Virus record (IMG/VR): IMGVR_UViG_3300034031_000013
Span: 1-64,000 of that record
Length of the DNA: 64,000 bases
Source of the DNA: a virus
Reading direction: 5' to 3' (one strand)
Shown here: positions 1 to 64,000 of the stretch, in pieces
How positions within the stretch are numbered: the stretch's first letter is position 1
Layout of the letters: the number at the start of each line of letters is the position of its first letter
The notes under the pieces: generated by a model
The model's database searches: none
Told to the model about the DNA's origin: nothing
Seen by the model: only the letters and a program-made list of their open reading frames with translations
Program-made: the position numbers and the translations under genes

Positions 1-141
1 CGGACGCAAGATTGCGGACTGCAAATATATACAGTCCTAACCTCGGTAAACAGCCATCCCATGAGTGGTCTCTCATTAGGCGTAAGTGTTTATCGGGGCT
101 TTCTTGTTAAACAAATATACGAAATTTAGTAACTTAGTATT

Positions 142-273
142 ATGTCAACCGAGGATAAGAAAAACCCAAAAGAAGCATCTAATATCTTTCATAGCATTAT
201 GAAAGCATCGGTAAAGCCCAAGAAAACCGATAAGGAAACAAAGGACAAACCTAAGTCTAAGCCTAAGAAGTGA
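142..273 (+). CDS. Small Lys-rich protein (MSTEDKKNPKEASNIFHSIMKASVKPKK..., 43 aa)
   Basis: Hand-translated ORF below the track cut-off; TAACTTAG promoter-like element at 130-137, 4 nt before the ATG. Confidence 0.5.
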   Translation: MSTEDKKNPKEASNIFHSIMKASVKPKKTDKETKDKPKSKPKK

Positions 274-449
274 AAGACACGAACGGGGTAATACTTGGGG
301 TTATGTGTTTAGGAATGAGTATTTACTTATTCTATCCGCGGGCGAAAAAAGCAAACAGTAAACTCGAAGTGTACTTCCGTGTCAAAGCGGTTATAGGTGG
401 CATAATATCACTAACCGTTGGAATTTACTTACTGGTAAACAATCTCTGA
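270..449 (+). CDS. Small two-TM membrane protein (59 aa)
   Basis: GTG start overlaps the previous stop (GTGA); two hydrophobic segments. Confidence 0.45.
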   Translation: MKDTNGVILGVMCLGMSIYLFYPRAKKANSKLEVYFRVKAVIGGIISLTVGIYLLVNNL

Positions 450-454
450 GCCTC

Positions 455-479
455 GTGGTCTAACACGTATATAGTCTCC
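455..479. mobile_element. Possible right terminal inverted repeat of an IS1595-like element whose transposase lies left of the window
   Basis: GTGGTCTAACACGTATATAGTCTCC resembles, from memory, IS1595-family ends; partner end not in window. Confidence 0.3.
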
Positions 480-576
480 TATTATGTGGTAGGCGAAATG
501 GATAAATCAGGGTTATTGAAAGGGATAAGCGGCAATTTCTTAGTTTACAGATCACAAATAACAAAATACAAGGGCC

Positions 577-849
577 ATGAATAAAGAATACAACCAAGCC
601 TCCGAGGAAGAGAGGGAAGCAGAATACGAAAGATGTAAAGACCCGCTGTATCTGTACAACAATTATTGGCAGATAGACGGCAAGCCTGTAACACCTATGA
701 CGAGGGAAGAATGGGATGCTAGGAAAGATTACTTCGAATTAATTAGACAGCGAAGAGTGCCAGCAAGAAGTCTTGAATATTATACCGATCAAGCGATTAA
801 AGCAATAAGAAAGTTTCCTTTAACCCCTAATGAAGCAATAAAGAAATGA
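577..849 (+). CDS. Hypothetical phage protein
   Basis: 90 aa ORF; EYERCKDPLYLYNNY resembles the N-terminal motif of T4-type terminases. Confidence 0.6.
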   Translation: MNKEYNQASEEEREAEYERCKDPLYLYNNYWQIDGKPVTPMTREEWDARKDYFELIRQRRVPARSLEYYTDQAIKAIRKFPLTPNEAIKK

Positions 850-1103
850 ACAACGATTATAAATTCTACACAATAGCAATAGACTATCACTCAGGAAAAC
901 CATTGAACGATATGTTAAATATAAGTTCTGATGCCCTAGAGTTTGAATATGCCGAATTTGGCGAAGGAACGAGCGTTAGAGGGCTTCAATATTGGGACAC
1001 AGAGAAAAGTGCCATGAAGCGTGAAATGTACGTAGAACTCGCTAAAATAGGCGAAGCGGTTAGGCGCATCCATAAACTACACTCCGAAAGAATACCCGCC
1101 TAA
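846..1103 (+). CDS. Hypothetical protein
   Basis: ATGA overlap with the upstream ORF. Confidence 0.6.
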   Translation: MNNDYKFYTIAIDYHSGKPLNDMLNISSDALEFEYAEFGEGTSVRGLQYWDTEKSAMKREMYVELAKIGEAVRRIHKLHSERIPA

Positions 1104-2187
1104 TCCATCAAAACTGCCTTGATATTCTCACTAAACTTGTCCTATTCCAAACACAATAGGGCAACGAGTAGTAACGCCTCAACTACCAAACTTCAAGAAC
1201 CCCACTTGTTGGATAGCTTAAAATAAGACTTCCGAATAAGACAAGTATACTTTGCAATTCACAACCCCGTACTTAACACTGTTCCCGAGCATTCATTATC
1301 GTTACAATCTTTTTAATTGCACAACTATACTAGAGGGGGTTTCCTATCTGCCGAAGGCTACTATACAGCTTACTAGTCTATCCTCCATACTCAAGGTGGT
1401 TTAAGGTGAAACGATCCCAGGGTGAAGCTCTAGGGGTGAAAAAAAATTGCAAAAAATATTTTCGAGGTCTAGCGTTCAGTATAATCCCCCTAGTCAACCG
1501 CTCCTCATCATAATTGGGGAATGGGGCCGGGGCTTCGACCGCCTACCCCCTCAAAACGCAAATCAATCCCCTTAGCCAGTCTCTTACCCCTTAGTGACAT
1601 TGGTACATGGTAAACGGCAACAAGGCTATTAGATGCGCTTACAATCGCTCTACTAGTCTGCATGGGGAACCTGTTCTGTTGCGCTTCGAGGGGGAAAGAG
1701 TTAATCAATGTGTATTACAATCGCATAATCCACCAGTATACACACTGTATTACTAGCTGATTGTCAAGGGTTAATGAGATTGATTGGATTGGCTTAGTGT
1801 AGAGTAAGGGGTAGTCACCGCCTCAAAACACCACTTATATCCCAATTCCACCCAACAATATATAATTCTGCCTTATCCTCATTTCACCAAACATAATTCT
1901 ACCTGTGCTGCCTCAACCCGCTCTAACGTGTTACTCAAGGCATTTAACAGTATGTTATTAGGGGTGTTACTACAGTGTATCTGATATTACGCTGTTTAAA
2001 GCCCTGTGCTGAATTGTATTGTGTTTGTGGGGTTGTTATATGGTTTGGGTATATTAGGCTGTTATATGGGAGATATAGCCTTAATGACAATAATGTCTTA
2101 TGATTGGTTAGTGGTTTGTATTATATTGTTATTGTCTATATATAAGAACTCCCTTTACAATGCCAGTCATAAAGGGAGTTTAACTAC

Positions 2188-2364
2188 TCAAATTACTACC
2201 TCGTTTAATCGGGGCTTGAGTACAATCTCATCAACCTCCTGATCTAACAGGCTAAAGTATTCACTCATAGAGATAGTTTTCCAGAATGAAGGCGCTTTAG
2301 TTGTTGGGTCAATAATCATTTTCACTTGCGGTGTGTGGTGTGTTTCCCTTTCCTTTTTCATCAT
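2188..2364 (-). CDS. Small hypothetical protein (MMKKERETHHTPQVK..., 58 aa)
   Basis: Hand-translated; followed by hairpin AACTCCCTTTA...TAAAGGGAGTT at ~2145-2181. Confidence 0.45.
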   Translation of the reverse strand: MMKKERETHHTPQVKMIIDPTTKAPSFWKTISMSEYFSLLDQEVDEIVLKPRLNEVVI

Positions 2365-2973
2365 CGTTTTTTGTTTAGTTAGTTGATTTTTATTGTATTA
2401 GTGTATTGGCAGGTGCAACTTATCCAGCAATTCGATGTTATTAAACAAGAATAGCGTGGAACTGCTCTTTGAATCTTTCCTGCTCTGGTACTTGGTCTAC
2501 CAAACGGAGATTGAAACAAGGATACAGTTACCACGCTATTTTTGCGATGGGCTGTGCGCTTTGTTCCTTTCATCTCCGTTAAATTAAACTGACCAAGTTT
2601 TGAGCCGGATAAAGGTGTTATGCTTCGCTTTATAATGAGTTTATGTATAGGTTATTTCATAGGCGGTAGTTTGTCCTCTTTCATCTAATACAATAGATAC
2701 TAAAAAGGGTTGACGAATATAATAGTTTTTTTGCGTTAAGTACGTGTATACGTTTGAGATTATTTTTTTGTTTTAATTATTTTATTTATTCTAAGCGAAA
2801 CGAAGCTATTTTAAAGCGTTTAGATCGCATGTAATATCTTAATGATAGTTGTACTAGGTTAAATGTTTTTAGCTCATCACAGGCCGTAGAAATGCTCTTT
2901 ACTGCCAAACCCCGTATATCTCTATACAGGGCAGGCATAATTATAGAGACTTGCGGTAACTATAATTATCTCT

Positions 2974-3333
2974 TTAATCTCTTTTGTTTGTAAGTAAATT
3001 AAATAGCTTCTCTTTATCTGCTTTGAGTTCTTCTATTAATTGATTCTTACTATCTATCAATTGATCTTTAGTATTTAATATTTCCTGAACAGCCGGTGTA
3101 AACCCCATTTCAACTGGCGCAGGTTCAATAAGGAGCGCAAGATCAATGTTTAACTTTGTCTTTACATTCTCTATCATATCCAAGCTAAGTTTATCTCTAC
3201 CACACCAAGCAGTAAGCGTTTGGCGGCTTATTCCTAAACTCTTTGCGGCATCTTCCATTCTTAACCCATTGTTTTGCAAAGCTTGTTTTAAAATAATTCC
3301 CTTGATTTTCAGCATGTTATGTATTTGTGACAA
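2974..3333 (-). CDS. XRE-family HTH repressor (CI-like) with C-terminal coiled coil
   Basis: HTH pattern LRMEDAAKSLGISRQTLTAW; heptad repeats KDQLIDSKNQLIEELK; divergent from the early operon. True start may be 3315. Confidence 0.8.
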   Translation of the reverse strand: MSQIHNMLKIKGIILKQALQNNGLRMEDAAKSLGISRQTLTAWCGRDKLSLDMIENVKTKLNIDLALLIEPAPVEMGFTPAVQEILNTKDQLIDSKNQLIEELKADKEKLFNLLTNKRD

Positions 3334-3350
3334 AAATAACTATTTATTTA

Positions 3351-3382
3351 CTTGACAGATGTAAACATTTACTTTACATTTG
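3351..3382 (+). promoter_or_regulatory. Early rightward promoter (Bacteroidota sigma-A type) with an operator-like palindrome
   Basis: TTG at ~3352 and TACATTTG (TAnnTTTG) at 3375-3382; palindrome GTAAACATTTAC at 3361-3372 lies between them. Confidence 0.6.
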
Positions 3383-3605
3383 TTTTGTCATTAGGAATTA
3401 ACGACTTCACAAAAGTACAACTTTTAATCAAATAACCAAACAAGATGAAAACAGTAGCACAGATAGCATTAAATGTACAATCACTACAATATTTAAAACT
3501 ATTTGTAACAATTTGTAAATAACTCTTGTATTAATAAATAATTAGTTACACATTTGCTTTACAATAACCAACAATAACATTACAACATTTAAAAGACTTG
3601 CAAAC

Positions 3606-4214
3606 ATGAAAACAACAATCACTTTAACAGACGAGAAACTTCAAGACATCTACACAGATGAACAATTTAGAAACCAAGTAGCGAACGCACACAGTTGCCT
3701 TGATTCAAATCACAATTTCAAACACAAGCAAACCTGCTCTTATCCTACTACATATATAGTAACAGAGGAACAAATTGAATTAGCCAAAGTAGAGAAATTA
3801 AGAGCCAAAGAGCAATTCATTAAAGACCACGAAAACGCTTTAATCTTTATCGGCATGGGCATGACTTATGAGCCGACGGAGGGCAATGATGTAGGAAACT
3901 ACAGAGTAAGAACACAATTCACTAACCCAAATGGCAGAACCTTCTTTATAGAGGTTTGCGGAGGCAGCAACGATTACAAATCTCATGTAACATACTCGAT
4001 TGATGTTGATTTACAAAAGAGAAGAGAAAGCGAAAAACCATATATACAAGACTACTACAACTATAACGGCTTAGAAAGAAACGCTAACCCGATATATACA
4101 AAAGAAAGCTTATTAAGCCTTGTAAATCGTCAATTCGACTGCAATTTCTCTGAAATTATAATAGATAACTACAATCTATCGCCGGACGATATCACCTGCA
4201 AAAGCCCTAATTAA
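3606..4214 (+). CDS. Early hypothetical protein
   Basis: 202 aa ORF preceded by AAAAGACTTGCA (3591-3602). Confidence 0.75.
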   Translation: MKTTITLTDEKLQDIYTDEQFRNQVANAHSCLDSNHNFKHKQTCSYPTTYIVTEEQIELAKVEKLRAKEQFIKDHENALIFIGMGMTYEPTEGNDVGNYRVRTQFTNPNGRTFFIEVCGGSNDYKSHVTYSIDVDLQKRRESEKPYIQDYYNYNGLERNANPIYTKESLLSLVNRQFDCNFSEIIIDNYNLSPDDITCKSPN

Positions 4215-4247
4215 TCAAATATTAGCCACTACTAAAAGACTTGCACC

Positions 4248-4490
4248 ATGAACTGGAATAACATTGACTTAAAATCTAATTACGAGGCTTCACAAAACAT
4301 ACTAGAGCCTTTAAGCTTCGACATTCTCTTACTAGAAATACACTGCAATGCAAGAGAGATAAACGAGGCAACAGTTACCGCACAATTCGAAGAAGATTTA
4401 AGAAGCAAGATAGCGTCAGCGCGGGAAATATTCAAAGCCAACCTTGTAAATATTGTAAACCACGCTAAGGAAGAAAGGGCAAAACCATGA
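4248..4490 (+). CDS. Early hypothetical protein
   Basis: 80 aa ORF preceded by AAAAGACTTGCA (4234-4245). Confidence 0.7.
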   Translation: MNWNNIDLKSNYEASQNILEPLSFDILLLEIHCNAREINEATVTAQFEEDLRSKIASAREIFKANLVNIVNHAKEERAKP

Positions 4491-4577
4491 AAATCATAAA
4501 AGCCCTTGCATGGATATGCGCAGTATTCCTGCTTATCCGACAGCTAATGAGTAAAGAATAAACAAATGGTTAGTTGA

Positions 4578-4632
4578 TGCCTGATTGACGACAGGACTTG
4601 AGAAAGTCAGAGGCTCGTAACCTCGTCAGGCA
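4578..4632 (+). ncRNA. Minimal tRNA-like RNA (acceptor stem, hairpin and T-like arm; no D arm)
   Basis: TGCCTGA/TCAGGCA 7-bp stem, GACTT-GAGA-AAGTC hairpin, GAGG-CTCGTAA-CCTC arm with a 7-nt loop. Confidence 0.45.
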
Positions 4633-4874
4633 CTAAGTGAAACAGCAAAGAGAGGGAATAAGCCGTTTGCCTCTGAAAATAAAGCTAAAGTAAAAGACCA
4701 ATCGAAAGTGATTGTAGGGTATATGCTTTAACACCCGAAACAAAGGTTAAGCCGTCCAGCAGACTGAAAGAGTTCAGGAATTTAAAAGAGCCTGATTTAA
4801 TTACTGCATCATAATCGGAACGAAACAACCCCTCAAGCTTGAAATAGTGCTACGGGCATAAGTTAAAAGACTAT

Positions 4875-4928
4875 ACGTCTATAGCTCAATGCTATACTGA
4901 TGAGGCCAAAGGGAAGAGGCCGAAACGT
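4875..4928 (+). ncRNA. Type III hammerhead ribozyme, predicted cleavage after C4879 (GUC)
   Basis: ACG-UC / stem I UAUAGC-UCAAU-GCUAUA / CUGAUGA core (4897-4903) / stem II GGCC-loop-GGCC / GAAA (4922-4925) / CGU; all core nucleotides present. Confidence 0.92.
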
Positions 4929-4954
4929 TTAACTAATTAAAAGACTTGCAAATT

Positions 4955-5320
4955 ATGGGGACTTTAAAAACATTGGACTTACCTAACCACATTCAAGAAC
5001 TTACCCTTTGCGATAAGGATAATTTAAGTTTCGATTATCAAAACAATAGTCACTATTGGATGACAGAAACAGAGGAAGAGTATAAAAAGGTACTGTCTAA
5101 AATAGACAAGTTGAAGATGGAAAATAAAACATACCTAATATATGCATGGTATGATATTTCCTCATTCGATTATTGGAAACGAGAAAGAGATACCAATTAC
5201 ATCCAATTAACGGTAGTTATTAAAAAACCAATTCTCACCAACAAACAGATATACAGATTAGAAAACGACCTAAATAAATTAGACACAAAAGCGTGTATAA
5301 TCCTTTCGGACATAAACTAG
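4955..5320 (+). CDS. Early hypothetical protein
   Basis: ATG 4955 preferred over track TTG 4946 because it follows the AAAAGACTTGCA motif (4939-4950). Confidence 0.7.
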   Translation: MGTLKTLDLPNHIQELTLCDKDNLSFDYQNNSHYWMTETEEEYKKVLSKIDKLKMENKTYLIYAWYDISSFDYWKRERDTNYIQLTVVIKKPILTNKQIYRLENDLNKLDTKACIILSDIN

Positions 5321-5371
5321 AATTAACCCCTATGAATATTAACACGCCTTAAACCACTAAAAAAGACTTGC

Positions 5372-5626
5372 ATGAAAAAGATCATCATCACATTATCAAT
5401 TGTATTTAGTGCCTTTCTAGTACAGGCACAGACAGCAAAGAAAGACCCTACAGGTAATTACATAGAGGTAACCAAAGAAAGCACCGCAAAATTAACGGAT
5501 AAAACCTTTACCACCTTAAAAGGCGAAGTTTTTAAGGTCTACGAAACGGACAAAGGGAGGCTATTTGTAAAGCGCAAGAGTGCCAAGACTGGCAAATCTT
5601 ACAATCAATATCTAAAAGTTAATTAG
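5372..5626 (+). CDS. Small secreted protein
   Basis: Signal peptide MKKIIITLSIVFSAFLVQA; motif at 5361-5372 abuts the ATG. Confidence 0.7.
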   Translation: MKKIIITLSIVFSAFLVQAQTAKKDPTGNYIEVTKESTAKLTDKTFTTLKGEVFKVYETDKGRLFVKRKSAKTGKSYNQYLKVN

Positions 5627-5637
5627 GAGGCTGAAAG

Positions 5638-7294
5638 ATGGAAAATAAGCCACTTACAAAAAGCCAAGCCATTCAAGCCTGTAAAAAGGAGCTAAGAGAG
5701 TGGATAATGGTTAAACGCCTATATCATTTAAGGATAGACGAAATTAACGCCTGTACGGTACGAGTAAGCGCAGTACATGACGGAGTTTATTACAGTAGAC
5801 AAGCAAAGTTTAACACCAATGAGCCATTTTAAAATATGCTTTCTAATTGGTCACAATTGGAAAGGCTTGCCAGGGTATTTAGATATATCAAATTTAGTTT
5901 ATAAAAAGAAATTTTGCAAACGATGTTTAGCAACCAAATGAAACTCTTTCTCCCCCTCCTATTAGCCTTTTTAATAGGCGTTACACTAGGCTTGATACTA
6001 GGAACAAGGAAACCAAAGCTAAACTACTTACAGCCTCAAAACTGCATCGCTCACCCTCCTATATTCAGGGCATGAAAGAGTATCAAAGACAGCTAAGAGA
6101 GGGAGGGGTTAAAGCATTGCTAATCAAGTTAGACGTTAAAGAAAAGCAGGAACGCTACGAGGAATGTGAGGAAATAGTTCAGGCTATCAGAGAGTTTAAC
6201 CAAGCGAATGAAAAGAACTATCCTACCCGATTAACAACGGATTTAAAAAAGCAATTACAATTAACATGAATAAAGAAACAAACTTCATAGGCTATTCCAA
6301 TGGAGTACCCTATGATATACTTGATATAAGGCACGATAAGGAGAATATCGGGTTAATACGTGTATTTGGATTTGATGCGCCTGTATGGTGCTTATTTGAT
6401 CGGATAACGCAAAGGAGTTCAATTAATGGAAAGTAAGATATGTATTCGCTTTTAACAATCATAGATGCGCGTATTCAAGCGTACGACATAAACCTTACCC
6501 AATGCGAAAATAACCTTGAAGCTGAATATTGGAGAGGCAGGTTAGCGGAAGCAATGGAACTATTACAGGAAGTGTTAAACATGGCAGAGGCAGACAGTGA
6601 CGAAAATGATGATTTTGAACCTTATCTCGGTCAGGATTAATGGAAACACGCCAAATAACAACCATCCGCAACGCCCTTAACAGACGCAAGGAGATAAGAC
6701 AAGGGCTAAAGTGTACTAACATAGCCTATGACCTTTGGATAGCTAGTTTAAGCTATGAAACAGGGCTAACAGTAGAATTTATAATTGATAATCTGGAAAT
6801 AATTAAGGAGCTATGAAAGAACTAAAAACCACCATAGAGAATACAGGACTTGTAAACAGGATAGATGACTTAATCAACCAATGGACTTGCCCTGATATAG
6901 ATAAGTATGCAGACGGTTCATACTCCCTTTATCTTTCCTTTACAGAACTATCAGCAAAAGACATCTCTAAAGAGATAGTAGAGTTAATGGTAGAGTTTAT
7001 CATGGCTACAGATTCACGAAACTACAGTAGAAGAGTATACGAAGCCTCTGTAAATCATTTTTTGAAAGAACGATATAAAGAACCCAAGCCATGACCACAA
7101 TCCCAAACCAAATCATTCAATCAGCCTCCCTTATAGCAAGAGAGGTGTACAGCGATTTAAAGAACCTAGGACGAGTTACAGACTACATTCAAGAGAATAG
7201 TCACACAGCAGATTTTGAACTGTCTGACGGCTTCCGAATGAGGGCTATCGAGAAGAAGAACGAGTTCTACTATAATATTTTCAGAGCAAGTTAA
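5638..7294 (+). other. Run of small early hypothetical ORFs (5638-5832, 6072-6269, 6440-6640, 6813-7094, 7091-7294 and shorter ones)
   Basis: Tightly packed co-oriented ORFs with overlapping start/stop codons. Confidence 0.6.
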
Positions 7295-7299
7295 AATAT

Positions 7300-7463
7300 T
7301 AAATACTTCCTGCTTGAAGTAAGATCGGTGATACTAATATATCCGATGAAAGACGCAGAATAAAACTGATGGAGGCTGCGATTCAGAGTATCATATTCCA
7401 AACGCTTTTACAGAGAGAGACACGGCTACTGACCCGAACATTCCTAGTGACAGGAAGTATTTA
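7300..7463 (+). ncRNA. Candidate structured ncRNA (~164 nt) with predicted pseudoknot
   Basis: 13-bp terminal inverted repeat TAAATACTTCCTG/CAGGAAGTATTTA; internal hairpins; loop TGATACT complementary to AGTATCA; strand assumed from operon. Confidence 0.5.
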
Positions 7464-7469
7464 TCATAT

Positions 7470-7539
7470 CTGCCTTTAGTTTAAGCAAAACAACCCTTGC
7501 AAGTGGGGAGATGGAGGTTCGAATCCTTAAGGCAGACCA
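7470..7539 (+). tRNA. Degenerate tRNA-like gene (TGC/GCA in loop, anticodon stem broken, encoded CCA)
   Basis: CTGCCTT/AAGGCAG acceptor, TA, GTTT/AAAC D stem, GGTTCGAATCC T arm, ACCA end. Confidence 0.6.
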
Positions 7540-7647
7540 ATGTGCGCACAATCGTTCTTTTTAACCATCCCAATTTAATCAACTGTTAATTTTTTAAACA
7601 CTTCTTAAATTGTATCTACAAATCTAATGTTCCTGACGAAAGAACAC

Positions 7648-7676
7648 GCCCGTATCTGCACTGTACGGGCTTTTTT
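7648..7676 (+). terminator. Intrinsic terminator
   Basis: GCCCGTA...TACGGGC followed by TTTTTT. Confidence 0.7.
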
Positions 7677-7816
7677 ATTAACCAAGATGCTAATTAAGCT
7701 AGTTTAACATGAACAGCCACAGCCTGCGCGCTGACCTTAGTAGTGCCTATCTAACAGACTGCAATAATTCTGGGGCGTGAAGAGTAAGAGGTGAGATGCC
7801 TCATTAGAATAGTTGA

Positions 7817-7849
7817 GGGAAAGGCTTGAAATATAGTCTTTCCTTTTTT
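7817..7849 (+). terminator. Intrinsic terminator
   Basis: GGAAAGGC...GTCTTTCC followed by a T-run. Confidence 0.6.
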
Positions 7850-8125
7850 ATCACCCCTAACCTAACCAATTATGGAACCCTACAAATTAGCTATAGTACT
7901 ATTTGCCTTGATAGATGCAATAATAATTGTATACAGCTTATCAAGCGCAATGGAGGATAATACAGAGGAATTTTGATATGAGAGAAAGAACATCGGTAAG
8001 AGGCTTTGATGAATTAGAGACATTGCCAAGAGCAGAACCAATATCAGGCATCCCTTTACACCTTACAAGAGAAGAGATAAGGAAGTTCTACGAGAAGAAG
8101 AAACTACAGAATAATAAATAACCAC

Positions 8126-8953
8126 ATGAAAATATTTGAAACCGTATCATTCCATATTGTGAAGCCTTGCAACATGAAATGTAAATTCTGTTATGCCACA
8201 TTCGAAGATATGCACGTAGGCGCACAGATGTCACTTGAACACGCCTGTACTGTAATAACCAAGTTGTATTTATCGGGAGTTCAGAAGATAACATTTGCAG
8301 GTGGTGAGCCATTGCTGTACAAGCACATAGACGACTGTATAAGCTTCTCGAAAGGGCTAGGCATGACAACTAGCATAATAACAAATGGTAGCTTAATAAC
8401 CCACCAATGGCTTGTCAAAATGCAAGGAAAACTTGATTGGATAGGTATATCGGTTGATAGTTTAGACCCGCGCACCAATGATTTGATTGGTAGGCGAACT
8501 AAAATGAAAATAGACTACCACGCCCTAGTTAATAATATAAACTTCTACGGATTTAAGCTTAAAATAAATACAGTTGTCAATTCCTTTAACAAGGACGAGG
8601 AAATGAACGAGTTCTTGAATATCGCCAATCCTAGTAGGTGGAAAGTATTTCAAGCACTAAGAGTTGAAGGGCAAAATGATTCTCAATTCGACGAAGTGAA
8701 AGTATCAGATGATGAGTTTGAAGCATTCTTAGAACGACATTCAAGCCAAGTATCATTAGTCCCAGAGAGCAACGAATCAATGACCGCTAGTTACCTTTTA
8801 ATTGACCCATTAGGCAGGTTATTTGAAAATAGCTTAGGCTCTCATACTTATTCAGATTCATTAATTAACAATAATATAGAACACTGCTTATCGCAAATAA
8901 GCCTTGACAGGGATATGTTTCTCAAAAGAGGCGGAGTTTACGAATGGGCTTAA
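8126..8953 (+). CDS. Prokaryotic viperin (pVip, RSAD2-like radical SAM ddhNTP synthase)
   Basis: FHIVKPCNMKCKFC (CxxxCxxC), FAGGEP, SIITNGS, WIGISVDS, KINTVV, RWKVFQ, ESNESMTASYLLIDPLGR and C-terminal FLKRGGVYEW, all viperin-family motifs. Confidence 0.92.
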   Translation: MKIFETVSFHIVKPCNMKCKFCYATFEDMHVGAQMSLEHACTVITKLYLSGVQKITFAGGEPLLYKHIDDCISFSKGLGMTTSIITNGSLITHQWLVKMQGKLDWIGISVDSLDPRTNDLIGRRTKMKIDYHALVNNINFYGFKLKINTVVNSFNKDEEMNEFLNIANPSRWKVFQALRVEGQNDSQFDEVKVSDDEFEAFLERHSSQVSLVPESNESMTASYLLIDPLGRLFENSLGSHTYSDSLINNNIEHCLSQISLDRDMFLKRGGVYEWA

Positions 8954-8965
8954 AATAACCACGAT

Positions 8966-10217
8966 ATGAAATCACTATTTGAAACCCTAGCAACACCATT
9001 AAGAAACCACGCTGATCTAGTAATAGCAGGAATAGATTCTGAAACAGCATCAAGAATTGTCTTTGACCCGCTAAAACAAGTACAGGACGAGGTAGATGAC
9101 GAACGCTTAAATGAAGCCTTTAGACGTGCTTTTATATGGGGGCAGATGCAACAGTTGAAGTTAGATAACGGACGCGCCACACAGTCTGATTTCGAGGCTA
9201 TGGAGGCGTGTATAGAGGATGTTAGAAAGATTCTATGATCCCCGACATTCAAACCCTTCTCATTCACTACCCACACTTAACCGTTGGGGAGTATTGCAAA
9301 CAGTTTCTAGGTATTGATATGGTAAAGGAGACTGAACCGATCAAGCCTGAATATGAAACCGTTCGCCTGATCTCTAAGATTAACGAATCTATTGCTATAG
9401 AACAGGCTAGAGCAAATGGGTATGAGAAAAGACCGAGAATCAGAAACAATAACATCAGAAGCACACCCGAATACGGGATAGACAAAAAGCAATTCATTTA
9501 TCAAAAGAGATACGGAGACTATTAATATGAAAAGGATAACCAAATCAGAGAGCTTCTTAACGGGAGCTTTTTTTATGTTCTGCCACTACTTCTTTGAGGC
9601 TTATAATAAGATGATATGAAAGATACAACTAAAGAATTTCAGTTACCGAGGGAGTTCGGTGAGAAATGGATAAAGGCTTTAAGAAGCGGTGAGTATAAGC
9701 AAAACACCGATGCTCAATTACTTGTGCCGGAAACAGGCTGTTATTGCGCTTTAGGTGTCTTTGCCGTTGCAAATGGCATGGAGTTGAGTGATGACGGCAT
9801 GGATGTATTAATCGACGGGAAATTAGCAGACTACAAGCCATTTAAAGACCTTATGACAAAAGAGGGAATGGTTAAAATCTATAGACTAAACGACAGTAAA
9901 GATGCAACCTTCCCCGAACTGGCAGATTGGATAGAACGAAATGTAGAGTTCGTATGAAACAGCCTATCGTAGTCAGTAATTTCAGTCAGCTATCCTACGC
10001 TTTAAAAGCAGGACACCCGCCTGTAGAGGTTAAGGAGAAGCCGAAGCAAGCGCATTCAGGTTCTTGGTCGGTTTATTATGGGAAGTTGCTTGTAGAGGCT
10101 AATATCAAGTACTACGGCCAATGTGTGAATAAAGTAAATGAGTGTAAACTAAACGGGAGAGATTACCCTAAACCGGAATTATTGAAAATCAAACCTTACG
10201 AAAATGGAAACAAATAA
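8966..10217 (+). other. Four small hypothetical phage ORFs (8966-9238, 9235-9525, 9616-9957, ~9954-10217)
   Basis: Co-oriented; 9616-9957 has the recurrent phage pattern WIKALRSGEYKQ...CYCALGV...LND...F.ELADWIE. Confidence 0.65.
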
Positions 10218-10941
10218 AGAATATCTATCAAGGCTATTGCCTTTATTAAAGAAGCCGATACCTCACCAATGGAGAGTACAAAGCTATTCAAAGAACAAGC
10301 CAGTAGCAACAGTTATGGCTTACGTGGACGCTAGGGACGTACAGGACGTATTAGATACCTACTGCGAGTACGGATGGCAGAGAAAGCACCAAATGCTTAA
10401 TGACAGGCTATATTGCTCTTTAGGAATACAGATGCCTGACGGGACTATTCAATGGAAAGAGGATTGCGGTACAGAAAGCAATCAAGATGCTGAAAAAGGA
10501 CAAGCCTCGGACGCATTTAAGAGAGCAGGAGTTAATTGGGGGATTGGCAGGTTCTTGTACGATATGAAAATTCAGTACGTAGACACCAATGTAAAGAAAG
10601 AAGGCAACAATCATCCTAACTGTGTGGATAAGCAAGGTAAACAGATTTACGATTTAACAACGTATATCAACAACCTTAACCCTAACGCACCGCAAGCCCC
10701 AAAAGCTTCTGTTATTGTGCCTGAACTTTCCACAGACGATAAAGTAAGGAACATGACAGGTAGAAGCAATCCTGAATTAGCTCAGTCCGTTGCAGATGCT
10801 GTATTAGCCTGCAAGAGCAGACAGGATATAATAGACCTTGTTGCCCATCCCGACTATAAGCAATACGAATCTAATGAGAAGTTTCAGAAGCTAGTAAAAT
10901 CAGAAATAGCAAAATATCCTAAACCTCAAAAATCAGCATAG
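10204..10941 (+). CDS. sak: Sak / Rad52-like single-strand annealing protein
   Basis: WRVQ...AYVDARDVQDVLD...EKGQASDAFKRAGVNWGIGRFLY. Confidence 0.9.
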   Translation: METNKEYLSRLLPLLKKPIPHQWRVQSYSKNKPVATVMAYVDARDVQDVLDTYCEYGWQRKHQMLNDRLYCSLGIQMPDGTIQWKEDCGTESNQDAEKGQASDAFKRAGVNWGIGRFLYDMKIQYVDTNVKKEGNNHPNCVDKQGKQIYDLTTYINNLNPNAPQAPKASVIVPELSTDDKVRNMTGRSNPELAQSVADAVLACKSRQDIIDLVAHPDYKQYESNEKFQKLVKSEIAKYPKPQKSA

Positions 10942-10959
10942 AAAGTAAACAATTAAATT

Positions 10960-11304
10960 ATGGAAATACAAGGATTGGTTCACGAAATCGGAGCCACACA
11001 GAACATTAGCGACACTTTTAAAAAGAGAGACTTGATTATTGAGTATGCGGAAAACCCCGAGTATAAAGAGTATCTTAAGTTCGAGGCGGTACAGGACAAA
11101 GTAAACCTATTCGACACAGTAAAAGTTGGCGAAAAAGTTGAAGTGTCGTTTAACTTAAGAGGCAGAGCGCATACTAAAGATGGCAAGACTAGCTATTTCA
11201 ACAGTCTTGTTGCATGGAAGCTAAACAAACTAGGTTCTGCCAGTGAATCTGCTCACGTTCCAGCAGGTGTAGAGTCAGACGAAGACCAAGATTTACCATT
11301 CTAG
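10960..11304 (+). CDS. DUF3127 single-stranded DNA-binding protein
   Basis: MEIQG...FKKRDLIIE...VEVSFNLRGR...YFNSLVAWK; acidic tail ending DLPF. Confidence 0.88.
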   Translation: MEIQGLVHEIGATQNISDTFKKRDLIIEYAENPEYKEYLKFEAVQDKVNLFDTVKVGEKVEVSFNLRGRAHTKDGKTSYFNSLVAWKLNKLGSASESAHVPAGVESDEDQDLPF

Positions 11305-11307
11305 GGC

Positions 11308-12027
11308 ATGGCAGAAGTCAAAGAGCAATTAGTATTCTTTGACCCAATAGAACACAAGTACACAGATAGAGAGGGCAATAGGCTAATTTCGGTTAGTCAG
11401 TTGCTTTCTTTGTTTAAACCCAAATTTGACCCGACAGGCGAGATAACAGCGAAGTATGCCAAGAAGCATGGAATGACTGTTGCCGAGGTGCTGGACAAGT
11501 GGAAGCAAATTAACACACAGTCCTGCACTTACGGAACATCGGTACATGAAGAAATTGAACATTACATCAATACCAAAGAGATAAGATCATCCGATCATAT
11601 CCATTACGTCAATCAGTTTGCAGAAATTAAATTTCAGGGAAGGTTATTCTCGGAGCGTATGCTTTACTGCCTTGATAATATGGTAGCTGGAACAGCAGAC
11701 ATCGTTGAACGGATTGGATTTTATATAAATATTTGGGATTTTAAGACGAACAAGGAGCTATCCAAGTTCAACAATTTCGGAGGCAGGATGCTTTACGACC
11801 TTTCCCACTTATCGGACTGCAATTTCAATCACTATCAGCTTCAATTATCGCTATACGGTTACTTGTGTGAACTAAAGGGGTTGAAGGTAAACGATTTAAT
11901 CATTCTTTATATGAATCCCAAGACCTTAAAGATGGAGTTCCATCGGTGCAGGTATATGAGGGATGAAGTAAAGTACATTTTAGAAACAAAAGACACATTA
12001 TGGGACAATCAAAAAATTCTTTCCTAG
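11308..12027 (+). CDS. PD-(D/E)XK exonuclease (Cas4/RecB-like fold)
   Basis: H.Y...ISVSQLL, GTSVH, AGTAD...IWDFKT, HYQLQLSLY. Confidence 0.85.
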   Translation: MAEVKEQLVFFDPIEHKYTDREGNRLISVSQLLSLFKPKFDPTGEITAKYAKKHGMTVAEVLDKWKQINTQSCTYGTSVHEEIEHYINTKEIRSSDHIHYVNQFAEIKFQGRLFSERMLYCLDNMVAGTADIVERIGFYINIWDFKTNKELSKFNNFGGRMLYDLSHLSDCNFNHYQLQLSLYGYLCELKGLKVNDLIILYMNPKTLKMEFHRCRYMRDEVKYILETKDTLWDNQKILS

Positions 12028-12455
12028 AGCTAAGGGCCGAGGATATGGTACTCATGTACGACCATGAGTTCAGTAAGAAAAAAGCAGAAGCTACAGGCGT
12101 AGCACTTGTGCAGGGCGTGTTTGACGATGGGCTTGTAGACCCAATGAAAGTTATGTCTAATATCGTTCGCTTAAAAGCAGTTATTGACAGCGCAGATAAG
12201 GCATTTAGAGAGCGTTTAAGCCTACCTTCTGCCGCTAGTTGGAATGGAGTAACCTTTACCCCTAAGAATGGCTCAGAGAAGCTAGTTTACGAAGAAGATG
12301 CGGTTTGTAAAGACTTGTCGGAGAAGCTAAAGGCAAGACAGGAACTTGTTAAACTTGCTACTAAGTCAAAGGATGCTATTTATGACAGCGAAGGATGTGA
12401 GGTAACAAGGGTATCAAGCAAGTTCGACAAGGCTAGTATCACAATTTCATTTTAA
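12000..12455 (+). CDS. Conserved phage protein in the recombination module
   Basis: 151 aa ORF; context. Confidence 0.65.
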   Translation: MGQSKNSFLELRAEDMVLMYDHEFSKKKAEATGVALVQGVFDDGLVDPMKVMSNIVRLKAVIDSADKAFRERLSLPSAASWNGVTFTPKNGSEKLVYEEDAVCKDLSEKLKARQELVKLATKSKDAIYDSEGCEVTRVSSKFDKASITISF

Positions 12456-12460
12456 AACCC

Positions 12461-12489
12461 AAGCCACTAACTCCCATTAGTGGCTTTTT
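12461..12489 (+). terminator. Intrinsic terminator
   Basis: AAGCCACTAA...TTAGTGGCTT followed by a T-run. Confidence 0.75.
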
Positions 12490-12493
12490 ACAT

Positions 12494-12564
12494 TGGGGGA
12501 TAGTTTAATTAATAGAACGTTGGCTTCATGCCATCAGATGCAGGTTTGAATCCTGCTCCCTCAA
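12494..12564 (+). tRNA. Degenerate tRNA-like gene (CAT or TCA in loop, ambiguous anticodon arm)
   Basis: TGGGGGA/TCCCTCA acceptor, TA-GTTT...GAAC D arm, GCAGG-TTTGAAT-CCTGC T arm. Confidence 0.6.
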
Positions 12565-12739
12565 CTAACCAAATCAAGCACCATGAATCAGCTAAAGAAC
12601 TATCTAACGGGGGTTAAAGCCGTAGCCCGTACTGCAAGTCCTAACGGAAGGGATTACAAGCACAACGGAAACTTCACCCCTCTAACAGCATGGAATGGCG
12701 AACAGTTTAACTATAGCCCTATCCTTAATCAAAAAGAAC

Positions 12740-12925
12740 ATGAAGAAAACGAGACAGAGAAATAAAGACGGAAGAAAGCTAGTGGCAGTAACGATTCAAA
12801 TCTTCGAGGATCAGCACGAAGCCCTTTTGAAAATATCCAAAGGGAAGAAGCCTATTGCTAAGCAGGTGGTTATACAGAACCTCCTAGATGAAAAAGGATA
12901 TAACGGATTAAAGCAAACAGCATGA
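12740..12925 (+). CDS. Possible ribbon-helix-helix DNA-binding protein
   Basis: VAVTIQIF (beta strand) then two short helices; start re-assigned to the MKKTRQ ATG. Confidence 0.45.
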   Translation: MKKTRQRNKDGRKLVAVTIQIFEDQHEALLKISKGKKPIAKQVVIQNLLDEKGYNGLKQTA

Positions 12926-13418
12926 ATACAAGCATTATAGCCATAGAAGCAACTACAAGCTTACTATACACTCCAATTGACAATAGTTATGCAGTTTGTT
13001 TATCTGATGGTAAAAATCATTATTTGGCGGGAACCCATGATAGTAATGCAAAGACTGTTAGGATAATTAGTCCGGTTTTTATTAATAAGGTTTATAGTGC
13101 CCTCGATGATCGTGTAACCTATGAATACCAATTTGTTTTGGTACAGGATAGGGGAGGGTTGATACATTCTGTCCTTTATAACGAAAGAGGCTTGAAACAG
13201 CATTGACCAATGGAACGAACAACTGAATCAACGGAAGCCTTGAGACTTAAATGCACCCTCCTTGAGATACGTATTGAATCTTTAACCCATGAGCTAAAGG
13301 AAGCAAGAGAAGGATTAGTAGCGCAAGGACAAGCACACGATCACTTTAAGAACTGGATAGGGAATATTCATAACTATAAGAAGTGGGTAACAGGATTAAC
13401 AACTAAAAGCGAAGAATA

Positions 13419-13970
13419 ATGAATCTATTTGACCCTGAAATTGGAAGTACATGGAAAGTTGTTGACAGGCAGCCCACACCCGATAAGCCAAAGGGGTTTA
13501 TCGGCGTGGATAATGGCGTGTCGGGAACGATAGGAATCATTACAGAGAACGGAACAGCCTTAATGTACAAAACCCCCATAAAGAACGAACAGAGCTACAC
13601 AAAGGCTAAAAAACGCATTAACAGGGTCGATGTAGTTAAGCTTAAAGATATGTTGAGTGAATTTTCAACCAACAGTAAAGTTGTAATTGAGCGTCCTATG
13701 GTAAACCCGAAGATGTTCAGTACAACCCTTAGTGCCATGAGAGCATTAGAAGCTACCATTTGTACCCTAGAAGATATGGGGTTCCCTTACAGCTATATCG
13801 ACAGTCGCGAATGGCAAAAAGAAATGTTGCCGAGCGGATACAAGGGAGTTGAACTTAAGGTTGCATCCCTCGACATAGGCAAACGCCTGTTCCCTCACAT
13901 TGATTTAAAGCATCCCGACCGCGATAGCTTACTTATGGCAGAATACCTGCGCAGACAGTATAAAAGTTAG
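13419..13970 (+). CDS. RuvC-like Holliday junction resolvase
   Basis: FIGVDNGVSGTIG, VVIERP, WQKEML, DRDSLLMAEY. Confidence 0.8.
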   Translation: MNLFDPEIGSTWKVVDRQPTPDKPKGFIGVDNGVSGTIGIITENGTALMYKTPIKNEQSYTKAKKRINRVDVVKLKDMLSEFSTNSKVVIERPMVNPKMFSTTLSAMRALEATICTLEDMGFPYSYIDSREWQKEMLPSGYKGVELKVASLDIGKRLFPHIDLKHPDRDSLLMAEYLRRQYKS

Positions 13971-13972
13971 CT

Positions 13973-14425
13973 ATGAATAAGCTACGACATTGTGGCTTAG
14001 GCGGTCACGATGTTCCTATGCTTTGGAAATCTAAAACCAGCACAAGCCCCTCCGCCTGCAAGTATTGTTGGTTTGCACAAAACCCCATCTCGATAAAGAA
14101 AGTCGCTCCTGTGGCAGATATGAAAGCGAGAGAGGCAAAGAAGCCTAAGCCCATCAAAAAGGTTAGCGACAAGCAGAAGAAAATCAATGCTGCCTATACT
14201 ATCCTCCGAAAGCAATTCCTAAAGAACCATCCGAACTGTCAGGCACAGCTTGAGGGTTGTACTTATCAAGCAACGGATTGCCACCATTCGAAAGGTCGCA
14301 CAGGGAGCAATATGCTAGACGAAACAACTTACATCGCCCTTTGCCATAACTGCCATGTAAAAGTGGAACTCTCGCCTACTATGGCAAAGCTATTGGGGTT
14401 ATCACAAAACAGATTAGATAATTAG
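13973..14425 (+). CDS. HNH-type (NinG-like) endonuclease
   Basis: CQAQLEGC..ATDCHH.KGR...ALCHNCH. Confidence 0.7.
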   Translation: MNKLRHCGLGGHDVPMLWKSKTSTSPSACKYCWFAQNPISIKKVAPVADMKAREAKKPKPIKKVSDKQKKINAAYTILRKQFLKNHPNCQAQLEGCTYQATDCHHSKGRTGSNMLDETTYIALCHNCHVKVELSPTMAKLLGLSQNRLDN

Positions 14426-14428
14426 ACT

Positions 14429-14962
14429 ATGAGAAACGTAATATTCCTTGATATTGACGGGGTTTTGAACTCTGAATTGTTTTACAGGGAGAGGCACGAA
14501 AAATCTCAGAAGGAGGCAAAGAAAGCCGTAAAGCGGGATGAAATTGAAAGGTTGGAATATTATAAGTCTAATATATGCCTAGAGCGTATCCAATGGCTTA
14601 ATGAACTCTGCGAAGAAACAGATTCAGTTATTGTTGTTTCGTCTACTTGGCGGTCAGGGAAGTCAATACAAGACCTACAGGAAATGTTTAACTATTGCGG
14701 TGCTACATTTATCGTGGTTGGTAAAACAGGGCATTGTGAGTGCCGAATAAGAGGTGTAGAGATAAGGCAGTGGCTAGAAAAGCATTGCATGGAATATTTC
14801 GGGGTTAACTACTATGACTTTTATAGGTACGCTATAATTGATGATGACGGCGATATGCTATTGTGGCAACAAGATCATTTCTTTCAAACCGATAATTGGT
14901 CAGGATTAACGCCAACTACCTGCTATAAAATTAAACGGTTCTTTACTCATAAAACATTTTAA
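14429..14962 (+). CDS. HAD phosphatase, Swiss-Army-knife RNA-repair type (HAD_SAK_2)
   Basis: IFLDIDGVLN, VVSSTWR, RGVEIRQWL, YAIIDDDGDM. Confidence 0.85.
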   Translation: MRNVIFLDIDGVLNSELFYRERHEKSQKEAKKAVKRDEIERLEYYKSNICLERIQWLNELCEETDSVIVVSSTWRSGKSIQDLQEMFNYCGATFIVVGKTGHCECRIRGVEIRQWLEKHCMEYFGVNYYDFYRYAIIDDDGDMLLWQQDHFFQTDNWSGLTPTTCYKIKRFFTHKTF

Positions 14963-14964
14963 CC

Positions 14965-15159
14965 ATGACACCACAACAAGAATCCCTATTAGAGCAGGTA
15001 CTTGTAGAAATGAGTGCCTTGAGAAAGGAAGTAACAACCATTAACAAGGCACTCGCTTACAAAACCACAGCCGTTAAAAAGCAAGAATCCGTTCAGGATA
15101 TTGCCAATTCAATCATCGCCGAAACAATCCTCAAGGCGAAACAGAATCGCCATAACTAA
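14965..15159 (+). CDS. Small coiled-coil protein convergent with the integrase
   Basis: 64 aa; stop overlaps the integrase stop. Confidence 0.55.
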   Translation: MTPQQESLLEQVLVEMSALRKEVTTINKALAYKTTAVKKQESVQDIANSIIAETILKAKQNRHN

Positions 15160-16505
15160 TACACAACCCTCGGAGGTCTTGGCCTCGATGCTATATCGCA
15201 CTTCAACTTTCGTAAATATGTTTCCGTTTGAATCGTTGTGGTGTGCCTGTTTTGGATTGAAATCTGAAACAAATCCCATCCCGCTTTAAACGCTTCTATA
15301 TTCCCTGTAGCCTTAAGTGAATATAAAGAGTGCTTGCCATCGTTGTAGATATTTAAGTCCTCTAAGGCGGCTTTAAATCGCGTAGAAAGCCCACTCCTAT
15401 CTGCTCTCTTAAGCGAAGGAATCATATCGGAAGTAAAGACGTAATAGTTGTCGTACTTCTTATCATCGAAGTATTGCTCCCAACCGAGTTTTTCAAATTC
15501 AGCTACAAGTGCGGGGTCAAGGTAAAGCTCGGTAAATATCTTCTTCTTTGTCTTGGTGCTACCAACGGAAAGGGAAAAGTAACCCTCCTTATATCGTTTA
15601 ACATTCTTAATCTTAATACGCCTTAATTCAGATATTCTGATAAACGTATAGAAAATTGTACGGCAGATATAAGCCATGAGCTTATTAGATATATAAGCCT
15701 TTCCAGGAACAACCCTAGCTATTACCCTTGCTTGATCGAAGTACTCAAGTATCTTCTTAAGTTGAACGGTAGAGAAAGGTTCGAATCGTTCACTGTCCTC
15801 TACAGACTCTTTACGGTCGATTGTAATGGATATATCTTTATAGTCATACCTACGTGCATAATAAGCAAACATAGCCCTTATAGAGCCTAATTGATTGTTC
15901 CATGTTGTATCTTTTATTGTGCCGCTTGTATATCGTTCTTCAAAGAATTGTAAGATCGTATTCTTAGTTATTTTGTCTAAACGGGCAGTTAAACAGTCCT
16001 GCTCTCTGCAAAACTCCTTGAACAAGTTAAACAATGAATTATACGTACCCTCGGTATTTTCTTTATTCTCGGGAGCGGCCTTTGATGGGTTGTCCTTTCC
16101 TGCCTTGATTTTCAACCACTGCTCAATAGCTTTTTCAAGTGTAGGTATTGGCGATGGGTCGTTGGCTTGGGAAAGTAGTTCTTCAATGGGTTTATCAACA
16201 AGAGGCGAAATAGCTACGCCTGTCTTTGGATCAACGCCAATAGATAATTGAGTCGCTACCGCAATGCGAATACCCTCACCGTTCTTCTTACGAAGCCTAG
16301 TGTTAGATATGTGTTCTTTCTTGTTAAGAATTTTGGAATAGTACTTTTGAGGGAGCCACTTGCCGTTATCGAAATCCCATATATGGTAGTAGATATACCA
16401 ATCTCCTTTCTCGGGAGTTTTAAGAACGGGAGCGGCACGAAAGAGTTCTTTACCTTGGGGCAAGTAATAGTAGTTACCATCTACTTCAATTCGATTTAAT
16501 TGCAT
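15156..16505 (-). CDS. int: Tyrosine recombinase (integrase)
   Basis: FIRISEL (R), TKTK (K), YSLKAT (HxxR variant), QNRH, TETYL (Y); N-terminal arm/SAM-like domains. Confidence 0.88.
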   Translation of the reverse strand: MQLNRIEVDGNYYYLPQGKELFRAAPVLKTPEKGDWYIYYHIWDFDNGKWLPQKYYSKILNKKEHISNTRLRKKNGEGIRIAVATQLSIGVDPKTGVAISPLVDKPIEELLSQANDPSPIPTLEKAIEQWLKIKAGKDNPSKAAPENKENTEGTYNSLFNLFKEFCREQDCLTARLDKITKNTILQFFEERYTSGTIKDTTWNNQLGSIRAMFAYYARRYDYKDISITIDRKESVEDSERFEPFSTVQLKKILEYFDQARVIARVVPGKAYISNKLMAYICRTIFYTFIRISELRRIKIKNVKRYKEGYFSLSVGSTKTKKKIFTELYLDPALVAEFEKLGWEQYFDDKKYDNYYVFTSDMIPSLKRADRSGLSTRFKAALEDLNIYNDGKHSLYSLKATGNIEAFKAGWDLFQISIQNRHTTTIQTETYLRKLKCDIASRPRPPRVVY

Positions 16506-16510
16506 ATTAT

Positions 16511-16762
16511 TGTGTGGTTAAGAAGAGAGAAATATTGCAGTAGTTTTCTACGTTTTTCTACACTGATTTTGGATAGCCATTTAGATAGCTAAAAACGCAC
16601 TTTTTTATGGGAAATAAAAATTTAAATAAATAAATTAGTTTTGTTAGGGCGCTTTCGCCTACCAAAATCAATACCATTAGTTAATTACTGAATACTTGTG
16701 GTTAAAAAAGAGAGGATAATCTAGCTAATATCTATAGCAATTTCTACAGATTTTCTACAGAT
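16511..16762. promoter_or_regulatory. Candidate attP with arm-type repeats
   Basis: TTT(T)CTAC tandem pairs at 16544/16554 and 16741/16751, each preceded by TGTGGTTAA.AAGAGAG (16513, 16697). Confidence 0.55.
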
Positions 16763-16769
16763 TGTGTAG

Positions 16770-17210
16770 TTATTCAGGGAGCCAGTACTGAATTTTATTG
16801 CCACCATGTTTTGCGCTTTCAATAAGTCCTTTTTCAGTAAGCTTTAAGGCTTGGTATCCTAGTCTTACTTTAGCTAGATTGATTTGTTCCTTAGTAGATT
16901 CAGGATACATTTCTTTAATCTTATCTGTCATATCAGATATATACATCTTCCCGTATTTGCGAAGAAAGTAAAAAATCTTATCAGGGTAAGACCAGTCAGG
17001 GTTATAATCTTGGGACACTAGCTTATTTAGCTTTTCCTCTGAAATCTTAGTCACCTTTTTTGATGGACGCGAGGTACGACTAAAATACTCCGTGTCACTT
17101 GGGGCTTCGGAGCCAAATGCGGCTAGTGTTTGATCTATAGAGTTGATCTTTATTATATAAGATTCTCTGACTTTTCTAAGTCCTTCAATGATTTCATTTT
17201 CTGTTGTCAT
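16770..17210 (-). CDS. Moron-like protein with probable C-terminal winged helix
   Basis: Own TACCTTTG promoter (reverse strand, 17338-17345); KIFYFLRKYGKMYISDM...LTEKGLIE...IQYWL. Confidence 0.6.
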   Translation of the reverse strand: MTTENEIIEGLRKVRESYIIKINSIDQTLAAFGSEAPSDTEYFSRTSRPSKKVTKISEEKLNKLVSQDYNPDWSYPDKIFYFLRKYGKMYISDMTDKIKEMYPESTKEQINLAKVRLGYQALKLTEKGLIESAKHGGNKIQYWLPE

Positions 17211-17681
17211 ATTTAATTTATTGTTAAGTTTTTAATTATGTTTGTACACTTTGTAAAGCATTGTATGTTTTCAAACGAAAAAATAAACACGTTGTTTAGG
17301 TTGTTTTGAAATTATATATGTCCTTACTTCCATAGTGCAAAGGTATACAACAATTTTACAAATTGTCAATTTAATTTGAATTAATATACAATTAACCTCG
17401 AACAACAGCCAATACATTACAATAAAGGCTATTTTAAAGCTCTCTAACGAACGATAATAATTAATTAATAACAATCATCGAACACCCTACCCTCCTCACC
17501 CCATGACCGAAATCCAACTCGCCAAAGCGGCAATCGACAACGCATTTGAAGCCTTTCTAAGAGAAGATTGGCCTTGGACTACCCAAGTATCAGAAGATGA
17601 TTTTAAACCTTACCAGCCTACGGAAGAACAGATGAAGGCTGAAAAGGAAGAGTTTATTATGGCTTATTTGATTGATTAATT

Positions 17682-20600
17682 ATGATAACAGGAAACGAAC
17701 CGATAACAGGCACAGATAATCAAATTGGTTTAACTATCAGACAGCAATTCGCGGCAATGGCTATGCAAGGGTTTTGCGCCACGTTTAGGGGTGATTATAA
17801 AGTTAGCCCCGAGTTGGCTCACGAAATGAGTAAAGAAGCGGTATTGATTGCTGATAGTCTAATAGCTGAATTAAACAGAGTATGAAAACACTGAACCTTA
17901 CCCTGAATAAAAAATGGTTCGATATGATAGCATCGGGCGAAAAGAAAGAGGAATATCGAGAAATTAAATCGTATTGGCTTTTACGCCTTGGAGAAGGGAT
18001 TCATAAAGAAAGTGGCTTTTACTTATCGGTAATGAATTTTGGCCCAAGTATAATAAAGGAAATGGATTTTAAGCATTTCGACATTATATCAGCAAACAAC
18101 GGATATTCTAAAGGTTGCCCGAATATCAAGTGGAAACATGAAGGTATAACCATTGGCGAAGGGCGTGAAGATTGGGGAGCAGAACCAGGCAAAAAGTATT
18201 TCATCTTAAAAATTGGCGATTTAATTCAATCCTAATGGAAGAAACAAAACCAACTGAGGCAATGGAAGGAAGGCTGTGCCAATGTTGCCATACAAATTTA
18301 GCAACTGAATTACACGTCTGTCCTTTTATGGCAGATATACACGGCAACTACGAACATAAATGCAATTGCTGTTCTTCATGTGAGCACGAATGCGCAATGG
18401 ATGTTTAACCCCCTCTCCCCTTTGGGGGATAATTATAATTAGATATGGTAGACAAAGAAATAACGAAAGCGGTTGACCGCAATTTTAAAGGATTCGACTT
18501 AGCTTTTGTTAGGTGTGGATTATGCTGCTCAAAGGAAAATCCATGCCTCAAGTGCGCTAATGAAACTATAGCGGCAAACGGCTTTGAGGATGGTGTTCCA
18601 GAAAGGTTTAAGTGGCGATTTAAGAGAGTTGAAGCTGTATTGCCATTAAAGTATATATCGGATGAATTTATTTACCATACATATCTAGTTTCAACCCCCA
18701 TACAATAACACCAAGAAGATGGAAAAGAACCGCGACCCTTTAAACGCTCCTGAAATCCGATACAGGTTTAAGTCAATTCAAAAGCGTGGAAAGCGTACTG
18801 GCATAGATTATCTATTCCATAAACGAACCGAAATCGAAATGCTTAAACATTGGGAAACGATTAAACATGATTTTGTATGAAAGATAACGAAAAGGCGAAG
18901 AAGCCTAAGAAAACCAAAAAGCGCAAAACAAAGGACTGTGACATATACGAACACGGCGAATGTGATTGTACTGGTAAATTTTGTGGCTACGGCACTTGAC
19001 CCTCAACCTGACAAATTAAATCAATCCTACGCAGTCTTTGAGCCTGTAGAGGCAAATGGAAAGGTAGAGTGTGAGTTTTATATGGAGTATAAAGGATTTT
19101 AAAATATGGAAAAGGAATATCAACACCGAGAACAAATGGAAAGTCAAAGACAAATTGAAAAAAAGTATCAAAAATTGATATATGAAGTATCAAATAATGA
19201 CTTCTATAAAATTGATTTAAGCAACCGTGTAAACTGCTATTCGTGCAAGTGTGAACACATAACAAAAACTATTGACATAGATGCAGGAGTAACCCCGTTT
19301 ATGTTCACCTGTGAAAAATGCGGAGGCGATGCGCATAGTTCTTTCTTTAAAGATATTGCACCTAATCAAAAACCAACATTTGAATGGTATAGACCAGACT
19401 TAAAGCAAGTTCTTAAACTGAGAAGTAAGCCGGGATTATTAGATCACATCTTATCCGGTGGACTTGATTACAGGAGAATCAAATCATGAACCACTACCTC
19501 TACACCCCCGAAACAAATACGCTAGAGCTGGTTAACCCGCACGAGCAGTATGTATTGATATCTAATTATCCTAACGAGACACAACAGTGGTTTGACTTCG
19601 ATAAAGCTAACCCCGAACTTCCTTACATCGGCTCCCTGACCCTTAAAGAAGGTGTAGAGTATCCTGAGAGTATGTTTAGGAAGCAATGGCAACATTACAA
19701 TCCGCTGTACAATGAATGGTTCCCTATAAACGTAGACCATTTCGCTCCAATCAATAATACTATTGAAACGGTGCTGTCCTATTACAAGGATATGAATTGG
19801 GAAACCCGCCAAGCCCTAACCGATTCCGAACAGCCGAAAGAGTTGGATGCCTCCAAGCCTCTCCGTAACCCATTAATGCAAGAGATACTAGCAAATACCC
19901 CTCAATGGATTAAAGATGAAATAGATGCCGCTTATCCTGATTTGAAAGAGTTGGAAGCCGAGGTTCAGGAAGGGGAACCGACCGACACCCATCAGTGCAA
20001 AAAGTGCGGTGGCAGAACAGCTTTGATTACAGGCTTTTTTCATTACGAACCAGACGAGGAACCTTACATGAGTGGAGTTCAAGAAGAGGCTAAAGTAGAA
20101 AGAGGCGAGTGCTGGATGGCTGGCTACAAATGCGACGATTGCGGAAATGAACAAGATTTCTGGACAGAATAAACAAAAAGGATTCACAATTAACAAACGA
20201 TAGCATGAAAACAGCAGAAGAAATTATTGAAGACATACATGAATGCTTATGCGCTGGTAAGTACGAAGAAATGGCGGGAATGATTAAGGCTTATGGCGCA
20301 TCCGATTTCTTTAACGACTACGGGAACTATTTAAGTTATAGCTACTCATTACAAGAAGCGTTCTCTTATTATACACAGCTAACTAAGAGCTATCAACGGT
20401 TCGACTCTCAGCCTCTCCCTGTCTCTCAACCCTCAGTGGAAGCAGATAACACATGGATTCTAATTATGCAAAAGTTCATCAACTCTGCTTATGTAGGCTG
20501 CACTAAGGAGGAATTGTGGCAGATCGTGGAAGAGGCTGAGGTATTAATTAAAGGCCACAGTATTAATAAAGACTGATTATGAAAAACGGATTCGATTTAA

Positions 20601-22273
20601 TTCTCGAAGAGAGACAACGGCAAATCAACAGTGAAAAATACAGCATACAGGATGATGCTCGATATGTAAACCAAGAATTGTATTGGGCAGCTTTGGCATA
20701 TCACTTAAATGATGTTTCATTTTGGCCGTGGGATAAGGAGTATTTTAAACCGACTGGAGATAAGGTCAAAGATTTCATTAAAGCAGGTGCTTTGTATCAC
20801 GCTGAATTAGATCGCATAAACTTTACCACAGATCAAGAGGATGGAATTACTCGCCATAAAGAAATAGTTGCTTGGTCAATGGCGGTAATATCTCGAAAGA
20901 TTACTTATCTAAATCACGCTAAGGATTTTAATGGGCAGACAATGAAAGAACTACTTCCAGATAGCGAATATTATGTTGAGCCCGAAAAGGGTGTAATCCC
21001 AAAGTATATTCCTCAACCCTCAGTAAATCAACAGATGTTGGAAGCGTTGAAGAAAATCGCTGCAATGAAGTTGAACCCCGATGAAACGGATTACAAATAT
21101 GCTTTCAACCGATGCTGGCATATTGCTGTAGAAGCCATCACCAATTTTGAACACGAAATAAACGAATCATGATATACGCAAATATGAAAATCGGAAAGAT
21201 TAAAGCTAAGGCATTGTTAGAGTTTGGGAAAGGTGATATTCAGGTGGTTAATGCCAAAGGTGAAGACTATGCAGCAGTGTTGTTTAGGAATAGCACAATC
21301 CGTCCGATAGGATCGGAAGACCCGACAACCAACGGAACGACAACGGATGATTTTAAGCCTAATGTTGTTATGGCGTTTGACAGCACCAATAGTATTGATT
21401 TGTTGATTGAGGTACTTGAAAATGCTAAACAAGATTTGCAATCCATCGCCACCGCTGAAGAAATGAAAGGAGGGGTGGAAGGATGAAACTCAAACTGACA
21501 ACCGATTACCTAATGATACACATTGAGATGGAATGGTTTATCCCTTTATACTTTATCGGAATGTTCCTACTCATCTACAGTCTAATTAAATACAGAAACT
21601 CATTAAAGCAGAATACATTATGAAATTATACGAACTATCAACTTGCGGTGAGAAAGAATGGATTGCTGCAAACACAATCATTGAAGCTTTACAAGTCTAT
21701 CACCACATAACGGGTAACACTCCTTTGGATTTAGATTCAGTCGATGACATTAATGAGGTTCCAGAAGAAAAATGGAAGGACATCGCATTGTGTTTTCCTG
21801 ACGATAAGGATGAACCAGATATAACCTTTGCTGAAAGAATGAAAGAGGTTACTAAACCAGAATATTTAGCTTCAACTTGCTATTAAGCCATGAACAACCC
21901 ACAACTAGAGGAAGCAGCAAAGCAACGGTACGGCAACGACTTGCATTTATTCGGACAGCAGAGAGACGGATTTATTGAGGGTGCTAAATGGGCTCTCTCC
22001 CAATCAGAAGCAGAACCACCAACAGAAGACAAGCTTAAGGAAGCAGCAAAGGAGCTTGCGGAAAAAGCCGAATTTAATCCTTCAATTCCAATGGAAACCA
22101 GACTGAAAGCAGCCAAAGCTGTGTCGGCCAAGAAATCAGATATGCTAAGGGAAGCGTTTGAAGCCCTTTTGGATTCGCACCTATTTCATTACTTCGAGAC
22201 ATTAAAAGCCAGAGACATAGCAAAAGCGTTTTGGTACAAGAAAGCCGGATTACCCTTACCAGAGAAAAGCTGA
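17682..22273 (+). other. Accessory (nin-like) cluster of about 14 short hypothetical ORFs, several with Zn-finger Cys pairs
   Basis: Dense co-oriented ORFs including 19106-19489, 19486-20172, 20205-20576, 20579-21172, 21169-21486, 21620-21886, 21890-22273. Confidence 0.7.
17882..18235 (+). CDS. ASCH/PUA-like domain protein
   Basis: L.LNKKWFDMIASGEKKEEYREIK.YW. Confidence 0.8.
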   Translation: MKTLNLTLNKKWFDMIASGEKKEEYREIKSYWLLRLGEGIHKESGFYLSVMNFGPSIIKEMDFKHFDIISANNGYSKGCPNIKWKHEGITIGEGREDWGAEPGKKYFILKIGDLIQS

Positions 22274-22662
22274 CAAAATCTTGTAATAAATTTATCAGAT
22301 AATTATTACAGAATCTTATTTGACGGGTATTTGATAAATTATGATTAATCCGTGTTGAGAGCGATTTTAAAGCTTTTTCTTATTTGACTCGAAAACGGAT
22401 TAACCAATTCCGCAGTCACTGACTGCAAAATCTTACAAGGATAATCGGCAACAATCCGATAACGTATTATAAAATTAACAAGTGCTGTAAGTTCGTTTGA
22501 TTAATAAAACCCGCAAATATATCCTGAACGCTGAAAATACACAGCATACACCGCCAAATCTTACTTTTTAAACGCCTTTTGGCGAACTATGAGCCGAATA
22601 GACATAACTATCGGCTCATTTACCGATAATCTCTTATATCGCCTAATTGACCGATAATAACA

Positions 22663-22689
22663 AAGCCCCGACTATTTCTAGCGGGGCTT
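22663..22689 (-). terminator. Terminator hairpin at the end of the late operon
   Basis: AAGCCCCG...CGGGGCTT where early and late genes converge. Confidence 0.55.
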
Positions 22690-22733
22690 CTAAATGACCT
22701 GTAGGCCGTTCTAATGGTAAACGTATAGGTACA

Positions 22734-23312
22734 TTACATTCTTCTCTTTATAAAATGCAAGGCCAGTAAAGCCAAGGCGATTCCCGTTGCCCAATTCCTT
22801 TGCATCTCCGCTCTATTCTTTCCTTTTAGAGCCTTATCCCTTTCCTGTTCTAATAAATATTCCCTTGCCTTATCTACAATCTTCTTGGTAACTGTTGTTC
22901 TTATATAGGCTGTATCGCAAGGCTTGTTCTTTAAGGCTTGTATAGCACTTGCTAGGCTTTTAATAGTCTTATCCTGACTTCTTATTAGTTCATTGCAGTC
23001 CTTCTCGCTGTAGATGGTGTCTGCGACGATAATAGGGGCCTTCTGAGCGAGTTTAAGCAATGAATCAACTAATCTATCATGTTCGGTGTTGTCGGCCTTT
23101 ACAGTGTCTTGTTTGATCTCGGTTGTTTCCTTTGGTGCAAAGTGTTTAGTGCATTCGCTTGCAAGCCATTGAGGATGCTTGACACATAGAACCTGGAATC
23201 TCTTCTGAGTTGTACAACCGCTACAGGTTATGGCAAGAAAATAAAAGAACACTAGCCCTATGATGTAGATGCCAAGTAAGGTGGTGGTTGGGTATCTGTT
23301 TAACTGTTTCAT
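22734..23312 (-). CDS. Candidate unimolecular spanin
   Basis: Hydrophobic N-terminus with lipobox-like CSGC, coiled-coil middle, C-terminal TM followed by KRR; in lysis cluster. Confidence 0.55.
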   Translation of the reverse strand: MKQLNRYPTTTLLGIYIIGLVFFYFLAITCSGCTTQKRFQVLCVKHPQWLASECTKHFAPKETTEIKQDTVKADNTEHDRLVDSLLKLAQKAPIIVADTIYSEKDCNELIRSQDKTIKSLASAIQALKNKPCDTAYIRTTVTKKIVDKAREYLLEQERDKALKGKNRAEMQRNWATGIALALLALHFIKRRM

Positions 23313-23932
23313 GCGTTTACTTCTATTTCTAATATTTCTGCGTCCTCTATGCCTATATCCCCACCATGCTCTTCTCCATCTTCGTTAAATACCACCATAT
23401 AGGCATGTCTTTGCTCGTCCACGCCGCGAACTGGGAACTTCCGGCCTATCTTGTCGGCATACCAATTCTGCTTATCGAAGCAAGAAATTACCCTAGCCAT
23501 CTTGATTTTCTTCTTACCGCCACTTATAGCAGTCTCCAATAGATTGTTATATTCGGGTATCGTGAACTCTTTCGGCTCTAATTGTGTAGATGTGAAATAT
23601 CTATCTACAGGCACGTCATTCAAGCATTCGTTGTGCATTAGCATATTAAGCCCAAAAAGAATTGCCGATAAATGATCCTCTTTGTCAATTCCCATCTTAC
23701 TTGCCTGCTCAGGGAACTTGTGGCACATCTTCGCTTGAGTGTAGTGCCTGTCCATGCTTCTCCAAACTTCCTTGTCGGGCTGTCCTAGCTCCCAATTCCC
23801 ATCCCCGTACTTCTGCCCTTTTTTCATATGATACCCGTATCGCATCAGCATATAGGGGTTTAACTCCATAGGTAGAGGCTTCATGCTGTCGTCATCCCTC
23901 CTGCTTCCTGATTCAAATTGTCTTTGTTCCAT
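23309..23932 (-). CDS. dATP/dGTP diphosphohydrolase domain protein (DUF5664-like)
   Basis: FESGSRRD..KP...G..KYGDGNWELG...S..RH...EDHLSAILF. Confidence 0.8.
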   Translation of the reverse strand: MEQRQFESGSRRDDDSMKPLPMELNPYMLMRYGYHMKKGQKYGDGNWELGQPDKEVWRSMDRHYTQAKMCHKFPEQASKMGIDKEDHLSAILFGLNMLMHNECLNDVPVDRYFTSTQLEPKEFTIPEYNNLLETAISGGKKKIKMARVISCFDKQNWYADKIGRKFPVRGVDEQRHAYMVVFNEDGEEHGGDIGIEDAEILEIEVNA

Positions 23933-24047
23933 AATTGCCTCTATTTTACTCTTACTGATTCCCTTGATAGTTTCTTTAGCTCCTCAAGGACGTATTGGGT
24001 GAGCTTTATTAATTCCTGTAGTTTATTTCTCTCTTGATCTGTCATGG

Positions 24048-25091
24048 CTAAAAAATGTGGGTGAAACGAGCTATTTGTCCTTGAGTTGGAGAGTGTACAT
24101 ACCCCTCAACGGCTTTAGGGCTATGTTGAAAGCCATTTTTTGCGTGCCAACTATCTGTACCACTTGGGCTTCTTAGTGTCTCCACGCAGACGCTACCGTA
24201 GTCCTTACTGATTTTATGGTGTAAGTGATGTATGTAGAAATAGCGATGCTTGCAGTTGTGCCAATGTTCGCTTGCTTCTTGCGCCATAAGCAAAGGCAGG
24301 TCTGCTGTTTTAGCCCCGTCACCGTGAGTTGTACCGATCAGGTTCTGTCCGTAGGGGTAATACTTACGATGGCTTATAGAGGCGTTAAACGTCACGTCGG
24401 GGCAATTCCTAAACCAAGCTGTTAACGCTTGAGCTAGAAAGAACCCATTGGTGTAATCGTGGTTTGATGGGTCGTACTGAACGTGAACGGGGGCAACCAA
24501 TCTTAATGCTTCGATAATATCTACGTCAAGCTGAAAGCCTATCATATAGTTATCGTACCACATACCTGTTGTGTCTTGGTGGGTAGAGCCTGTTGTTGTA
24601 TTCTTAGGTGTATCTATATGTAGTTTATCGTTCCCTACGATATAAAGAATCTTCTCGATATTAAACCCTGCCGATTTATCTAATATCCCCTGTACGCCTT
24701 CTTTAACCCTTTGTACGGCAATCTGATTGTTATACTCCTCGCCTGTTTCAAAGGCACTACATAGTTTACCTATATGAACATCTGCGGGGTCAATTACAAG
24801 CAAGTGGGGGTCAAGGACAGGCTCTCTTTTTACGGGTTCGAATTGAGGACTGTGACTTTGCATCTTTTCGATAATGCCATTTAGCACATCCTCGATATTC
24901 AGCTTCTTCTTTCCTACATTCATAGAAAAGTGCTCCGACTTAAACCAATAGTAGTTCACATCGTCAATAGGGATATTCTTAGCCTCGCACTCATCCGCTA
25001 ATGCTTTGTGCTGATTGCGCTTTGCATCTATAATCGCCCACTCACTAGCACTAAGCCTCTTTCGGATTGTCAGCCTTTCCATTTCTGACAT
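24048..25091 (-). CDS. Calcineurin-like metallophosphoesterase
   Basis: DVHIG, GND, SNHD, THGD, HHLHH motifs. Confidence 0.85.
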   Translation of the reverse strand: MSEMERLTIRKRLSASEWAIIDAKRNQHKALADECEAKNIPIDDVNYYWFKSEHFSMNVGKKKLNIEDVLNGIIEKMQSHSPQFEPVKREPVLDPHLLVIDPADVHIGKLCSAFETGEEYNNQIAVQRVKEGVQGILDKSAGFNIEKILYIVGNDKLHIDTPKNTTTGSTHQDTTGMWYDNYMIGFQLDVDIIEALRLVAPVHVQYDPSNHDYTNGFFLAQALTAWFRNCPDVTFNASISHRKYYPYGQNLIGTTHGDGAKTADLPLLMAQEASEHWHNCKHRYFYIHHLHHKISKDYGSVCVETLRSPSGTDSWHAKNGFQHSPKAVEGYVHSPTQGQIARFTHIF

Positions 25092-25094
25092 ATC

Positions 25095-25322
25095 TTAGGC
25101 TTGAGGTGAATCAACTTTTGCAAATGTTGCAACGGTTGACATAACGAACCCTGCTGTAGCTACATATCCTGCGATCTTAGACACTATCTCGGGGAGATGG
25201 ATGTAATCGGGGGTTACTAATAAAGCTGCGCTTACGGTCGTTAAATAAAGCCCTATCGCCCTAATCTTTTTAAAGAATAGCGGGGTCTTCGATTTAAAGC
25301 GTTCAATTAATTCTTTCATCAT
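25095..25322 (-). CDS. Probable holin
   Basis: 75 aa, two TM segments, adjacent to the endolysin. Confidence 0.6.
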   Translation of the reverse strand: MMKELIERFKSKTPLFFKKIRAIGLYLTTVSAALLVTPDYIHLPEIVSKIAGYVATAGFVMSTVATFAKVDSPQA

Positions 25323-25355
25323 GCGTTTTATTGTTATTCCGATGCCAGTCGGGTG

Positions 25356-25919
25356 TTATTTATATTCGATTAGGATATAAGGGAACTTGGTTTGCTTGTT
25401 CCGTTTTAGTTGATCTTTTAGAGACTCCCTGAATGAAGCCCATTGTGGCTTAGGGATTGTTTGGCAACCCTCCGAGCTAGTTGTATTCATTCCCCCATCG
25501 TGAATATTAATCCAAAAAGGGGAGGCGGGACTATCCTTTACTATACCGTCTTTCCCATCTCTAACCACCTGTATTCCGAAACTTGCCTGCCTAAAAGCCT
25601 CCCTTGGGTTCTTGCCTGAAATCCCATGTATCCCAACCTTGTAAAACACTACTTGAGGTGCAACCAATGTCGCTATCCCTTGCCTTGTTACCGATGGGTC
25701 TGTATTTGCGTTAAACGATGCGTACATATCGGGCGAAATGATAAACATTGCATCGTCGTAAATTCCAACATCATTCTTTAAAGGGTTGCCCATAGTAGAC
25801 TTGTAGTACCCTCTAATGCCCAATACCTTAACAGGGTATTCATCTAAGCCGAAAGCCGATAACTCCTTTAAAGCGTCTTGCAATGTCATCTTGGGTTTAC
25901 TGTTTGGTATTGCGCTCAT
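25356..25919 (-). CDS. Probable endolysin (YkuD/L,D-peptidase-like Cys enzyme)
   Basis: GIRGYY...YDD...INIH....TSSEGCQT (HxG...SxGC). Confidence 0.7.
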   Translation of the reverse strand: MSAIPNSKPKMTLQDALKELSAFGLDEYPVKVLGIRGYYKSTMGNPLKNDVGIYDDAMFIISPDMYASFNANTDPSVTRQGIATLVAPQVVFYKVGIHGISGKNPREAFRQASFGIQVVRDGKDGIVKDSPASPFWINIHDGGMNTTSSEGCQTIPKPQWASFRESLKDQLKRNKQTKFPYILIEYK

Positions 25920-26097
25920 TGTCTGATTTTTGGGTAAAAAGAAAGTGCCTTACTGTTTGATGTAATAAAGTTACACCATTAGGTAAGGCACTTTTGAGGC
26001 TCTAGGCGGCCTACGAGTTTATTTCAAATCCCGATAATTGTATATTTTAATGTTTATTACCTACATTTGCTTCTAATTTGATAAAAAAACTACCAAT

Positions 26098-26517
26098 ATG
26101 ATAAAAAAACTACCAATACTACTATTGGCTTTAATGTCAGTAAGCTGCGGTGAAATTAAGCCGTACTCAACATTCCTACTAGACGCAGAAGCTTATGTTA
26201 ACAACAAGAAGGTGCTTAGTAATATCGCTTTTCTAAGTCCAGCGCAAGAGTATATTGTTAAAGATTCACAAGCACTGACAGATTACTTTAAAAGCAATCC
26301 CGAGAACTCCAAAAAATCCACCTACAGGTATATGGCTGACTTGCCAGCGGGTAATTACATTATCGCAATCCAAATAATCGACAGTAGTGTAACTAATATG
26401 ATTGGTTCTTATGCCTACAAGCAAATAAGGCTTGATGAACAACATCTAGGAGCAGAGAATGTAATGCGATTCGCCCTCTCAAATAGGAGAACCCGCCAAA
26501 ACTGGAAAGAAGATTAG
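26098..26517 (+). CDS. Lipoprotein (moron)
   Basis: Signal with lipobox SVSC; TACATTTG promoter at 26062-26069; opposite strand to neighbours. Confidence 0.75.
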   Translation: MIKKLPILLLALMSVSCGEIKPYSTFLLDAEAYVNNKKVLSNIAFLSPAQEYIVKDSQALTDYFKSNPENSKKSTYRYMADLPAGNYIIAIQIIDSSVTNMIGSYAYKQIRLDEQHLGAENVMRFALSNRRTRQNWKED

Positions 26518-26533
26518 ACCCCCTGTATATACC

Positions 26534-27601
26534 TTGATGAAAAATACTATCCGTCCTTTTAATTGGGAATTATTATCAATAACCAGATTTGTACTCGCGT
26601 TCATAGTGCTGGCGAATCACTTAAAAGATTTTACAAGTATTGGGATTTTCAATATATTCCCGATGTTTGGAGCGTTTGAAGCTATTTTTGGATTTCTGCT
26701 GATTAGTGGATTGTCAATTGGAAAGTCAATAGCTAAAAATAAAGAATCATATTTCAAAAGACGGGCAAACCGTATCTACCCTGTATACATAGCTAGTATA
26801 CTGTTTCAATGGGCTGTGATTCAACCTACAAGCGTTGATTTGTTGTTTATTGGGGTGTTGCTTTTGAATGTCCTTTTCCTGAATCAGATACTCACAAACA
26901 TATCATTTGTAGAACCTGCGTGGACATTAGCCGTTGAGGTATGGCTATACTGCCTAGCCCCTTGGTTTCTTAAGTTGTCATTTAAGCAGGTTTTTGTAAT
27001 TATCTACACTTCGGTTATATGTTACGTAGCGTTCACTTGTGGCCGTACATTATTCAACTGGAATTACTACTCAGGAATAGGATATGGGCTAAATATCTTA
27101 TTTTTAGCTTTTGTTTGGGTAATAGGATTCGCCCTTGCTGTTTTCCCTGAAAAAAGAAGATTTATAATATTAAATATCGCATTAATATTTATTCTACATA
27201 TTGGGTTGTCTGCTTCGATACAGGCAGCGTACCGTTATAAGCATAATGAGGTTAGTATGTTTATCGGTAGCGATCTTATAGGCTTCGCATTTAAGTCTTT
27301 ATGTTTATTAATGGTATACCTAGTAGTTGTCTATAATCATAGGTTCCCTACATTCACAACTTTTACCAAAAAAACATTCACATTGCTTGGTAATATATCC
27401 TACCCATTATATTTAACGCATATCACTTCATTCGTTTTATTGAAAAAGTGGAACATTAGCAACTCAACGGGCATGATTGTCTTTTCGTTAGGGGTTTCGT
27501 ATATTATATATATTCTATTTGACTCTTATAGTAAAAAACGAGAAGTAAAAGGAATATCTAAGCCTTTTTCAGATAAGATTTTAGAATATACTGGAAATTG
27601 A
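26534..27601 (+). CDS. Acyltransferase-3 (OafA/Oac-like) membrane O-acyltransferase
   Basis: R...A..V...H, FLLISG, YFKRRANRIYP, WTLAVE..Y, LGNISYPLYLTH; about 10 TM segments; AT-rich. Confidence 0.9.
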   Translation: MMKNTIRPFNWELLSITRFVLAFIVLANHLKDFTSIGIFNIFPMFGAFEAIFGFLLISGLSIGKSIAKNKESYFKRRANRIYPVYIASILFQWAVIQPTSVDLLFIGVLLLNVLFLNQILTNISFVEPAWTLAVEVWLYCLAPWFLKLSFKQVFVIIYTSVICYVAFTCGRTLFNWNYYSGIGYGLNILFLAFVWVIGFALAVFPEKRRFIILNIALIFILHIGLSASIQAAYRYKHNEVSMFIGSDLIGFAFKSLCLLMVYLVVVYNHRFPTFTTFTKKTFTLLGNISYPLYLTHITSFVLLKKWNISNSTGMIVFSLGVSYIIYILFDSYSKKREVKGISKPFSDKILEYTGN

Positions 27602-27611
27602 TTCGAGGTAA

Positions 27612-30593
27612 TTACTTCTTAAACCAAACTTCTTTCAGATTAATCCACTTGCGATACGCTGGTGCCCCATCATTTATAAAGCAGGTTACTCTAAGCTTTG
27701 TAGGATTATTAATGTTCGCACCTGCTTCTGATAGTGTGCTCGTTGTTTGGACTGCATGATTCGCGTATTTGAATGAAAGAATCCCATTATTCGCACTTAT
27801 AGACAATGGTTGATGCTTTCTTACCTGCAATAGCAAACGTACCCTGCCTGCTTCATCTGCCAACACAGTTTGCTTGATGGTTTTGTCGTTTCCGGTAATC
27901 CTCAATCCTTGATATTGTTCAGTACCTAGATTATTGTCGGTGATGAAAAACCTTGCTATAACCTTATTTGCGCTGTCAATAACATCATAATAAATACCAG
28001 CAAGATTGCCGGTAGCGCCACCATGAAACTCATTGTTTTCAAAGCTGATTAAGGATGTAAGTTGCCAAACAGGAGTATTGGTATTAACACCCAATGAGAA
28101 AGTTTCTACCGCATCAACCGAAGGGTCAAGTGTTTTTATCCAAATGTCTTTGCTCTTTGCTACATCGTAAGAATGTTCTCCTACCGTAATTAATGCAGAT
28201 GGATTCGTATAGCCATCACCGTAATCGTTTAAAGGGAACCTAGTTATACCTAGCAACCCATTGACAACAGTTTGACCGCTCACAAGACCGCTTAAAACAT
28301 CTAATCCTTTGCTGGTTACAGAAAGAGCTGTACTGGTAGCAGTTTGGATTTGAATGGTATTTAAACCTGTGATTCTCCATAAGTGAATACCACCGTGAAC
28401 ACTTTCATCGCCGTGAATAAGGTACATCACTCCGTTTATTTCGAATAGCTGAGGTGTAACTGCGTTACCCGCAACTCCCTCCAATGGATAGTCTGATAGC
28501 CTGTCAGCACCAAACGTATTTATATACAATCCGCTTTCGTGGAGATGGGTGTAATAGTTGCACTGTCCACCTTTTCTAAACTCCCCATAATCTCCCCACA
28601 TAACATTACTGCCTAAAGCCATTGCCACATTCCCGGCATTTCCCGAGTAGGGTTTGTTTTCTGGCGGATCGCTAGCAGGCCGCCTGTTATAGTTTCCAAT
28701 ATCAAACCTTCCATCGGTGGGATAGTCGCCTTTATATCCTATACGAGTGGTTCTTGCATCTCTCCAAAGAAACTGACCTGTACTCACATCAATTGCCCCA
28801 AGCCTGAAACTATCTTTATCAAATTCGCTTACACCTCCCTGGAAAGAAAGCAGATAGCCCGATTGAGTAACCTCCCCTGCTAGTGGTTGTCTTGGACCGC
28901 CTGCTTTGGGGTCTTTATCACCAACAGTTACAGAAGCAACGTTTTGAACCGTACCATAAACAGGATTATGTTGAGCCGTAAAGCTTAGTAAGGGCTTGGA
29001 AATCCATGTTTGTACTTTGGTAGTATCATTGAACAGGTAGTTAGATTTTATAGAGCCATCGGGATACATTTTCCCGAAAGGAATATCCATTACAACCCCT
29101 GTATTTCTTAACCCTGAAACTGTATTTAGTTCAACGATATGGTACGCATCCTCTCTTACTCCGTAGGTTCTTCCGTTGGATAATGTGGCAAACTCTTTTA
29201 ATGTAGCATAAACACCATCGCTTGATTCTTGCCAGTTGTATTTAAGAACAGCCTTTTGCCTGATGTCGGCGGCTGAATAATCAACTTCGTATTCAAGAAA
29301 GCCGGCAATTAACCTTGATGGATTGTTCTTGTCAACTAAAGTGTTGTACGTTCTCCCCAAGTAGGAAACCTTCTCTATTAGAACATTAGATGCTGAAAAA
29401 TGCAGCATTCTGAAATTACCAGGATCAACAACCCAATAGCTGCCATCATTAAGAATCGCTAACGAACCAGCATCCCGTATCCCTTCCACGTATTTCCTAA
29501 AGCAGAACTTGTTATCAGCTACTACCGGGCTGTTAATGTTTCCTCCTGCAATGCCTATGCTATTGGTTTGAACGCCCGTAGTAGTGTTATAACATTTTAC
29601 TTGCTGTCCTGCACTCCCTCCATTCACAACCCCAACTGTTGAGCCGTTTATATAAATGTCAAGTACGTTGTTAAAAGCCGGAAGGGTTAGCGAAATACTG
29701 CCTAAGCTACCATCGCTATTAAGAACCCGTTTAGTAATTGTATCATTCGAACTTACCCAAATAGTAGAACCTTCTGCCCATAATTGCTTAGGTGCTGTGA
29801 TGGCGATATTCCTTACAAATGCGCCTGTTAGCTTATTGTAAACACCGATAATATTAGCATCCTTTCTTGGGATGAACAGATAAGTAGTTCCAACAGATAC
29901 GCCCGAAATCTTTACTCCGTCCGTTCTAAGGCCAATGGAACTGAATGTCGTTCCCTCCTGCATCTTTATGTTTGTGCCGGAAGAAAACGTTACCACTTCA
30001 TTATTATCTACCCTTGTAGCGAAAACAAAGGTGCTGTTTGGGTTATATGGATCAAACCCTGCCCAATAAACGTAAGTGCCGTCTGTTGTGAGGTACTCTG
30101 TTTTCTGATTGTTGCCTTCCTGTATGTTTATAGCGTCTTTCCTTATCTGAGGGGTATTTAGTTCAAAGTAGTACTGTGCCGCCCTTCCTTCACCATATCC
30201 GCTACATAGATAAGCTCTGTTGCCTGTAATTCTTATTCCTTCATAAGCATCCCAAGGACGGTGCATATCATCGCCAACCTGATTTGTGGATGAATTGCCC
30301 ATTACACCAAGCCACTCATACTTCACATCATGCGATAAAACTCTTATCTCATAAGAACTTCTTGGAAGCGGGGCAACTTCCCCAAAGTCGAGCAACCCAT
30401 CCCATTTTCTTACGTGCGTTCCAGCCTCGAAAAATTCACCAGACCAAAGGTTTCTGACTTTATTAGGGCTATTTTTAACGTAGACGGCTGCACTTTTCTT
30501 TCCTGCTGTTGCCAAGGTAAAGGAGAAGTTATCACCAACCGGCTGAACCGGAACTGTTATTATTCTGATGCCCAGTACTTTTGTCTTTGCCAT
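27612..30593 (-). CDS. Large virion-associated/adsorption protein (FlgD-like Ig domain plus beta-propeller)
   Basis: VRNLWSG....AGTH...WDG (FlgD-Ig pattern); beta-rich repeats. Confidence 0.6.
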   Translation of the reverse strand: MAKTKVLGIRIITVPVQPVGDNFSFTLATAGKKSAAVYVKNSPNKVRNLWSGEFFEAGTHVRKWDGLLDFGEVAPLPRSSYEIRVLSHDVKYEWLGVMGNSSTNQVGDDMHRPWDAYEGIRITGNRAYLCSGYGEGRAAQYYFELNTPQIRKDAINIQEGNNQKTEYLTTDGTYVYWAGFDPYNPNSTFVFATRVDNNEVVTFSSGTNIKMQEGTTFSSIGLRTDGVKISGVSVGTTYLFIPRKDANIIGVYNKLTGAFVRNIAITAPKQLWAEGSTIWVSSNDTITKRVLNSDGSLGSISLTLPAFNNVLDIYINGSTVGVVNGGSAGQQVKCYNTTTGVQTNSIGIAGGNINSPVVADNKFCFRKYVEGIRDAGSLAILNDGSYWVVDPGNFRMLHFSASNVLIEKVSYLGRTYNTLVDKNNPSRLIAGFLEYEVDYSAADIRQKAVLKYNWQESSDGVYATLKEFATLSNGRTYGVREDAYHIVELNTVSGLRNTGVVMDIPFGKMYPDGSIKSNYLFNDTTKVQTWISKPLLSFTAQHNPVYGTVQNVASVTVGDKDPKAGGPRQPLAGEVTQSGYLLSFQGGVSEFDKDSFRLGAIDVSTGQFLWRDARTTRIGYKGDYPTDGRFDIGNYNRRPASDPPENKPYSGNAGNVAMALGSNVMWGDYGEFRKGGQCNYYTHLHESGLYINTFGADRLSDYPLEGVAGNAVTPQLFEINGVMYLIHGDESVHGGIHLWRITGLNTIQIQTATSTALSVTSKGLDVLSGLVSGQTVVNGLLGITRFPLNDYGDGYTNPSALITVGEHSYDVAKSKDIWIKTLDPSVDAVETFSLGVNTNTPVWQLTSLISFENNEFHGGATGNLAGIYYDVIDSANKVIARFFITDNNLGTEQYQGLRITGNDKTIKQTVLADEAGRVRLLLQVRKHQPLSISANNGILSFKYANHAVQTTSTLSEAGANINNPTKLRVTCFINDGAPAYRKWINLKEVWFKK

Positions 30594-31945
30594 TATATTT
30601 CCGTTAGGCTAATCTTATCAATAGCGACATTTTTTACCCCATCTCCGGCGGTGTTTACCTCTTCGGCATTTTCATGCAGAACTGCATAGATGTCTACGTT
30701 AGGGCTGTTTTCTGCAAGCGTGAAGTCCATGATGCCGTTATAGTACCCGTTGGTTAACGATGTTATTGAAGCTGTACAATTAGAATCATCAATTATGACA
30801 CCTGTAGAGCCGTTGAACTTTGCTTTTACAAGTAGGTTATTACAGAACAACAAGAAAGTCACAAAATCAAACCCATCAGTGTTAAATCCAAATGCAACTC
30901 TGTAATTTTTACCCGTGACGAGATTGACGGGTACGCCGGATTTGTATACATTATGATCTACAGCGAAAGCTTGAGGGGTGATTTTAGCGGCTGTTAATGT
31001 CCCATCTACCGCTATAGCTGCGTTTAAGTCAAGCGAAGTTCCACCGCTAACTGAATAAGTGCTATTATTGAATTGATAGTCTGCTAAAATATTTACTGCC
31101 GATACGGCGGCTTGGGTTGTTGCACTTTGTGTGGCACTCCAAGCACTATCTACATACCCCGATGCCTGCGACTTAACCCTAAAGTAATAAAGCGTTGAAG
31201 CGGTTAAAGCAGTTTTTGTGTAAGTGTTTAAAGCTCCTGTATAAATTTGCGTTGTCCCTGTAAAATCCGAATTAGAGGCTATTTCAACTATTGAATTGGT
31301 CGCATTCACATCATCCGTCCAATCAGTTTTTATAGAGGTATCGCTTAATACCGTGGGCGTTAAGGCAGGTGTTGTTAGTTGGGTTTGTACACCACCGCCA
31401 CCAGTTAAGGCGGAAAATGCAAAACCGCTGTTAGTCACTGCCAAAACGCTCCCTACTGTAGATGCCCCTGTAAATGTTTGAAGGACAGCCTTGATTAGTT
31501 CTGCAAATGCAGGGATATTTGGGTCTACTCGCTTAAAGGCAGGTTCCTCGCCCTGCGCTGGAACATCAACTAGATCAAACTGCGGAAATTCGTAGCCTGT
31601 TAGAAACTCATCGTCTATCTTCCCATTGTCGTCTAAAAGGTCCTCGCCGCCTCCGCCACCACCGCCTGATGCCAACACAGGGGTTAGTAAGTCAACAAGA
31701 GCTGACTTAGTGCCCGAAAACGTTACACCATTTACCTGAACCGTATCGACCGTTAGATTAATCGAATAATAATCGCCAGGGTCTTTCTCACCACGCCCTA
31801 CCTCGACATAAACACCATTAGCCGTTTCCTCTACCGTAGAGGCTTTATTTACGTAGCTCCGAACGATAGGCGCATTAGTGTAACTGTTGACGGAGAGGCT
31901 TATGGTAAAGCCCGATGAATCTGATGTGAAAGCGTATGTTGCCAT
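30593..31945 (-). CDS. Tail-associated protein with FN3 and carbohydrate-binding-like domains
   Basis: LTASTLYYFRVKS...SAWS (FN3); poly-Gly linkers. Confidence 0.7.
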   Translation of the reverse strand: MATYAFTSDSSGFTISLSVNSYTNAPIVRSYVNKASTVEETANGVYVEVGRGEKDPGDYYSINLTVDTVQVNGVTFSGTKSALVDLLTPVLASGGGGGGGEDLLDDNGKIDDEFLTGYEFPQFDLVDVPAQGEEPAFKRVDPNIPAFAELIKAVLQTFTGASTVGSVLAVTNSGFAFSALTGGGGVQTQLTTPALTPTVLSDTSIKTDWTDDVNATNSIVEIASNSDFTGTTQIYTGALNTYTKTALTASTLYYFRVKSQASGYVDSAWSATQSATTQAAVSAVNILADYQFNNSTYSVSGGTSLDLNAAIAVDGTLTAAKITPQAFAVDHNVYKSGVPVNLVTGKNYRVAFGFNTDGFDFVTFLLFCNNLLVKAKFNGSTGVIIDDSNCTASITSLTNGYYNGIMDFTLAENSPNVDIYAVLHENAEEVNTAGDGVKNVAIDKISLTEI

Positions 31946-32045
31946 TTAGTATCCTTTTAAAAGCGAAAAGCCCTACTGTTTTATGTACTTAAAAATACAC
32001 TAAACAATAGGGCGCTTTTGGCGGAATAGGTGGGGTTCTCTAGTG

Positions 32046-32465
32046 CTAAGTGTCGTACTTTTTTGGCAACCGTTCCTCTAACAGCGTAAACAGTTTAGTA
32101 AAGTGAATACTTGTTTCTTCGTTTCGTTGATTTTGAGTGCGTATAAAGCTCTCTAATTTTGAGTCTATCTTAACTACCTCTTTTTGGTTTTTCATCATCA
32201 CCTCGTCTAGCTTTCTGCCGTACTCGCCAAACTTCTTTTCATTAGATTCTTTCTCCCAATGCACTTGACTCGCAAGCAGTGAAGCCTTCCCTTCCATTTC
32301 GCGCTGGGCGAGAATCGTAGCCTTATTGGCTAGCTCCTTCTCTGCTAGTAATTGCCCTGACTCTAGCTTCTCTTGAGGTTTACGGAAGAAGTGGTAAACG
32401 GAAAAGATAAATCCTAGAATACCTCCTACGCTTAGTATGTTCGGTAGTGTTATTTCAAATCCCAT
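32046..32465 (-). CDS. N-terminal TM plus coiled-coil protein
   Basis: One TM helix followed by heptads. Confidence 0.6.
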   Translation of the reverse strand: MGFEITLPNILSVGGILGFIFSVYHFFRKPQEKLESGQLLAEKELANKATILAQREMEGKASLLASQVHWEKESNEKKFGEYGRKLDEVMMKNQKEVVKIDSKLESFIRTQNQRNEETSIHFTKLFTLLEERLPKKYDT

Positions 32466-32507
32466 TGCTATGCGCTGAGTTGTTGTTTAAATCGTGATTG
32501 TAAATTG

Positions 32508-34286
32508 TTAATCATTGCCTCCGACAATCGCACCCATAGCATCGCGCCAGTTAGTACCGTCATAATGAATTATTTTATTAAGAGTTAAATCTATTATTGT
32601 TCTGCCCGTATCTGGATTAGATGGACGGTTTGCAGTACTTAAACGTTGAATGCCAAGTTTCATAGTTCCATCCTGAAAGAAACTGAAAAGCTCTTTCCCT
32701 GAATTAATTAAGGAAAATCTTGGAATACTAAAAAACGCGATATCTGAAACGATCCCGTAGAACCAATTCTTTGCAGATTCTCCCGCTGTGTCAGTGAAGG
32801 CATTACCAGTATTTCCGTCTGTGGCGAAAAATGCGTTTAATAATGATTGTCGTCCGGCTGTACCTGTCCTGTACTTACCGCGAGATCTAAACTTAACAAC
32901 ATCATTCCCGCCATCGCCCCCCTGAATAGACCCAGCTTCAAAACCGTCCTGCAAAGCAAGTTTCCCTGACAGGTTTTTAATAATATCCTGCCCTCCAATC
33001 TTAAGCTTATTCCCATACTCGGATGAACCTGCCCCTGTTATTGAAAGCAGTGTTACACACTCTTGTATGTCATTCCCTGTAATGATATTATCATTTGAAC
33101 CGTTTATCTCTCTTACACCGTATTCAGGAGCTGCACCAGGAAAAGGTTCCCCTACTATTGAACCAATACTATTGCTGAGAACTCTGACCCCGTGAGAATT
33201 ATCAATCAAGATGGCAGATTCCTCACAATATTGCAGGTCGTTATTGGTTATTGACACTTGACCGCTCTCGATTACTCTGACTGAACATCCTCCAGTATTT
33301 AATACCTCATTACCTGAAATAAATACATTAAAAGACTTCTTGATAACAATCCCATTTCCTGTTCCTTCGCGCCCTGTACTTATAAAGTTGTTGGTTATTT
33401 TAACATCAAATAATTTATTACTCCCTAAATCACCCTCTACTATTATCCCATCTCCCTTAATTGAGTCAATATCGCAATGGGAAACCACCAGAAAAGTACC
33501 AGGGAATGCGCCAGTTGAAACATAACGTATACCTGTAGCTAACTCTTGGGCGGAGTCTGCCGCTCCTAAATGACACCTATCAATCAATACAGAAGGCATA
33601 TCAAGTAAGTCGATATAGAAATCAACTATGTTCAAGAAACTACATTCGGCTATATTTAAGAATGTTCCACCACCCGAACTGCGTATACCGAATCTGTTTC
33701 CCGCAAAATGACAGTTTTTTATTGTTGAATATAGTGGCGTGATTAATTCTGCTCCGTATTCAAAGTACCCAACAATCCTAAGATTAGATAGTAAAAATCT
33801 TGAAGCCCCGTTTACTTTTATAGCTGAACAACCAGCTTTTGAGTTCCAAAAAAAAGACAGTCCTGAAATTACGTTATAGGTATTGCTTAAAATAAAGCAA
33901 GCATCGCCAGCAGTTACAGGTCTAATTTCCGCCAACGTAGAATCGCTGAAAACTTTCTGCCTATCCTGTAGTGCTATATTTGATATATTATAAATGCCTT
34001 TTGGCACTCTTATATCAAAACCACTAGCAACAGCCTTTTGGAAAGCAGCGGTATCGTTTGCGAAACCATCTCCAACTGCCCCAAACCAACTAACATCAAC
34101 CGCCCCTGTGAAGTTTCTTTTAAAATATTCGCTACCTAATTTACGATAGATCACGCCATCGCATTTAGCATTCGACATAGCCGAGCCATCGGAATATGCG
34201 GTAACCTTGCTATAAGTAAAGCTTTCGCCTGTATTGCTGTCTAGTATGCCGTAAAGCGTATCCTGAATCCTTTGAACTTGCGCCAT
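32508..34286 (-). CDS. Tailspike with right-handed beta-helix (pectate-lyase-like depolymerase)
   Basis: VSWFGAVGDG.ANDTAAFQKA...VPKGIY then parallel beta-helix repeats. Confidence 0.85.
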   Translation of the reverse strand: MAQVQRIQDTLYGILDSNTGESFTYSKVTAYSDGSAMSNAKCDGVIYRKLGSEYFKRNFTGAVDVSWFGAVGDGFANDTAAFQKAVASGFDIRVPKGIYNISNIALQDRQKVFSDSTLAEIRPVTAGDACFILSNTYNVISGLSFFWNSKAGCSAIKVNGASRFLLSNLRIVGYFEYGAELITPLYSTIKNCHFAGNRFGIRSSGGGTFLNIAECSFLNIVDFYIDLLDMPSVLIDRCHLGAADSAQELATGIRYVSTGAFPGTFLVVSHCDIDSIKGDGIIVEGDLGSNKLFDVKITNNFISTGREGTGNGIVIKKSFNVFISGNEVLNTGGCSVRVIESGQVSITNNDLQYCEESAILIDNSHGVRVLSNSIGSIVGEPFPGAAPEYGVREINGSNDNIITGNDIQECVTLLSITGAGSSEYGNKLKIGGQDIIKNLSGKLALQDGFEAGSIQGGDGGNDVVKFRSRGKYRTGTAGRQSLLNAFFATDGNTGNAFTDTAGESAKNWFYGIVSDIAFFSIPRFSLINSGKELFSFFQDGTMKLGIQRLSTANRPSNPDTGRTIIDLTLNKIIHYDGTNWRDAMGAIVGGND

Positions 34287-34288
34287 AA

Positions 34289-34663
34289 TTATATATCAAA
34301 TAAATCGTCAGAAAAAACGACTGCCAAATCGTCAAAGGCATCGTCAAAAGTTGCTTTTGATACACCCTCGGATACTATGGTGATGTTGGGTATAACTATT
34401 CGTGTATTTATCATAGGTTGTTCTATACTGGCTGCATCAATGGCTTTTAAAAGGAGTGAATGAATTTTTTGCGTTTGGTCGTTATTTACACTATCCTCCA
34501 AATCTATATCAAGGCTGTTTATTAAAATGCCTAAATAGATTAGATGATGAACATTGTTGTTTTTGGAGCCGTTTTTAAGAGATGTGGAATGTTCTTTTAG
34601 CTCATCGCTAAAGAATGCCTTGGCTCGTATAAGCGTAGTAGTTATTTCAGATAGCTCTACCAT
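34289..34663 (-). CDS. Tail-associated hypothetical protein
   Basis: ORF in late operon. Confidence 0.6.
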   Translation of the reverse strand: MVELSEITTTLIRAKAFFSDELKEHSTSLKNGSKNNNVHHLIYLGILINSLDIDLEDSVNNDQTQKIHSLLLKAIDAASIEQPMINTRIVIPNITIVSEGVSKATFDDAFDDLAVVFSDDLFDI

Positions 34664-35148
34664 TACACAAGGAGGTCTAAGTAGGTGTTTGCGTTGTCGA
34701 TGTTCTGTTGGTAGGATACCTGTTTCCCTGCTAAAAATCTGTCGCTCATGTAGCCGTTTATAAACAAGGATATGTTAGACAGATGGCTATTGCTCTTTGT
34801 ATTACAGCAATGACCGTTTAAGATAGCTTCGTTAAGCTTAGTTGCAGTAATGCGGTGCGTTGGGTACTCCCACGTTAAGGAATAAGAAGCGATTCCTGCC
34901 AGTGTTAGAGACGCTATTAGCAGATAATCTTTGGTCTTGGTAAACGTCCTTACATTGTCGGAGTCATTGACAAAATCAAGCGTAGCAAGAGTGTTTCCGT
35001 AAACATCCTTTACGACAATTTTATTCGTAGTGAAATTCGACTTTACATAACCCTGATCGTTCGATATATCGAAGCTTTGCTGCGTTACGGTAACCAGAGT
35101 GCCGTCAGCACTTTCAGTAAGGGAGAATTTAGGTACAAAACTTGCCAT
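34663..35148 (-). CDS. Tail-associated hypothetical protein
   Basis: Start moved to MASFV (35148), downstream of the late promoter at 35167-35201. Confidence 0.6.
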   Translation of the reverse strand: MASFVPKFSLTESADGTLVTVTQQSFDISNDQGYVKSNFTTNKIVVKDVYGNTLATLDFVNDSDNVRTFTKTKDYLLIASLTLAGIASYSLTWEYPTHRITATKLNEAILNGHCCNTKSNSHLSNISLFINGYMSDRFLAGKQVSYQQNIDNANTYLDLLV

Positions 35149-35244
35149 CTTTAATTTGTTCTTTATCAAAGATAACCTCTACATAAAGGCGGTTTTGGCG
35201 GTTTTAAGGGGTACGAAAAAGGGAGAAATTAATCTCCCTGTATA

Positions 35245-38200
35245 TTATTCTTCTTCGGCTTTCAGCGTTAGGTCATATTCGCCTTTCCCTTTTTGGTAGT
35301 CTTTCAATATCTTATCCTTAGAATACGCATTGACTTCGCTCTTAAGTTTGTTTTTAGCAGTAATTGCCGCCGCCTCTTTCGACTCTCCTTTATCTATTGC
35401 TTTCTTAGTTACAGTAGCTAGGATTGTTTCGCCATGCTTGGCTATGAACTCTTTCTTATAAGCCTGACGCTCTCTGATTTGCTTTGGTGAAAGCTGATAG
35501 GTTTTAGACTCTCCGTCTTTTTCTACCTTGATGTAGATTAGTTTAGGGGATACGCCCGATACGGCTTCCTTAGCGGCTTCGGTGGCTTCTTTCTTTACCG
35601 CCCCTATTTCTTTCTCAAATTCCTGTACGGTCATTTGAGCATACTCGCTAAACCTAGATTTAAGGTTGCCTTTGATGTATTCTCCGTAAGCCTGTTTGTA
35701 TGTCTTAAATTCGTCTTTCGTTGGCGTTCTTTTTTCAAAAGTTTCAGGGTCGAATACCTCTACGTCGTTTCTGTGTTTCTCAAAAAACGATACGTTCTTT
35801 TTGGCAAGTAGCATACGTAACTTCTCATCTTTATCCTTATCTAAAAACTCAGGCGTTCCGTAAGTGTTCATATTTACCCCAAAGAAACTTAGCGCAATCA
35901 AAAAAGATGACATTGTTTCGGGATGCTCTTTACGTAGCTCATCAATCCCTTGCGTCCATATTGGGGCTGTGGCTGCCCACATTTCACTTTCGGCGTCGAA
36001 CATCTGTCCTTTTCTTTCGTCAAGTATTCGGTATCCTACCCCTGATAATGGCGAGAATTTATTTGTGCTGAATCGCATAAGCAAATCCCATCTATTCGGG
36101 CTGAATGCGTTCTCGCCTAGATTTATTGTCTTACTGGACGAGGCTGATTTGTAATTACCTGTGAACTCCCTTGCAAATAGTATCACATTCTGATTAAGCC
36201 CTCCGAATAGGTCGATTCTTGTATTTCCAATTCTAAGTTTCATGAAATCATTGCTCACTGGATTGAATACATCAGGGTTCTCATCTTCGTCGTTATCATC
36301 TCTGAAAGACTTTATCGCAAGCGTCAAGGTTGTTGCTACGGTAATAAATGTAGCCATCTTTAATGTTGCTCGTTTTGCTACAACAGGGCTCGTGTACCAC
36401 ATATGCCCCCAATATCCAGGATTCGTAAGCGATAGCGTTGCTGTTATCTTTCTCGGAGCAAAGAATACTACAGCTAATTCCTTAGCAACAGGCTCGGCGA
36501 ATCTTAATCTGCCCCTGAATGTAATATTATTAGCCGCATTAGCCGCTATTTCATACTGTCTTGGGTCACTCTCGAACGTAATACCCTTAGCCTTAAGGTC
36601 GGCGGCAAACTGCTTAAACAACTGAACCCTGAGCGTATCGACAACGCCTGTATAAGCTCGCTCTGTGGCTCTGTAAGGATTGAATAATATAGCTCGTTCG
36701 TATAGTTTCCTATTTGTGTATTGAAGTGGGTAAAGCATCCCTTCCCATATTTTATTTATCACCGAACCGCTTAATTGGTAATCTTTTGAGCCTAGCTTTG
36801 TATTGGGGAACTGTAAAGCTAACCCCGATTGCTCCATGACAGAAAATAGCGGGTCTGCTTTTAATTTAGCTAAGAATGTCCTTTCGTAATTTTCCGAAGC
36901 CATGAATTTAAACCCTTCTTTTATCGCTTCGTAGGTTTTAACAGGATTAGTAGATAATGCGGCTACTATTCCCTGTACTCCTAGCGCACTAAAGTCTAAG
37001 CCAGCCTGCAAGGCGCGTTGAAGCCCTGATGTCCATTCTATACTACCGTCTTTAAACTTTTGCCATCCAGTTCTATTAGCCTGTTCATTCTCAAAATGAG
37101 CTTCATCATACTTGCCTCTTACTTCATGTGCTTTCGCCTCAAGTTCCGCTAGTTCTCCATCGGCGAGAACTGGGCTTGGTTTAGATTTAGGCGCGAAGTT
37201 CTTGGCATCTAATCTTTCATTCTTCTCTCTGATAAATTCTTTCAGATATTCTTTCCGTTTTTCACGTCTCTGATTTTCGTCTAATTCTGCTTCTGCCTGC
37301 GTTTTCGGTATTGTTTTTTCAAGGATATTTATTTGACGCTTTAATTCGCGCTCCTTCTCGCTTAATGCGCTATACTCTTTGCCGTCCTTGGTTTTCTTTT
37401 TCCCTATTTCTAAATCTTCAAGTTGGGAATATAGCCTGCCTAACCGTTTTGCTTCGTTGATTTTCTGTTGAAGTGCGTCGGCGGTGCGGTTTACTGTCTT
37501 ACCGTATTTTGTTATAGCATCACGAACCTGCCTTGGTGTAATATCAGGCAAATCCTTTTGAACTTCTGCTTGTACAGCTTCGGTTAAACCGTTAATATCA
37601 GTTACTCCTTGCTCTACAAGGTCACGGATGAAGTTAGAGGGTATAACTAGCTCGCCTTCTTCCACGAACGGTTTCTCAACCACTCCATCTAAATCAACTT
37701 TGCCTTTCCCGCCGATTCGCTCATAAAGCTCAGGTAGCTTCATTTTGGATTCGACGCCAACGGTTTTAAGCATTTCCTTCGCCCACACCTTAAAGTCACC
37801 TTTCGATTCCTTAAGGTTTAATCGAGCATACTCTATAAAGTCTGCTTCAAACCAAATGGTAGCTACACGGGAAATGTCGTTAAACACCCTGTATTTCTTC
37901 GCTAACTCTCTTTTACGGGCTTGCTCCTGTGGGGTAAGCACCGATTTCTTGGTCTTGGCACTTCTTGCAATATCTTCCGCAATATCCTTTACTGCCTGCT
38001 CTTCCTCGGCTTTAATAAAGCGTTGTTCGGCTTCTGCGATTTCTTCTTTTAGTCGGGTGAGTTCTTTGTCGTACTCTTTGAATTTAGCCTCTATTTCGGG
38101 AGAAATATAGCCCTTGTTAACTTTCTTGTACTGCTCGATCTGTGAAACGAGGTTGTAGTCTTTGTCAAGTAAGCCACGACGCAATCTAAAGGCTAGAGAC

Positions 38201-41200
38201 TGTTGCTGTGCAGTAATAACAGCCATCACATCGTAAGCGGTTATATCGTCCTCTAGCTTGGATATTTCTACGTCTGCGCTTGCCGTTGGTTCGCCTTTCG
38301 CAAATTGAGAATTTCTTTCTTTTAATAAATCCCTACGCTTATTATCAAGGGTTGCTTTGTAATAGATAAGCGCAACGACCTCTTTAGGCTGTAACGCCCT
38401 TCTGTTGCCTTTTACTTTCTTGCCTATGCCGACAATCTCGTCAACTATTCCTTTGGGATTTATCTCGCCTGTCTCGACAATCTTCTGCCCTAACTCGTGC
38501 ATCTCCTTGTCTTTGATTTTGTCAAGGTTTACACTGGCAATAATATCGTCGGAAACTAAACCTTTCTTGATACCTGATACATTTTCATTTGCTTCTTTCT
38601 TAGCTTCGGATTCTTGCTCTGATTTTGCTAGTTCCTCGTATTCTTTTTCAATATGGGAAGTGAATTGCTTATCAAACTCTCCCTTATCCTCTAATCCTTT
38701 ATACCAATCAGTTTTACGAACATAAGCTAACCCTGCTTCTATTGCATCAGCTAATTTAGCCCCCGTACGAAGAGTTTCCGCGATAACGGTTAATGATCCG
38801 TCCCATGCAAGATCGAAGCCTGACGAGGCTTTAAATCCCTTTAGTTTGGATATTTTACCTTGTTCTATTTTATCGGCAAGGGAACGTAGGGGATCTCCTG
38901 CTTTTGGATTCGATTGTGCAAATTTTGCACTTACTGCGACCTTAGTTTCTACTTCGGCAATAACGCCCGATTGTTGCCGATCGGCAGAAGAAGCACCTTC
39001 GCTTTCTAAAAGCGCACTGGATACTTCCTTGTTGGCTGTTTTTAATTCATTTATTTTATCTAATAGTGTCGATAGTTTAGCACCGGGGCCACCATTAGCT
39101 TTATAAAATTCTACTTCTTTATCTTCATCATCAAAAAGCCGTGAAAGTTCCTTTTCAGCTTCAATATAGGAGTCAGACTCTGAATGATCTGATTCATCAT
39201 CCAATTGTTGTACAGATTCTTTACGGGCTATAGTGTCTTTATCTTTCCCTTTAACTTCATTATAAAAATCAGCAAAAGCCTCTGACTTTAACTTGTCATT
39301 ATTAGGATCATATTTTTTACGGAAAGCGTCGGCTACTTCTTTAGGAACGTCAGCTATGTTCTCAACTTTTTTTAGTGCATCCTTAAAGTTCTTGGAATCA
39401 TTTACGGCGTCAATAAAAGGTTGGAATGTTTCTATCGAGATTTTAGGTGCATCTAATTGTGATTGCTCAGAGGCGGGTGCAATCTGTTCTGTTTGCACTT
39501 CTTCTGAATTTATATTTTGCTGGTAATCAAAAACATCCTTGGGTATCTCGCGCTTATTTTTACCATCAACGGTCATGTAATATTTTACCGTTTCGCCGTC
39601 AGGCATAAGACTATTCTTGTCTTTATATACAGGCTTCTTCTCTTCAAAAAACTTGTAATCCTTGCTCCATTTATTATCATCAATAAATTGCTTCCAAGAT
39701 AAAGTTTCGCTGTTCTCCCAATTCGACGGCTCTTTATACATTCCTCGGATATTGAGGGAGCTTTGTTTTATTGGCTCAGTAAGGGCTTTAGGTAAGGCAT
39801 CCTCATTATCCCCTTCGGGTATAGCATTAACCAATTCATCTTTTATACCCGATTTGGTAGAATTTGGCTCAATAGCTTCTACTTGCTTGTTTAACTCTGC
39901 TATCTTATTCTCTGCATCGGCAACCGTTTCTTTTGATACACTAGGGTCTTTAGCAACTACTTCCAACTTATCAATCGAGGCTGTGATTTTATCAACCTCT
40001 TGCTTTTGTTGGGGAGAAAGGTTTTCATCCTTGTGGGTATCTTCCTCTATAGCTGTGGCGATATTAGATACGCTCTGCTGTAAGTTCTCTGCAATAACAG
40101 CTTTAGCTTCGGGACTAACATTTGTGTTGTTTAAATCGGCTTGCAATCGCTCTACGGTGGCGGCGTTTTCAGTTACGGCTTGTTTGGCTTTAGGGCTTAC
40201 TGCTAATCTTGATAACTTACCAACGCCTCCTGCGGCTCCTGAACCTACCACGCCCATTACATAAGCCTCTAGTCCTTTCTTAGAGAACATAACCTCAAGG
40301 GCTTTCTCAGTCACCTTTAGTTCGTCCGTTCCTTTCCCTAGTTCTGTATTGGCCGTTTCAAGTCCTGCCTGCACCCACTCTGTAACACCCTCCTTGTTTA
40401 CCTCGAACATAAAACTAGCAACTTTTTTCATGGCAGTGCCTTTCAGCTTACCCATCATTAAGTTACTAGCTCCTTTTAATCCAATCCCCTCAAGCACACC
40501 ACCTAATGTTCCTATTGCGGCAGGTATCCCTAATTCAGCATCACCTTTCTTGTATAACTCTTCTACAGATATTCCTTTGGATTTAGCTTTTTCAGAGTTA
40601 AACTTTACTATGGCATCTCCAACCGTTTCAGTATAAAGACCTGCTCCTCCTGTGAGTACAGATGGGATAGCTGTACTAACAAGCGAACCCATTGCATCAA
40701 CAACGCCTGCGGCAAGTCCTGGAATATTAAAATTCCTTGCGTTGTCTACAATTCCTTGTGTTGGTTTGATTTGCTTCTCTAACTCAGCTAATTTATGATA
40801 AGCCTCGTTGCGAACATCTTCTATTTCTCTGTCGCTTTGTAAGGAAAATCCACCGTTTGCGTCATATTCTATTCGAGGGAGTCTAAATAAACCCGCCGTA
40901 GCTTCTTTACCTAGAATACTACCTAATATATCCGCTGAACCTGTGTTTAGGTGAGGTATAAAACCTTTTAGCTTTGTACCAATGTTAGATAAGGTATTGC
41001 CTGTACTTTCAAGGAAGCCTTGTTCTTCTTGAGGTTTTGCTACCTGTTTAGTTACAGGGGCTTTATACCCCTTATTTTTCTCTATAAATTCTTTTTGCTT
41101 TTCTGGGGAAAGAACAGTCGGAGCCAGTGGCTTAGTCTGCGTACTTTGAGGGAAACCTTGGTCGCCAATTCCACCAAAAACGGAGTTCCCTGATCCACTC

Positions 41201-41376
41201 TTTCCAGCGTCGGACTGGACTTTTTTTTTCACCCCTAAGTCAACCCTATCTGAATATATAGGGTGTTTAGCTAGAAACTTTTCTACAAGTAAGCTATTGT
41301 CTCTATCCTCGTACGCAGGGTACTTTGCTTTTATCTTTTCAGCAAATTGGTCTACCGTTAGTTTATCTTTTGGCAT
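35245..41376 (-). CDS. Very large internal virion / DNA-ejection protein (~2040 aa)
   Basis: Helical, Ala/Gly-rich hydrophobic stretch near the N-terminus; position after other internal proteins; ATG 41376 preferred. Confidence 0.7.
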   Translation of the reverse strand: MPKDKLTVDQFAEKIKAKYPAYEDRDNSLLVEKFLAKHPIYSDRVDLGVKKKVQSDAGKSGSGNSVFGGIGDQGFPQSTQTKPLAPTVLSPEKQKEFIEKNKGYKAPVTKQVAKPQEEQGFLESTGNTLSNIGTKLKGFIPHLNTGSADILGSILGKEATAGLFRLPRIEYDANGGFSLQSDREIEDVRNEAYHKLAELEKQIKPTQGIVDNARNFNIPGLAAGVVDAMGSLVSTAIPSVLTGGAGLYTETVGDAIVKFNSEKAKSKGISVEELYKKGDAELGIPAAIGTLGGVLEGIGLKGASNLMMGKLKGTAMKKVASFMFEVNKEGVTEWVQAGLETANTELGKGTDELKVTEKALEVMFSKKGLEAYVMGVVGSGAAGGVGKLSRLAVSPKAKQAVTENAATVERLQADLNNTNVSPEAKAVIAENLQQSVSNIATAIEEDTHKDENLSPQQKQEVDKITASIDKLEVVAKDPSVSKETVADAENKIAELNKQVEAIEPNSTKSGIKDELVNAIPEGDNEDALPKALTEPIKQSSLNIRGMYKEPSNWENSETLSWKQFIDDNKWSKDYKFFEEKKPVYKDKNSLMPDGETVKYYMTVDGKNKREIPKDVFDYQQNINSEEVQTEQIAPASEQSQLDAPKISIETFQPFIDAVNDSKNFKDALKKVENIADVPKEVADAFRKKYDPNNDKLKSEAFADFYNEVKGKDKDTIARKESVQQLDDESDHSESDSYIEAEKELSRLFDDEDKEVEFYKANGGPGAKLSTLLDKINELKTANKEVSSALLESEGASSADRQQSGVIAEVETKVAVSAKFAQSNPKAGDPLRSLADKIEQGKISKLKGFKASSGFDLAWDGSLTVIAETLRTGAKLADAIEAGLAYVRKTDWYKGLEDKGEFDKQFTSHIEKEYEELAKSEQESEAKKEANENVSGIKKGLVSDDIIASVNLDKIKDKEMHELGQKIVETGEINPKGIVDEIVGIGKKVKGNRRALQPKEVVALIYYKATLDNKRRDLLKERNSQFAKGEPTASADVEISKLEDDITAYDVMAVITAQQQSLAFRLRRGLLDKDYNLVSQIEQYKKVNKGYISPEIEAKFKEYDKELTRLKEEIAEAEQRFIKAEEEQAVKDIAEDIARSAKTKKSVLTPQEQARKRELAKKYRVFNDISRVATIWFEADFIEYARLNLKESKGDFKVWAKEMLKTVGVESKMKLPELYERIGGKGKVDLDGVVEKPFVEEGELVIPSNFIRDLVEQGVTDINGLTEAVQAEVQKDLPDITPRQVRDAITKYGKTVNRTADALQQKINEAKRLGRLYSQLEDLEIGKKKTKDGKEYSALSEKERELKRQINILEKTIPKTQAEAELDENQRREKRKEYLKEFIREKNERLDAKNFAPKSKPSPVLADGELAELEAKAHEVRGKYDEAHFENEQANRTGWQKFKDGSIEWTSGLQRALQAGLDFSALGVQGIVAALSTNPVKTYEAIKEGFKFMASENYERTFLAKLKADPLFSVMEQSGLALQFPNTKLGSKDYQLSGSVINKIWEGMLYPLQYTNRKLYERAILFNPYRATERAYTGVVDTLRVQLFKQFAADLKAKGITFESDPRQYEIAANAANNITFRGRLRFAEPVAKELAVVFFAPRKITATLSLTNPGYWGHMWYTSPVVAKRATLKMATFITVATTLTLAIKSFRDDNDEDENPDVFNPVSNDFMKLRIGNTRIDLFGGLNQNVILFAREFTGNYKSASSSKTINLGENAFSPNRWDLLMRFSTNKFSPLSGVGYRILDERKGQMFDAESEMWAATAPIWTQGIDELRKEHPETMSSFLIALSFFGVNMNTYGTPEFLDKDKDEKLRMLLAKKNVSFFEKHRNDVEVFDPETFEKRTPTKDEFKTYKQAYGEYIKGNLKSRFSEYAQMTVQEFEKEIGAVKKEATEAAKEAVSGVSPKLIYIKVEKDGESKTYQLSPKQIRERQAYKKEFIAKHGETILATVTKKAIDKGESKEAAAITAKNKLKSEVNAYSKDKILKDYQKGKGEYDLTLKAEEE

Positions 41377-41429
41377 ACCCAAATATACCTAAGATACAAA
41401 GGCGATATTAGGGGTTTACGGCTTTAGCA

Positions 41430-41789
41430 TTACAGATTGTAATTGAACCCTAATGGAAAAGGAGCTTCATCTAACCTTAGTAGAACTTTTGTTGTCTGCC
41501 AATCTATATCATAACCCGGATGTTCAACTACCTTATAATAGGTTGTTGTGATTTTTAAAACTTCCCCTTTTATTGGCAATCTGTTGAAATTTGAAACGAA
41601 CCGCTCTATTATGTCACTCACATCGTTCATATTGAACCCATGCTCGGCTTCTTCATATCTAACTTTATCTTCGATAGCCGTTATCCTTTCGCCAAGGCTA
41701 ATAGGGTATGCTACGCACATCGTTATTCGTTTGTTATTTAGATATAATGGGAATGTTGAATTGGTTGTTTCTTCTGTGATTGCGCTCAT
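41430..41789 (-). CDS. Moron-like hypothetical protein
   Basis: AT-rich; terminator hairpin upstream (~41832-41860) and the late promoter of the next gene directly downstream. Confidence 0.6.
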   Translation of the reverse strand: MSAITEETTNSTFPLYLNNKRITMCVAYPISLGERITAIEDKVRYEEAEHGFNMNDVSDIIERFVSNFNRLPIKGEVLKITTTYYKVVEHPGYDIDWQTTKVLLRLDEAPFPLGFNYNL

Positions 41790-41922
41790 CTCTTAAGTTA
41801 TTATTATACTACGAAAATATACAATTTAACTAAAAAACCCTACATCGCTGATAGGGTTTTACTGGCTGTATCGAAAAAGAACGGTGTGTGCGACTTGAAA
41901 ATTATTCTATGTAATTATTGTT

Positions 41923-42252
41923 TTACGCTATGCATTTTGTCTCCGAGAAAATATCTAGGAATTTTGTTTTGCCAAAAGTATACCACTTGGCAGCACCTTC
42001 GAATTTACATTTAAACAAACCTCTATCTCGCTTTAATGAGAGGTATGCTTTTTTCCTGCCGTTAATAACAAATACAATGTTTTCTGTTGCCGTTAGCGCA
42101 AATTCGATATTGTTATCAATTAAAACATCTATTGTGCCATCAACGTTCCTATCTCGCGCTTCCTTTACCGAAGCCTTATAGCAGTCGCAAAAATCCTTAT
42201 ACCAATACTCGCAGCAATGTTTCTCAGGGTTGTATTTTTCTATTTCTCCCAT
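41923..42252 (-). CDS. Moron-like hypothetical protein
   Basis: TATCTTTG promoter at 42274-42281 supports the start at MGEIEK. Confidence 0.6.
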   Translation of the reverse strand: MGEIEKYNPEKHCCEYWYKDFCDCYKASVKEARDRNVDGTIDVLIDNNIEFALTATENIVFVINGRKKAYLSLKRDRGLFKCKFEGAAKWYTFGKTKFLDIFSETKCIA

Positions 42253-42409
42253 GACTTCGTGGTTATTATACAACAAAGATAAAAACATTGTATATAAGTT
42301 GTACAATATATTTACAAATTGTTATAAAATAAAAAAAGGATTCAAATTAATGAACCCCTTTTGCCGGCTGTGCTGTCTCGACAATAGCACAGCTCTAATA
42401 TATAAAAAA

Positions 42410-42568
42410 CTACTTCTTTAAACGACTTTCTACGACCTTGCTCGCTCGATTTACCACTGGGCTTTCTTGGATTTTCCGATACATCTCTTCTTTCCTTCGA
42501 TTGAGATCTTCAAAGAAAGCCAATGCTTTAGTGTTGTTAGGTGAAATAACAATCTTCTTAATTGACAT
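42410..42568 (-). CDS. Small hypothetical protein (MSIKKIVISPNNTK..., 52 aa)
   Basis: Hand-translated; TATATTTG at 42573-42580, 4 nt before the ATG. Confidence 0.55.
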   Translation of the reverse strand: MSIKKIVISPNNTKALAFFEDLNRRKEEMYRKIQESPVVNRASKVVESRLKK

Positions 42569-42608
42569 AGGTCAAATATAACACTTTTTTAAATTTTTCC
42601 ATACTAGC

Positions 42609-44012
42609 CTACAATCCTAATTCCTCGGGGTCTCTAGGGTTAATAGCTTTTTTTTGTGATACTTTCGCTTTAGGTTGCTGCGCTTTAGGCTTAATCGAAG
42701 CAGGCTTAAATTTTCCCAATGCCTCTCTTACCTGCTTACTGTTCTTTACATTCTCGGGCAATCTATTGTAAGGAACAAAATAATCTTCCGCCTCGCCGAA
42801 CTCACCTTTTGCGGGAATCTGAACGTGAATTATTGGCGTTTTTTGAACCGCATCGGGATTCTGCTTGGCGAAGTTAGGCTGTGATATAGTCCCCCAAAGT
42901 TCTTTCTTGGCTTTTGAATCACCTCTTATAATTGGGGCGTTACCAACACCTACTACTTCATAGTCATTTGACGAAGGCAACGTTTTCCCCGGCTTGCCTG
43001 TTTTCAAATCTATTGATACAGAACCTGCAAAGTTTTTCTTCGATAGCGAGATAGGCACGTATTCATCGAATCCTACCGTAGCCTTTCCGTTTGCGTAAGG
43101 GATATTCATCGGGGTTGAACTGCCGTTGCCACCTCCGCCTCCTGAGTCAAAGCCATTCGCTCTGTCCCAATTCTGTTTATTAATGTGATTCGTTAGCGTC
43201 TTGTCGTCCTTTTGGGTATACAAGTGCTTATCGGTTGTTTTAATCATTGACGATAACTGCCCGCTTGCTTCCTCGGTAAATGCATCAATGGCCTTGTCGA
43301 TAGGGAGATCAGGGTATTTAGATTGAATGTATCGTCTAGTATCCTTTTCACTAGTCGCCTTGCCGATGATTATTTTCTTTAGCTTATCCGCATTAATTTT
43401 CTCGGTATCCTGCCTGTCAAAGCTTACACCATCCCCATATCTGCTTTGTTTCACCTGTCCTGTAACGCTTTCAGTTACCATAGGAGCTATGCCTTTGATA
43501 AAAGCTATCTCGTCTAGTTTTGGCCTCCACATCGTTTGAGACATCCTTTCCTCTAGCTCTTTTCTCCTTGGGTCGGTACTTGGCAGGGAGCGATATGTAT
43601 TAAAATCATTGTGGAACTCTTCTGATAGGTCGTCGTGCTTAGTGAGGCGTATCTTGTAAAGCTCTGCGTCCTTTTGAAGCTCCTGTTTGCTATTATAAAC
43701 TGAATTAAGCAGGTTCATTTTCTTTGCGCTATAATCAGCCTTTAAGCGAATACGCTCGTTCCTGTCTTTGGTGGAGTCGATTACAGCTAATGACTTTCTT
43801 ATATCATCGTACTGCTTGGTAAGGTCGGGAATATCCTCTTGCTTTGCTCCATCTAAATTGACTTTAGAGAAGTCGTTACTTAACTCCTCTAACTGCTTTT
43901 GCTTTTGCTTCCTTTCAGCGAAGTCCTGCTGTCTTAATTGTTCTAAGCCTGCGTTACCTTGCCATACGTATGCGCCGCCCGAACCTGTTTTGTACAAATT
44001 ATTCCAATTCAT
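42609..44012 (-). CDS. Internal virion protein
   Basis: Position in the ejection-protein cluster; helical N-terminal half. Confidence 0.55.
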   Translation of the reverse strand: MNWNNLYKTGSGGAYVWQGNAGLEQLRQQDFAERKQKQKQLEELSNDFSKVNLDGAKQEDIPDLTKQYDDIRKSLAVIDSTKDRNERIRLKADYSAKKMNLLNSVYNSKQELQKDAELYKIRLTKHDDLSEEFHNDFNTYRSLPSTDPRRKELEERMSQTMWRPKLDEIAFIKGIAPMVTESVTGQVKQSRYGDGVSFDRQDTEKINADKLKKIIIGKATSEKDTRRYIQSKYPDLPIDKAIDAFTEEASGQLSSMIKTTDKHLYTQKDDKTLTNHINKQNWDRANGFDSGGGGGNGSSTPMNIPYANGKATVGFDEYVPISLSKKNFAGSVSIDLKTGKPGKTLPSSNDYEVVGVGNAPIIRGDSKAKKELWGTISQPNFAKQNPDAVQKTPIIHVQIPAKGEFGEAEDYFVPYNRLPENVKNSKQVREALGKFKPASIKPKAQQPKAKVSQKKAINPRDPEELGL

Positions 44013-44013
44013 A

Positions 44014-44661
44014 TTAAGCGTTCATTTCGTTAGGATTGCCTCTATTCCAAAGCAAGCCCGATTGTTTACCGTACTGATATCCTCCCTGCAATCCTTTAGG
44101 TATACCGCTCCCGCCCATCCCTCCTGTTGCTACCATTGCGCCTAGTTGTGAAGCGTCGTTGAATGCGCTCATCATGTTCTGATTGGCGGCTCCTCTTGAT
44201 GCCTCCGATTTTGCGGTCAGCATCAAGAATTTTTCGCGTTTATTCCAGTTCCAAACCCTATTCTGCTCTTGGGCTAATGCTTGATTTTGCCCGATAGAAA
44301 AGCGTTGGTTGTTAGCCCTTGTAGCGGCATCCTGTGCATCTAAATTCAATGTAGCGTCATTGCTTCCACGTAAGATAGATGCTAATCCGCCCCGCCTTGC
44401 ACCCGCCCTGCCAAACATTGTTAGTACCCCTGCCTGATTCCGATTGATGTTATTCAGCGCATTGTTATACTGTTGCTGTGGCATTCCTGTTCTTGCCATA
44501 TTCTCGGCAATAGCTGCGTTCTTGGCAAATAATGGATTTGCGTTTTCCTCTACAAAGGGATTGGCCTTTTCAAGACGCTTTGCTTTACCGCTTTGAACAA
44601 TACTTGATATTCCTTTAGAGACAATTCCTGCTCCTGCTACGCCAATTGCGACATAAGACAT
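44014..44661 (-). CDS. Internal virion (ejection) protein, A/G/N/Q-rich
   Basis: Hydrophobic AG-rich N-terminus typical of small podovirus ejection proteins. Confidence 0.6.
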   Translation of the reverse strand: MSYVAIGVAGAGIVSKGISSIVQSGKAKRLEKANPFVEENANPLFAKNAAIAENMARTGMPQQQYNNALNNINRNQAGVLTMFGRAGARRGGLASILRGSNDATLNLDAQDAATRANNQRFSIGQNQALAQEQNRVWNWNKREKFLMLTAKSEASRGAANQNMMSAFNDASQLGAMVATGGMGGSGIPKGLQGGYQYGKQSGLLWNRGNPNEMNA

Positions 44662-44662
44662 A

Positions 44663-45148
44663 TTAATCCTCCTTTTCTTGATTAAGTAACTTTAAAGCCC
44701 CTTCCAAAAGCTCATTGCTTATTTCTCTCGGTTCTATAATATCCGATTCTATTCTATCTACCATTTTTTGTTCATCTTCTATATCGGAGGTAAGGTAATC
44801 TAAGGGGTGAAACGTAGTCCATATCGTTTCCTCGCATACGTAAAGCATTCTTCGTGTTCCTGCTTCGGTAATTCCTGAATACGGGGCCTCAATTCTGATA
44901 CAGCTTCCATCTTGAATATTATAGACATCAACTACGCCTTTTGAAACAATAAACTGATGCTGTGTTTTATGAACCTTGCTGATTATTAAGGTGTCGGCAG
45001 GCATAGTGATTTCACGCGAATACAAGCCCTGTGTGAACCTGTGATTTAACGGGCAGTCTATTTGAGGCTCATTAGCCATCGCTCCCTGTAGAACGTCTAA
45101 AATAGCGTTATCCTCGTCTTTGATTCGCTGAACCTCATCCATACCCAA
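44663..45148 (-). CDS. Cupin-like protein of podovirus tail clusters
   Basis: HRFTQGLYSREITMPA....SKVHKTQH.FIVSKG. Confidence 0.65.
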   Translation of the reverse strand: MGMDEVQRIKDEDNAILDVLQGAMANEPQIDCPLNHRFTQGLYSREITMPADTLIISKVHKTQHQFIVSKGVVDVYNIQDGSCIRIEAPYSGITEAGTRRMLYVCEETIWTTFHPLDYLTSDIEDEQKMVDRIESDIIEPREISNELLEGALKLLNQEKED

Positions 45149-45150
45149 AT

Positions 45151-46062
45151 TTAACTATAAGAACGGTTCGATTTTACCTCAACCATGAACAGTTTGAGAA
45201 CTGAATTTTCGGTAGTGATGAGTTCAATTACAGCGTAGTGCCCTTTCAAAAGGCTTCCGTTGTTAATATCCTCATTCTTGTCTCTTAAGAACCCTGCCTG
45301 ATAATTCCCCTCTCTGTCATATACCTGAACAGCCGTTATACCATCGTTTAAGGTATGTTGCAGGAAATCCGCTTCTACTAAGTCCGACACTTGTCCGAGG
45401 CTTGTAGTGATACCATCGGTAGTAGTTATCAGCAGGGTATTTGCCTTATATTCTATTGCATCAAAGGTCTTTGTTTCCGCAGGAAGGATATTGGCTACAA
45501 ATTTAATGATTGTCTTGTACTGCGCCCCAAAGAAGTTATTCCTGCTTTCGCTTTCGGGGTCGTTTACGTAACTATTCCCCTGCTTAAACATATATGTTTT
45601 TGTGAACATACTAAAAGCAACATCAGGGTTAAACGTTCTAAAATCCGTCCACTTGTTTGTCTTTTCAGATAAGGCTATTGCCCCTTTTTTCTTTAGGCTT
45701 GTATCTACGGAAACCTCTCTTATCGTAAAGGATTCCATTTCAAGGTTAGCGGTAGAATAAAATTTAAATTTCGGGTTCGTTCCCGTTGCGGTTAACGTTT
45801 CTTTTTTATTCCCTGTAGTAGTTATGGTTGCACCCGTCGTATTCCCTGCGTATGCTCTTAACAGCCCTCCCGAGATCGAATTAAGGTTATAACTGAACTC
45901 ATATACCTTTCCTGATTCCAAGGGGTAGTCATTCAGATAAGCATCACCAAAATTACACACTTCATGGGTTAGCTTAGTTCCGATAAACGCCCATCCTGTA
46001 CTCTTTCCTTGTTGAAGCAGGTTTATTTGTATCGGGGTACTTTGCAGGGTCGTAAATGCCAT
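45151..46062 (-). CDS. Tail protein
   Basis: Follows the nozzle gene; beta-rich. Confidence 0.6.
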   Translation of the reverse strand: MAFTTLQSTPIQINLLQQGKSTGWAFIGTKLTHEVCNFGDAYLNDYPLESGKVYEFSYNLNSISGGLLRAYAGNTTGATITTTGNKKETLTATGTNPKFKFYSTANLEMESFTIREVSVDTSLKKKGAIALSEKTNKWTDFRTFNPDVAFSMFTKTYMFKQGNSYVNDPESESRNNFFGAQYKTIIKFVANILPAETKTFDAIEYKANTLLITTTDGITTSLGQVSDLVEADFLQHTLNDGITAVQVYDREGNYQAGFLRDKNEDINNGSLLKGHYAVIELITTENSVLKLFMVEVKSNRSYS

Positions 46063-49000
46063 TATGATAATTCTATGTTTAATGCAGTTGTTTTGGGAAC
46101 TAAATTATAATAGTAAAAACCACCAAACACATTGTCAACAGTTTCATCAACTCCATTTATTGTCAAAATAACAGATGAAATCAACGGGTTATTTGTGTTT
46201 GAGGATAGTATTATTGTAAAAGTTCCTCCCGGTAATGTAGGATATATTTCCTCTGTATCAGTACCCGATGCTTCAATCTGTGTATCATATAATATTTGAG
46301 ATGTAGAGGAGTCTAGTACTTGTAACCTTATAGCAATAGAACTTACATTATCAACCGTTGCATTGAAAAGATCGCCAGGAGGCGTAACCTCCATTCTAGT
46401 TGTCACGCTAAATGTATCGCTCTTATTCCCTATTGTGAGTGTGGTATTTACCGTTGTTTCATAGGAAGCAGAACTTGTCTGCCTTACTTTCACAAAGTCG
46501 CCATTATTAGCATACCCTGATACATTTGTCCAAGACTGCGCTACGCCATTACGTGTGATTTGGTATTCCCCGCCTCCGCTAATACTTATAGGAGTTGGAA
46601 TATTATTTCCGTCTACAAGAACAGAAGAAGAGTAATAAACGGTTGATATTTCTCTGTTGTATAAATCTGCTATTATGAAATCGAATACGTTTGTAACGCC
46701 TGCTTGGATAACAATACAAGCCTTTTTCGTAACCTGTGTCCCGCCATTCAAAAAAGAGAACGTAAAGCTATCATTCCCTGTTTCTCCGATATTAGGGGTA
46801 TAGGTGGCAATGCCTGTAGTTGTGTTAATACTTAACCCGCCTTTTGTTGGGCCAACCGCTACTGATAGATTTGCGGGAATAACCGTATAGGTGTCTTGAA
46901 TAGACCAATTATCCGAACTGAAAGCAAAGCTTGTTAAAATATCTCCCCGAGTTTCGATAGCGATAACGTACTCATTGTTAAAGTCGTCAAACCACCCGAT
47001 AACCTTTTTGCCAGACTTCTTTGCTTCTTGAAGTGTTCTCTTGAAGTATTTACTCATCTTACCAGATATGGGCCTTACGCCGTCATATCCGTCCCGTACA
47101 GGCTCTGAATTATTAAAGTCGATAAAGTATATGGTTCCGTTTCTTGATTCGGCATACGACTCCTTAGCCCCGCCCATGCCGTATGAGCCTGATTGCAGGT
47201 ATCGGGTTTGCCCTAGTATCTTATCTGAAATAGCGATTTGCTGTTGCCCTGCCTGATCTTCGATAATCGAACCGAAAATCTGTGCGTGACCTATTTTTAG
47301 CGATTGCAGAATAACCAGATAATTATCCCTTTGGCGCATCTTTTCAATAGCCCCGTAGTTTGATGCTGTTTCTCCGTCGCCATCTCCATAACTTCTTTCG
47401 GCGAAAAACCGAGTGATGCCGTTAATTTCGCTTCCTAGCCTAAAGGTGTCTGAATATAAAATAGTTGCTTTCCTATTCTCTCTCTCGTTTACATCGTAAT
47501 AAGATCGGGGTCTGCCGAACGAACAAAAGTTGCTGATATAAAAATCACTAAAGTTAAAATCCTCTACAGTATAGGTAGTCAAGGTATTTGTTATCGGATG
47601 TTCGTACTGCCTTGTTTTAAAGTACACATCGCCGTCGGTTATAATTCCTGATGTTTTAGAGTACTGCCCGTTTGCAATGCTAATCTGCTCCCCTATCTCA
47701 TAAAATACCGTTGGTGTAATTGATGCTTTCCCGTCGCTGTTTTCTACAGCCCTAAGCTTGGGAGAAAATATCTCAAGCATTATTGACTTTCCTGTAGCTT
47801 CCGTTACGTTAAGGTCTGATGGTTTTCTGATTTTAAGAAGATAGTTTGTTGTTGGTGAAGGGGTTGTAATTGCTTCAATCTCAAAACCTAGCACCTCGAC
47901 TTCTATTGACGGGTTAATTAACCATTGCGTGGTTGAACCTTCGTAATAATGCAGTGTAGCCCTGTCGCCTTTTGAATAATCATATTCCAAAATAGAGGCT
48001 TCGTTACCCTTATTATATTCTTTTAACGAGTTGATGTTAATCGTTAAATAATTTGTGGTACTGGTTGCAATCTTACCAACGACAAAAAGGTTTTTCTGAT
48101 GGGTATTATTTGGCGATAACAGCCATTGTGCAGATACCGCACCATCGGGAGCTTTAGTATTATTAAACGTCCAGTTTATAGCGGAGGATTGCCCTCTTAG
48201 CTGTGCGAAGGATTGAGTTTTAACAATATAGCTGTCGTCACTCACAATCGGGAATGGTCTGCCCCACGCATCGTAATGGGCTAAGGCTAATTGATAGGAC
48301 GAATTGGATTTAAGGGCTGAAACTGACTTAAACGCTCCTGTAGAGGCGTTAGCTAAATCAATATTTAAATTATAGATATGCTCTATCCCGTTGTTTGGCG
48401 TTTCTGACCTTCGCCTCCCTGACAAGTACAGTCTCACACCCCCGTTTTCACTTGTAACGGTGGTGGGCCATGCTAAAGTCGATGCAAGGGTTTGTATGGT
48501 CGATAGCAGATTATCTTCCGTACCCGCCTGTACAGTATAACTAACTATTCTGTCGGTATAAATCTCGTTTTCAAGATTAGACGTTATGATATTAATTATG
48601 TCGTTTGTCTTAGGCAGTCCCTTAAAATCAATATAAACTCTAAAAAATCCAGTAACTGCCGACCCTGATACAAACTCTTCATAAGTAGCCGACAAAACAT
48701 TTGCTGTACTTGGTATCTCTGAGGTTACATTTGGGGAATAAGAAGAAACTCCTAGCGTTACGTCGGGGGTTGGTCGGTCGTACCCTGTTGTCACATCAGC
48801 TAGTGCAAGGACGTTGCCGTTTAAAACTTCTATTGCCCCTGCCGTTAGTGGAACATTATCTGCAAGTAAATCCGATTCTAAAACGTCGCCATTGACATAT
48901 AAACCATCATTGTAAAAAGTAAACGAGTATAGCCCCGTAGCAGGGTCGTAGGCTTCATAAATCTGATTACTCAAATTTACAGAAGTATTTGCAAGGGCGA

Positions 49001-49832
49001 GAATATCTGCTCTTTTCTTGTCTTTGATTATAAACCAATCATAAGTTCCATACCTTGCCTCTACAATAACCCGTTCAACCCTACTTGATCCTATGCCTGT
49101 TTTTACCGTTTGGTTATTGTTGCTTGATACGTCCGTCCCTACCGATGGCGTTCCCTCACTTTGCGGTATTACTCTCTTTGATATGGTCGATAAAGCAGAT
49201 TGCTCGTTACCTATGTAAACTAGCTTTGTTCTGTATTGAAACAACTTCCCTGCCATTAGGTTAACCGCCCTGCTTGCATCGTTTGCATAAACAGCCGTTG
49301 GCGGAACCAATAACTGAGCCTTTATCAAAAGAAAGTCCTCTTGTGTAAGCACACCGTATTCGCCCTTTCTAAGCTTCTCTAAGTCAACATAACATGGCGG
49401 AATACAAGTATTGCCGAAGACTAGATACTGTCCTCCTATGAGCTTAATATCGTTTATATAACACTCGGGGTCTAATGGTAGAATATCTATTCCCCCGCTG
49501 TTGGTTTTATTGGTAAATAGCACCGTTTCAACATCGGTGTCAAAATCGATTTCCGTTATTTGATGAAAGCCATGTGAATTGTAAATAAAACCAATCCCTT
49601 TACGGATAGTCTCGAATTTTTCACCTCCTATGGCTTTGTTTAATCCAGGTTCGCGGGTAACGCTTATTGGCGTGGTTGATTCAATATTAGTCACCACCCC
49701 CACTTCCCCTTCGGTAGTGCCTGTAATACGGGCGTTATATGCCTCTAGGTAATCGTTTTTAGCAACTAGTTCAGGTGAACTATCGCTATCCATGCCACCG
49801 CCTGCAAAGGTTTTCTTATCGCTAATTTGCAT
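46062..49832 (-). CDS. Tail tubular / stabilization (nozzle) protein
   Basis: N-terminal FAGGGMDSDSSP....NDYLEAYNAR pattern; 1256 aa; position. Confidence 0.75.
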   Translation of the reverse strand: MQISDKKTFAGGGMDSDSSPELVAKNDYLEAYNARITGTTEGEVGVVTNIESTTPISVTREPGLNKAIGGEKFETIRKGIGFIYNSHGFHQITEIDFDTDVETVLFTNKTNSGGIDILPLDPECYINDIKLIGGQYLVFGNTCIPPCYVDLEKLRKGEYGVLTQEDFLLIKAQLLVPPTAVYANDASRAVNLMAGKLFQYRTKLVYIGNEQSALSTISKRVIPQSEGTPSVGTDVSSNNNQTVKTGIGSSRVERVIVEARYGTYDWFIIKDKKRADILALANTSVNLSNQIYEAYDPATGLYSFTFYNDGLYVNGDVLESDLLADNVPLTAGAIEVLNGNVLALADVTTGYDRPTPDVTLGVSSYSPNVTSEIPSTANVLSATYEEFVSGSAVTGFFRVYIDFKGLPKTNDIINIITSNLENEIYTDRIVSYTVQAGTEDNLLSTIQTLASTLAWPTTVTSENGGVRLYLSGRRRSETPNNGIEHIYNLNIDLANASTGAFKSVSALKSNSSYQLALAHYDAWGRPFPIVSDDSYIVKTQSFAQLRGQSSAINWTFNNTKAPDGAVSAQWLLSPNNTHQKNLFVVGKIATSTTNYLTININSLKEYNKGNEASILEYDYSKGDRATLHYYEGSTTQWLINPSIEVEVLGFEIEAITTPSPTTNYLLKIRKPSDLNVTEATGKSIMLEIFSPKLRAVENSDGKASITPTVFYEIGEQISIANGQYSKTSGIITDGDVYFKTRQYEHPITNTLTTYTVEDFNFSDFYISNFCSFGRPRSYYDVNERENRKATILYSDTFRLGSEINGITRFFAERSYGDGDGETASNYGAIEKMRQRDNYLVILQSLKIGHAQIFGSIIEDQAGQQQIAISDKILGQTRYLQSGSYGMGGAKESYAESRNGTIYFIDFNNSEPVRDGYDGVRPISGKMSKYFKRTLQEAKKSGKKVIGWFDDFNNEYVIAIETRGDILTSFAFSSDNWSIQDTYTVIPANLSVAVGPTKGGLSINTTTGIATYTPNIGETGNDSFTFSFLNGGTQVTKKACIVIQAGVTNVFDFIIADLYNREISTVYYSSSVLVDGNNIPTPISISGGGEYQITRNGVAQSWTNVSGYANNGDFVKVRQTSSASYETTVNTTLTIGNKSDTFSVTTRMEVTPPGDLFNATVDNVSSIAIRLQVLDSSTSQILYDTQIEASGTDTEEIYPTLPGGTFTIILSSNTNNPLISSVILTINGVDETVDNVFGGFYYYNLVPKTTALNIELS

Positions 49833-51764
49833 TGAATACGCTTAAATTATTGGTTGTAGTTCGTTGCCAGCTTTTATACATTTGATCGAGGCTGAAAGGC
49901 TTAACCGCCCGTCTTGCGTTCCTTAAAGAATTGAAATAGATACGCTCATTCTCGCGCTTCGTGCCGTCGCCTGTCTTTCTATCGCCTCTTGAGTCCTGCC
50001 ATATAATCCAGTTGATTAAAGCCTCTTCAAATAGCGGGTGAACGATATAATCTCCGTCCTGCGTTGCTTGAGGGAGGTACTCGCACATTACTTCGCTTTC
50101 GGCAAAGGCAGAAGAAAGCCTGATGCTTGTTTCCCTGTCCTTGCAATAAGAATATTGACTGAGAAGGCTTTCGTTTTCTTCTAGTATAACCTTGTGCCCG
50201 CCAACCTCTACAAACAGGCTTAAGATATTCAGCGAGTCGCAAGGGATACATAGTGTATTATCTGCCTGTACTTCAAGCGGAACAGTGACGGGCTTTCCGC
50301 AAGAATGTAAATGAAGTTCTTTCCTGCCACGTATGGCTAGTTGCGTTAATCTGTAATGCGCAGAATCAGGCAACCGATATTGAAGTAGATATTGGTCAAC
50401 AACATCGCCGAGATATATTAAATTGCTTTCCATTATGCTTGCGCCTCCTTAATTTCTTGCCCGTCGTTCTTTATATCCTGCGGCATCATTAAACTCTTCT
50501 TTAACTCGGCTACGATATTTGTCTTTGCCGTAGCAATCATTCCCTGTGGCATGTTTAAATCAGAAGTTAACCCACCATCTGCTGTTGCTATATCAAGATT
50601 TATGGCTGGCAATTCCAATAGAGGGAACATGTTTTTATTGATGTAGCCGTAAAGTTTATTTCCAACTATCCACATATAAATGTTTTTTACAGGGTTTCGC
50701 CTAGACGACGATTTCATCCTAGCAACCTCGTGCCTCTCAATCATTTTTATTAGTGAAGGATCGGAATTTACATTGGCCGGAGTTATCGTAATCGAGCGTT
50801 GGCTTGGCAACCCTACAGGCATTGATGGAAGCGTTGCTACTTTGTCCCCCGAGGCGGAATCATCAGAAAGAGCAACGTTGTTAAAGCGAACATAGAAAGT
50901 ATCATCGGCGTAAGTTATTCCCTCTAAATTGGTTTTTTCGTAAGCGTTGACTAAAGCGAAGTTGGCGATAGTGTCATTTAGCTTAGTCAGGACAAACCGC
51001 TCGGTTATTCGGGCATCCGAAGGGGGCATACCACCGTATACCTCGTATAAAACCTCCTGACAAAATTCTTTTTTTGTTTTTACAGACATACCTTAGTGTG
51101 CTTTTTGTTCTTCCTGCAATGCGTATTGTTTCAATTCACCGTCACGTAAGCTAATGCCCATATACCCTAATATTTTGGCTACTAGAGTCATTTTAAAGCC
51201 CTCGGCCCACTCGAAGTTGACTGTACCTGTTGCATTATATACGGGAGTTCTACCCCCGCTTAGTGTATAATTCCACTTTACACTAACAGGTTTTTTCAGA
51301 TACGTTAACTTCATTGCCGTTAAGCTTGTCGGGTATACCTGCAAGTACAATCCCGCGTCGGCATAAATCGGGTAATCGACTGTTGGGGCATCAATAGAAC
51401 TATCCAAATAAGCAGGGATAAGATTCATTGGCTTCCAATCGGCTAGTTTTGTACCGACAATTACGGTATCAATAAACTCTACGTCCGTCGGTAGCGTAAA
51501 AACTCCCGCTGAACCCGTGATTGAATAGTTTGGTACTAAGAAAGGGGCAAGGTCGCGGTCGATGATTTTATTCATTCCAGGTGTTACCCTTGGCGTTGCC
51601 TTTCCTTGCTGATAAAGGGTCTTAATAGGGGTTATCTTTTCCCGGTGCAGATCAACGTTGGCAAGTTGAGCAAGCCTTGTAAATTCCTCGGGAGATACCA
51701 CCGTATGCTGTTGCTTTTGACACATCGCATACACTATTTTTTTAACCTCGTCTATCAGTATCAT
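49822..51764 (-). other. Three ~200-220 aa head-tail adaptor/ring proteins (51093-51764, 50433-51089, 49822-50433)
   Basis: Size and order between capsid and nozzle genes, as in crAss-like and Cellulophaga-type podoviruses. Confidence 0.6.
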
Positions 51765-51859
51765 AACCTAAAAATACCCAATAAACTAAGGTGCTTTTAA
51801 CGAAAAACCCCCACTATCTCTCGACGGCGGGGGCAAGGCACTGATTATGGAAAGGGTCT

Positions 51860-52807
51860 TTAAACCTTCTTAGAATACACCTCCCAAAATTTCTTTCCCT
51901 CTGCCGAGGTGAATGTCCATTCTGCTAGTTCTCCTGCGGTCTTGTCCTGATTTTTGGTGTTTCTAACTTCACATACGGGTACGCCTGTATCTGTCCATAC
52001 TACACTGTTCTGATCTGCCTTTAACGTTAATATTCCCTTTTCAAAGCCCTTCATGATTGCGTACTGCTTGTCGAATTTAGGGTTGCTAAGATTGTCGAGT
52101 ACCAGTTTTGCGTTCTTTGCCGCTACTGATACATCTGAATCATTGAAGAAATCACGAAGCCTGTTGCGTAATGCCAAGTCATCGGTTTCAATAATATTGA
52201 AGATAATTCTTGCCAGTGGGCGAAGTTCATCCGCATCTCTCTCAGCAAGTTTTTGTCTTACTTTATCAATGGTGTCGTAATCTTCGTTTTTCTTTTTCTC
52301 TAGCAATGTTTTATCGCGAAGCTTAAATAGTGGTTCGCGCTGATTTAAACGTCTTGGGTTGTCCTCGTTGTCGTCGTGGCGTATCAGGTAGTGAAGTTTA
52401 TTAACGTCCGTTCCTTCTACGGCTAATTCATTGTTGTGAAACCCGATAAACGGCGGGTCTAATGCTAATAGCGAGGCATCCATTTCGTCAACGAAAATTG
52501 TGTCTGCTACGGGGATGTATTTAATCTCGCGTATACGGTTAAGTTCTACGTCGAAGATTTTGTTACTGCTCCCTACAACCACGTTGCGGCTTGCTTCTGA
52601 TTTCTTTACCAGTTCAAAAACATAGCTTGCTGACGGGTCAATTTCTAATTCCATACTCGTTTTCTTTTTTACTTCTTTGATCGCTACAGTTGCTTCGGGT
52701 TGAACTTGTGGTTGATTTGCCAATGCCTCCCTTGCCTCGCGTTCTCTTTTCTCCCTATTGTACTTTACAAGTGGGTTTTCTTTTTTTTCTATTGTTTCCG
52801 TTTCCAT
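51860..52807 (-). CDS. Conserved protein downstream of the capsid gene
   Basis: 315 aa; synteny. Confidence 0.6.
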   Translation of the reverse strand: METETIEKKENPLVKYNREKREREAREALANQPQVQPEATVAIKEVKKKTSMELEIDPSASYVFELVKKSEASRNVVVGSSNKIFDVELNRIREIKYIPVADTIFVDEMDASLLALDPPFIGFHNNELAVEGTDVNKLHYLIRHDDNEDNPRRLNQREPLFKLRDKTLLEKKKNEDYDTIDKVRQKLAERDADELRPLARIIFNIIETDDLALRNRLRDFFNDSDVSVAAKNAKLVLDNLSNPKFDKQYAIMKGFEKGILTLKADQNSVVWTDTGVPVCEVRNTKNQDKTAGELAEWTFTSAEGKKFWEVYSKKV

Positions 52808-52863
52808 TGTCCTTTATTTAATAAAAAAGGGAGAGACACGCCCTCCCTTTAAATTGGTTTCTA

Positions 52864-54204
52864 CTAAGAGAAGTTTGGTTGTAACCACATATAACCGTTC
52901 AATCCGAAAGGATCAATACCTTTTCTTGTTACGTGTGATATTACCAAATGCTCTATATCGTCCGTTGATGGTTTTGCTAAACCTCCTGTTTGACGGATTT
53001 TGATTGGAGCGTCTGTCTCTTTTTCACCTTGCCATCTTACGCGGAAACGTGGTACGTTTGTGCCATCAGGCTGTACTCCAAATCCTCTAGGAATCATCAA
53101 GCAAGCGTTGTTGTAGTAGCCTGTATTAACGGCTGCTCCTGCGATTGCTGCTGAACTAAAGTGTTTGTAAGTGGTGAAGTTAAACTTAATGTCATTTACA
53201 GAATATGCGCTGTAGTTGTCATTAATCTTCATTGGCCCTTCTTCGTAAGCTTTACCCCAAACGATACCGCCACCTGCGCCATAAGTAGAGCGTAAGAACG
53301 CTTCAAACTTCAAGCGGAAGTTGATATTCATTAAGGCATCATACTCCCATGAGTAACCTTCTGCGTCGATTAAACGGGCAAGGTTATCAAAGAACGCCTG
53401 ATTGATAGCTGTAGAAGATGTATCTACCTGACCGAACTCTTTCACTAGAGGGATTAACGCTCTGTGATTGTCTTCAACACCTGCTACGCCCGTGATTTTG
53501 TCGATAAACATCAACAGTTGCTCTTGGTCGTATAAGAACTTCTCGCGTTCTGCCGCTTGTTGGCGGAATTTGTAGCTGTTCTCGAATCCTGGCATATCCA
53601 CCTTCTCGAATAAATTCCAGTCAGTAAACTCTTGCGAAGATTTGATTGTAGCGCACTCGTTGTAAATCTTCTCGTCAATACGATAGATTCCCTGTTGGGT
53701 GCCTGATGCTTGGCCTACGATTGTCGGCTTGTAAATCAAAGCATGAGCCGATGTAATATTTACTGAACCGCCTAATGTTGCGTTCTTTAAACCTACAGTG
53801 TGAGCATTGGCAGTAGATGTGCTTTTCGCTACTACCTGATACAACTCACCGTTGGTATCATTCATGTAGTAGTGTCCGATTCCCGGAGGCGAAGTTGTAC
53901 CGTTTGTTGCGTGGTAAGCACTTGTAATAGTTGCTGTACCTGTTGCGTTGGCTCCTGCTGTTACTGTAGCTGTAGCCTTGAACATCGGAATGCTCTTGCC
54001 TTTTTGAGTCCAGTGAAAGAACTTGTTGTTTGGAGTGTAAACTCCTGCACCCTGTGCCTCTCTTGTTACGATGTAATTCTCGCGTAGAAGATTCGGGTAC
54101 TTTTCGATAAAATCAGGATAGGTCTTTTCATTCAAAAGACTCAAATCTGATAGTAATGTTCTCGTAGCCTGTGCTACCGAGATGTTTGATGGTTGTCCTG
54201 CCAT
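52864..54204 (-). CDS. Major capsid protein
   Basis: 446 aa after portal and scaffold; followed by a terminator hairpin (~52823-52850). Confidence 0.75.
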   Translation of the reverse strand: MAGQPSNISVAQATRTLLSDLSLLNEKTYPDFIEKYPNLLRENYIVTREAQGAGVYTPNNKFFHWTQKGKSIPMFKATATVTAGANATGTATITSAYHATNGTTSPPGIGHYYMNDTNGELYQVVAKSTSTANAHTVGLKNATLGGSVNITSAHALIYKPTIVGQASGTQQGIYRIDEKIYNECATIKSSQEFTDWNLFEKVDMPGFENSYKFRQQAAEREKFLYDQEQLLMFIDKITGVAGVEDNHRALIPLVKEFGQVDTSSTAINQAFFDNLARLIDAEGYSWEYDALMNINFRLKFEAFLRSTYGAGGGIVWGKAYEEGPMKINDNYSAYSVNDIKFNFTTYKHFSSAAIAGAAVNTGYYNNACLMIPRGFGVQPDGTNVPRFRVRWQGEKETDAPIKIRQTGGLAKPSTDDIEHLVISHVTRKGIDPFGLNGYMWLQPNFS

Positions 54205-54225
54205 TACTTAAAGGTTTTTAAGCGA

Positions 54226-55284
54226 CTAGTACCGCATCAGCGAAACTTCGGGGGCTACCTCTCGATTGGTTTGTTGGGTTGACTGATTGTTCCTCAACGT
54301 GGAATTTTTCAAATCTTTTTCAATAAACTCTTCTCGGGCCTTAGCAATCCCTTCTTTCACTACTGCATCTCTAATCTGTTTACTAAATTTGATTTCAGCT
54401 AAGTGGCTTAAATACCCCGGTATGTTGAACTTACCATCTTCGGGAAAATACTCTTTTACCTCTTCTTGCGTAGGCGTGTACACCTTCGCGAAGTCCGCTA
54501 ATTGTTTACGCTTATTTTCGTCAAGCTTAAATTCTGACTTGAAAGTAAACTCACTGTCATCCAGAACTATTTTAGGCTCGATTTCTATTGTTTCGATTTT
54601 TAATGAGGCAGAATCTATTTGATTAAACATTTCCTGCTGCTCTTTTTTAAATTGTACTTCCTGCTCGGCTAACTCTGCCTGTGTTGCCTGAAACTCTTTG
54701 TAAGATTTGTAGCCTTCGTCGGTATCAAGCGGGTTAGGCAGGCTTGGCAATTCAAAGGATTCCGCTTTTTCTTTAAAGAATCCATCCGCCTTGTAAAGAA
54801 GCTCTTTACGCTTGATTTCCTGCGATTTAAGCTCCTTTTTCTGATCTTCGGTAAGTAGTTCCGCAACGTACTCTTCCGCCCCTATACCGAACTCCGAAGC
54901 CGCTTTAAAGGCTATGTCATCTTCATCAAGCATTGGGTTTAACTCCTTTAGGTATGCCAGTACCTTTTGATCGGAGGAGTAAGATTCGTACTCAAACTTT
55001 TGGCGCAATGCCTCGTATGCTTCCTTTTCTTTTCCCTCGCGGATTGTTTCGTAAAGCCAACGGTCTTTTTCTGATTTAAATTCAGGAACGAAGGGCGCTA
55101 CAACCTCTGCTTTTTCTTCTACCTGCGCCGCTACTTCCTGTATCTCCTCGGTTGGTGTTTGTTCAACCACCTCAGATGCTGTTTCTTGAATTTCTGTGTT
55201 TTCTTCCTCAATTACCGCCTCTTGTTCTACTACAGGATTCTCCCGTAAATAAGCGGCTAACATTGAATCAACTTCCTTTTCCAT
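54226..55284 (-). CDS. Probable scaffolding protein
   Basis: Very acidic and helical; between portal and capsid. Confidence 0.65.
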   Translation of the reverse strand: MEKEVDSMLAAYLRENPVVEQEAVIEEENTEIQETASEVVEQTPTEEIQEVAAQVEEKAEVVAPFVPEFKSEKDRWLYETIREGKEKEAYEALRQKFEYESYSSDQKVLAYLKELNPMLDEDDIAFKAASEFGIGAEEYVAELLTEDQKKELKSQEIKRKELLYKADGFFKEKAESFELPSLPNPLDTDEGYKSYKEFQATQAELAEQEVQFKKEQQEMFNQIDSASLKIETIEIEPKIVLDDSEFTFKSEFKLDENKRKQLADFAKVYTPTQEEVKEYFPEDGKFNIPGYLSHLAEIKFSKQIRDAVVKEGIAKAREEFIEKDLKNSTLRNNQSTQQTNREVAPEVSLMRY

Positions 55285-55324
55285 GTATCAAATTTAGTTT
55301 GAATTATAAAGCGTTTTTGGCGTT

Positions 55325-57718
55325 TTAGGCTACCATTTGCTCACCTTCCATTCCCTCTTGTTCTGCCATATCCTGCTGTTCAGCCATGTGTTCTTCCATT
55401 GCTTCCTGCTCAGCTTTAGCTAGTTCCTCTTCGTCTAGTTCTTCGGTTTGCCTGTCAATGAGTTTCTGCACAAAAGCAGGTATCGCAAACCCCGTTTCCA
55501 TGTTTTTAAGGAGGGCTTGACTTACCAAGTTTTGGTAAATAGTATCACGGCTTATCTTCCCCTTGGCGGCTTCTTTTGCGATTGCCATTTCATCGGACTT
55601 CTGCTGATTTTCTTGAGCCAGTTGCATTTGCTGTTGTGCCTGTTGCCCTTGAATTGCCTGTGCTTCCTGCGCCTGTTTTGCCTGCGCCTCCTGTGCTTGT
55701 TTGGCTCGTTGCTTAGTTACGAACGAAAGGTATTTAATCGCTTTCTTGACGTTGGTTTTGGCGTACTCCCGAATGATAAGGGAATCTTCCAACTGAATCA
55801 ATCCTGCACCTAGCGACCGTTCGATATTCTGCTCTAATTGAGCCATTTCATTAGCAGGGCTACCTACCTTAATCATTACATCGTAATTACTATCGGTAAT
55901 GTCCTTGCGCTTCTTAATAAAGTCAGCATTGGCTTTATTAAGAAGCTTCATGTACATACTATTGGCATCGGCTGATTTTAAGGTATCCCAAAGCCTTATC
56001 GCAATCCCTTTGACCGAATTGCCCATGATGGATATTAAACCTCCGTAGATGTGAGATGTGGCGGTATTAGAGGCTTTGATTTGATTGTTCATTACATTCA
56101 TTCCCTGCCTCTCGCCTACGCCTATCCCATCTACTGCTTCGTTTACACTGATATAGGTTCTGATGTTGTTGAACTCGAAGTTGTAGATGTTAATATACTC
56201 CCCAAGGCTACTTCCCATGCTATAGGTCGCATCCTGCATAGGCGGGTTCTTATTCTCCCCGTCGATACCTTTGCTTGAGTAATACCTATCACCTGTTTGA
56301 AGTCTTATTTCGCGAAGCTTCATTGGATTTGTTTTACCAATGCCTTCGCCTAAATCAAGGTCTAGTACCGAATCAATATCCATCTGCACCCCATTTGGCG
56401 GGGTTGTAGCCATTAACTGCATGATTTTCAGTATGGCGATATCCATATTAATAATCGAGGATTCTAAGTAACCCATTGGGGACTTTGGCAACATCGTTCC
56501 GTCATTACTCAACATATAAATCGAGTAGCTGAACCGCACATCTTCTTTGTCCTCGTTGCTTCTTAGCAGGTTTTCCATTTCACCCCACTTGGGAAGTAAA
56601 TCGGTTCCTACAATCCAGGCTCCCGAATAAATGGTTGGTATCGGGTAAGAGAACGGTTGCTTGTTAGGGTTGCTTGCTTTACCTTCTTTAAGGTCGAATA
56701 TCTTACGACCGTTATTATCTTTCCCCTTTACTCCTGTGATGTATTTAGTGGCACGATATTCAAAGAACATAATATCAACTAAGTACCCATCATAAGGGCG
56801 GGAATTAACATTTACGTCCTCCCATGCGCTATTCCAATCTCCTAGATTAGACGGGTTGCCATTGCTGTTAATGTTGTTCTTGGCGGCTTTATATAACTCC
56901 TTTTCAGGGATATTAGGCCACATACAGCGAACATCGACAATGCTCATCCGTTCCATGTGACCGCAGTAAGGGACTTTTGCCGAGATGTTCAATCCTTCGG
57001 TTGTGCCGTAGAAAAGAAACTCGGATTTGATGCGCTTAAGGCGGATACGATTAACACCGTCGAAGTAATTTTGGGTTGCGGCAAGGGCGGTGTCTACCAA
57101 ATCTCCTACCACTTCTTTTTTAATATCTTCCCAATCGTTATTGTACAGAACAAAGTTTATTCCCTCCTCCATGAGAAGTTCTTCACGCTCTTTGTCGTTC
57201 AATTCCAGCCACATATCAAGTTCTTCCTCGTTCTCTGGAACAAAGGCGTTTGGATCTTCAAACTCGACTCCCGTTTCCTGATTTATCGCCCCGATGAACT
57301 CCTTTTCCTTCATTCTAAAGGCGGCATCGTTCTTCTTATCTTCCTTGCGCTGTTTTATTTCAAGGGATAGACCTGTACAATCTACACGTTCTACCCGCTC
57401 CATTATGGAGTTAATAAGTATATCTCGAAAGTGAGGTGCTATTGGGCGTGGATGGTATTCTAATTTTATAAAGGCTTCGGCAGGGTTTATTCCCATTATC
57501 TCCCAATACCTTGCCATAGGCTGTTTCCCCGAGGCGAAAGCTCTGCTCGTCTTGAACATATCGTTTCGCTTCTGATAGTAGCCGTTGGTTCCATCAATAG
57601 TGGCAGCGAAGATTGATCGGGCTACAGAAATACCATAAGACCGTGAGTTCTTAATGTTGTTTGGTAAAATCGGGCTTGGGAACACCCCTTTTTCAAACTC
57701 TATTTTGTCTTCTGCCAT
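55325..57718 (-). CDS. Portal protein
   Basis: 797 aa directly after the terminase; Q/A-rich C-terminal barrel. Confidence 0.8.
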   Translation of the reverse strand: MAEDKIEFEKGVFPSPILPNNIKNSRSYGISVARSIFAATIDGTNGYYQKRNDMFKTSRAFASGKQPMARYWEIMGINPAEAFIKLEYHPRPIAPHFRDILINSIMERVERVDCTGLSLEIKQRKEDKKNDAAFRMKEKEFIGAINQETGVEFEDPNAFVPENEEELDMWLELNDKEREELLMEEGINFVLYNNDWEDIKKEVVGDLVDTALAATQNYFDGVNRIRLKRIKSEFLFYGTTEGLNISAKVPYCGHMERMSIVDVRCMWPNIPEKELYKAAKNNINSNGNPSNLGDWNSAWEDVNVNSRPYDGYLVDIMFFEYRATKYITGVKGKDNNGRKIFDLKEGKASNPNKQPFSYPIPTIYSGAWIVGTDLLPKWGEMENLLRSNEDKEDVRFSYSIYMLSNDGTMLPKSPMGYLESSIINMDIAILKIMQLMATTPPNGVQMDIDSVLDLDLGEGIGKTNPMKLREIRLQTGDRYYSSKGIDGENKNPPMQDATYSMGSSLGEYINIYNFEFNNIRTYISVNEAVDGIGVGERQGMNVMNNQIKASNTATSHIYGGLISIMGNSVKGIAIRLWDTLKSADANSMYMKLLNKANADFIKKRKDITDSNYDVMIKVGSPANEMAQLEQNIERSLGAGLIQLEDSLIIREYAKTNVKKAIKYLSFVTKQRAKQAQEAQAKQAQEAQAIQGQQAQQQMQLAQENQQKSDEMAIAKEAAKGKISRDTIYQNLVSQALLKNMETGFAIPAFVQKLIDRQTEELDEEELAKAEQEAMEEHMAEQQDMAEQEGMEGEQMVA

Positions 57719-57773
57719 TGTTTTTATTTCGTGTAATCAAATTTACCCACGAAAACAAGGCGGTTTTGGCGGA

Positions 57774-60700
57774 TTAAGCACCTCCTAGCCGATACGTCTT
57801 GATGTATCTGATACCTGACTGCTTTGATTGGATTGGCTTGGTTTTTTCTTTTAATGCCATAAGGGAATATCCAAATGCCATGCCCGCATCATAGTCGGTA
57901 CGTTCTTTAATGTTGAACTTGAGCATATCCCTTAAAATTCTAATGAAGTAGATTTTCTCCATGTTATTTAAGGCGTACTCTACCATTTCGGTAAGGTGTT
58001 CTTCCCGCGATTGCGTGTCTTGCGGGGCTATGCCGTATACTTCTGAGTCATCGGCACGTTTAGTAGTAACGAGGTAGCCGAATTTCTTTTTTTGGTCTAT
58101 AGGGCTTGCTAAGCGCCTTGCTTCGTCCGTTGCGTAATCCTCCCAATCGGTAGGTGAACGCTCGGCAAGCATCCGTATTCCGTAGTATTCTAAACCCCAA
58201 AAGATTTGATTGTGAAACTCCTGTTTAGTTTTTGGCCTGCCGATAAACATTGCTACTGGCATCCCTGAATTGTGCGGGTTAAGCGCATTTCGCCGTTTAA
58301 ATATCACACAGCAAGCATCCGAACCTTTATCAACCGTTTGCTTGGCGTTGGCGAATGTATCAAGCCCTGCCGCCCCGTACGAGGTGTTATCGGGGCATTT
58401 AATACTCCCCTTAAAGGCGAACTTATTTGCTTCTTCAAACGGCAGTAATTCAAGGATATGCCACATCCCTTCTGAATTATCTACAAATTCTACCTTTCCG
58501 CCATCGGGTTTCTTAAACAAGCCTCTACGCCCGTTTTCATCGCCTTTATGGGTAGCGTCGTTCCAAGGAGTTTTCCCTTTTGATTTTATAATTTCCTCTA
58601 CCCGCTCGATTTGATTATTGAGGTCGATTGTATTGAAGTGGCAAAGATTATTGGCGGATTTAAATACCTCCTCGGGATTGTAAGGAACCATACGAACCTC
58701 CTCCATGTAATCTTCGGGGTCGTTCTCTTTATTTTTACGCTGTAAATCGCAGTATTCTTTTGAGCCGATAAAGGCGTTTAGGCATCGAGGGTCTTTCTTA
58801 AGCCATTCTGTTTGCTCGGGTGTTGGGGTTTCTACAACGGAGTTGCCGAATTTGTCCACGAACCATTCATAGCCCATGAATCCTGGAATAAAGAGGCGGT
58901 ATAACTTCTTCTCGGTTTGCCCCATCGCATCCCGTTTCAACTGGCTTGAGCCGTCCCATACTGCTTTATAATTACTCCCGCCCTTATCTGCACTATTTAC
59001 GGTGGTAATCAATAGAAGCCGCCCAACGTTCTTGCCTGCAACTATACTTTTTAAAGCTATTGGCAGGTAAGCATTTATGTCAACCTCTTCCCATTTACCG
59101 CAATTCATCGAGAGGGTAAAATCCTCTAAAATCAACCGCTTGTCATCGAGGTTTTCCGTTTTCAGTTGTATCCCCACGTACTTACCAACACCTTCGGGTA
59201 TCACCTCTATTCTATTTCGCCTGTATTTAGCGGTTTGTTTATATGCCGGAAACTGCTTGCGGTTTAGTTTGGTTGGGATTATCGACAAATCACCACTTAT
59301 TGATACGACATAGCTATCCGTATTATAGTTTGTGTTTTTAAATCTGGGAGTTGATGTCGAGAAGCCTAACGATCTGGCAAGAAAGCAGATTTGGCCTATT
59401 AAATCTTCTCTTGACATGCAGATATGTATAGAGTATTTTCTTTGATCGCAATGACCATCTGTATCTATAATTCCTGCAAGTAACTGTAGCCGATTCTCCC
59501 TTGAATTAAACAGGTATTCATCCGGTATAAACTTATTTTTATAAACCCCCAATCGCTTCAACTCATTCAAAAGAGGATTTGATTTACTAGTTCTAACGTG
59601 CCTAACGAAATAAATACATTTGGCCTTTTTTGAATTTAGTGGCTGGTAAATTGATGTATCGTAGCCTAGTTTAGTTGCGTATTCTTTCAGATAGTCTATT
59701 AATTCACGATCTTCCGGTTCGTTTACAACAAACCCGATATTGCTACCAATCCCATCCCCAATCCAAGCACCGAAAACATAAGGGTCAATTAGGTTATCTA
59801 TTTCAGGAAAATCAATACCACTACTCCTTAGCCCAAATGTTGTCCGTTTCCTGTATTTGCCCAAGTTTATAAACTCCTCGGGGGTCATAGTCTTTATACC
59901 ATCGTCAAAAATTGACTTTACATTACACCTTTGCTCTAAGTATAACTTATGCTTTGAAGAAACGATATAATCTTTCGAGTAAGGCTGTTTGATACGGTAC
60001 ATGTCGTCGATACCCGAAACGGTATTTTGAACTTCTATTAGCTTCCCACCTTCGACAACAACCTTATCGCCAATCTTAATATCCTTAATCGCCTTGAAAG
60101 TATAGCCCTCAACCATGATTTTAGTTTCAGGATCGAAACACTCGTCAACTAAAAGCATCCATAATCCATCGCCGTCAAAAACGTTACCCGAAGTGGCTCT
60201 CCATTCAATCTTATTATTTAGTCCATCTCTGGTGCTAGATGTTGCCCGATCTTTAGAAGCTCTCTCTGGCGGTTTAGTTATATGTAAAACTTTAGCAGGG
60301 GTATCGTTGCCGCTAATGCGAGGTTTTAAAAACGGCGGCAGGCTAGCGAAGGCATTAACAAGCATCAACTTGAAAATCTTCTCCGCATCTCCTCCCGTCT
60401 TTGAAACTATTCCCTGTTCGATATTGGCCTTTATCAATGCGAATTGAAGCATTATGCTTATACTCATTGTAGAGACTCCAATACGCCTTCCCTTCATTAC
60501 GTTTCCGCCTCGACATCTGGGGTCGGAGAATACTATTTCCATAAATCGGAAGAATAAAAGCGAAGTATCCTTATATGTAGGGTACACCCCTTCCTTAGTA
60601 ATTGCCCATTGATGGAAGAAGTAACAGAACGCATTAAAGAACGTAGGGACTCCGTTAATTAGAATCCATTCACCGTTCATAATACGGTCTATTTCAGCTT

Positions 60701-60911
60701 CATACCAATCCCACTGTTCAGGAATAGGGTCTACATACCAGACCTTTCCCTGCTTGGGATCATCGTTCCAATCCCAAGACAAATATTCTTCGTGGCGATA
60801 CCATATTTGGTCTGTTTTTTTTAGATGAGAGCCGCGTATGTTTTTGATTTTCGGGATAGCAGGCGTAGTATAAATCAAGCCCTCGTAAATATCGAATGTC
60901 TGTACAGCCAT
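57774..60911 (-). CDS. terL: Terminase large subunit containing an intein
   Basis: MKGRRIGVS (Walker A region), LLVDE (Walker B), C-terminal nuclease GLD...D. Confidence 0.9.
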   Translation of the reverse strand: MAVQTFDIYEGLIYTTPAIPKIKNIRGSHLKKTDQIWYRHEEYLSWDWNDDPKQGKVWYVDPIPEQWDWYEAEIDRIMNGEWILINGVPTFFNAFCYFFHQWAITKEGVYPTYKDTSLLFFRFMEIVFSDPRCRGGNVMKGRRIGVSTMSISIMLQFALIKANIEQGIVSKTGGDAEKIFKLMLVNAFASLPPFLKPRISGNDTPAKVLHITKPPERASKDRATSSTRDGLNNKIEWRATSGNVFDGDGLWMLLVDECFDPETKIMVEGYTFKAIKDIKIGDKVVVEGGKLIEVQNTVSGIDDMYRIKQPYSKDYIVSSKHKLYLEQRCNVKSIFDDGIKTMTPEEFINLGKYRKRTTFGLRSSGIDFPEIDNLIDPYVFGAWIGDGIGSNIGFVVNEPEDRELIDYLKEYATKLGYDTSIYQPLNSKKAKCIYFVRHVRTSKSNPLLNELKRLGVYKNKFIPDEYLFNSRENRLQLLAGIIDTDGHCDQRKYSIHICMSREDLIGQICFLARSLGFSTSTPRFKNTNYNTDSYVVSISGDLSIIPTKLNRKQFPAYKQTAKYRRNRIEVIPEGVGKYVGIQLKTENLDDKRLILEDFTLSMNCGKWEEVDINAYLPIALKSIVAGKNVGRLLLITTVNSADKGGSNYKAVWDGSSQLKRDAMGQTEKKLYRLFIPGFMGYEWFVDKFGNSVVETPTPEQTEWLKKDPRCLNAFIGSKEYCDLQRKNKENDPEDYMEEVRMVPYNPEEVFKSANNLCHFNTIDLNNQIERVEEIIKSKGKTPWNDATHKGDENGRRGLFKKPDGGKVEFVDNSEGMWHILELLPFEEANKFAFKGSIKCPDNTSYGAAGLDTFANAKQTVDKGSDACCVIFKRRNALNPHNSGMPVAMFIGRPKTKQEFHNQIFWGLEYYGIRMLAERSPTDWEDYATDEARRLASPIDQKKKFGYLVTTKRADDSEVYGIAPQDTQSREEHLTEMVEYALNNMEKIYFIRILRDMLKFNIKERTDYDAGMAFGYSLMALKEKTKPIQSKQSGIRYIKTYRLGGA
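59103..60140 (-). mobile_element. Intein (346 aa) with LAGLIDADG homing endonuclease
   Basis: DE|CFDPETKI start, SMN|CGKW end; FGAWIGDG and LAGIIDTDG motifs. Confidence 0.9.
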
Positions 60912-61330
60912 TATTTGCCCCCGATTCTTTTCTTAATGATAGCCTCCATTGGGTTCTCGCCTATCTTTAATCCTGTTACGCTCTTGGTTGGCTCTTCTGA
61001 CTGGCTTTCGGTTGTTTCCTCCTTTACCTCGGGTATCTTATCAAGCGCACTTACTACCTGCTGAAAGTTGTTGATGTGCTGAACTTCCTTAACCATTTTC
61101 AGGAATGTATCGACAAGCTTAGAAGAGAGTTCTACTTCTGTTCCATTGGGGTTCTTTTCCTCGGATGCGATGAGGTCAAGGTCTTTTGAGATTTTCCCTG
61201 CCATGTTATCTATTGAGCGGATAAGGAGTTTAACCTTAGCCCCCTGAAAGGATTGCAGTTCTTTTTCCAACGCCTCGATATATGCGTCTACGGTCTTGTC
61301 CTTGCTTCTAATTTGAGAATCTATCAACAT
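60911..61330 (-). CDS. Probable terminase small subunit
   Basis: Helical 139 aa ORF abutting terL. Confidence 0.5.
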   Translation of the reverse strand: MLIDSQIRSKDKTVDAYIEALEKELQSFQGAKVKLLIRSIDNMAGKISKDLDLIASEEKNPNGTEVELSSKLVDTFLKMVKEVQHINNFQQVVSALDKIPEVKEETTESQSEEPTKSVTGLKIGENPMEAIIKKRIGGK

Positions 61331-61712
61331 AACTTTTCGCTTCGACGCTTAAACCTTTCTTGTTGTATATCTTGCTCATTTGATTGTCGCAAGCCTTTAT
61401 AGCCCATTCAGGCAGATTAAAATCCCGCTGAATCTCTTCCCAATCACACCGAGGCAATGTCATTTCCAATCGACCTTCCGCCCACATTTTGATATGAAGG
61501 TTAACCGACTTCTTGGTTATCATAAGCTTTCGTAAAAGCTCGGGCGTATCGCAGTTGGTGAGTTTTCCTTGGCTATCCCAATCGAAGAAAGCTCGTTTAA
61601 CATCTTTATCTCCAACAGCTACTAAATCAACCTGAGAACCGCAGAAATCTAATTTGTCGATATTGGATAGGTAGAACTCGTAGTCCTGATTGAATCGGAT
61701 TGAATACTTCAT
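61308..61712 (-). CDS. Hypothetical protein
   Basis: ORF in late operon. Confidence 0.6.
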   Translation of the reverse strand: MKYSIRFNQDYEFYLSNIDKLDFCGSQVDLVAVGDKDVKRAFFDWDSQGKLTNCDTPELLRKLMITKKSVNLHIKMWAEGRLEMTLPRCDWEEIQRDFNLPEWAIKACDNQMSKIYNKKGLSVEAKSYVDRFSN

Positions 61713-62572
61713 GCCGTTTCTTTTAATACCGTTCCGTAAACACTATCATCGTCTAGCAAGCCCTGTACAGTGATAATTACGTTATCTCCGAACTTCTTAC
61801 CGCCTGACTTTCTTCGAAGCACTGTATCGCCTGATTTGTAGTCTCTTACCCTGCTCCCTACGGCTAATACTTCGGCTTCGGTATCCCTGCATGTAATGAA
61901 CATATCAAGGCTTACCTCATTCCCTTTTTTGGGTTCTCCCGCTACTAAAATCCTATCATTGGCGGGAATTATTTCACCGTCTACAATAGTTCCCATTACC
62001 TCTTTTTCTCTGATTCGGTAGTAGGCTTTTTTATCTATTTCGATCTCGTAAAGGGCGTGGGATTCCACAAAAACTACATCACCATCATTGAACTCCCCGT
62101 TGCCTCTTAAAAGCTTCGCTCTGTCTTTATGCTTGATTGTTCCCATGTAAATACCCGACTGTATCAGTTCTTCTTCTATCGGTTCACAAATCAGGTATTC
62201 GCCTAGCATATCAAATCCTAACTCATTGAATTTCAGGTAGATATCTTTAGGGTAACAGCGAAACAGTAGTTCTTTTTCGTGCTTTACGTGAGGCTGTAGC
62301 TGATGATCTTTGGTATCCTTGGCAATCTCTCCAAAGAACACCATGTGATGCACGTAGACCTTATCTCCGATGCTTAATTTAAGCGGGTTATCATCGGGTA
62401 TTGCCATGATAAAACCGATCTGACAATTTCTCCTTAATAGGTTGTTTTCAAAGGTTTTAACGATATGGAGAGGTTCGGGTAGCCCTATATCATACTTCTC
62501 CTTGTGTTCAAAATCTCCTTTAATAAGGTAAGTCCCGTTTTGTGACTTTAAGCTCATTGAATAATCCTCCAT
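61709..62572 (-). CDS. Multi-domain GroES/Cpn10-like protein
   Basis: Repeated GroES-like units, e.g. IIPANDRILV...AEVLAVG....YKSGDTVL and LGEYLICEP...SGIYM...GDVVF. Confidence 0.65.
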   Translation of the reverse strand: MEDYSMSLKSQNGTYLIKGDFEHKEKYDIGLPEPLHIVKTFENNLLRRNCQIGFIMAIPDDNPLKLSIGDKVYVHHMVFFGEIAKDTKDHQLQPHVKHEKELLFRCYPKDIYLKFNELGFDMLGEYLICEPIEEELIQSGIYMGTIKHKDRAKLLRGNGEFNDGDVVFVESHALYEIEIDKKAYYRIREKEVMGTIVDGEIIPANDRILVAGEPKKGNEVSLDMFITCRDTEAEVLAVGSRVRDYKSGDTVLRRKSGGKKFGDNVIITVQGLLDDDSVYGTVLKETA

Positions 62573-63209
62573 AATAGTTGTTCATTCTGCGCCCCATCGG
62601 AGCCTGAATAATTTCTGTGATAAATTCCCTTCCTGTGTCGGTGATGAAATAGAGATTTCTGCGCTCTATCTGATGCACGTAGCCGAGGGCTGTATATTTT
62701 TTGATTGTTCTTGTCCAGTTGCTTGCTACCTCTACTCCGAACCGTCTTTTGATATCGTCTTTCCTGAATGGGTTGATCTGAACCCCTGCAATCAGAATTA
62801 GAAAGGCGGCATAGTCTATTTTTCCTTCGTCCTCGTACTGCTTGAATGAAATGATTGCCCTTGCCATTATCTCACACTTTTCAGGTGCTTGCCAGTCCGC
62901 CCATCTGCTTAGTGGTTGAGAAAAGAATCTGTCGTACCTGCTTAGTACCATCAAGTCTTTTCTGGCAGCTTGATATTTTAGTGAAATCTTGCGCCTCCTG
63001 TTCCACTCCAATCTCCACCTGTTATGCACCTTATCCACCGATGCCTTGCGCTTATCTGAAAGGTTTCTTGCCAGTGTAGCAAGCCTTCTCAATTCGATAT
63101 TTTCCTTGCGTAATTCGAAGATCATTTCCTTCATTTCCGCAACGGCTTTTAGCGTTGATGGCGTGGCATAACTTGTGATCTGTGGTATTTTCTTTTGCAT
63201 AATCAGCAA
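62520..63209 (-). CDS. Coiled-coil plus winged-helix protein (possible regulator)
   Basis: C-terminal WTRTIKKYTALGYV....RNLYFITDTGREF. Confidence 0.55.
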   Translation of the reverse strand: MLIMQKKIPQITSYATPSTLKAVAEMKEMIFELRKENIELRRLATLARNLSDKRKASVDKVHNRWRLEWNRRRKISLKYQAARKDLMVLSRYDRFFSQPLSRWADWQAPEKCEIMARAIISFKQYEDEGKIDYAAFLILIAGVQINPFRKDDIKRRFGVEVASNWTRTIKKYTALGYVHQIERRNLYFITDTGREFITEIIQAPMGRRMNNYYGGLFNELKVTKRDLPY

Positions 63210-63325
63210 TAAGCAGTTAATACACCCTCTCTCGCTTCCATATCTTCGATACAGCGAACTTTATTTCCAAAGACAACCAAATTACTGTCCAAGAAAAATA
63301 ATTCGTTAGAGGGCTTTAAAATGCG

Positions 63326-63445
63326 TTACTTCTTTTTGGTGATTGAGGGGAATTTCTTTTTCATGCCTGCCGAGGCGACGGGCTTTCCCTTTGCGGCGAT
63401 GGTTGCCGCAATTTTAGGTTTTTTTGTTTCTCTTTCCTTTGCCAT
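63326..63445 (-). CDS. Small basic protein (MAKERETKKPKIAATIAAKGK..., 39 aa)
   Basis: Hand-translated; late-type promoter at 63469-63503. Confidence 0.5.
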   Translation of the reverse strand: MAKERETKKPKIAATIAAKGKPVASAGMKKKFPSITKKK

Positions 63446-63504
63446 GTTGTTTACAATGTTTGTACAAACAAATTTAATCGTTTGTACAAAGCACTTTTCG
63501 TAAA

Positions 63505-63888
63505 CTAGGCGGTTGCGGCAAACAGGTCGTATTGGTTTACGATCAGTTGGAGTTTCTTTTTTGGAAGGACAGGTTCGGCTTTATTGACAATCGGCATCCT
63601 GTAATCCATCGTTGATGGTATCTCCTGAATCTTCATCGCATATTGTATATCAGCGATGTTTGACCGCTTCCATTGCCCGTAACAGCGTATCATCGCCTCT
63701 TTGGTTCTAGCGGCGGCTTCTTTCTGCATGGTGATTAGGATAAATCGAATGTCGTCCTGATAGCCTACGTTGTAATTCTCGATGGCTCTTTTGAAGGCGG
63801 GGTGCTTTAGCGCGTAGTCGGTTTGCTCTGTGATTGTCATTGTAGAGATTTGTTTTACAAAGATTACAATATTGTTGGACTTTTTCAA
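63505..63888 (-). CDS. Hypothetical protein
   Basis: Track ORF; start likely at 63840. Confidence 0.55.
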   Translation of the reverse strand: MKKSNNIVIFVKQISTMTITEQTDYALKHPAFKRAIENYNVGYQDDIRFILITMQKEAAARTKEAMIRCYGQWKRSNIADIQYAMKIQEIPSTMDYRMPIVNKAEPVLPKKKLQLIVNQYDLFAATA

Positions 63889-64000
63889 GTATTTGAAAAT
63901 AAATACATTGTTAATTTTTCTGCCACAGGTTAAATGATAACTGATTTAGAATATCTTTCTCGTTTGTTGTGAAATCTGGCTTGTCTCCATTGATGTATTC

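Follow-up and report, generated by a model that had tools for sequence, protein, structure and literature searches.

A type III hammerhead motif among the early genes of a temperate Bacteroidota-type soil phage and its likely part in splitting the early transcript

The genome considered here, 75,857 bp long and bounded by direct terminal repeats, is an IMG/VR virus record of which the first 64 kb (hereafter, the window) were analyzed. Its products include an integrase, a large terminase, a portal and tail proteins, and the phage is a temperate one, of Bacteroidota type, from soil. All credible open reading frames (ORFs) from 3606 to 12455 lie on the plus strand, and a complete hammerhead motif lies among them on that same strand, in the order 202-aa gene, 80-aa gene, 24-aa hydrophobic ORF, 310-nt spacer, hammerhead, and 121-aa gene. 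The hydrophobic ORF (24 codons, 4487-4561) overlaps the stop codon of the 80-aa gene (ATGA) and is the last coding segment before the spacer. The features of the region are the following.

2974-3333, minus strand: HTH regulator gene, matching regulator PHROGs
3352-3382, plus strand: candidate early promoter of Bacteroidota type (TACATTTG with a cTTG 20 nt upstream of it), a consensus match only
3606-4214, plus strand: 202-aa early gene, upstream of the hammerhead
4562-4871, plus strand: gene-free spacer of 310 nt, with no credible ORF
4863-4872, plus strand: left copy of the 10-nt direct repeat TTAAAAGACT, an exact match to the right copy
4872-4931, plus strand: complete type III hammerhead (RF00008 match), all 54 model positions matched
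4872-4879, plus strand: 5' strand of stem III, UAUACGU, followed by C17, from the sequence and the Rfam alignment
4880-4896, plus strand: stem-loop I, UAUAGC / UCAAU / GCUAUA, 6 bp with a 5-nt loop
4897-4903, plus strand: catalytic core C3-U4-G5-A6-U7-G8-A9, CUGAUGA
4904-4921, plus strand: stem-loop II, GGCC / AAAGGGAAGA / GGCC, with the basal pair G10.1-C11.1
4922-4931, plus strand: G12-A13-A14-A15.1 (GAAA, 4922-4925) and the 3' strand of stem III (A4925-A4931)
4937-4950, plus strand: right copy of the direct repeat (4937-4946), merged with the leader 12-mer AAAAGACTTGCA (4939-4950)
4955-5320, plus strand: 121-aa gene (ORF), starting 24 nt past the hammerhead; first cistron of the predicted 3' cleavage product
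7648-7670, plus strand: intrinsic-terminator-like hairpin with 8 pairs and a run of six T, a pattern match only
12494-12565: tRNA-like gene that ARAGORN calls tRNA-SeC; its anticodon is UCA (opal-reading)

A preliminary description of this DNA, made from its letters, had claimed a hammerhead with every conserved core base and three paired stems, and each of these can be read directly from the sequence, in type III order and with a GUC triplet. The core is composed of CUGAUGA (4897-4903) and GAA (4922-4924), with no deviating position, and G4899 is G5, as had been assigned. Stem I pairs 4880-4885 (UAUAGC) with 4891-4896 (GCUAUA), and stem II pairs 4904-4907 with 4918-4921, its basal pair being G4904-C4921. 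In stem III, U4872-A4873-(U4874)-A4875-C4876-G4877-U4878 is paired with A4925-C4926-G4927-U4928-(U4929)-U4930-A4931, that is, four contiguous pairs including A15.1-U16.1, plus two past one U.U mismatch; the limits of 4875-4928 originally given for the motif are the exact bounds of the contiguous 4-bp helix. Helices of 6, 4 and 4 (+2) bp surround the core, loops cap stems I and II, and both ends exit via stem III. Within the GUC triplet (G4877-U4878-C4879), U4878 (U16.1) faces A4925, and C4879 occupies H17, which is C and not G, so that the predicted scissile bond falls between C4879 and U4880. The cut is thus where it had been placed, after C4879 and 75 nt before the ATG at 4955 (4955-4880 = 75).

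The preliminary description had named an Infernal scan with the Rfam hammerhead models as a check. RF00008 is the best match within its clan (CL00010) and aligns at full length, with 42.9 bits and E-values of 3.2e-8 (400 nt searched) and 1.5e-9 (whole 75,857-bp genome), though under the curated gathering cut-off of 48.5 bits; RF00163 and RF02276 did not match the hammerhead. Rfam at gathering thresholds accordingly lists two tRNA-like genes only for the whole window, and not the hammerhead. The cut-off is an operational criterion rather than a biochemical one, and we scored for comparison nine other full-consensus type III hammerheads, comprising eight phage motifs found by a core-plus-stem-II pattern and the metagenome locus L132 (38.1 bits). 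They range from 31.7 to 43.5 bits and none of the nine reaches 48.5; the cut-off therefore fails to separate real phage members, and the sub-threshold score of the window hammerhead, which is near the top of the eight scored phage motifs, reflects the RF00008 model and not the window sequence. Sub-cut-off type III hammerheads were observed at loci L032, L043, L063, L079, L087, L092 and L132.

An independent descriptor, composed of the core, U16.1, H17 and three stems, found 4872-4931 as its sole match in the window. In a loose form it gave 4 matches in 300 dinucleotide shuffles, and when made as strict as the observed stems, 2 matches in 2000 shuffles, or about 0.001 per shuffled window. Among 32 further type III motifs of phages (31 places), stems of 6/4/4 bp in 54 nt are the modal architecture. 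The hammerhead at 4872-4931 is, with high confidence, a real motif, and it is probably active in self-cleavage.

Folding of a 68-nt context gives pair probabilities of 0.73-1.0 for stem-loop I (-5.1 kcal/mol as an isolated hairpin) and above 0.99 for stem-loop II. Stem III, with its four contiguous pairs, is short and absent from the nearest-neighbor folding prediction, and the full hammerhead fold lies 2.1 kcal/mol above the minimum free energy, a difference that excludes tertiary energy. A competing hairpin that would hide the cut site, CUAUA-CGUC-UAUAG (4871-4884), was rejected, at -0.4 kcal/mol versus -5.1 for stem I. To cleave fast at physiological Mg2+, a hammerhead needs its stems I and II to make a tertiary contact through their loops or bulges. 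Here, loop 1 (UCAAU) and loop 2 (AAAGGGAAGA) can form at most two contiguous Watson-Crick or GU pairs, non-canonical contacts being beyond what sequence can judge. Loop-loop pairing of at least 3 bp is available in about half of the phage type III set, including L087 and L043, where loop 1 CCU or CCUU can pair with loop 2 AGG or AAGG (3 bp each by script count). Given a potential of at most two pairs, compared with 3 bp in the closest look-alikes, rapid self-cleavage at low Mg2+ cannot be taken for granted. According to PMC3088659, loop contacts matter for cleavage speed at 0.5 mM Mg2+, and a pseudoknot is used by about 40% of hammerheads.

The hammerhead had been placed inside an early transcript. 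The early genes around it form a rightward block, all read in one direction, and the motif is on their coding strand, an arrangement from which its transcription may be expected. A gap of about 270 nt separates the HTH regulator gene from the 202-aa gene at 3606, and the TAnnTTTG box of the candidate promoter (TACATTTG, 3375-3382) faces away from the leftward HTH gene. Between 3383 and 16342, spacer included, the plus strand contains no TAnnTTTG, so that no other plus-strand box lies closer upstream of the ribozyme than the one at 3375-3382. The region 2974-3605 is likely a divergent lysis-lysogeny switch, whose early promoter would be of Bacteroidota type. At the other end, 7648-7670 is the first strong terminator-like hairpin past the hammerhead (a weaker 5-pair match lies at 6377-6391) and likely the point at which transcription of the ribozyme-containing unit ends. 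The 121-aa gene that follows the hammerhead belongs to no Pfam or PHROG family, and its protein is an orphan, with only itself recovered among 5.8 billion proteins. We also observed that TAnnTTTG boxes are opposed in 2974-3605, with two on the minus strand (3331 and 3410) and one on the plus strand (3375).

Searches for relatives of the locus were largely negative. The phage collection contained no DNA relatives of the phage, near or distant; exact and degenerate ribozyme patterns had no match in viral contigs, nor in metagenomes with loop 2 fixed; and single-protein queries with the 121-aa and 202-aa gene products found no relatives in viral contigs. Neither DNA nor flanking proteins led to an orthologous hammerhead locus in the collections, and the sole close portal relative (70% identity) is a 20-kb fragment without a hammerhead and without the early region.

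The most similar hammerhead is that of L087, from a 56.8-kb IMG/VR record (G002) whose portal is 24% identical to that of the window phage. It likewise belongs to type III and has 6/4/4-bp stems (GGCC in stem II was forced by the search pattern); its loop 2 begins with AAAGG and its stem I with UA, its upstream flank is similar (ATAAGTNAAAAG), and it too is located in a non-coding leader, about 215 nt downstream of a promoter-like TTTG...TAAATTTG, with a small first gene starting 29 nt further on. In contrast, three of the six stem I pairs are changed on both sides, H17 is A instead of C, and loop 1, UAAACCU, can pair with AGG of loop 2. Homology between the upstream blocks of the two phages is not significant, and because stem II was fixed by the pattern and the upstream leaders are unrelated, we do not claim homology for L087. 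A second metagenome scan yielded two hammerheads sharing the stem I of the window hammerhead, L131 and the type III L132. In L087 and L132 the stems are kept with different sequences, and homology of either to the window hammerhead is unproven. L131 (about 290-350, minus strand), read by eye, is of type II, GGUC-GAAA-CCGGG GAAA CCCGG-UC / stem-loop I / CUGAUGA-GACC, and its 17-nt stem-loop I is identical to that of the window, loop UCAAU included; Rfam does not report it at E<=0.01.

The 202-aa protein has about 30 homologues, and a profile search with it gave seven loci, four of them in metagenome-assembled genomes (MAGs), namely three Bacteroidota (Tidjanibacter, Bacteroidaceae, Flavobacterium) and one Bdellovibrio. 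The 202-aa gene is the only gene that the window shares with these loci. A hammerhead is found at none of the seven. At two, L126 and L127, a pistol ribozyme lies directly before the 202-aa homologue, 17-67 nt from the start codon, and the L126 pistol and both L127 pistols score above the cut-off of the Rfam pistol model (RF02679, 34.5 bits).

L127, 2150-2212: pistol, 56.5 bits; the homologue starts at 2229
L127, 1664-1725: second pistol, one gene upstream, 50.5 bits
L126, 3866-3934: pistol, 42.5 bits

Each L127 pistol is followed by the leader AAAACTTCTCAA[A/G]ATG, which is present in three copies, and the start-codon leader of L126, AAACTTACA, is short and A-rich as well. These pistols resemble the window hammerhead in that a small early gene has a self-cleaving ribozyme directly ahead of its start codon, followed by a short A-rich leader that is repeated at neighboring genes (AAAACTTCTCAA[A/G]ATG in L127, AAAAGACTTGCA here). 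They differ in ribozyme class and in preceding the 202-aa homologue, whereas the window hammerhead is about 660 nt downstream of the 202-aa gene and before an unrelated orphan gene. At another of these loci, L125, we observed a 54-nt cassette, a GGGAGC...GCTCCC hairpin plus leader, at 3954-4007 and 4681-4734 (89% identity), directly 5' of two consecutive early genes, one of which is the 202-aa homologue. As judged by these sequences, the slot before early-gene start codons holds exchangeable RNA modules in this Bacteroidota phage group, which supports a processing role for the hammerhead by analogy, not by homology.

We consider it likely, with good though not overwhelming confidence, that a genuine type III hammerhead splits the rightward early polycistronic transcript and uncouples its two halves. 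Stems I and II would form during transcription, and stem III would close once 4931 emerges; the core would then catalyze an attack by the C4879 2'-OH on the phosphate that follows, splitting the message in two. Hammerhead cleavage gives 2',3'-cyclic phosphate and 5'-OH ends, and the ends that the preliminary description had assigned to the products follow from this established mechanism, provided that cleavage takes place. The upstream mRNA would comprise the 202-aa, 80-aa and 24-aa genes and end in the 2',3'-cyclic phosphate, with the 310-nt spacer (4562-4871) as its 3' untranslated tail. The downstream mRNA would start with a 5'-OH at U4880, retain both ribozyme hairpins and have 75 nt before the 121-aa start codon. 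The likely consequence would be that stability and translation of the operon halves are uncoupled. A built-in processing site, as the hammerhead had been called from the outset, matches what has been proposed for phage hammerheads (PMC6765202, PMC3088659).

Several other readings of the locus have to be weighed. A look-alike without cleavage activity, due to chance or decay, is highly improbable. Such a reading would fit the score under the Rfam gathering cut-off and the lack of an evident loop-loop contact; about 0.001 matches per shuffled 64-kb window is not negligible across some 250,000 windows; and inactive hammerhead-like RNAs exist, though mostly off-consensus in the core, according to PMC3088659. 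The Infernal E-value of 1.5e-9 argues against it, as do the short loops and stem lengths, which match those of real phage hammerheads, the absence of core deviations, and the expected context on the sense strand, between genes of a phage early operon. Another reading concerns the spacer, which the preliminary description had taken for a 300-nt structured non-coding block that self-cleavage releases. The block is non-coding: its 310 nt are gene-free, and no credible ORF appears even when TGA is read through, as the UCA-anticodon tRNA of the phage might permit. It is not structured beyond expectation, since 4562-4879 is no more so than its shuffles (z -0.05). Release would require a second cut, for which no other ribozyme or tRNA-like element was found: type I/II hammerhead and pistol models gave no match at E<=1 in the 75,857-bp genome, Rfam returned nothing credible over 3400-4900 and nothing, tRNA included, at E<=5 over 4562-4900, and ARAGORN under relaxed and mitochondrial settings called no tRNA-like gene in 4540-4900. 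Separate release of a spacer RNA is therefore unsupported. A two-cut system could still be imagined in which the hammerhead is the 3' cutter and tRNA-processing enzymes cut a mini-tRNA-like fold (4578-4632), freeing a 310-nt small RNA. The length of the gene-free spacer and a three-helix fold at 4570-4640 (z -1.9) speak for it; the shuffle comparison of the whole block and these negative searches speak against it, as does the lack of similarity between the spacer and the leader upstream of the L087 hammerhead, and we regard it as very unlikely.

The surroundings of the hammerhead raise the further question of how it came to lie there. A 64-nt insert containing it is bracketed by the exact 10-mer TTAAAAGACT, and a repeat as long as 10 nt arose in 0/300 flank shuffles. 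The leader 12-mer AAAAGACTTGCA, with which the right copy is merged, precedes four early genes, the 121-aa gene and three others, and the 10-nt repeat could be an insertion footprint in a gene leader or a degenerate or truncated fifth leader copy. Cleavage in trans of the four 12-mer leaders was considered and rejected: stem I forms a closed hairpin, and complementarity to AAAAGAC is lacking in CGUUUAA, the arm that follows GAAA. A footprint would suit a passenger, that is, a small hammerhead cassette that recombination or insertion at the leader motif had copied ahead of the 121-aa gene, into its leader, active or not, with no selected role for the phage. That the repeat belongs to a 12-mer marking four gene starts is in keeping with this, as is the singleton nature of the hammerhead, for which an orthologue was not found; the stem-loop I shared with the unrelated type II metagenome hammerhead L131 suggests that modules move between contexts. 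Nevertheless, flank repeats are uncommon, with 1 of the 31 other phage type III hammerheads showing one (8 nt) unmatched by shuffles; the core is intact everywhere, which argues against long neutral decay; and the repeat may be no more than a functional leader motif in a fifth, degenerate copy. On balance, we find a passenger quite unlikely. A broader scenario, which we offer as speculation and think unlikely in full, is that ribozyme classes (hammerhead, pistol) and plain hairpin cassettes (as at L125) are swapped by leader recombination, with the 10-nt duplication as an insertion footprint, and that the role of cleavage would be to set the 5'-OH end of the mRNA a constant distance away from the leader.

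Phage-encoded hammerheads have been on record since 2010-2011. Self-cutting hammerheads are a known habit of phage genomes and not a new kind of element, and one more of them adds little to their known occurrence. The transcript-splitting hammerhead proposed here bears on other matters. The flanking leader repeat and the pistols in the corresponding slot of relatives hint at how ribozyme modules get gained and swapped. Because the RF00008 cut-off misses the window hammerhead and all nine others scored, routine annotation under-counts type III phage hammerheads. The function of phage hammerheads is still termed open, with processing suggested to alter stability or translation, and the effect of a ribozyme cut on phage gene expression is a question that the field calls open (PMC6765202); a temperate phage with an identifiable early switch region is a workable place to test the effect of a single cut on early expression.

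Among known systems, viroid-like circular RNAs and retrozymes carry paired hammerheads that have the catalytic motif of the window copy and, typically, type III topology (PMC13725137). Those RNAs need two cuts per unit and ligation, whereas the 76-kb DNA phage has one ribozyme and no repeat unit. The closer comparison is with the phage and prophage hammerheads described in 2011 (Perreault et al. 2011, PMC3088659; RF00008), for which that paper reports all three topologies, frequently at gene junctions, and cleavage of polycistronic phage RNA by some hammerheads other than this one. Prophage clusters in the same paper have at least two close hammerheads flanking individual genes, while the window phage has a single copy, with one hammerhead of any type in its 75,857 bp; the window copy also differs from the hammerheads described there in having no evident loop-loop pseudoknot and in its 42.9 bits, below 48.5. 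It otherwise resembles the type III members of that set: the 11-nt core, GUC, three helices and an open stem III are the same, stems I and II (6 and 4 bp) show the 2-bp difference noted there, and the position is likewise intergenic, on the sense strand and near a start codon.

Follow-up and report, generated by a model that had tools for sequence, protein, structure and literature searches.

The rightward early operon of this phage ends in a gene derived from a tRNA, and the anticodon arm of its RNA indicates that it is almost certainly not a normal decoder. The reading that we favour, with about even confidence, is that the gene yields a processed, non-decoding tRNA-like RNA, either a module or a relic, and that the match between its anticodon loop and a tag repeated before four early genes is coincidental. 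The window referred to below is the whole stretch of DNA that was analysed (64,000 nt), that is, bases 1-64000 of a 75,857-bp IMG/VR record (IMGVR_UViG_3300034031_000013, hereafter G000) that carries 127-bp direct terminal repeats.

The last gene of the early operon

The phage has a G+C content of about 40%; its terminase, portal and tail genes lie on the minus strand, and an integrase is also encoded. Several metagenome runs from biocrust and soil contain near-identical DNA at low depth. Of 70 genes, 10 have a Shine-Dalgarno motif in the start region (background 8.5%), and the start regions are rich in A from −16 to −8 and carry a purine at −3. Translation initiation in the Bacteroidota is known to follow such a pattern. 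Since Shine-Dalgarno motifs are lacking and the leaders are A-rich, we read the host as Bacteroidota-type. The rightward early operon comprises the ORFs from 3606 to 7294, then the tRNA-like gene, which starts 175 nt past the end of the last early ORF (7294), and then the terminator that closes it. The region of about 164 nt upstream of the gene (7295-7469) has a fold that could not be told apart from those of its shuffles (z −1.6). The features of this part of the genome are the following.

4872..4931, plus strand: match to the type III hammerhead ribozyme (cmscan, 42.9 bits, E 3.6e-7, all core boxes)
7470..7540, plus strand: tRNA-like gene (ARAGORN; Rfam RF00005; cloverleaf fold)
7470-7476 / 7530-7536, plus strand: acceptor stem, 7 of 7 pairs
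7479-7491, plus strand: D arm, 4-bp stem and 5-nt loop AAGCA without GG
7494-7508, plus strand: anticodon arm, three G-C pairs and U.G
7497..7504, plus strand: loop UUGCAAGU, 8 nt if C7496-G7505 closes it, 7 nt (UGCAAGU) if U7497.G7505 closes it
7514-7528, plus strand: T arm, 4-bp stem and canonical loop UUCGAAU
7537-7540, plus strand: A73 and encoded CCA, read from the sequence
7648..7677, plus strand: strong intrinsic terminator, 8-bp stem and T run (terminator scan), 108 nt past the CCA

The first-pass annotation had placed a tRNA-shaped element here, and two programs agree. ARAGORN places a tRNA with the anticodon caa ('Leu-CAA') at 7469-7538, and the Rfam tRNA model (RF00005) matches 7470-7536 over its full length (model positions 1-71) with 31.9 bits (E 0.009 for the window), above the curated cut-off of 29 bits. 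The acceptor, D and T arms and the CCA can be read from the sequence, as had been reported; all four helices are intact and U8 is present. The anticodon stem had been described as not pairing canonically. It does fail in the Ala (UGC) and Cys (GCA) registers, but the minimum-energy fold contains a CCC(U)/(G)GGG helix, and the arm is reduced rather than absent. The full cloverleaf reaches −17.2 kcal/mol against −17.6 for the minimum-energy fold, a gap of 0.4, and cloverleaves with the 7-nt or the 8-nt loop are isoenergetic (−17.2 and −17.3 kcal/mol). A canonical anticodon arm has a 5-bp stem, a 7-nt loop, U33 and a purine at position 37. Here, the best register has four pairs (one of them U.G), an A.A mismatch and G33; the U33 register has a 3-bp stem and an 8-nt loop; and Infernal's alignment deletes position 31 and marks two non-standard pairs. 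The elbow (G18G19 with T54-Psi55-C56) is also incomplete, the T loop being present and the D loop having no GG.

We then asked whether such an RNA could decode. An odd but working decoder would either read UUG with the 7-nt loop and G33 or use its expanded loop, with GCA plus an extra base, for +1 frameshifting or quadruplet reading. Loops of 8 nt are a hallmark of classical frameshift suppressor tRNAs, and decoding would also be consistent with the score over the Rfam cut-off, the anticodon given by ARAGORN, the encoded CCA, the canonical T loop and the existence of other odd-loop phage tRNAs (a second one at 12494 and one with a 6-nt loop in L006). However, each register has its own defect: CAA brings G33 and G37, both wrong for a UUG reader, GCA requires an 8-nt loop (in Infernal's alignment), and UGC leaves two of five stem pairs. 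According to the established identity rules, Ala, Cys and Leu were all rejected, with G3-C70 in place of the G3.U70 of Ala, A73 wrong for Cys, and none of the long variable arm found in Leu. The D loop without GG and the T stem of just 4 bp also argue against decoding. We found no gene needing a +1 shift at a matching quadruplet (TTGC, TGCA, CTTG or GCAA joining two long frames), since such sites gave only ordinary gene junctions, and the usage of TTG, TGC and GCA codons in the phage is ordinary. A literature search on expanded anticodon loops and on hammerhead or tRNA-like links in phages returned nothing specific; quadruplet decoding as such has been reviewed (PMC9094753). Altogether, we consider a working decoder quite unlikely.

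The two other odd-loop tRNAs deserve a description of their own. The second tRNA-like gene of the window (12494-12564, plus strand, 49.3 bits) has the anticodon UCA, a loop of just 5 nt (UUCAU) if C32 and G38 pair, U37, a D loop without GG and no encoded CCA; TGA is an ordinary stop codon in this phage (18 of 92 genes). Its CUUCAUG loop complements CAUGAA(G), the commonest start context, present at 15 of 111 ORFs, among them three of the four that carry the tag, and this is probably a coincidence. The tRNA at L006:11303-11373 (plus strand, 50.4 bits) has the 6-nt anticodon loop UGCUAA, to which ARAGORN assigns no anticodon.

An anticodon arm that fits no decoding geometry, together with a D loop without GG, leads us to the non-decoding reading. 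As the last element of the rightward early operon, the tRNA-like RNA would be cut out of the early transcript, RNase P making its 5' end and trimming bringing its 3' end to the CCA. We take such cutting to be the likeliest course, since the 7-bp acceptor stem stacked on the T arm, the canonical T loop and the ACCA end are all kept. The RNA may be a module that serves processing or stability at the operon's 3' end, or it may be a tRNA on its way out. The hammerhead match, which ends 7 nt 5' of one of the tag copies described below, scores below the cut-off of 48.5 bits. A hammerhead in the early transcript makes RNA processing a theme of the early operon, and RNA cutting seems to be part of its expression. 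This picture would accommodate an RNase P substrate of tRNA shape at the operon's 3' end.

Several further observations concern the early region. An ORF-free block of 300 nt lies upstream of the hammerhead match. Between the tRNA-like gene and the terminator lies a 37-nt stretch (7608-7644) that is all that certain contigs from three other soil and biocrust runs, otherwise unlike the phage, have in common with it. An intact viperin-like radical SAM gene with a CxxxCxxC motif is found at 8126-8953 (plus strand); its relatives are named RSAD2 by JGI, and homologues with 57-72% identity occur in otherwise unrelated phage contigs of 27-40% G+C. Finally, a promoter- or operator-like repeat, ACAATTTGTAAATA..TCTTG..TATTA with TTGTA repeats, is located ahead of the rightward early operon (3495-3530), in the divergent 68.7-kb region (G000 68660-68715) and before an 82-aa HTH gene (67100-67165), with TAnnTTTG-type −7 boxes nearby.

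The start tag and the anticodon loop

Four early genes (ORFs 3606, 4248, 4955 and 5372) are preceded by exact copies of a 12-nt tag, AAAAGACTTGCA, which ends 3, 2, 4 and −1 nt before the respective ATG and whose flanks are not conserved.

3591..3602, plus strand: tag copy 1, 3 nt before ATG 3606 (202-aa ORF); 8-nt pairing with the loop
4234..4245, plus strand: tag copy 2, 2 nt before ATG 4248 (80-aa ORF); 7-nt pairing with the loop
4939..4950, plus strand: tag copy 3, 4 nt before ATG 4955 and 7 nt past the hammerhead match; 8-nt pairing with the loop
5361..5372, plus strand: tag copy 4, overlapping ATG 5372 (84-aa secreted-looking protein); 7-nt pairing with the loop

The 10-mer core of the tag, AAGACTTGCA, has six copies in the genome, all on the plus strand whatever the local direction of transcription. 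Two of them lie outside the window (64-75.9 kb), at 67221 and 72975, both on the plus strand; the sixth copy (G000 72975-72984, L057:8975-8984) is inside a minus-strand 165-aa gene. A repeated asymmetric motif in one orientation at most 8 nt before starts, here as four exact 12-mers, recalls the start-associated sequence (SAS) of Cluster K mycobacteriophages. The SAS is an asymmetric, phage-private motif of 12-13 nt in a single orientation, whose 10-20 copies end a few nucleotides before the start codons of some non-structural genes; its function and its partner ('either RNA or protein') have been unexplained since 2011, an RNA partner having been considered (PMC3203893).

Two simple explanations of the tag were rejected. 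The UUG inside it is no alternative start codon, as it shares the frame of the ATG in just one copy out of four. As for a ribosomal partner, 16S rRNA presumably offers an 8-nt complement to the tag, UGCAAGUC near position 55, but base pairing occupies this segment in the mature ribosome. Another word linked to starts, ATAACCAC, was seen 0-7 nt ahead of at least five other ATGs on both strands (8118 and 8955 in the window, G000 70989, and minus-strand starts near 42266 and 68637). The related CCACTA(C) immediately precedes tag copies 2 and 4 and is also found in the loop of a hairpin at 67.2 kb.

The complementarity between loop and tag that first drew attention to this gene was confirmed: TTGCAAGT at 7497-7504 and ACTTGCAA, which occurs at 3596 and 4944, are exact reverse complements, and the match extends over 7 nt at 4239 and 5366. 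The loop thus complements ACUUGCAA exactly in tag copies 1 and 3. Computed opening costs are 0.1-0.6 kcal/mol for the loop and 0.8-2.3 for the targets, with a duplex energy of −9.6 to −10.8 kcal/mol, and in these terms the pairing appears physically feasible. It takes in seven of the twelve invariant bases of the tag, five (AAAAG) staying unpaired, and the eighth pair involves a base that is not invariant. As the TTGCAA core is palindromic, the loop region also reproduces the tag sequence in sense orientation (CUUGCA or CUUGCAA); the palindrome CTTGCAAG at 7496-7503 overlaps the loop.

The first-pass annotation had cautioned that a match of 7-8 nt could be due to chance, and the statistics are indeed borderline. 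The loop 8-mer is found three times in the window, with 3.1 expected, and by permutation a complementary 8-mer anywhere in the intergenic DNA has p = 0.16. Among 12,690 intergenic 7-mer windows, 1.45% complement a 7-mer common to at least four start regions, which gives p of about 0.03 when the loop's two 7-mers are considered, or about 0.06 if both tRNA-like genes are counted. Elsewhere in the genome, in late coding regions, the 31-nt anticodon region has complements of 10-11 nt that are due to chance. These complements, the borderline statistics and a better complement of the tag at 67221 speak for coincidence. On the other side, the match coincides exactly with the loop that is most exposed, behind a CUUG (YUNR-like) turn, and involves the start regions of four genes from the operon to which the tRNA-like gene belongs, with p of about 0.03-0.06. 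We conclude that the complementarity of 7-8 nt is most likely a coincidence; in that case, which we think likelier, the gene is one more non-decoding tRNA look-alike carried by phages.

The opposite proposal, already made in the first-pass annotation, is that of an antisense regulator of the four early genes. The tRNA-like RNA, once released by RNase P, would use its U-turn loop to pair with ACUUGCA(A) right before the four starts and would block or modulate translation. By analogy with the C4 RNA of P1/P7 this would be a delayed negative feedback, to which the minus-strand 3'UTR element at 67.2 kb might contribute. One part of the proposal stands: the RNA is tRNA-derived and very probably no normal decoder, its loop being useless for that purpose, it is co-transcribed with the tagged genes, and its open loop could form a duplex of 8 bp (7 bp) at low opening cost and with the duplex energy given above. 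The exactness of the 8-nt (7-nt) complement, the empirical p of about 0.03-0.06 and the terminator-linked anti-tag RNAs of two other phages (below) are also consistent with it, and an RNA partner has been considered for the published SAS (PMC3203893). However, what links loop and tag is a match of just 7-8 nt that leaves the invariant AAAAG unpaired while pairing a variable base, and the palindromic core produces a same-sense match as well. No match to the C4 RNA family (RF01695) was obtained by cmscan at the gathering cut-off over the whole window or with E up to 10 over 3300-7800, which returned just the tRNA, the hammerhead and noise. Moreover, tag and RNA are absent from all relatives found, and the complement of 10-11 nt at 67221-67231 is the stronger partner. 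We therefore regard the antisense regulator as unlikely.

The wider idea, a circuit in which a tRNA-scaffolded loop docks on AAGACUUGCA at four early starts and sets their translation, as the 67.2-kb seed might too, seems to us similarly improbable. If such an RNA circuit on a private tag were true, it would provide a partner for the long-unexplained SAS in a host lineage that does not use Shine-Dalgarno motifs, and independent versions of it would exist in phage G003 as two terminator-linked anti-start RNAs, one of which is a tRNA trailer. Likewise, if the loop does pair with the tag, it would be a natural tRNA-scaffolded antisense regulator and a first mechanistic handle on the SAS (PMC3203893).

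The same-sense identity opens another reading, in which the loop displays the tag's own sequence in an anticodon-loop frame and acts as a mimic or decoy. The protein titrated in this way could be one that recognises the tag in mRNA or DNA, or else a host enzyme directed against anticodon loops. CUUGCAA has the form of a textbook anticodon loop (C32 U33 UGC A37 A38), and the six AAGACTTGCA copies on one DNA strand fit a protein-bound DNA site as well as an RNA site. Nevertheless, no candidate binding protein was identified, the identity of 6-7 nt that stems from the palindromic core is statistically as weak as the antisense match, and the best-paired fold has only UUGCAAG(U) in the loop. We hold a mimic or decoy to be very unlikely, and we retain the non-decoding RNA with a coincidental match.

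Complements of start tags at 67.2 kb and in other phages

The better complement of the tag is located outside the window, in a minus-strand 3'UTR, where 67221-67231 offers 10-11 nt.

G000 67194-67231 (L057:3194-3231), minus strand, outside the window: 3'UTR element

The genes around 67.2 kb run on the minus strand. About 80 nt separate the minus-strand RNA UUGCAAGUCUU from the stop codon of the 190-aa gene upstream, and 2 nt from the terminator-like 10-bp hairpin downstream, which is followed by GUUUUAU; a promoter-like TATATTTG box for the next gene is found past the hairpin. UUGCAAGUCUU pairs over 11 nt with tag copies 1 and 3 and over 10 nt with copies 2 and 4, the computed duplex energy being −14.9 to −15.9 kcal/mol and the seed opening cost 2.8, and this segment ranked top in an unbiased 9-mer test. 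Its layout is that of a putative 3'UTR-derived small RNA. Two caveats apply: the plus strand of the site resembles a fifth tag, followed 5 nt on by an ATG and a 16-codon frame, and the minus-strand seed can form a weak hairpin.

We searched for relatives in which loop and tag could be compared. In a phage collection, megablast found no near relative, and blastn in distant mode gave just generic tRNA similarity, the best match being a Felix O1-like tRNA-Thr (E 0.01). Exact-pattern scans of viral, genome and metagenome contigs with the 3' half, or with the D arm and T loop, gave no second copy of the RNA. Among 5.8 billion proteins, no relative of the viperin-like protein exceeds 72% identity, and the portal has one match at 70% in viral contigs and none in genomes. 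The nearest relatives are about 70% identical at the protein level, and those found have no tRNA at the matching position, no homologous RNA and no tag. The biocrust and soil DNA runs carry the same sequence with zero variants; since they are identical to the phage, they give no population signal. Among the sequencing runs listed as containing the sequence, there was no RNA run.

Three comparison phages (G001-G003) were reached through the viperin gene alone; the 20-kb loci around other viperin genes contained too few genes to define tags. G001 is the only phage that shares structural genes (25-52% identity) and is a distant true relative. About 1 kb from its viperin gene (L012:1501-1606, minus strand), it encodes an RNA of tRNA shape (26.7 bits, fold z −3.1) that has a T arm and an acceptor stem of 8 bp and is followed by a terminator. 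The central domain of this RNA departs from the canonical form and is enlarged, and we found no recurrent target of its loop. G003 (IMGVR_UViG_3300000156_000113) has a start tag of its own, (ACU)AAACU-AUG, and two small-RNA-like elements in which a common seed, UUUUCAUAGUUUA, precedes a terminator hairpin (L009:1444-1497 and L035:12010-12075, both on the minus strand). These elements complement (ACU)AAACUAUGAAA over 9-14 nt at ten start regions, with a permutation p of 0.009 for the 11-mer and a rank in the top two of about 16,000 windows. One of them is the 3' trailer of a good tRNA-Arg(TCT), 8 nt past its CCA; no relatives of this tRNA and trailer were found. Finally, the start tag of G002 (IMGVR_UViG_3300022930_000002) is AAAGCTAAA(A). 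Between convergent genes, this phage has a terminator (L030:8855-8886, plus strand) with an unusually large loop of 16 nt that holds UUUUAGCUUU, a 10-nt complement of its own tag AAAGCUAAAA (five start regions).

The presence of anti-tag RNAs in phages that share the viperin gene makes RNA control of start tags plausible in general, and as a class, judged from these sequences, such control is credible. The cases of G003 and G002 point to seeds close to terminators, not to anticodon loops. Therefore, if the loop match is a coincidence, the better lead is the minus-strand 3'UTR element at 67.2 kb together with the anti-start RNAs of G003 and G002, which are statistically stronger.

Comparison with known systems

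The tRNA-like gene shares with phage-encoded tRNAs (RF00005) the cloverleaf, the 7-bp acceptor stem, the D stem, the UUCGAAU loop, the discriminator base, the CCA and a score above the family cut-off. It differs from them in its anticodon arm of three G-C pairs and U.G, with G33 or an 8-nt loop, in its 5-nt D loop without G18G19, in its 4-bp T stem and in an identity set that fits no amino acid. The likeness to frameshift suppressors of the sufB2 type lies in a loop that may have 8 nt, in which U33 is kept and an additional base stands 3' of the anticodon; in contrast to these suppressors, there is no matching recoding site in the phage genome, and the alternative fold with a 7-nt loop is isoenergetic.

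The C4 RNA of P1/P7 and the CI RNA of P4 are processed by RNase P, share a transcript with their targets and mask ribosome-binding-site sequences by means of short loops. By analogy, the tRNA-like RNA as proposed would be an RNase P-processed RNA, co-transcribed with its targets, that presents a short loop to ribosome-binding sites. It differs from C4 in that it does not match the Rfam sequence and structure model and in that a single complementary loop of 7-8 nt replaces two cooperating loops and their two boxes. Moreover, the putative targets are four and dispersed, whereas C4 acts on one operon leader, and the pairing is a predicted one.

With the Cluster K SAS, the tag has in common its position a few nucleotides before starts, its asymmetry and its single orientation. 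However, its sequence is different and is not a variant of the Shine-Dalgarno motif, in a phage that uses A-rich leaders without Shine-Dalgarno motifs; it has four start-linked copies instead of 10-20, and it is absent from the relatives found.

Bacteria also produce small RNAs from 3'UTRs and tRNA trailers, such as 3'ETS-leuZ and CpxQ. In the 67.2-kb element and in the two G003 elements, one of which lies behind a tRNA, the seed is placed just upstream of a terminator hairpin, as in RNAs of this type, whereas in the tRNA-like gene the complementary bases are inside the anticodon loop.

Follow-up and report, generated by a model that had tools for sequence, protein, structure and literature searches.

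A viperin of a largely phage-borne clade on the early strand of a putatively temperate Bacteroidota phage

The window, by which we mean the whole stretch of DNA that was analyzed, covers 64 kb from the start of an IMG/VR record of 75,857 bp, which carries a 127-bp direct terminal repeat (DTR) and so represents a complete phage genome. A gene for a viperin is found there on the plus strand, within a block of genes that extends from 3606 to 14962 and is divergent from the repressor. The block is composed, in order, of small ORFs, a weakly called tRNA-Leu gene, the viperin unit, a recombination module, a second tRNA gene and the genes for a Holliday-junction resolvase, an HNH endonuclease and a HAD protein. 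The arrangement is that of a lambdoid early operon, and it places the viperin on the strand read in the lytic direction. The features of the region are as follows.

2974 to 3333, minus strand: CI-type HTH repressor of 118 amino acids (Pfam HTH_3 at 26.4 bits, Phage_CI_repr at 26.1 bits, each above its cut-off; PHROG transcriptional regulator/repressor families)
3334 to 3605, no strand: divergent control region separating the repressor from the rightward early genes, with TAnnTTTG at 3375 (plus) and at 3417 and 3338 (minus) as putative promoters
3606 to 7294, plus strand: array of small early genes, read rightward, that precedes the viperin unit (ORF list; no family for the ORFs tested)
7469 to 7538, plus strand: tRNA-Leu(CAA), a weak call (ARAGORN; 31.9 bits with the Rfam tRNA model, whose gathering score is 29)
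7648 to 7670, plus strand: intrinsic terminator (8-bp GC-rich stem and T6; dG -12.7 kcal/mol, z -3.49)
7671 to 7926, no strand: non-coding spacer of 256 nt in which no canonical Bacteroidota or sigma-70 promoter is recognized
7927 to 8121, plus strand: predicted ORF of 64 amino acids with a TTG start, or 47 amino acids from the ATG at 7979 (ORF list only)
8126 to 8953, plus strand: viperin (radical-SAM ddhNTP synthase family), member of the phage clade (ORF list; profile, PDB, tree and model matches)
8966 to 9238, plus strand: ORF of 90 amino acids downstream of the viperin (ORF list; no Pfam or PHROG family)
9235 to 9525, plus strand: ORF of 96 amino acids with a 4-nt overlap with the 90-aa ORF (ORF list; no Pfam or PHROG family)
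9547 to 9572, plus strand: weak terminator-like hairpin closing the four-ORF unit (dG -10.9 kcal/mol, z only -1.34)
10204 to 12027, plus strand: recombination module with a Rad52/Erf annealase, a DUF3127 SSB and a PD-(D/E)XK exonuclease (Pfam and PHROG matches)
15156 to 16505, minus strand: tyrosine integrase that converges on the end of the early block (phrog_1 89.9 bits; Phage_int_SAM_5 and Phage_integrase below the Pfam cut-offs)

The viperin unit consists of four ORFs, orf64-viperin-orf90-orf96. An earlier note on this DNA had described the viperin as embedded in the early operon, starting 4 nt after the stop of the preceding gene and ending 12 nt before the next start. The coordinates of both neighbors are exact (7927..8121; ATG at 8966), but the 4-nt coupling depends on the predicted TTG-start ORF, which belongs to no Pfam or PHROG family and has no homologue beside any other viperin of the clade. 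The early, lytic-direction position on a phage genome likewise holds, but a tRNA gene, a strong terminator located 456 nt upstream of the viperin and the 256-nt spacer precede the unit, so that the upstream genes and the viperin do not form one uninterrupted operon. In agreement with the note, no canonical promoter was recognized ahead of the unit, and a scan for sigma-70-type promoters performed no better than on shuffled sequences. The viperin must therefore be expressed either by read-through of the terminator or from a promoter of a kind that was not recognized, and the timing of its expression is read from gene order alone. The note's further claim of host-type TAnnTTTG promoters finds a mild enrichment in its favor (10 occurrences within 80 nt upstream of gene starts, 5.2 +/- 2.2 expected), which is weak support. 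On the plus strand the motif does not occur between 3375 and 16342, an interval that includes the 13-kb early block and in which about 7 occurrences would be expected from composition; the gap may be accidental or may result from selection against promoters inside the block.

Several other observations were made along the block. At 7608-7644, contigs from three sequencing runs join different DNA, shared among them, at a segment of about 35 bp that is unique within the phage; this is probably a mosaic recombination junction with another phage backbone and would mark a module boundary just upstream of the viperin unit. The second tRNA gene (12494-12565, plus strand, Rfam 49 bits) lies directly after a strong terminator (12461-12486, z -5.6) and has the anticodon UCA, which would read the UGA stop codon. 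Recoding of TGA was rejected as its explanation, since reading TGA as sense lengthens no real gene. Two pairs of genes, SSB/exonuclease (10960-12027, plus strand) and HNH/HAD (13973-14962, plus strand), share a reading frame, with just a TAG stop and a single codon between the two genes; read-through of TAG would fuse each pair, and the arrangement is probably due to chance. The early block ends with a stand-alone HAD_SAK_2 phosphatase domain (14429-14962, plus strand), known from the 'Swiss army knife' RNA-repair proteins. It was considered as a partner of the viperin and rejected: a homologue stands directly upstream of the viperin in one MAG contig (L050) and is absent from the other carriers, in a search whose control gave no signal.

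The viperin gene has an intact reading frame with an ATG start and a TAA stop, as the earlier note had stated together with the presence of the family motifs. The NCBIfam model NF038283 matches the protein with 285.3 bits (cut-off 180, E 4e-85) over residues 6-269, and the three PADLOC pVip models score it at 265-281 bits. The animal-specific model TIGR04278 gives 194 bits where its cut-off is 450, in line with a viperin of prokaryotic type, and radical-SAM families other than viperin stay below 80 bits. PHROGs contains no viperin family, and only its generic radical-SAM families match. Solved viperins align to residues 6-275 with E values from 1e-48 to 2e-55. The [4Fe-4S] motif CxxxCxxC (C15-x3-C19-x2-C22) and the SAM-binding motif GGEP (G59-G60-E61-P62) are invariant in the clade and in cellular viperins, and the C-terminal R268-G-G-x-Y-x-W274 (R268, G269, G270, Y272, W274) aligns to the solved viperins. 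An AlphaFold model built with 31 relatives as input (pLDDT 84, pTM 0.85) superposes on mouse viperin bound to CTP or UTP (6Q2P, 6Q2Q) with a TM-score of 0.90 and an rmsd of 2.2-2.4 A. The first 17 distinct structure matches to this model are all viperins, and the best non-viperin reaches a TM-score of at most 0.73 with an E value of 1e-11. No viperin-like structure was found in BFVD.

Around the cluster and the sites for SAM and NTP, the clade keeps every residue that solved viperins share with cellular prokaryotic viperins (pVips). In the nucleobase pocket, Asn235 aligns with mouse Cys314 of the beta-8 loop and His240 with mouse Lys319; with both mouse residues replaced, selectivity for CTP is not expected. 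An Asn at the Cys314 position has been associated with the promiscuous prokaryotic type of pocket and with promiscuous ddhNTP synthesis (Shomar et al., bioRxiv 10.1101/2023.09.13.557418). About 20 positions are fixed in the clade and differ from the cellular pVips. The clearest is Ser8, two residues before the conserved His10, which is present in 98% of the clade where 99% of 78 cellular pVips have Asn; the resulting Asn-x-His ahead of the cluster motif is near-universal in viperins, although it does not formally define them. The Asn presumably lies near the substrate in the solved structures, and no paper on its role was found in the literature searched. Tyr23, Tyr65, Ser83, Leu225 and Cys254 are further residues specific to the clade, and the K-G-H-L motif, Trp12 and Trp67 of the cellular proteins are lost. 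With these differences, Ser8 and the loss of K-G-H-L among them, the substrate or the partner of the enzyme may differ.

The relatives of this viperin are found almost entirely in phage DNA. Searches identified 13 IMG/VR contigs with a viperin 49-67% identical to it and more than 120 metagenome clusters at 60% identity or higher. Among species-representative genomes (one each for 185,579 species), clade-level identity is reached in only two MAG contigs, both of which resemble arrays of small phage-type genes, and the other 78 cellular hits that were kept are mostly from Bacteroidota at 38-45% identity. In a maximum-likelihood tree of 125 rows, 46 rows (the query, 13 viral, 30 metagenome and two MAG rows) form one clade (SH-aLRT 100) on a stem of 0.78 substitutions per site, and none of the 78 other cellular pVips falls inside it. 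Identity is 49-72% within the clade as compared with 38-48% to cellular pVips, and the nearest outgroup is formed by cellular pVips of Bacteroidota. Many of the nearest cellular proteins are kinase fusions of about 470 amino acids, and no member of the clade is so fused. An exhaustive search of 1.84 billion representatives returned two full-length sequences at 55-56% identity and everything else at 48% or below; at 50% clustering, the clade is thus represented by two full-length sequences among about 400 viperin-level clusters. In 50,697 phage records, tblastn found only generic radical-SAM hits (25-34% identical) and no cultured phage record with a viperin. The phylogeny and the search for phage-encoded homologues that the earlier note had proposed therefore yield a separate, fully supported and mostly phage-borne clade. 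Judged by its sequence, the viperin described here is not a one-off capture; it is a member of a conserved phage-specific clade, the most important point absent from the earlier note, and the 'antiviral' enzyme appears to serve some viruses in their own right.

We compared the neighborhoods of the viperin at 16 loci of the clade. The same synteny, which the note had also proposed to look for, was not found: the viperin is the only gene common to the 16 loci, with no conserved neighbor, and it is always solitary inside an array of small co-directional genes that it often overlaps by 7-26 nt. The note's observation that no kinase partner is present extends beyond this phage, with no kinase domain fused to the viperin or encoded by its neighbor ORFs and no kinase at the 15 other loci. 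The six complete or near-complete carriers measure 32-115 kb and have only 1-13 genes in common with one another, which means that at least five unrelated phage lineages carry a viperin of this clade. One distant relative by backbone (G001; TerL 52%, portal 29%) has kept the viperin at 67% identity, and a second phage of comparable size (G416), considered as a relative of the same backbone, was found to be unrelated and to lack a viperin. The gene is under purifying selection, with a dN/dS of 0.06-0.16 for the pairs that are not saturated, and its GC content follows that of the carrier from 0.23 to 0.40 (r 0.87). Among the five carriers at least 90% complete, none has a tyrosine integrase, the one class of recombinase that the search covered, and the phage in our window is the exception.

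By its gene content, a CI-type repressor together with an integrase, this phage is temperate, which the earlier note had not pointed out. Among its structural genes are those for a portal, for a beta-helix tailspike, for several virion proteins of very large size and for a large terminase that an intein interrupts. Homologues of the portal are detectable in 86 cultured phages, all 86 of which infect Bacteroidota, so that the host phylum is well supported; these relatives are podovirus-type phages of Flavobacterium, Cellulophaga, Tenacibaculum and Maribacter, 60-79 kb in size, with portals 23-27% identical. The source habitat is a biocrust metagenome, and three more runs from biocrust or soil contain identical pieces at low depth, some of which fall within the viperin gene. 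No match was found with megablast of 25 kb against the 50,697 phage records, searches with the annealase and the portal returned only mosaic relatives that lack the viperin neighborhood, and a search with the portal (run without a positive control) found no related prophage in 401 sampled Bacteroidota genomes. The intein of the terminase (57774-60911, minus strand, 1045 aa) occupies approximately residues 257-540 and contains Hint and LAGLIDADG homing-endonuclease domains; the terminase of another viral contig (L013), of 627 amino acids and 81% identical, is without it.

The ability of this phage to live with the products of a viperin would depend on which RNA polymerase (RNAP) it uses. The earlier note had seen no RNAP in the window, and this extends to the whole 75,857-bp genome, in which six-frame searches with PF00940, PF00623, PF00562 and sigma-70 region 2 detected none; the note had asked about the remainder of the genome as well. 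For PF00940, the control was silent everywhere too. A failure of sequence models to detect a polymerase is not proof of its absence. The virion RNAP of crAss-like phages resides in a giant virion protein with a conserved DFDxD catalytic motif (bioRxiv 10.1101/2020.03.07.982082), and two large ORFs were considered as candidates for such an enzyme and rejected. In the 2045-aa ORF there is no DFDxD, and neither Pfam, PHROG nor PDB yields a match for it. The 1256-aa virion protein has a DFDTD at residue 96 that is not conserved, the aligned sequence in a 45%-identical homologue being AYDTD. Neither ORF has an RNAP match in PDB, Pfam or PHROG. The giant ORFs of the other carriers, among them proteins of 1778 aa (L122:1169-6502, G008) and 2627 aa (L126:4652-12535, G010), belong to virion or unassigned families (PHROG 'virion structural protein' or no match), with no PDB match and no RNAP signal. 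Large virion proteins to which no function is assigned remain, of 2045 and 993 aa in this phage and of 2627 and 1556 aa in other carriers. The 2045-aa protein (35245-41382, minus strand) lies in the virion module, is rich in K, E and A with glycine-rich hydrophobic segments, and has a homologue of 1787 aa in the distant backbone relative; its look-alikes in the Atlas are viral hypothetical proteins, one of which has an LPD38 'polyvalent protein' domain. The 2045-aa protein may act as a tape measure or in ejection.

Viperin is a textbook antiviral effector common to bacteria, archaea and animals. The pVips (NF038283, PADLOC pVip; Bernheim et al. 2021, Nature 589:120, as cited in PMC8829019 and bioRxiv 10.1101/2023.09.13.557418) share with the phage protein the family, the fold, the cluster and SAM motifs, the C-terminal motif and the Asn pocket, and by analogy the expected chemistry would also be the conversion of NTP to ddhNTP. 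The phage clade differs from them in being a separate, long-stemmed clade located in phage genomes and not in defense islands, in having neither fusion nor linkage to a kinase where many of the nearest cellular pVips are fusions, and in carrying Ser for the near-universal Asn and lacking the K-G-H-L motif. The cellular pVip defense system is encoded by the cell, typically in a defense island and often with a nucleotide kinase, whereas the viperin described here resides in a complete phage genome with no kinase. Animal and fungal viperins (RSAD2; PDB 6Q2P, 6Q2Q, 5VSL, 7N7I) are 35-39% identical over the catalytic domain and superpose on the model with TM-scores of 0.88-0.90, and the phage viperin lacks their N-terminal amphipathic/localization tail. 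Defenses carried by phages and prophages (P2/P4 hotspots, PMC9122126; superinfection exclusion, PMC8829019) likewise place an immune-type gene on a viral genome where it could act against competitors, but they are mostly expressed in the lysogen from hotspots of temperate elements, while the viperin clade is found in early operons of phages mostly without an integrase. The only report of viperin on phage contigs that we found in the literature searched is a one-line remark, without phylogeny or analysis, on annotated pVips in DNA-hypermodification neighborhoods of IMG/VR phages (bioRxiv 10.1101/2023.12.21.572611); the phage described here differs in having no ThyS-like or TET-like genes (the TET control was silent).

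The location of the gene on a temperate phage raises the question of whether it serves the lysogen. The four-ORF unit, bounded by terminators, would then be a moron with its own promoter, expressed from the prophage and protecting host and prophage alike. The repressor and the integrase, the strong terminator and spacer before the unit and the weak hairpin after it, the module boundary at 7608-7644 where the run contigs join other DNA, and the well-known hotspots of prophage-borne defense (PMC9122126) all agree with this. The unit is, however, read in the lytic direction, at a distance from both integrase and repressor and with no promoter motif ahead of it; the complete carriers elsewhere have no tyrosine integrase (0/5), their viperins overlap the neighbors within long operons, and the portal search of 401 sampled Bacteroidota genomes found no related prophage. 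Defense by the prophage is possible for the temperate carrier studied here and fits the clade poorly, and we consider it unlikely overall. Somewhat less likely is a role in counter-defense, in which the 3'-deoxy, chain-terminating NTPs would poison those immune enzymes of the host by which nucleotides are polymerized or cyclized (the CD-NTases of CBASS, Cas10 and the pyrimidine cyclases), or drain their substrates. The chemistry is plausible, since by our reasoning these target enzymes need a 3'-OH, and a promiscuous Asn pocket would allow several ddhNTPs; the viperin also occupies early accessory arrays, the usual place of anti-defense genes, and has been kept by apparently virulent phages. 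No association with known anti-defense genes was seen, though, and the host would be exposed to the same analogue in its own transcription and in the priming of replication. The broader version, in which the viperin of the clade is a counter-defense and general interference weapon whose ddhNTPs block both rival phage polymerases and host cyclic-oligonucleotide synthases and spare the host RNAP, is given the same low likelihood.

It is improbable, and ranked below those readings, that the clade has shifted its substrate or product and serves the nucleotide or nucleic-acid metabolism of the phage in place of chain termination. The stem of 0.78, the roughly 20 clade-fixed positions (including Ser8 beside His10, Tyr65, Ser83 and Cys254), the loss of residues conserved in the cellular proteins and the annotated pVips near phage DNA-hypermodification genes (bioRxiv 10.1101/2023.12.21.572611) would be in keeping with such a change, but the shared residues around the cluster, SAM and NTP sites have been kept, the model can be superposed on NTP-bound viperin, and this phage has no thymidylate-synthase-like or TET-like gene (the latter with a silent control) and the clade no conserved neighbor of any kind. 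A takeover of the host, with ddhNTPs shutting down its transcription or metabolism to the gain of the phage, would suit the early position of the gene and the predominance of virulent carriers. We regard it as more improbable still: hosts tolerate cellular pVips, and a phage with no detectable polymerase needs the host RNAP for its late genes. That the gene is a non-functional passenger, recently captured from a host defense island, is hardly credible, even with cellular Bacteroidota pVips as the nearest outgroup, given the intact frame, the dN/dS of 0.06-0.16, a GC content ameliorated to each carrier and a deep clade that extends over at least five phage lineages.

The reading that we rank first is competition between phages, the idea put forward in the earlier note. 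The family, fold, catalytic residues, phage location, clade, purifying selection and lack of a detectable RNAP are direct results of the analysis, and from the sequences and the model it is very likely that phages keep an active viperin-type enzyme for their own use. The stand-alone enzyme would convert NTPs to 3'-deoxy-3',4'-didehydro-NTP chain terminators, and it belongs to a branch of viperins long resident in phages of Bacteroidota. Host RNAP would transcribe the gene on the rightward, repressor-facing early strand, so that synthesis of the viperin would follow infection or induction and would not take place in the lysogen. E. coli RNAP is reported to discriminate against ddhNTPs, and a phage without an RNAP of its own would tolerate them if the enzyme of its host discriminates in the same manner. 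Bernheim and co-workers are said to have found that some pVips also protect against phages that use the host RNAP; having no RNAP of its own may therefore not guarantee that a phage is immune to its own viperin. The likeliest benefit would be that phages which co-infect or superinfect the cell, and which depend on a polymerase of their own, are blocked. Transcription of T7 that depends on the viral polymerase has been reported to be blocked by pVips (PMC8829019; bioRxiv 10.1101/2023.09.13.557418). Such a use is consistent with an early gene on a phage that has no detectable RNAP and with carriers most of which show no integrase; we nevertheless give it less than an even chance. The explanation as a whole, an active viperin kept by phages and used against their rivals, is put forward tentatively, at a little short of an even chance.

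If this is true, a conserved, phage-resident branch of viperins would mean that viruses also use chain-terminator nucleotides. The branch is under strong purifying selection and is spread over unrelated, mostly non-integrating lineages, and two uses can be envisioned for it, against rival viruses or against the immunity of the host. Should the enzyme be a weapon of interference, an effector of immunity would have been turned into an offensive tool of the virus. The clade also adds natural variants of viperin with altered conserved residues, and the temperate carrier would offer a simple test system, lysogen as compared with induced cells, for when and why a virus makes an antiviral molecule.
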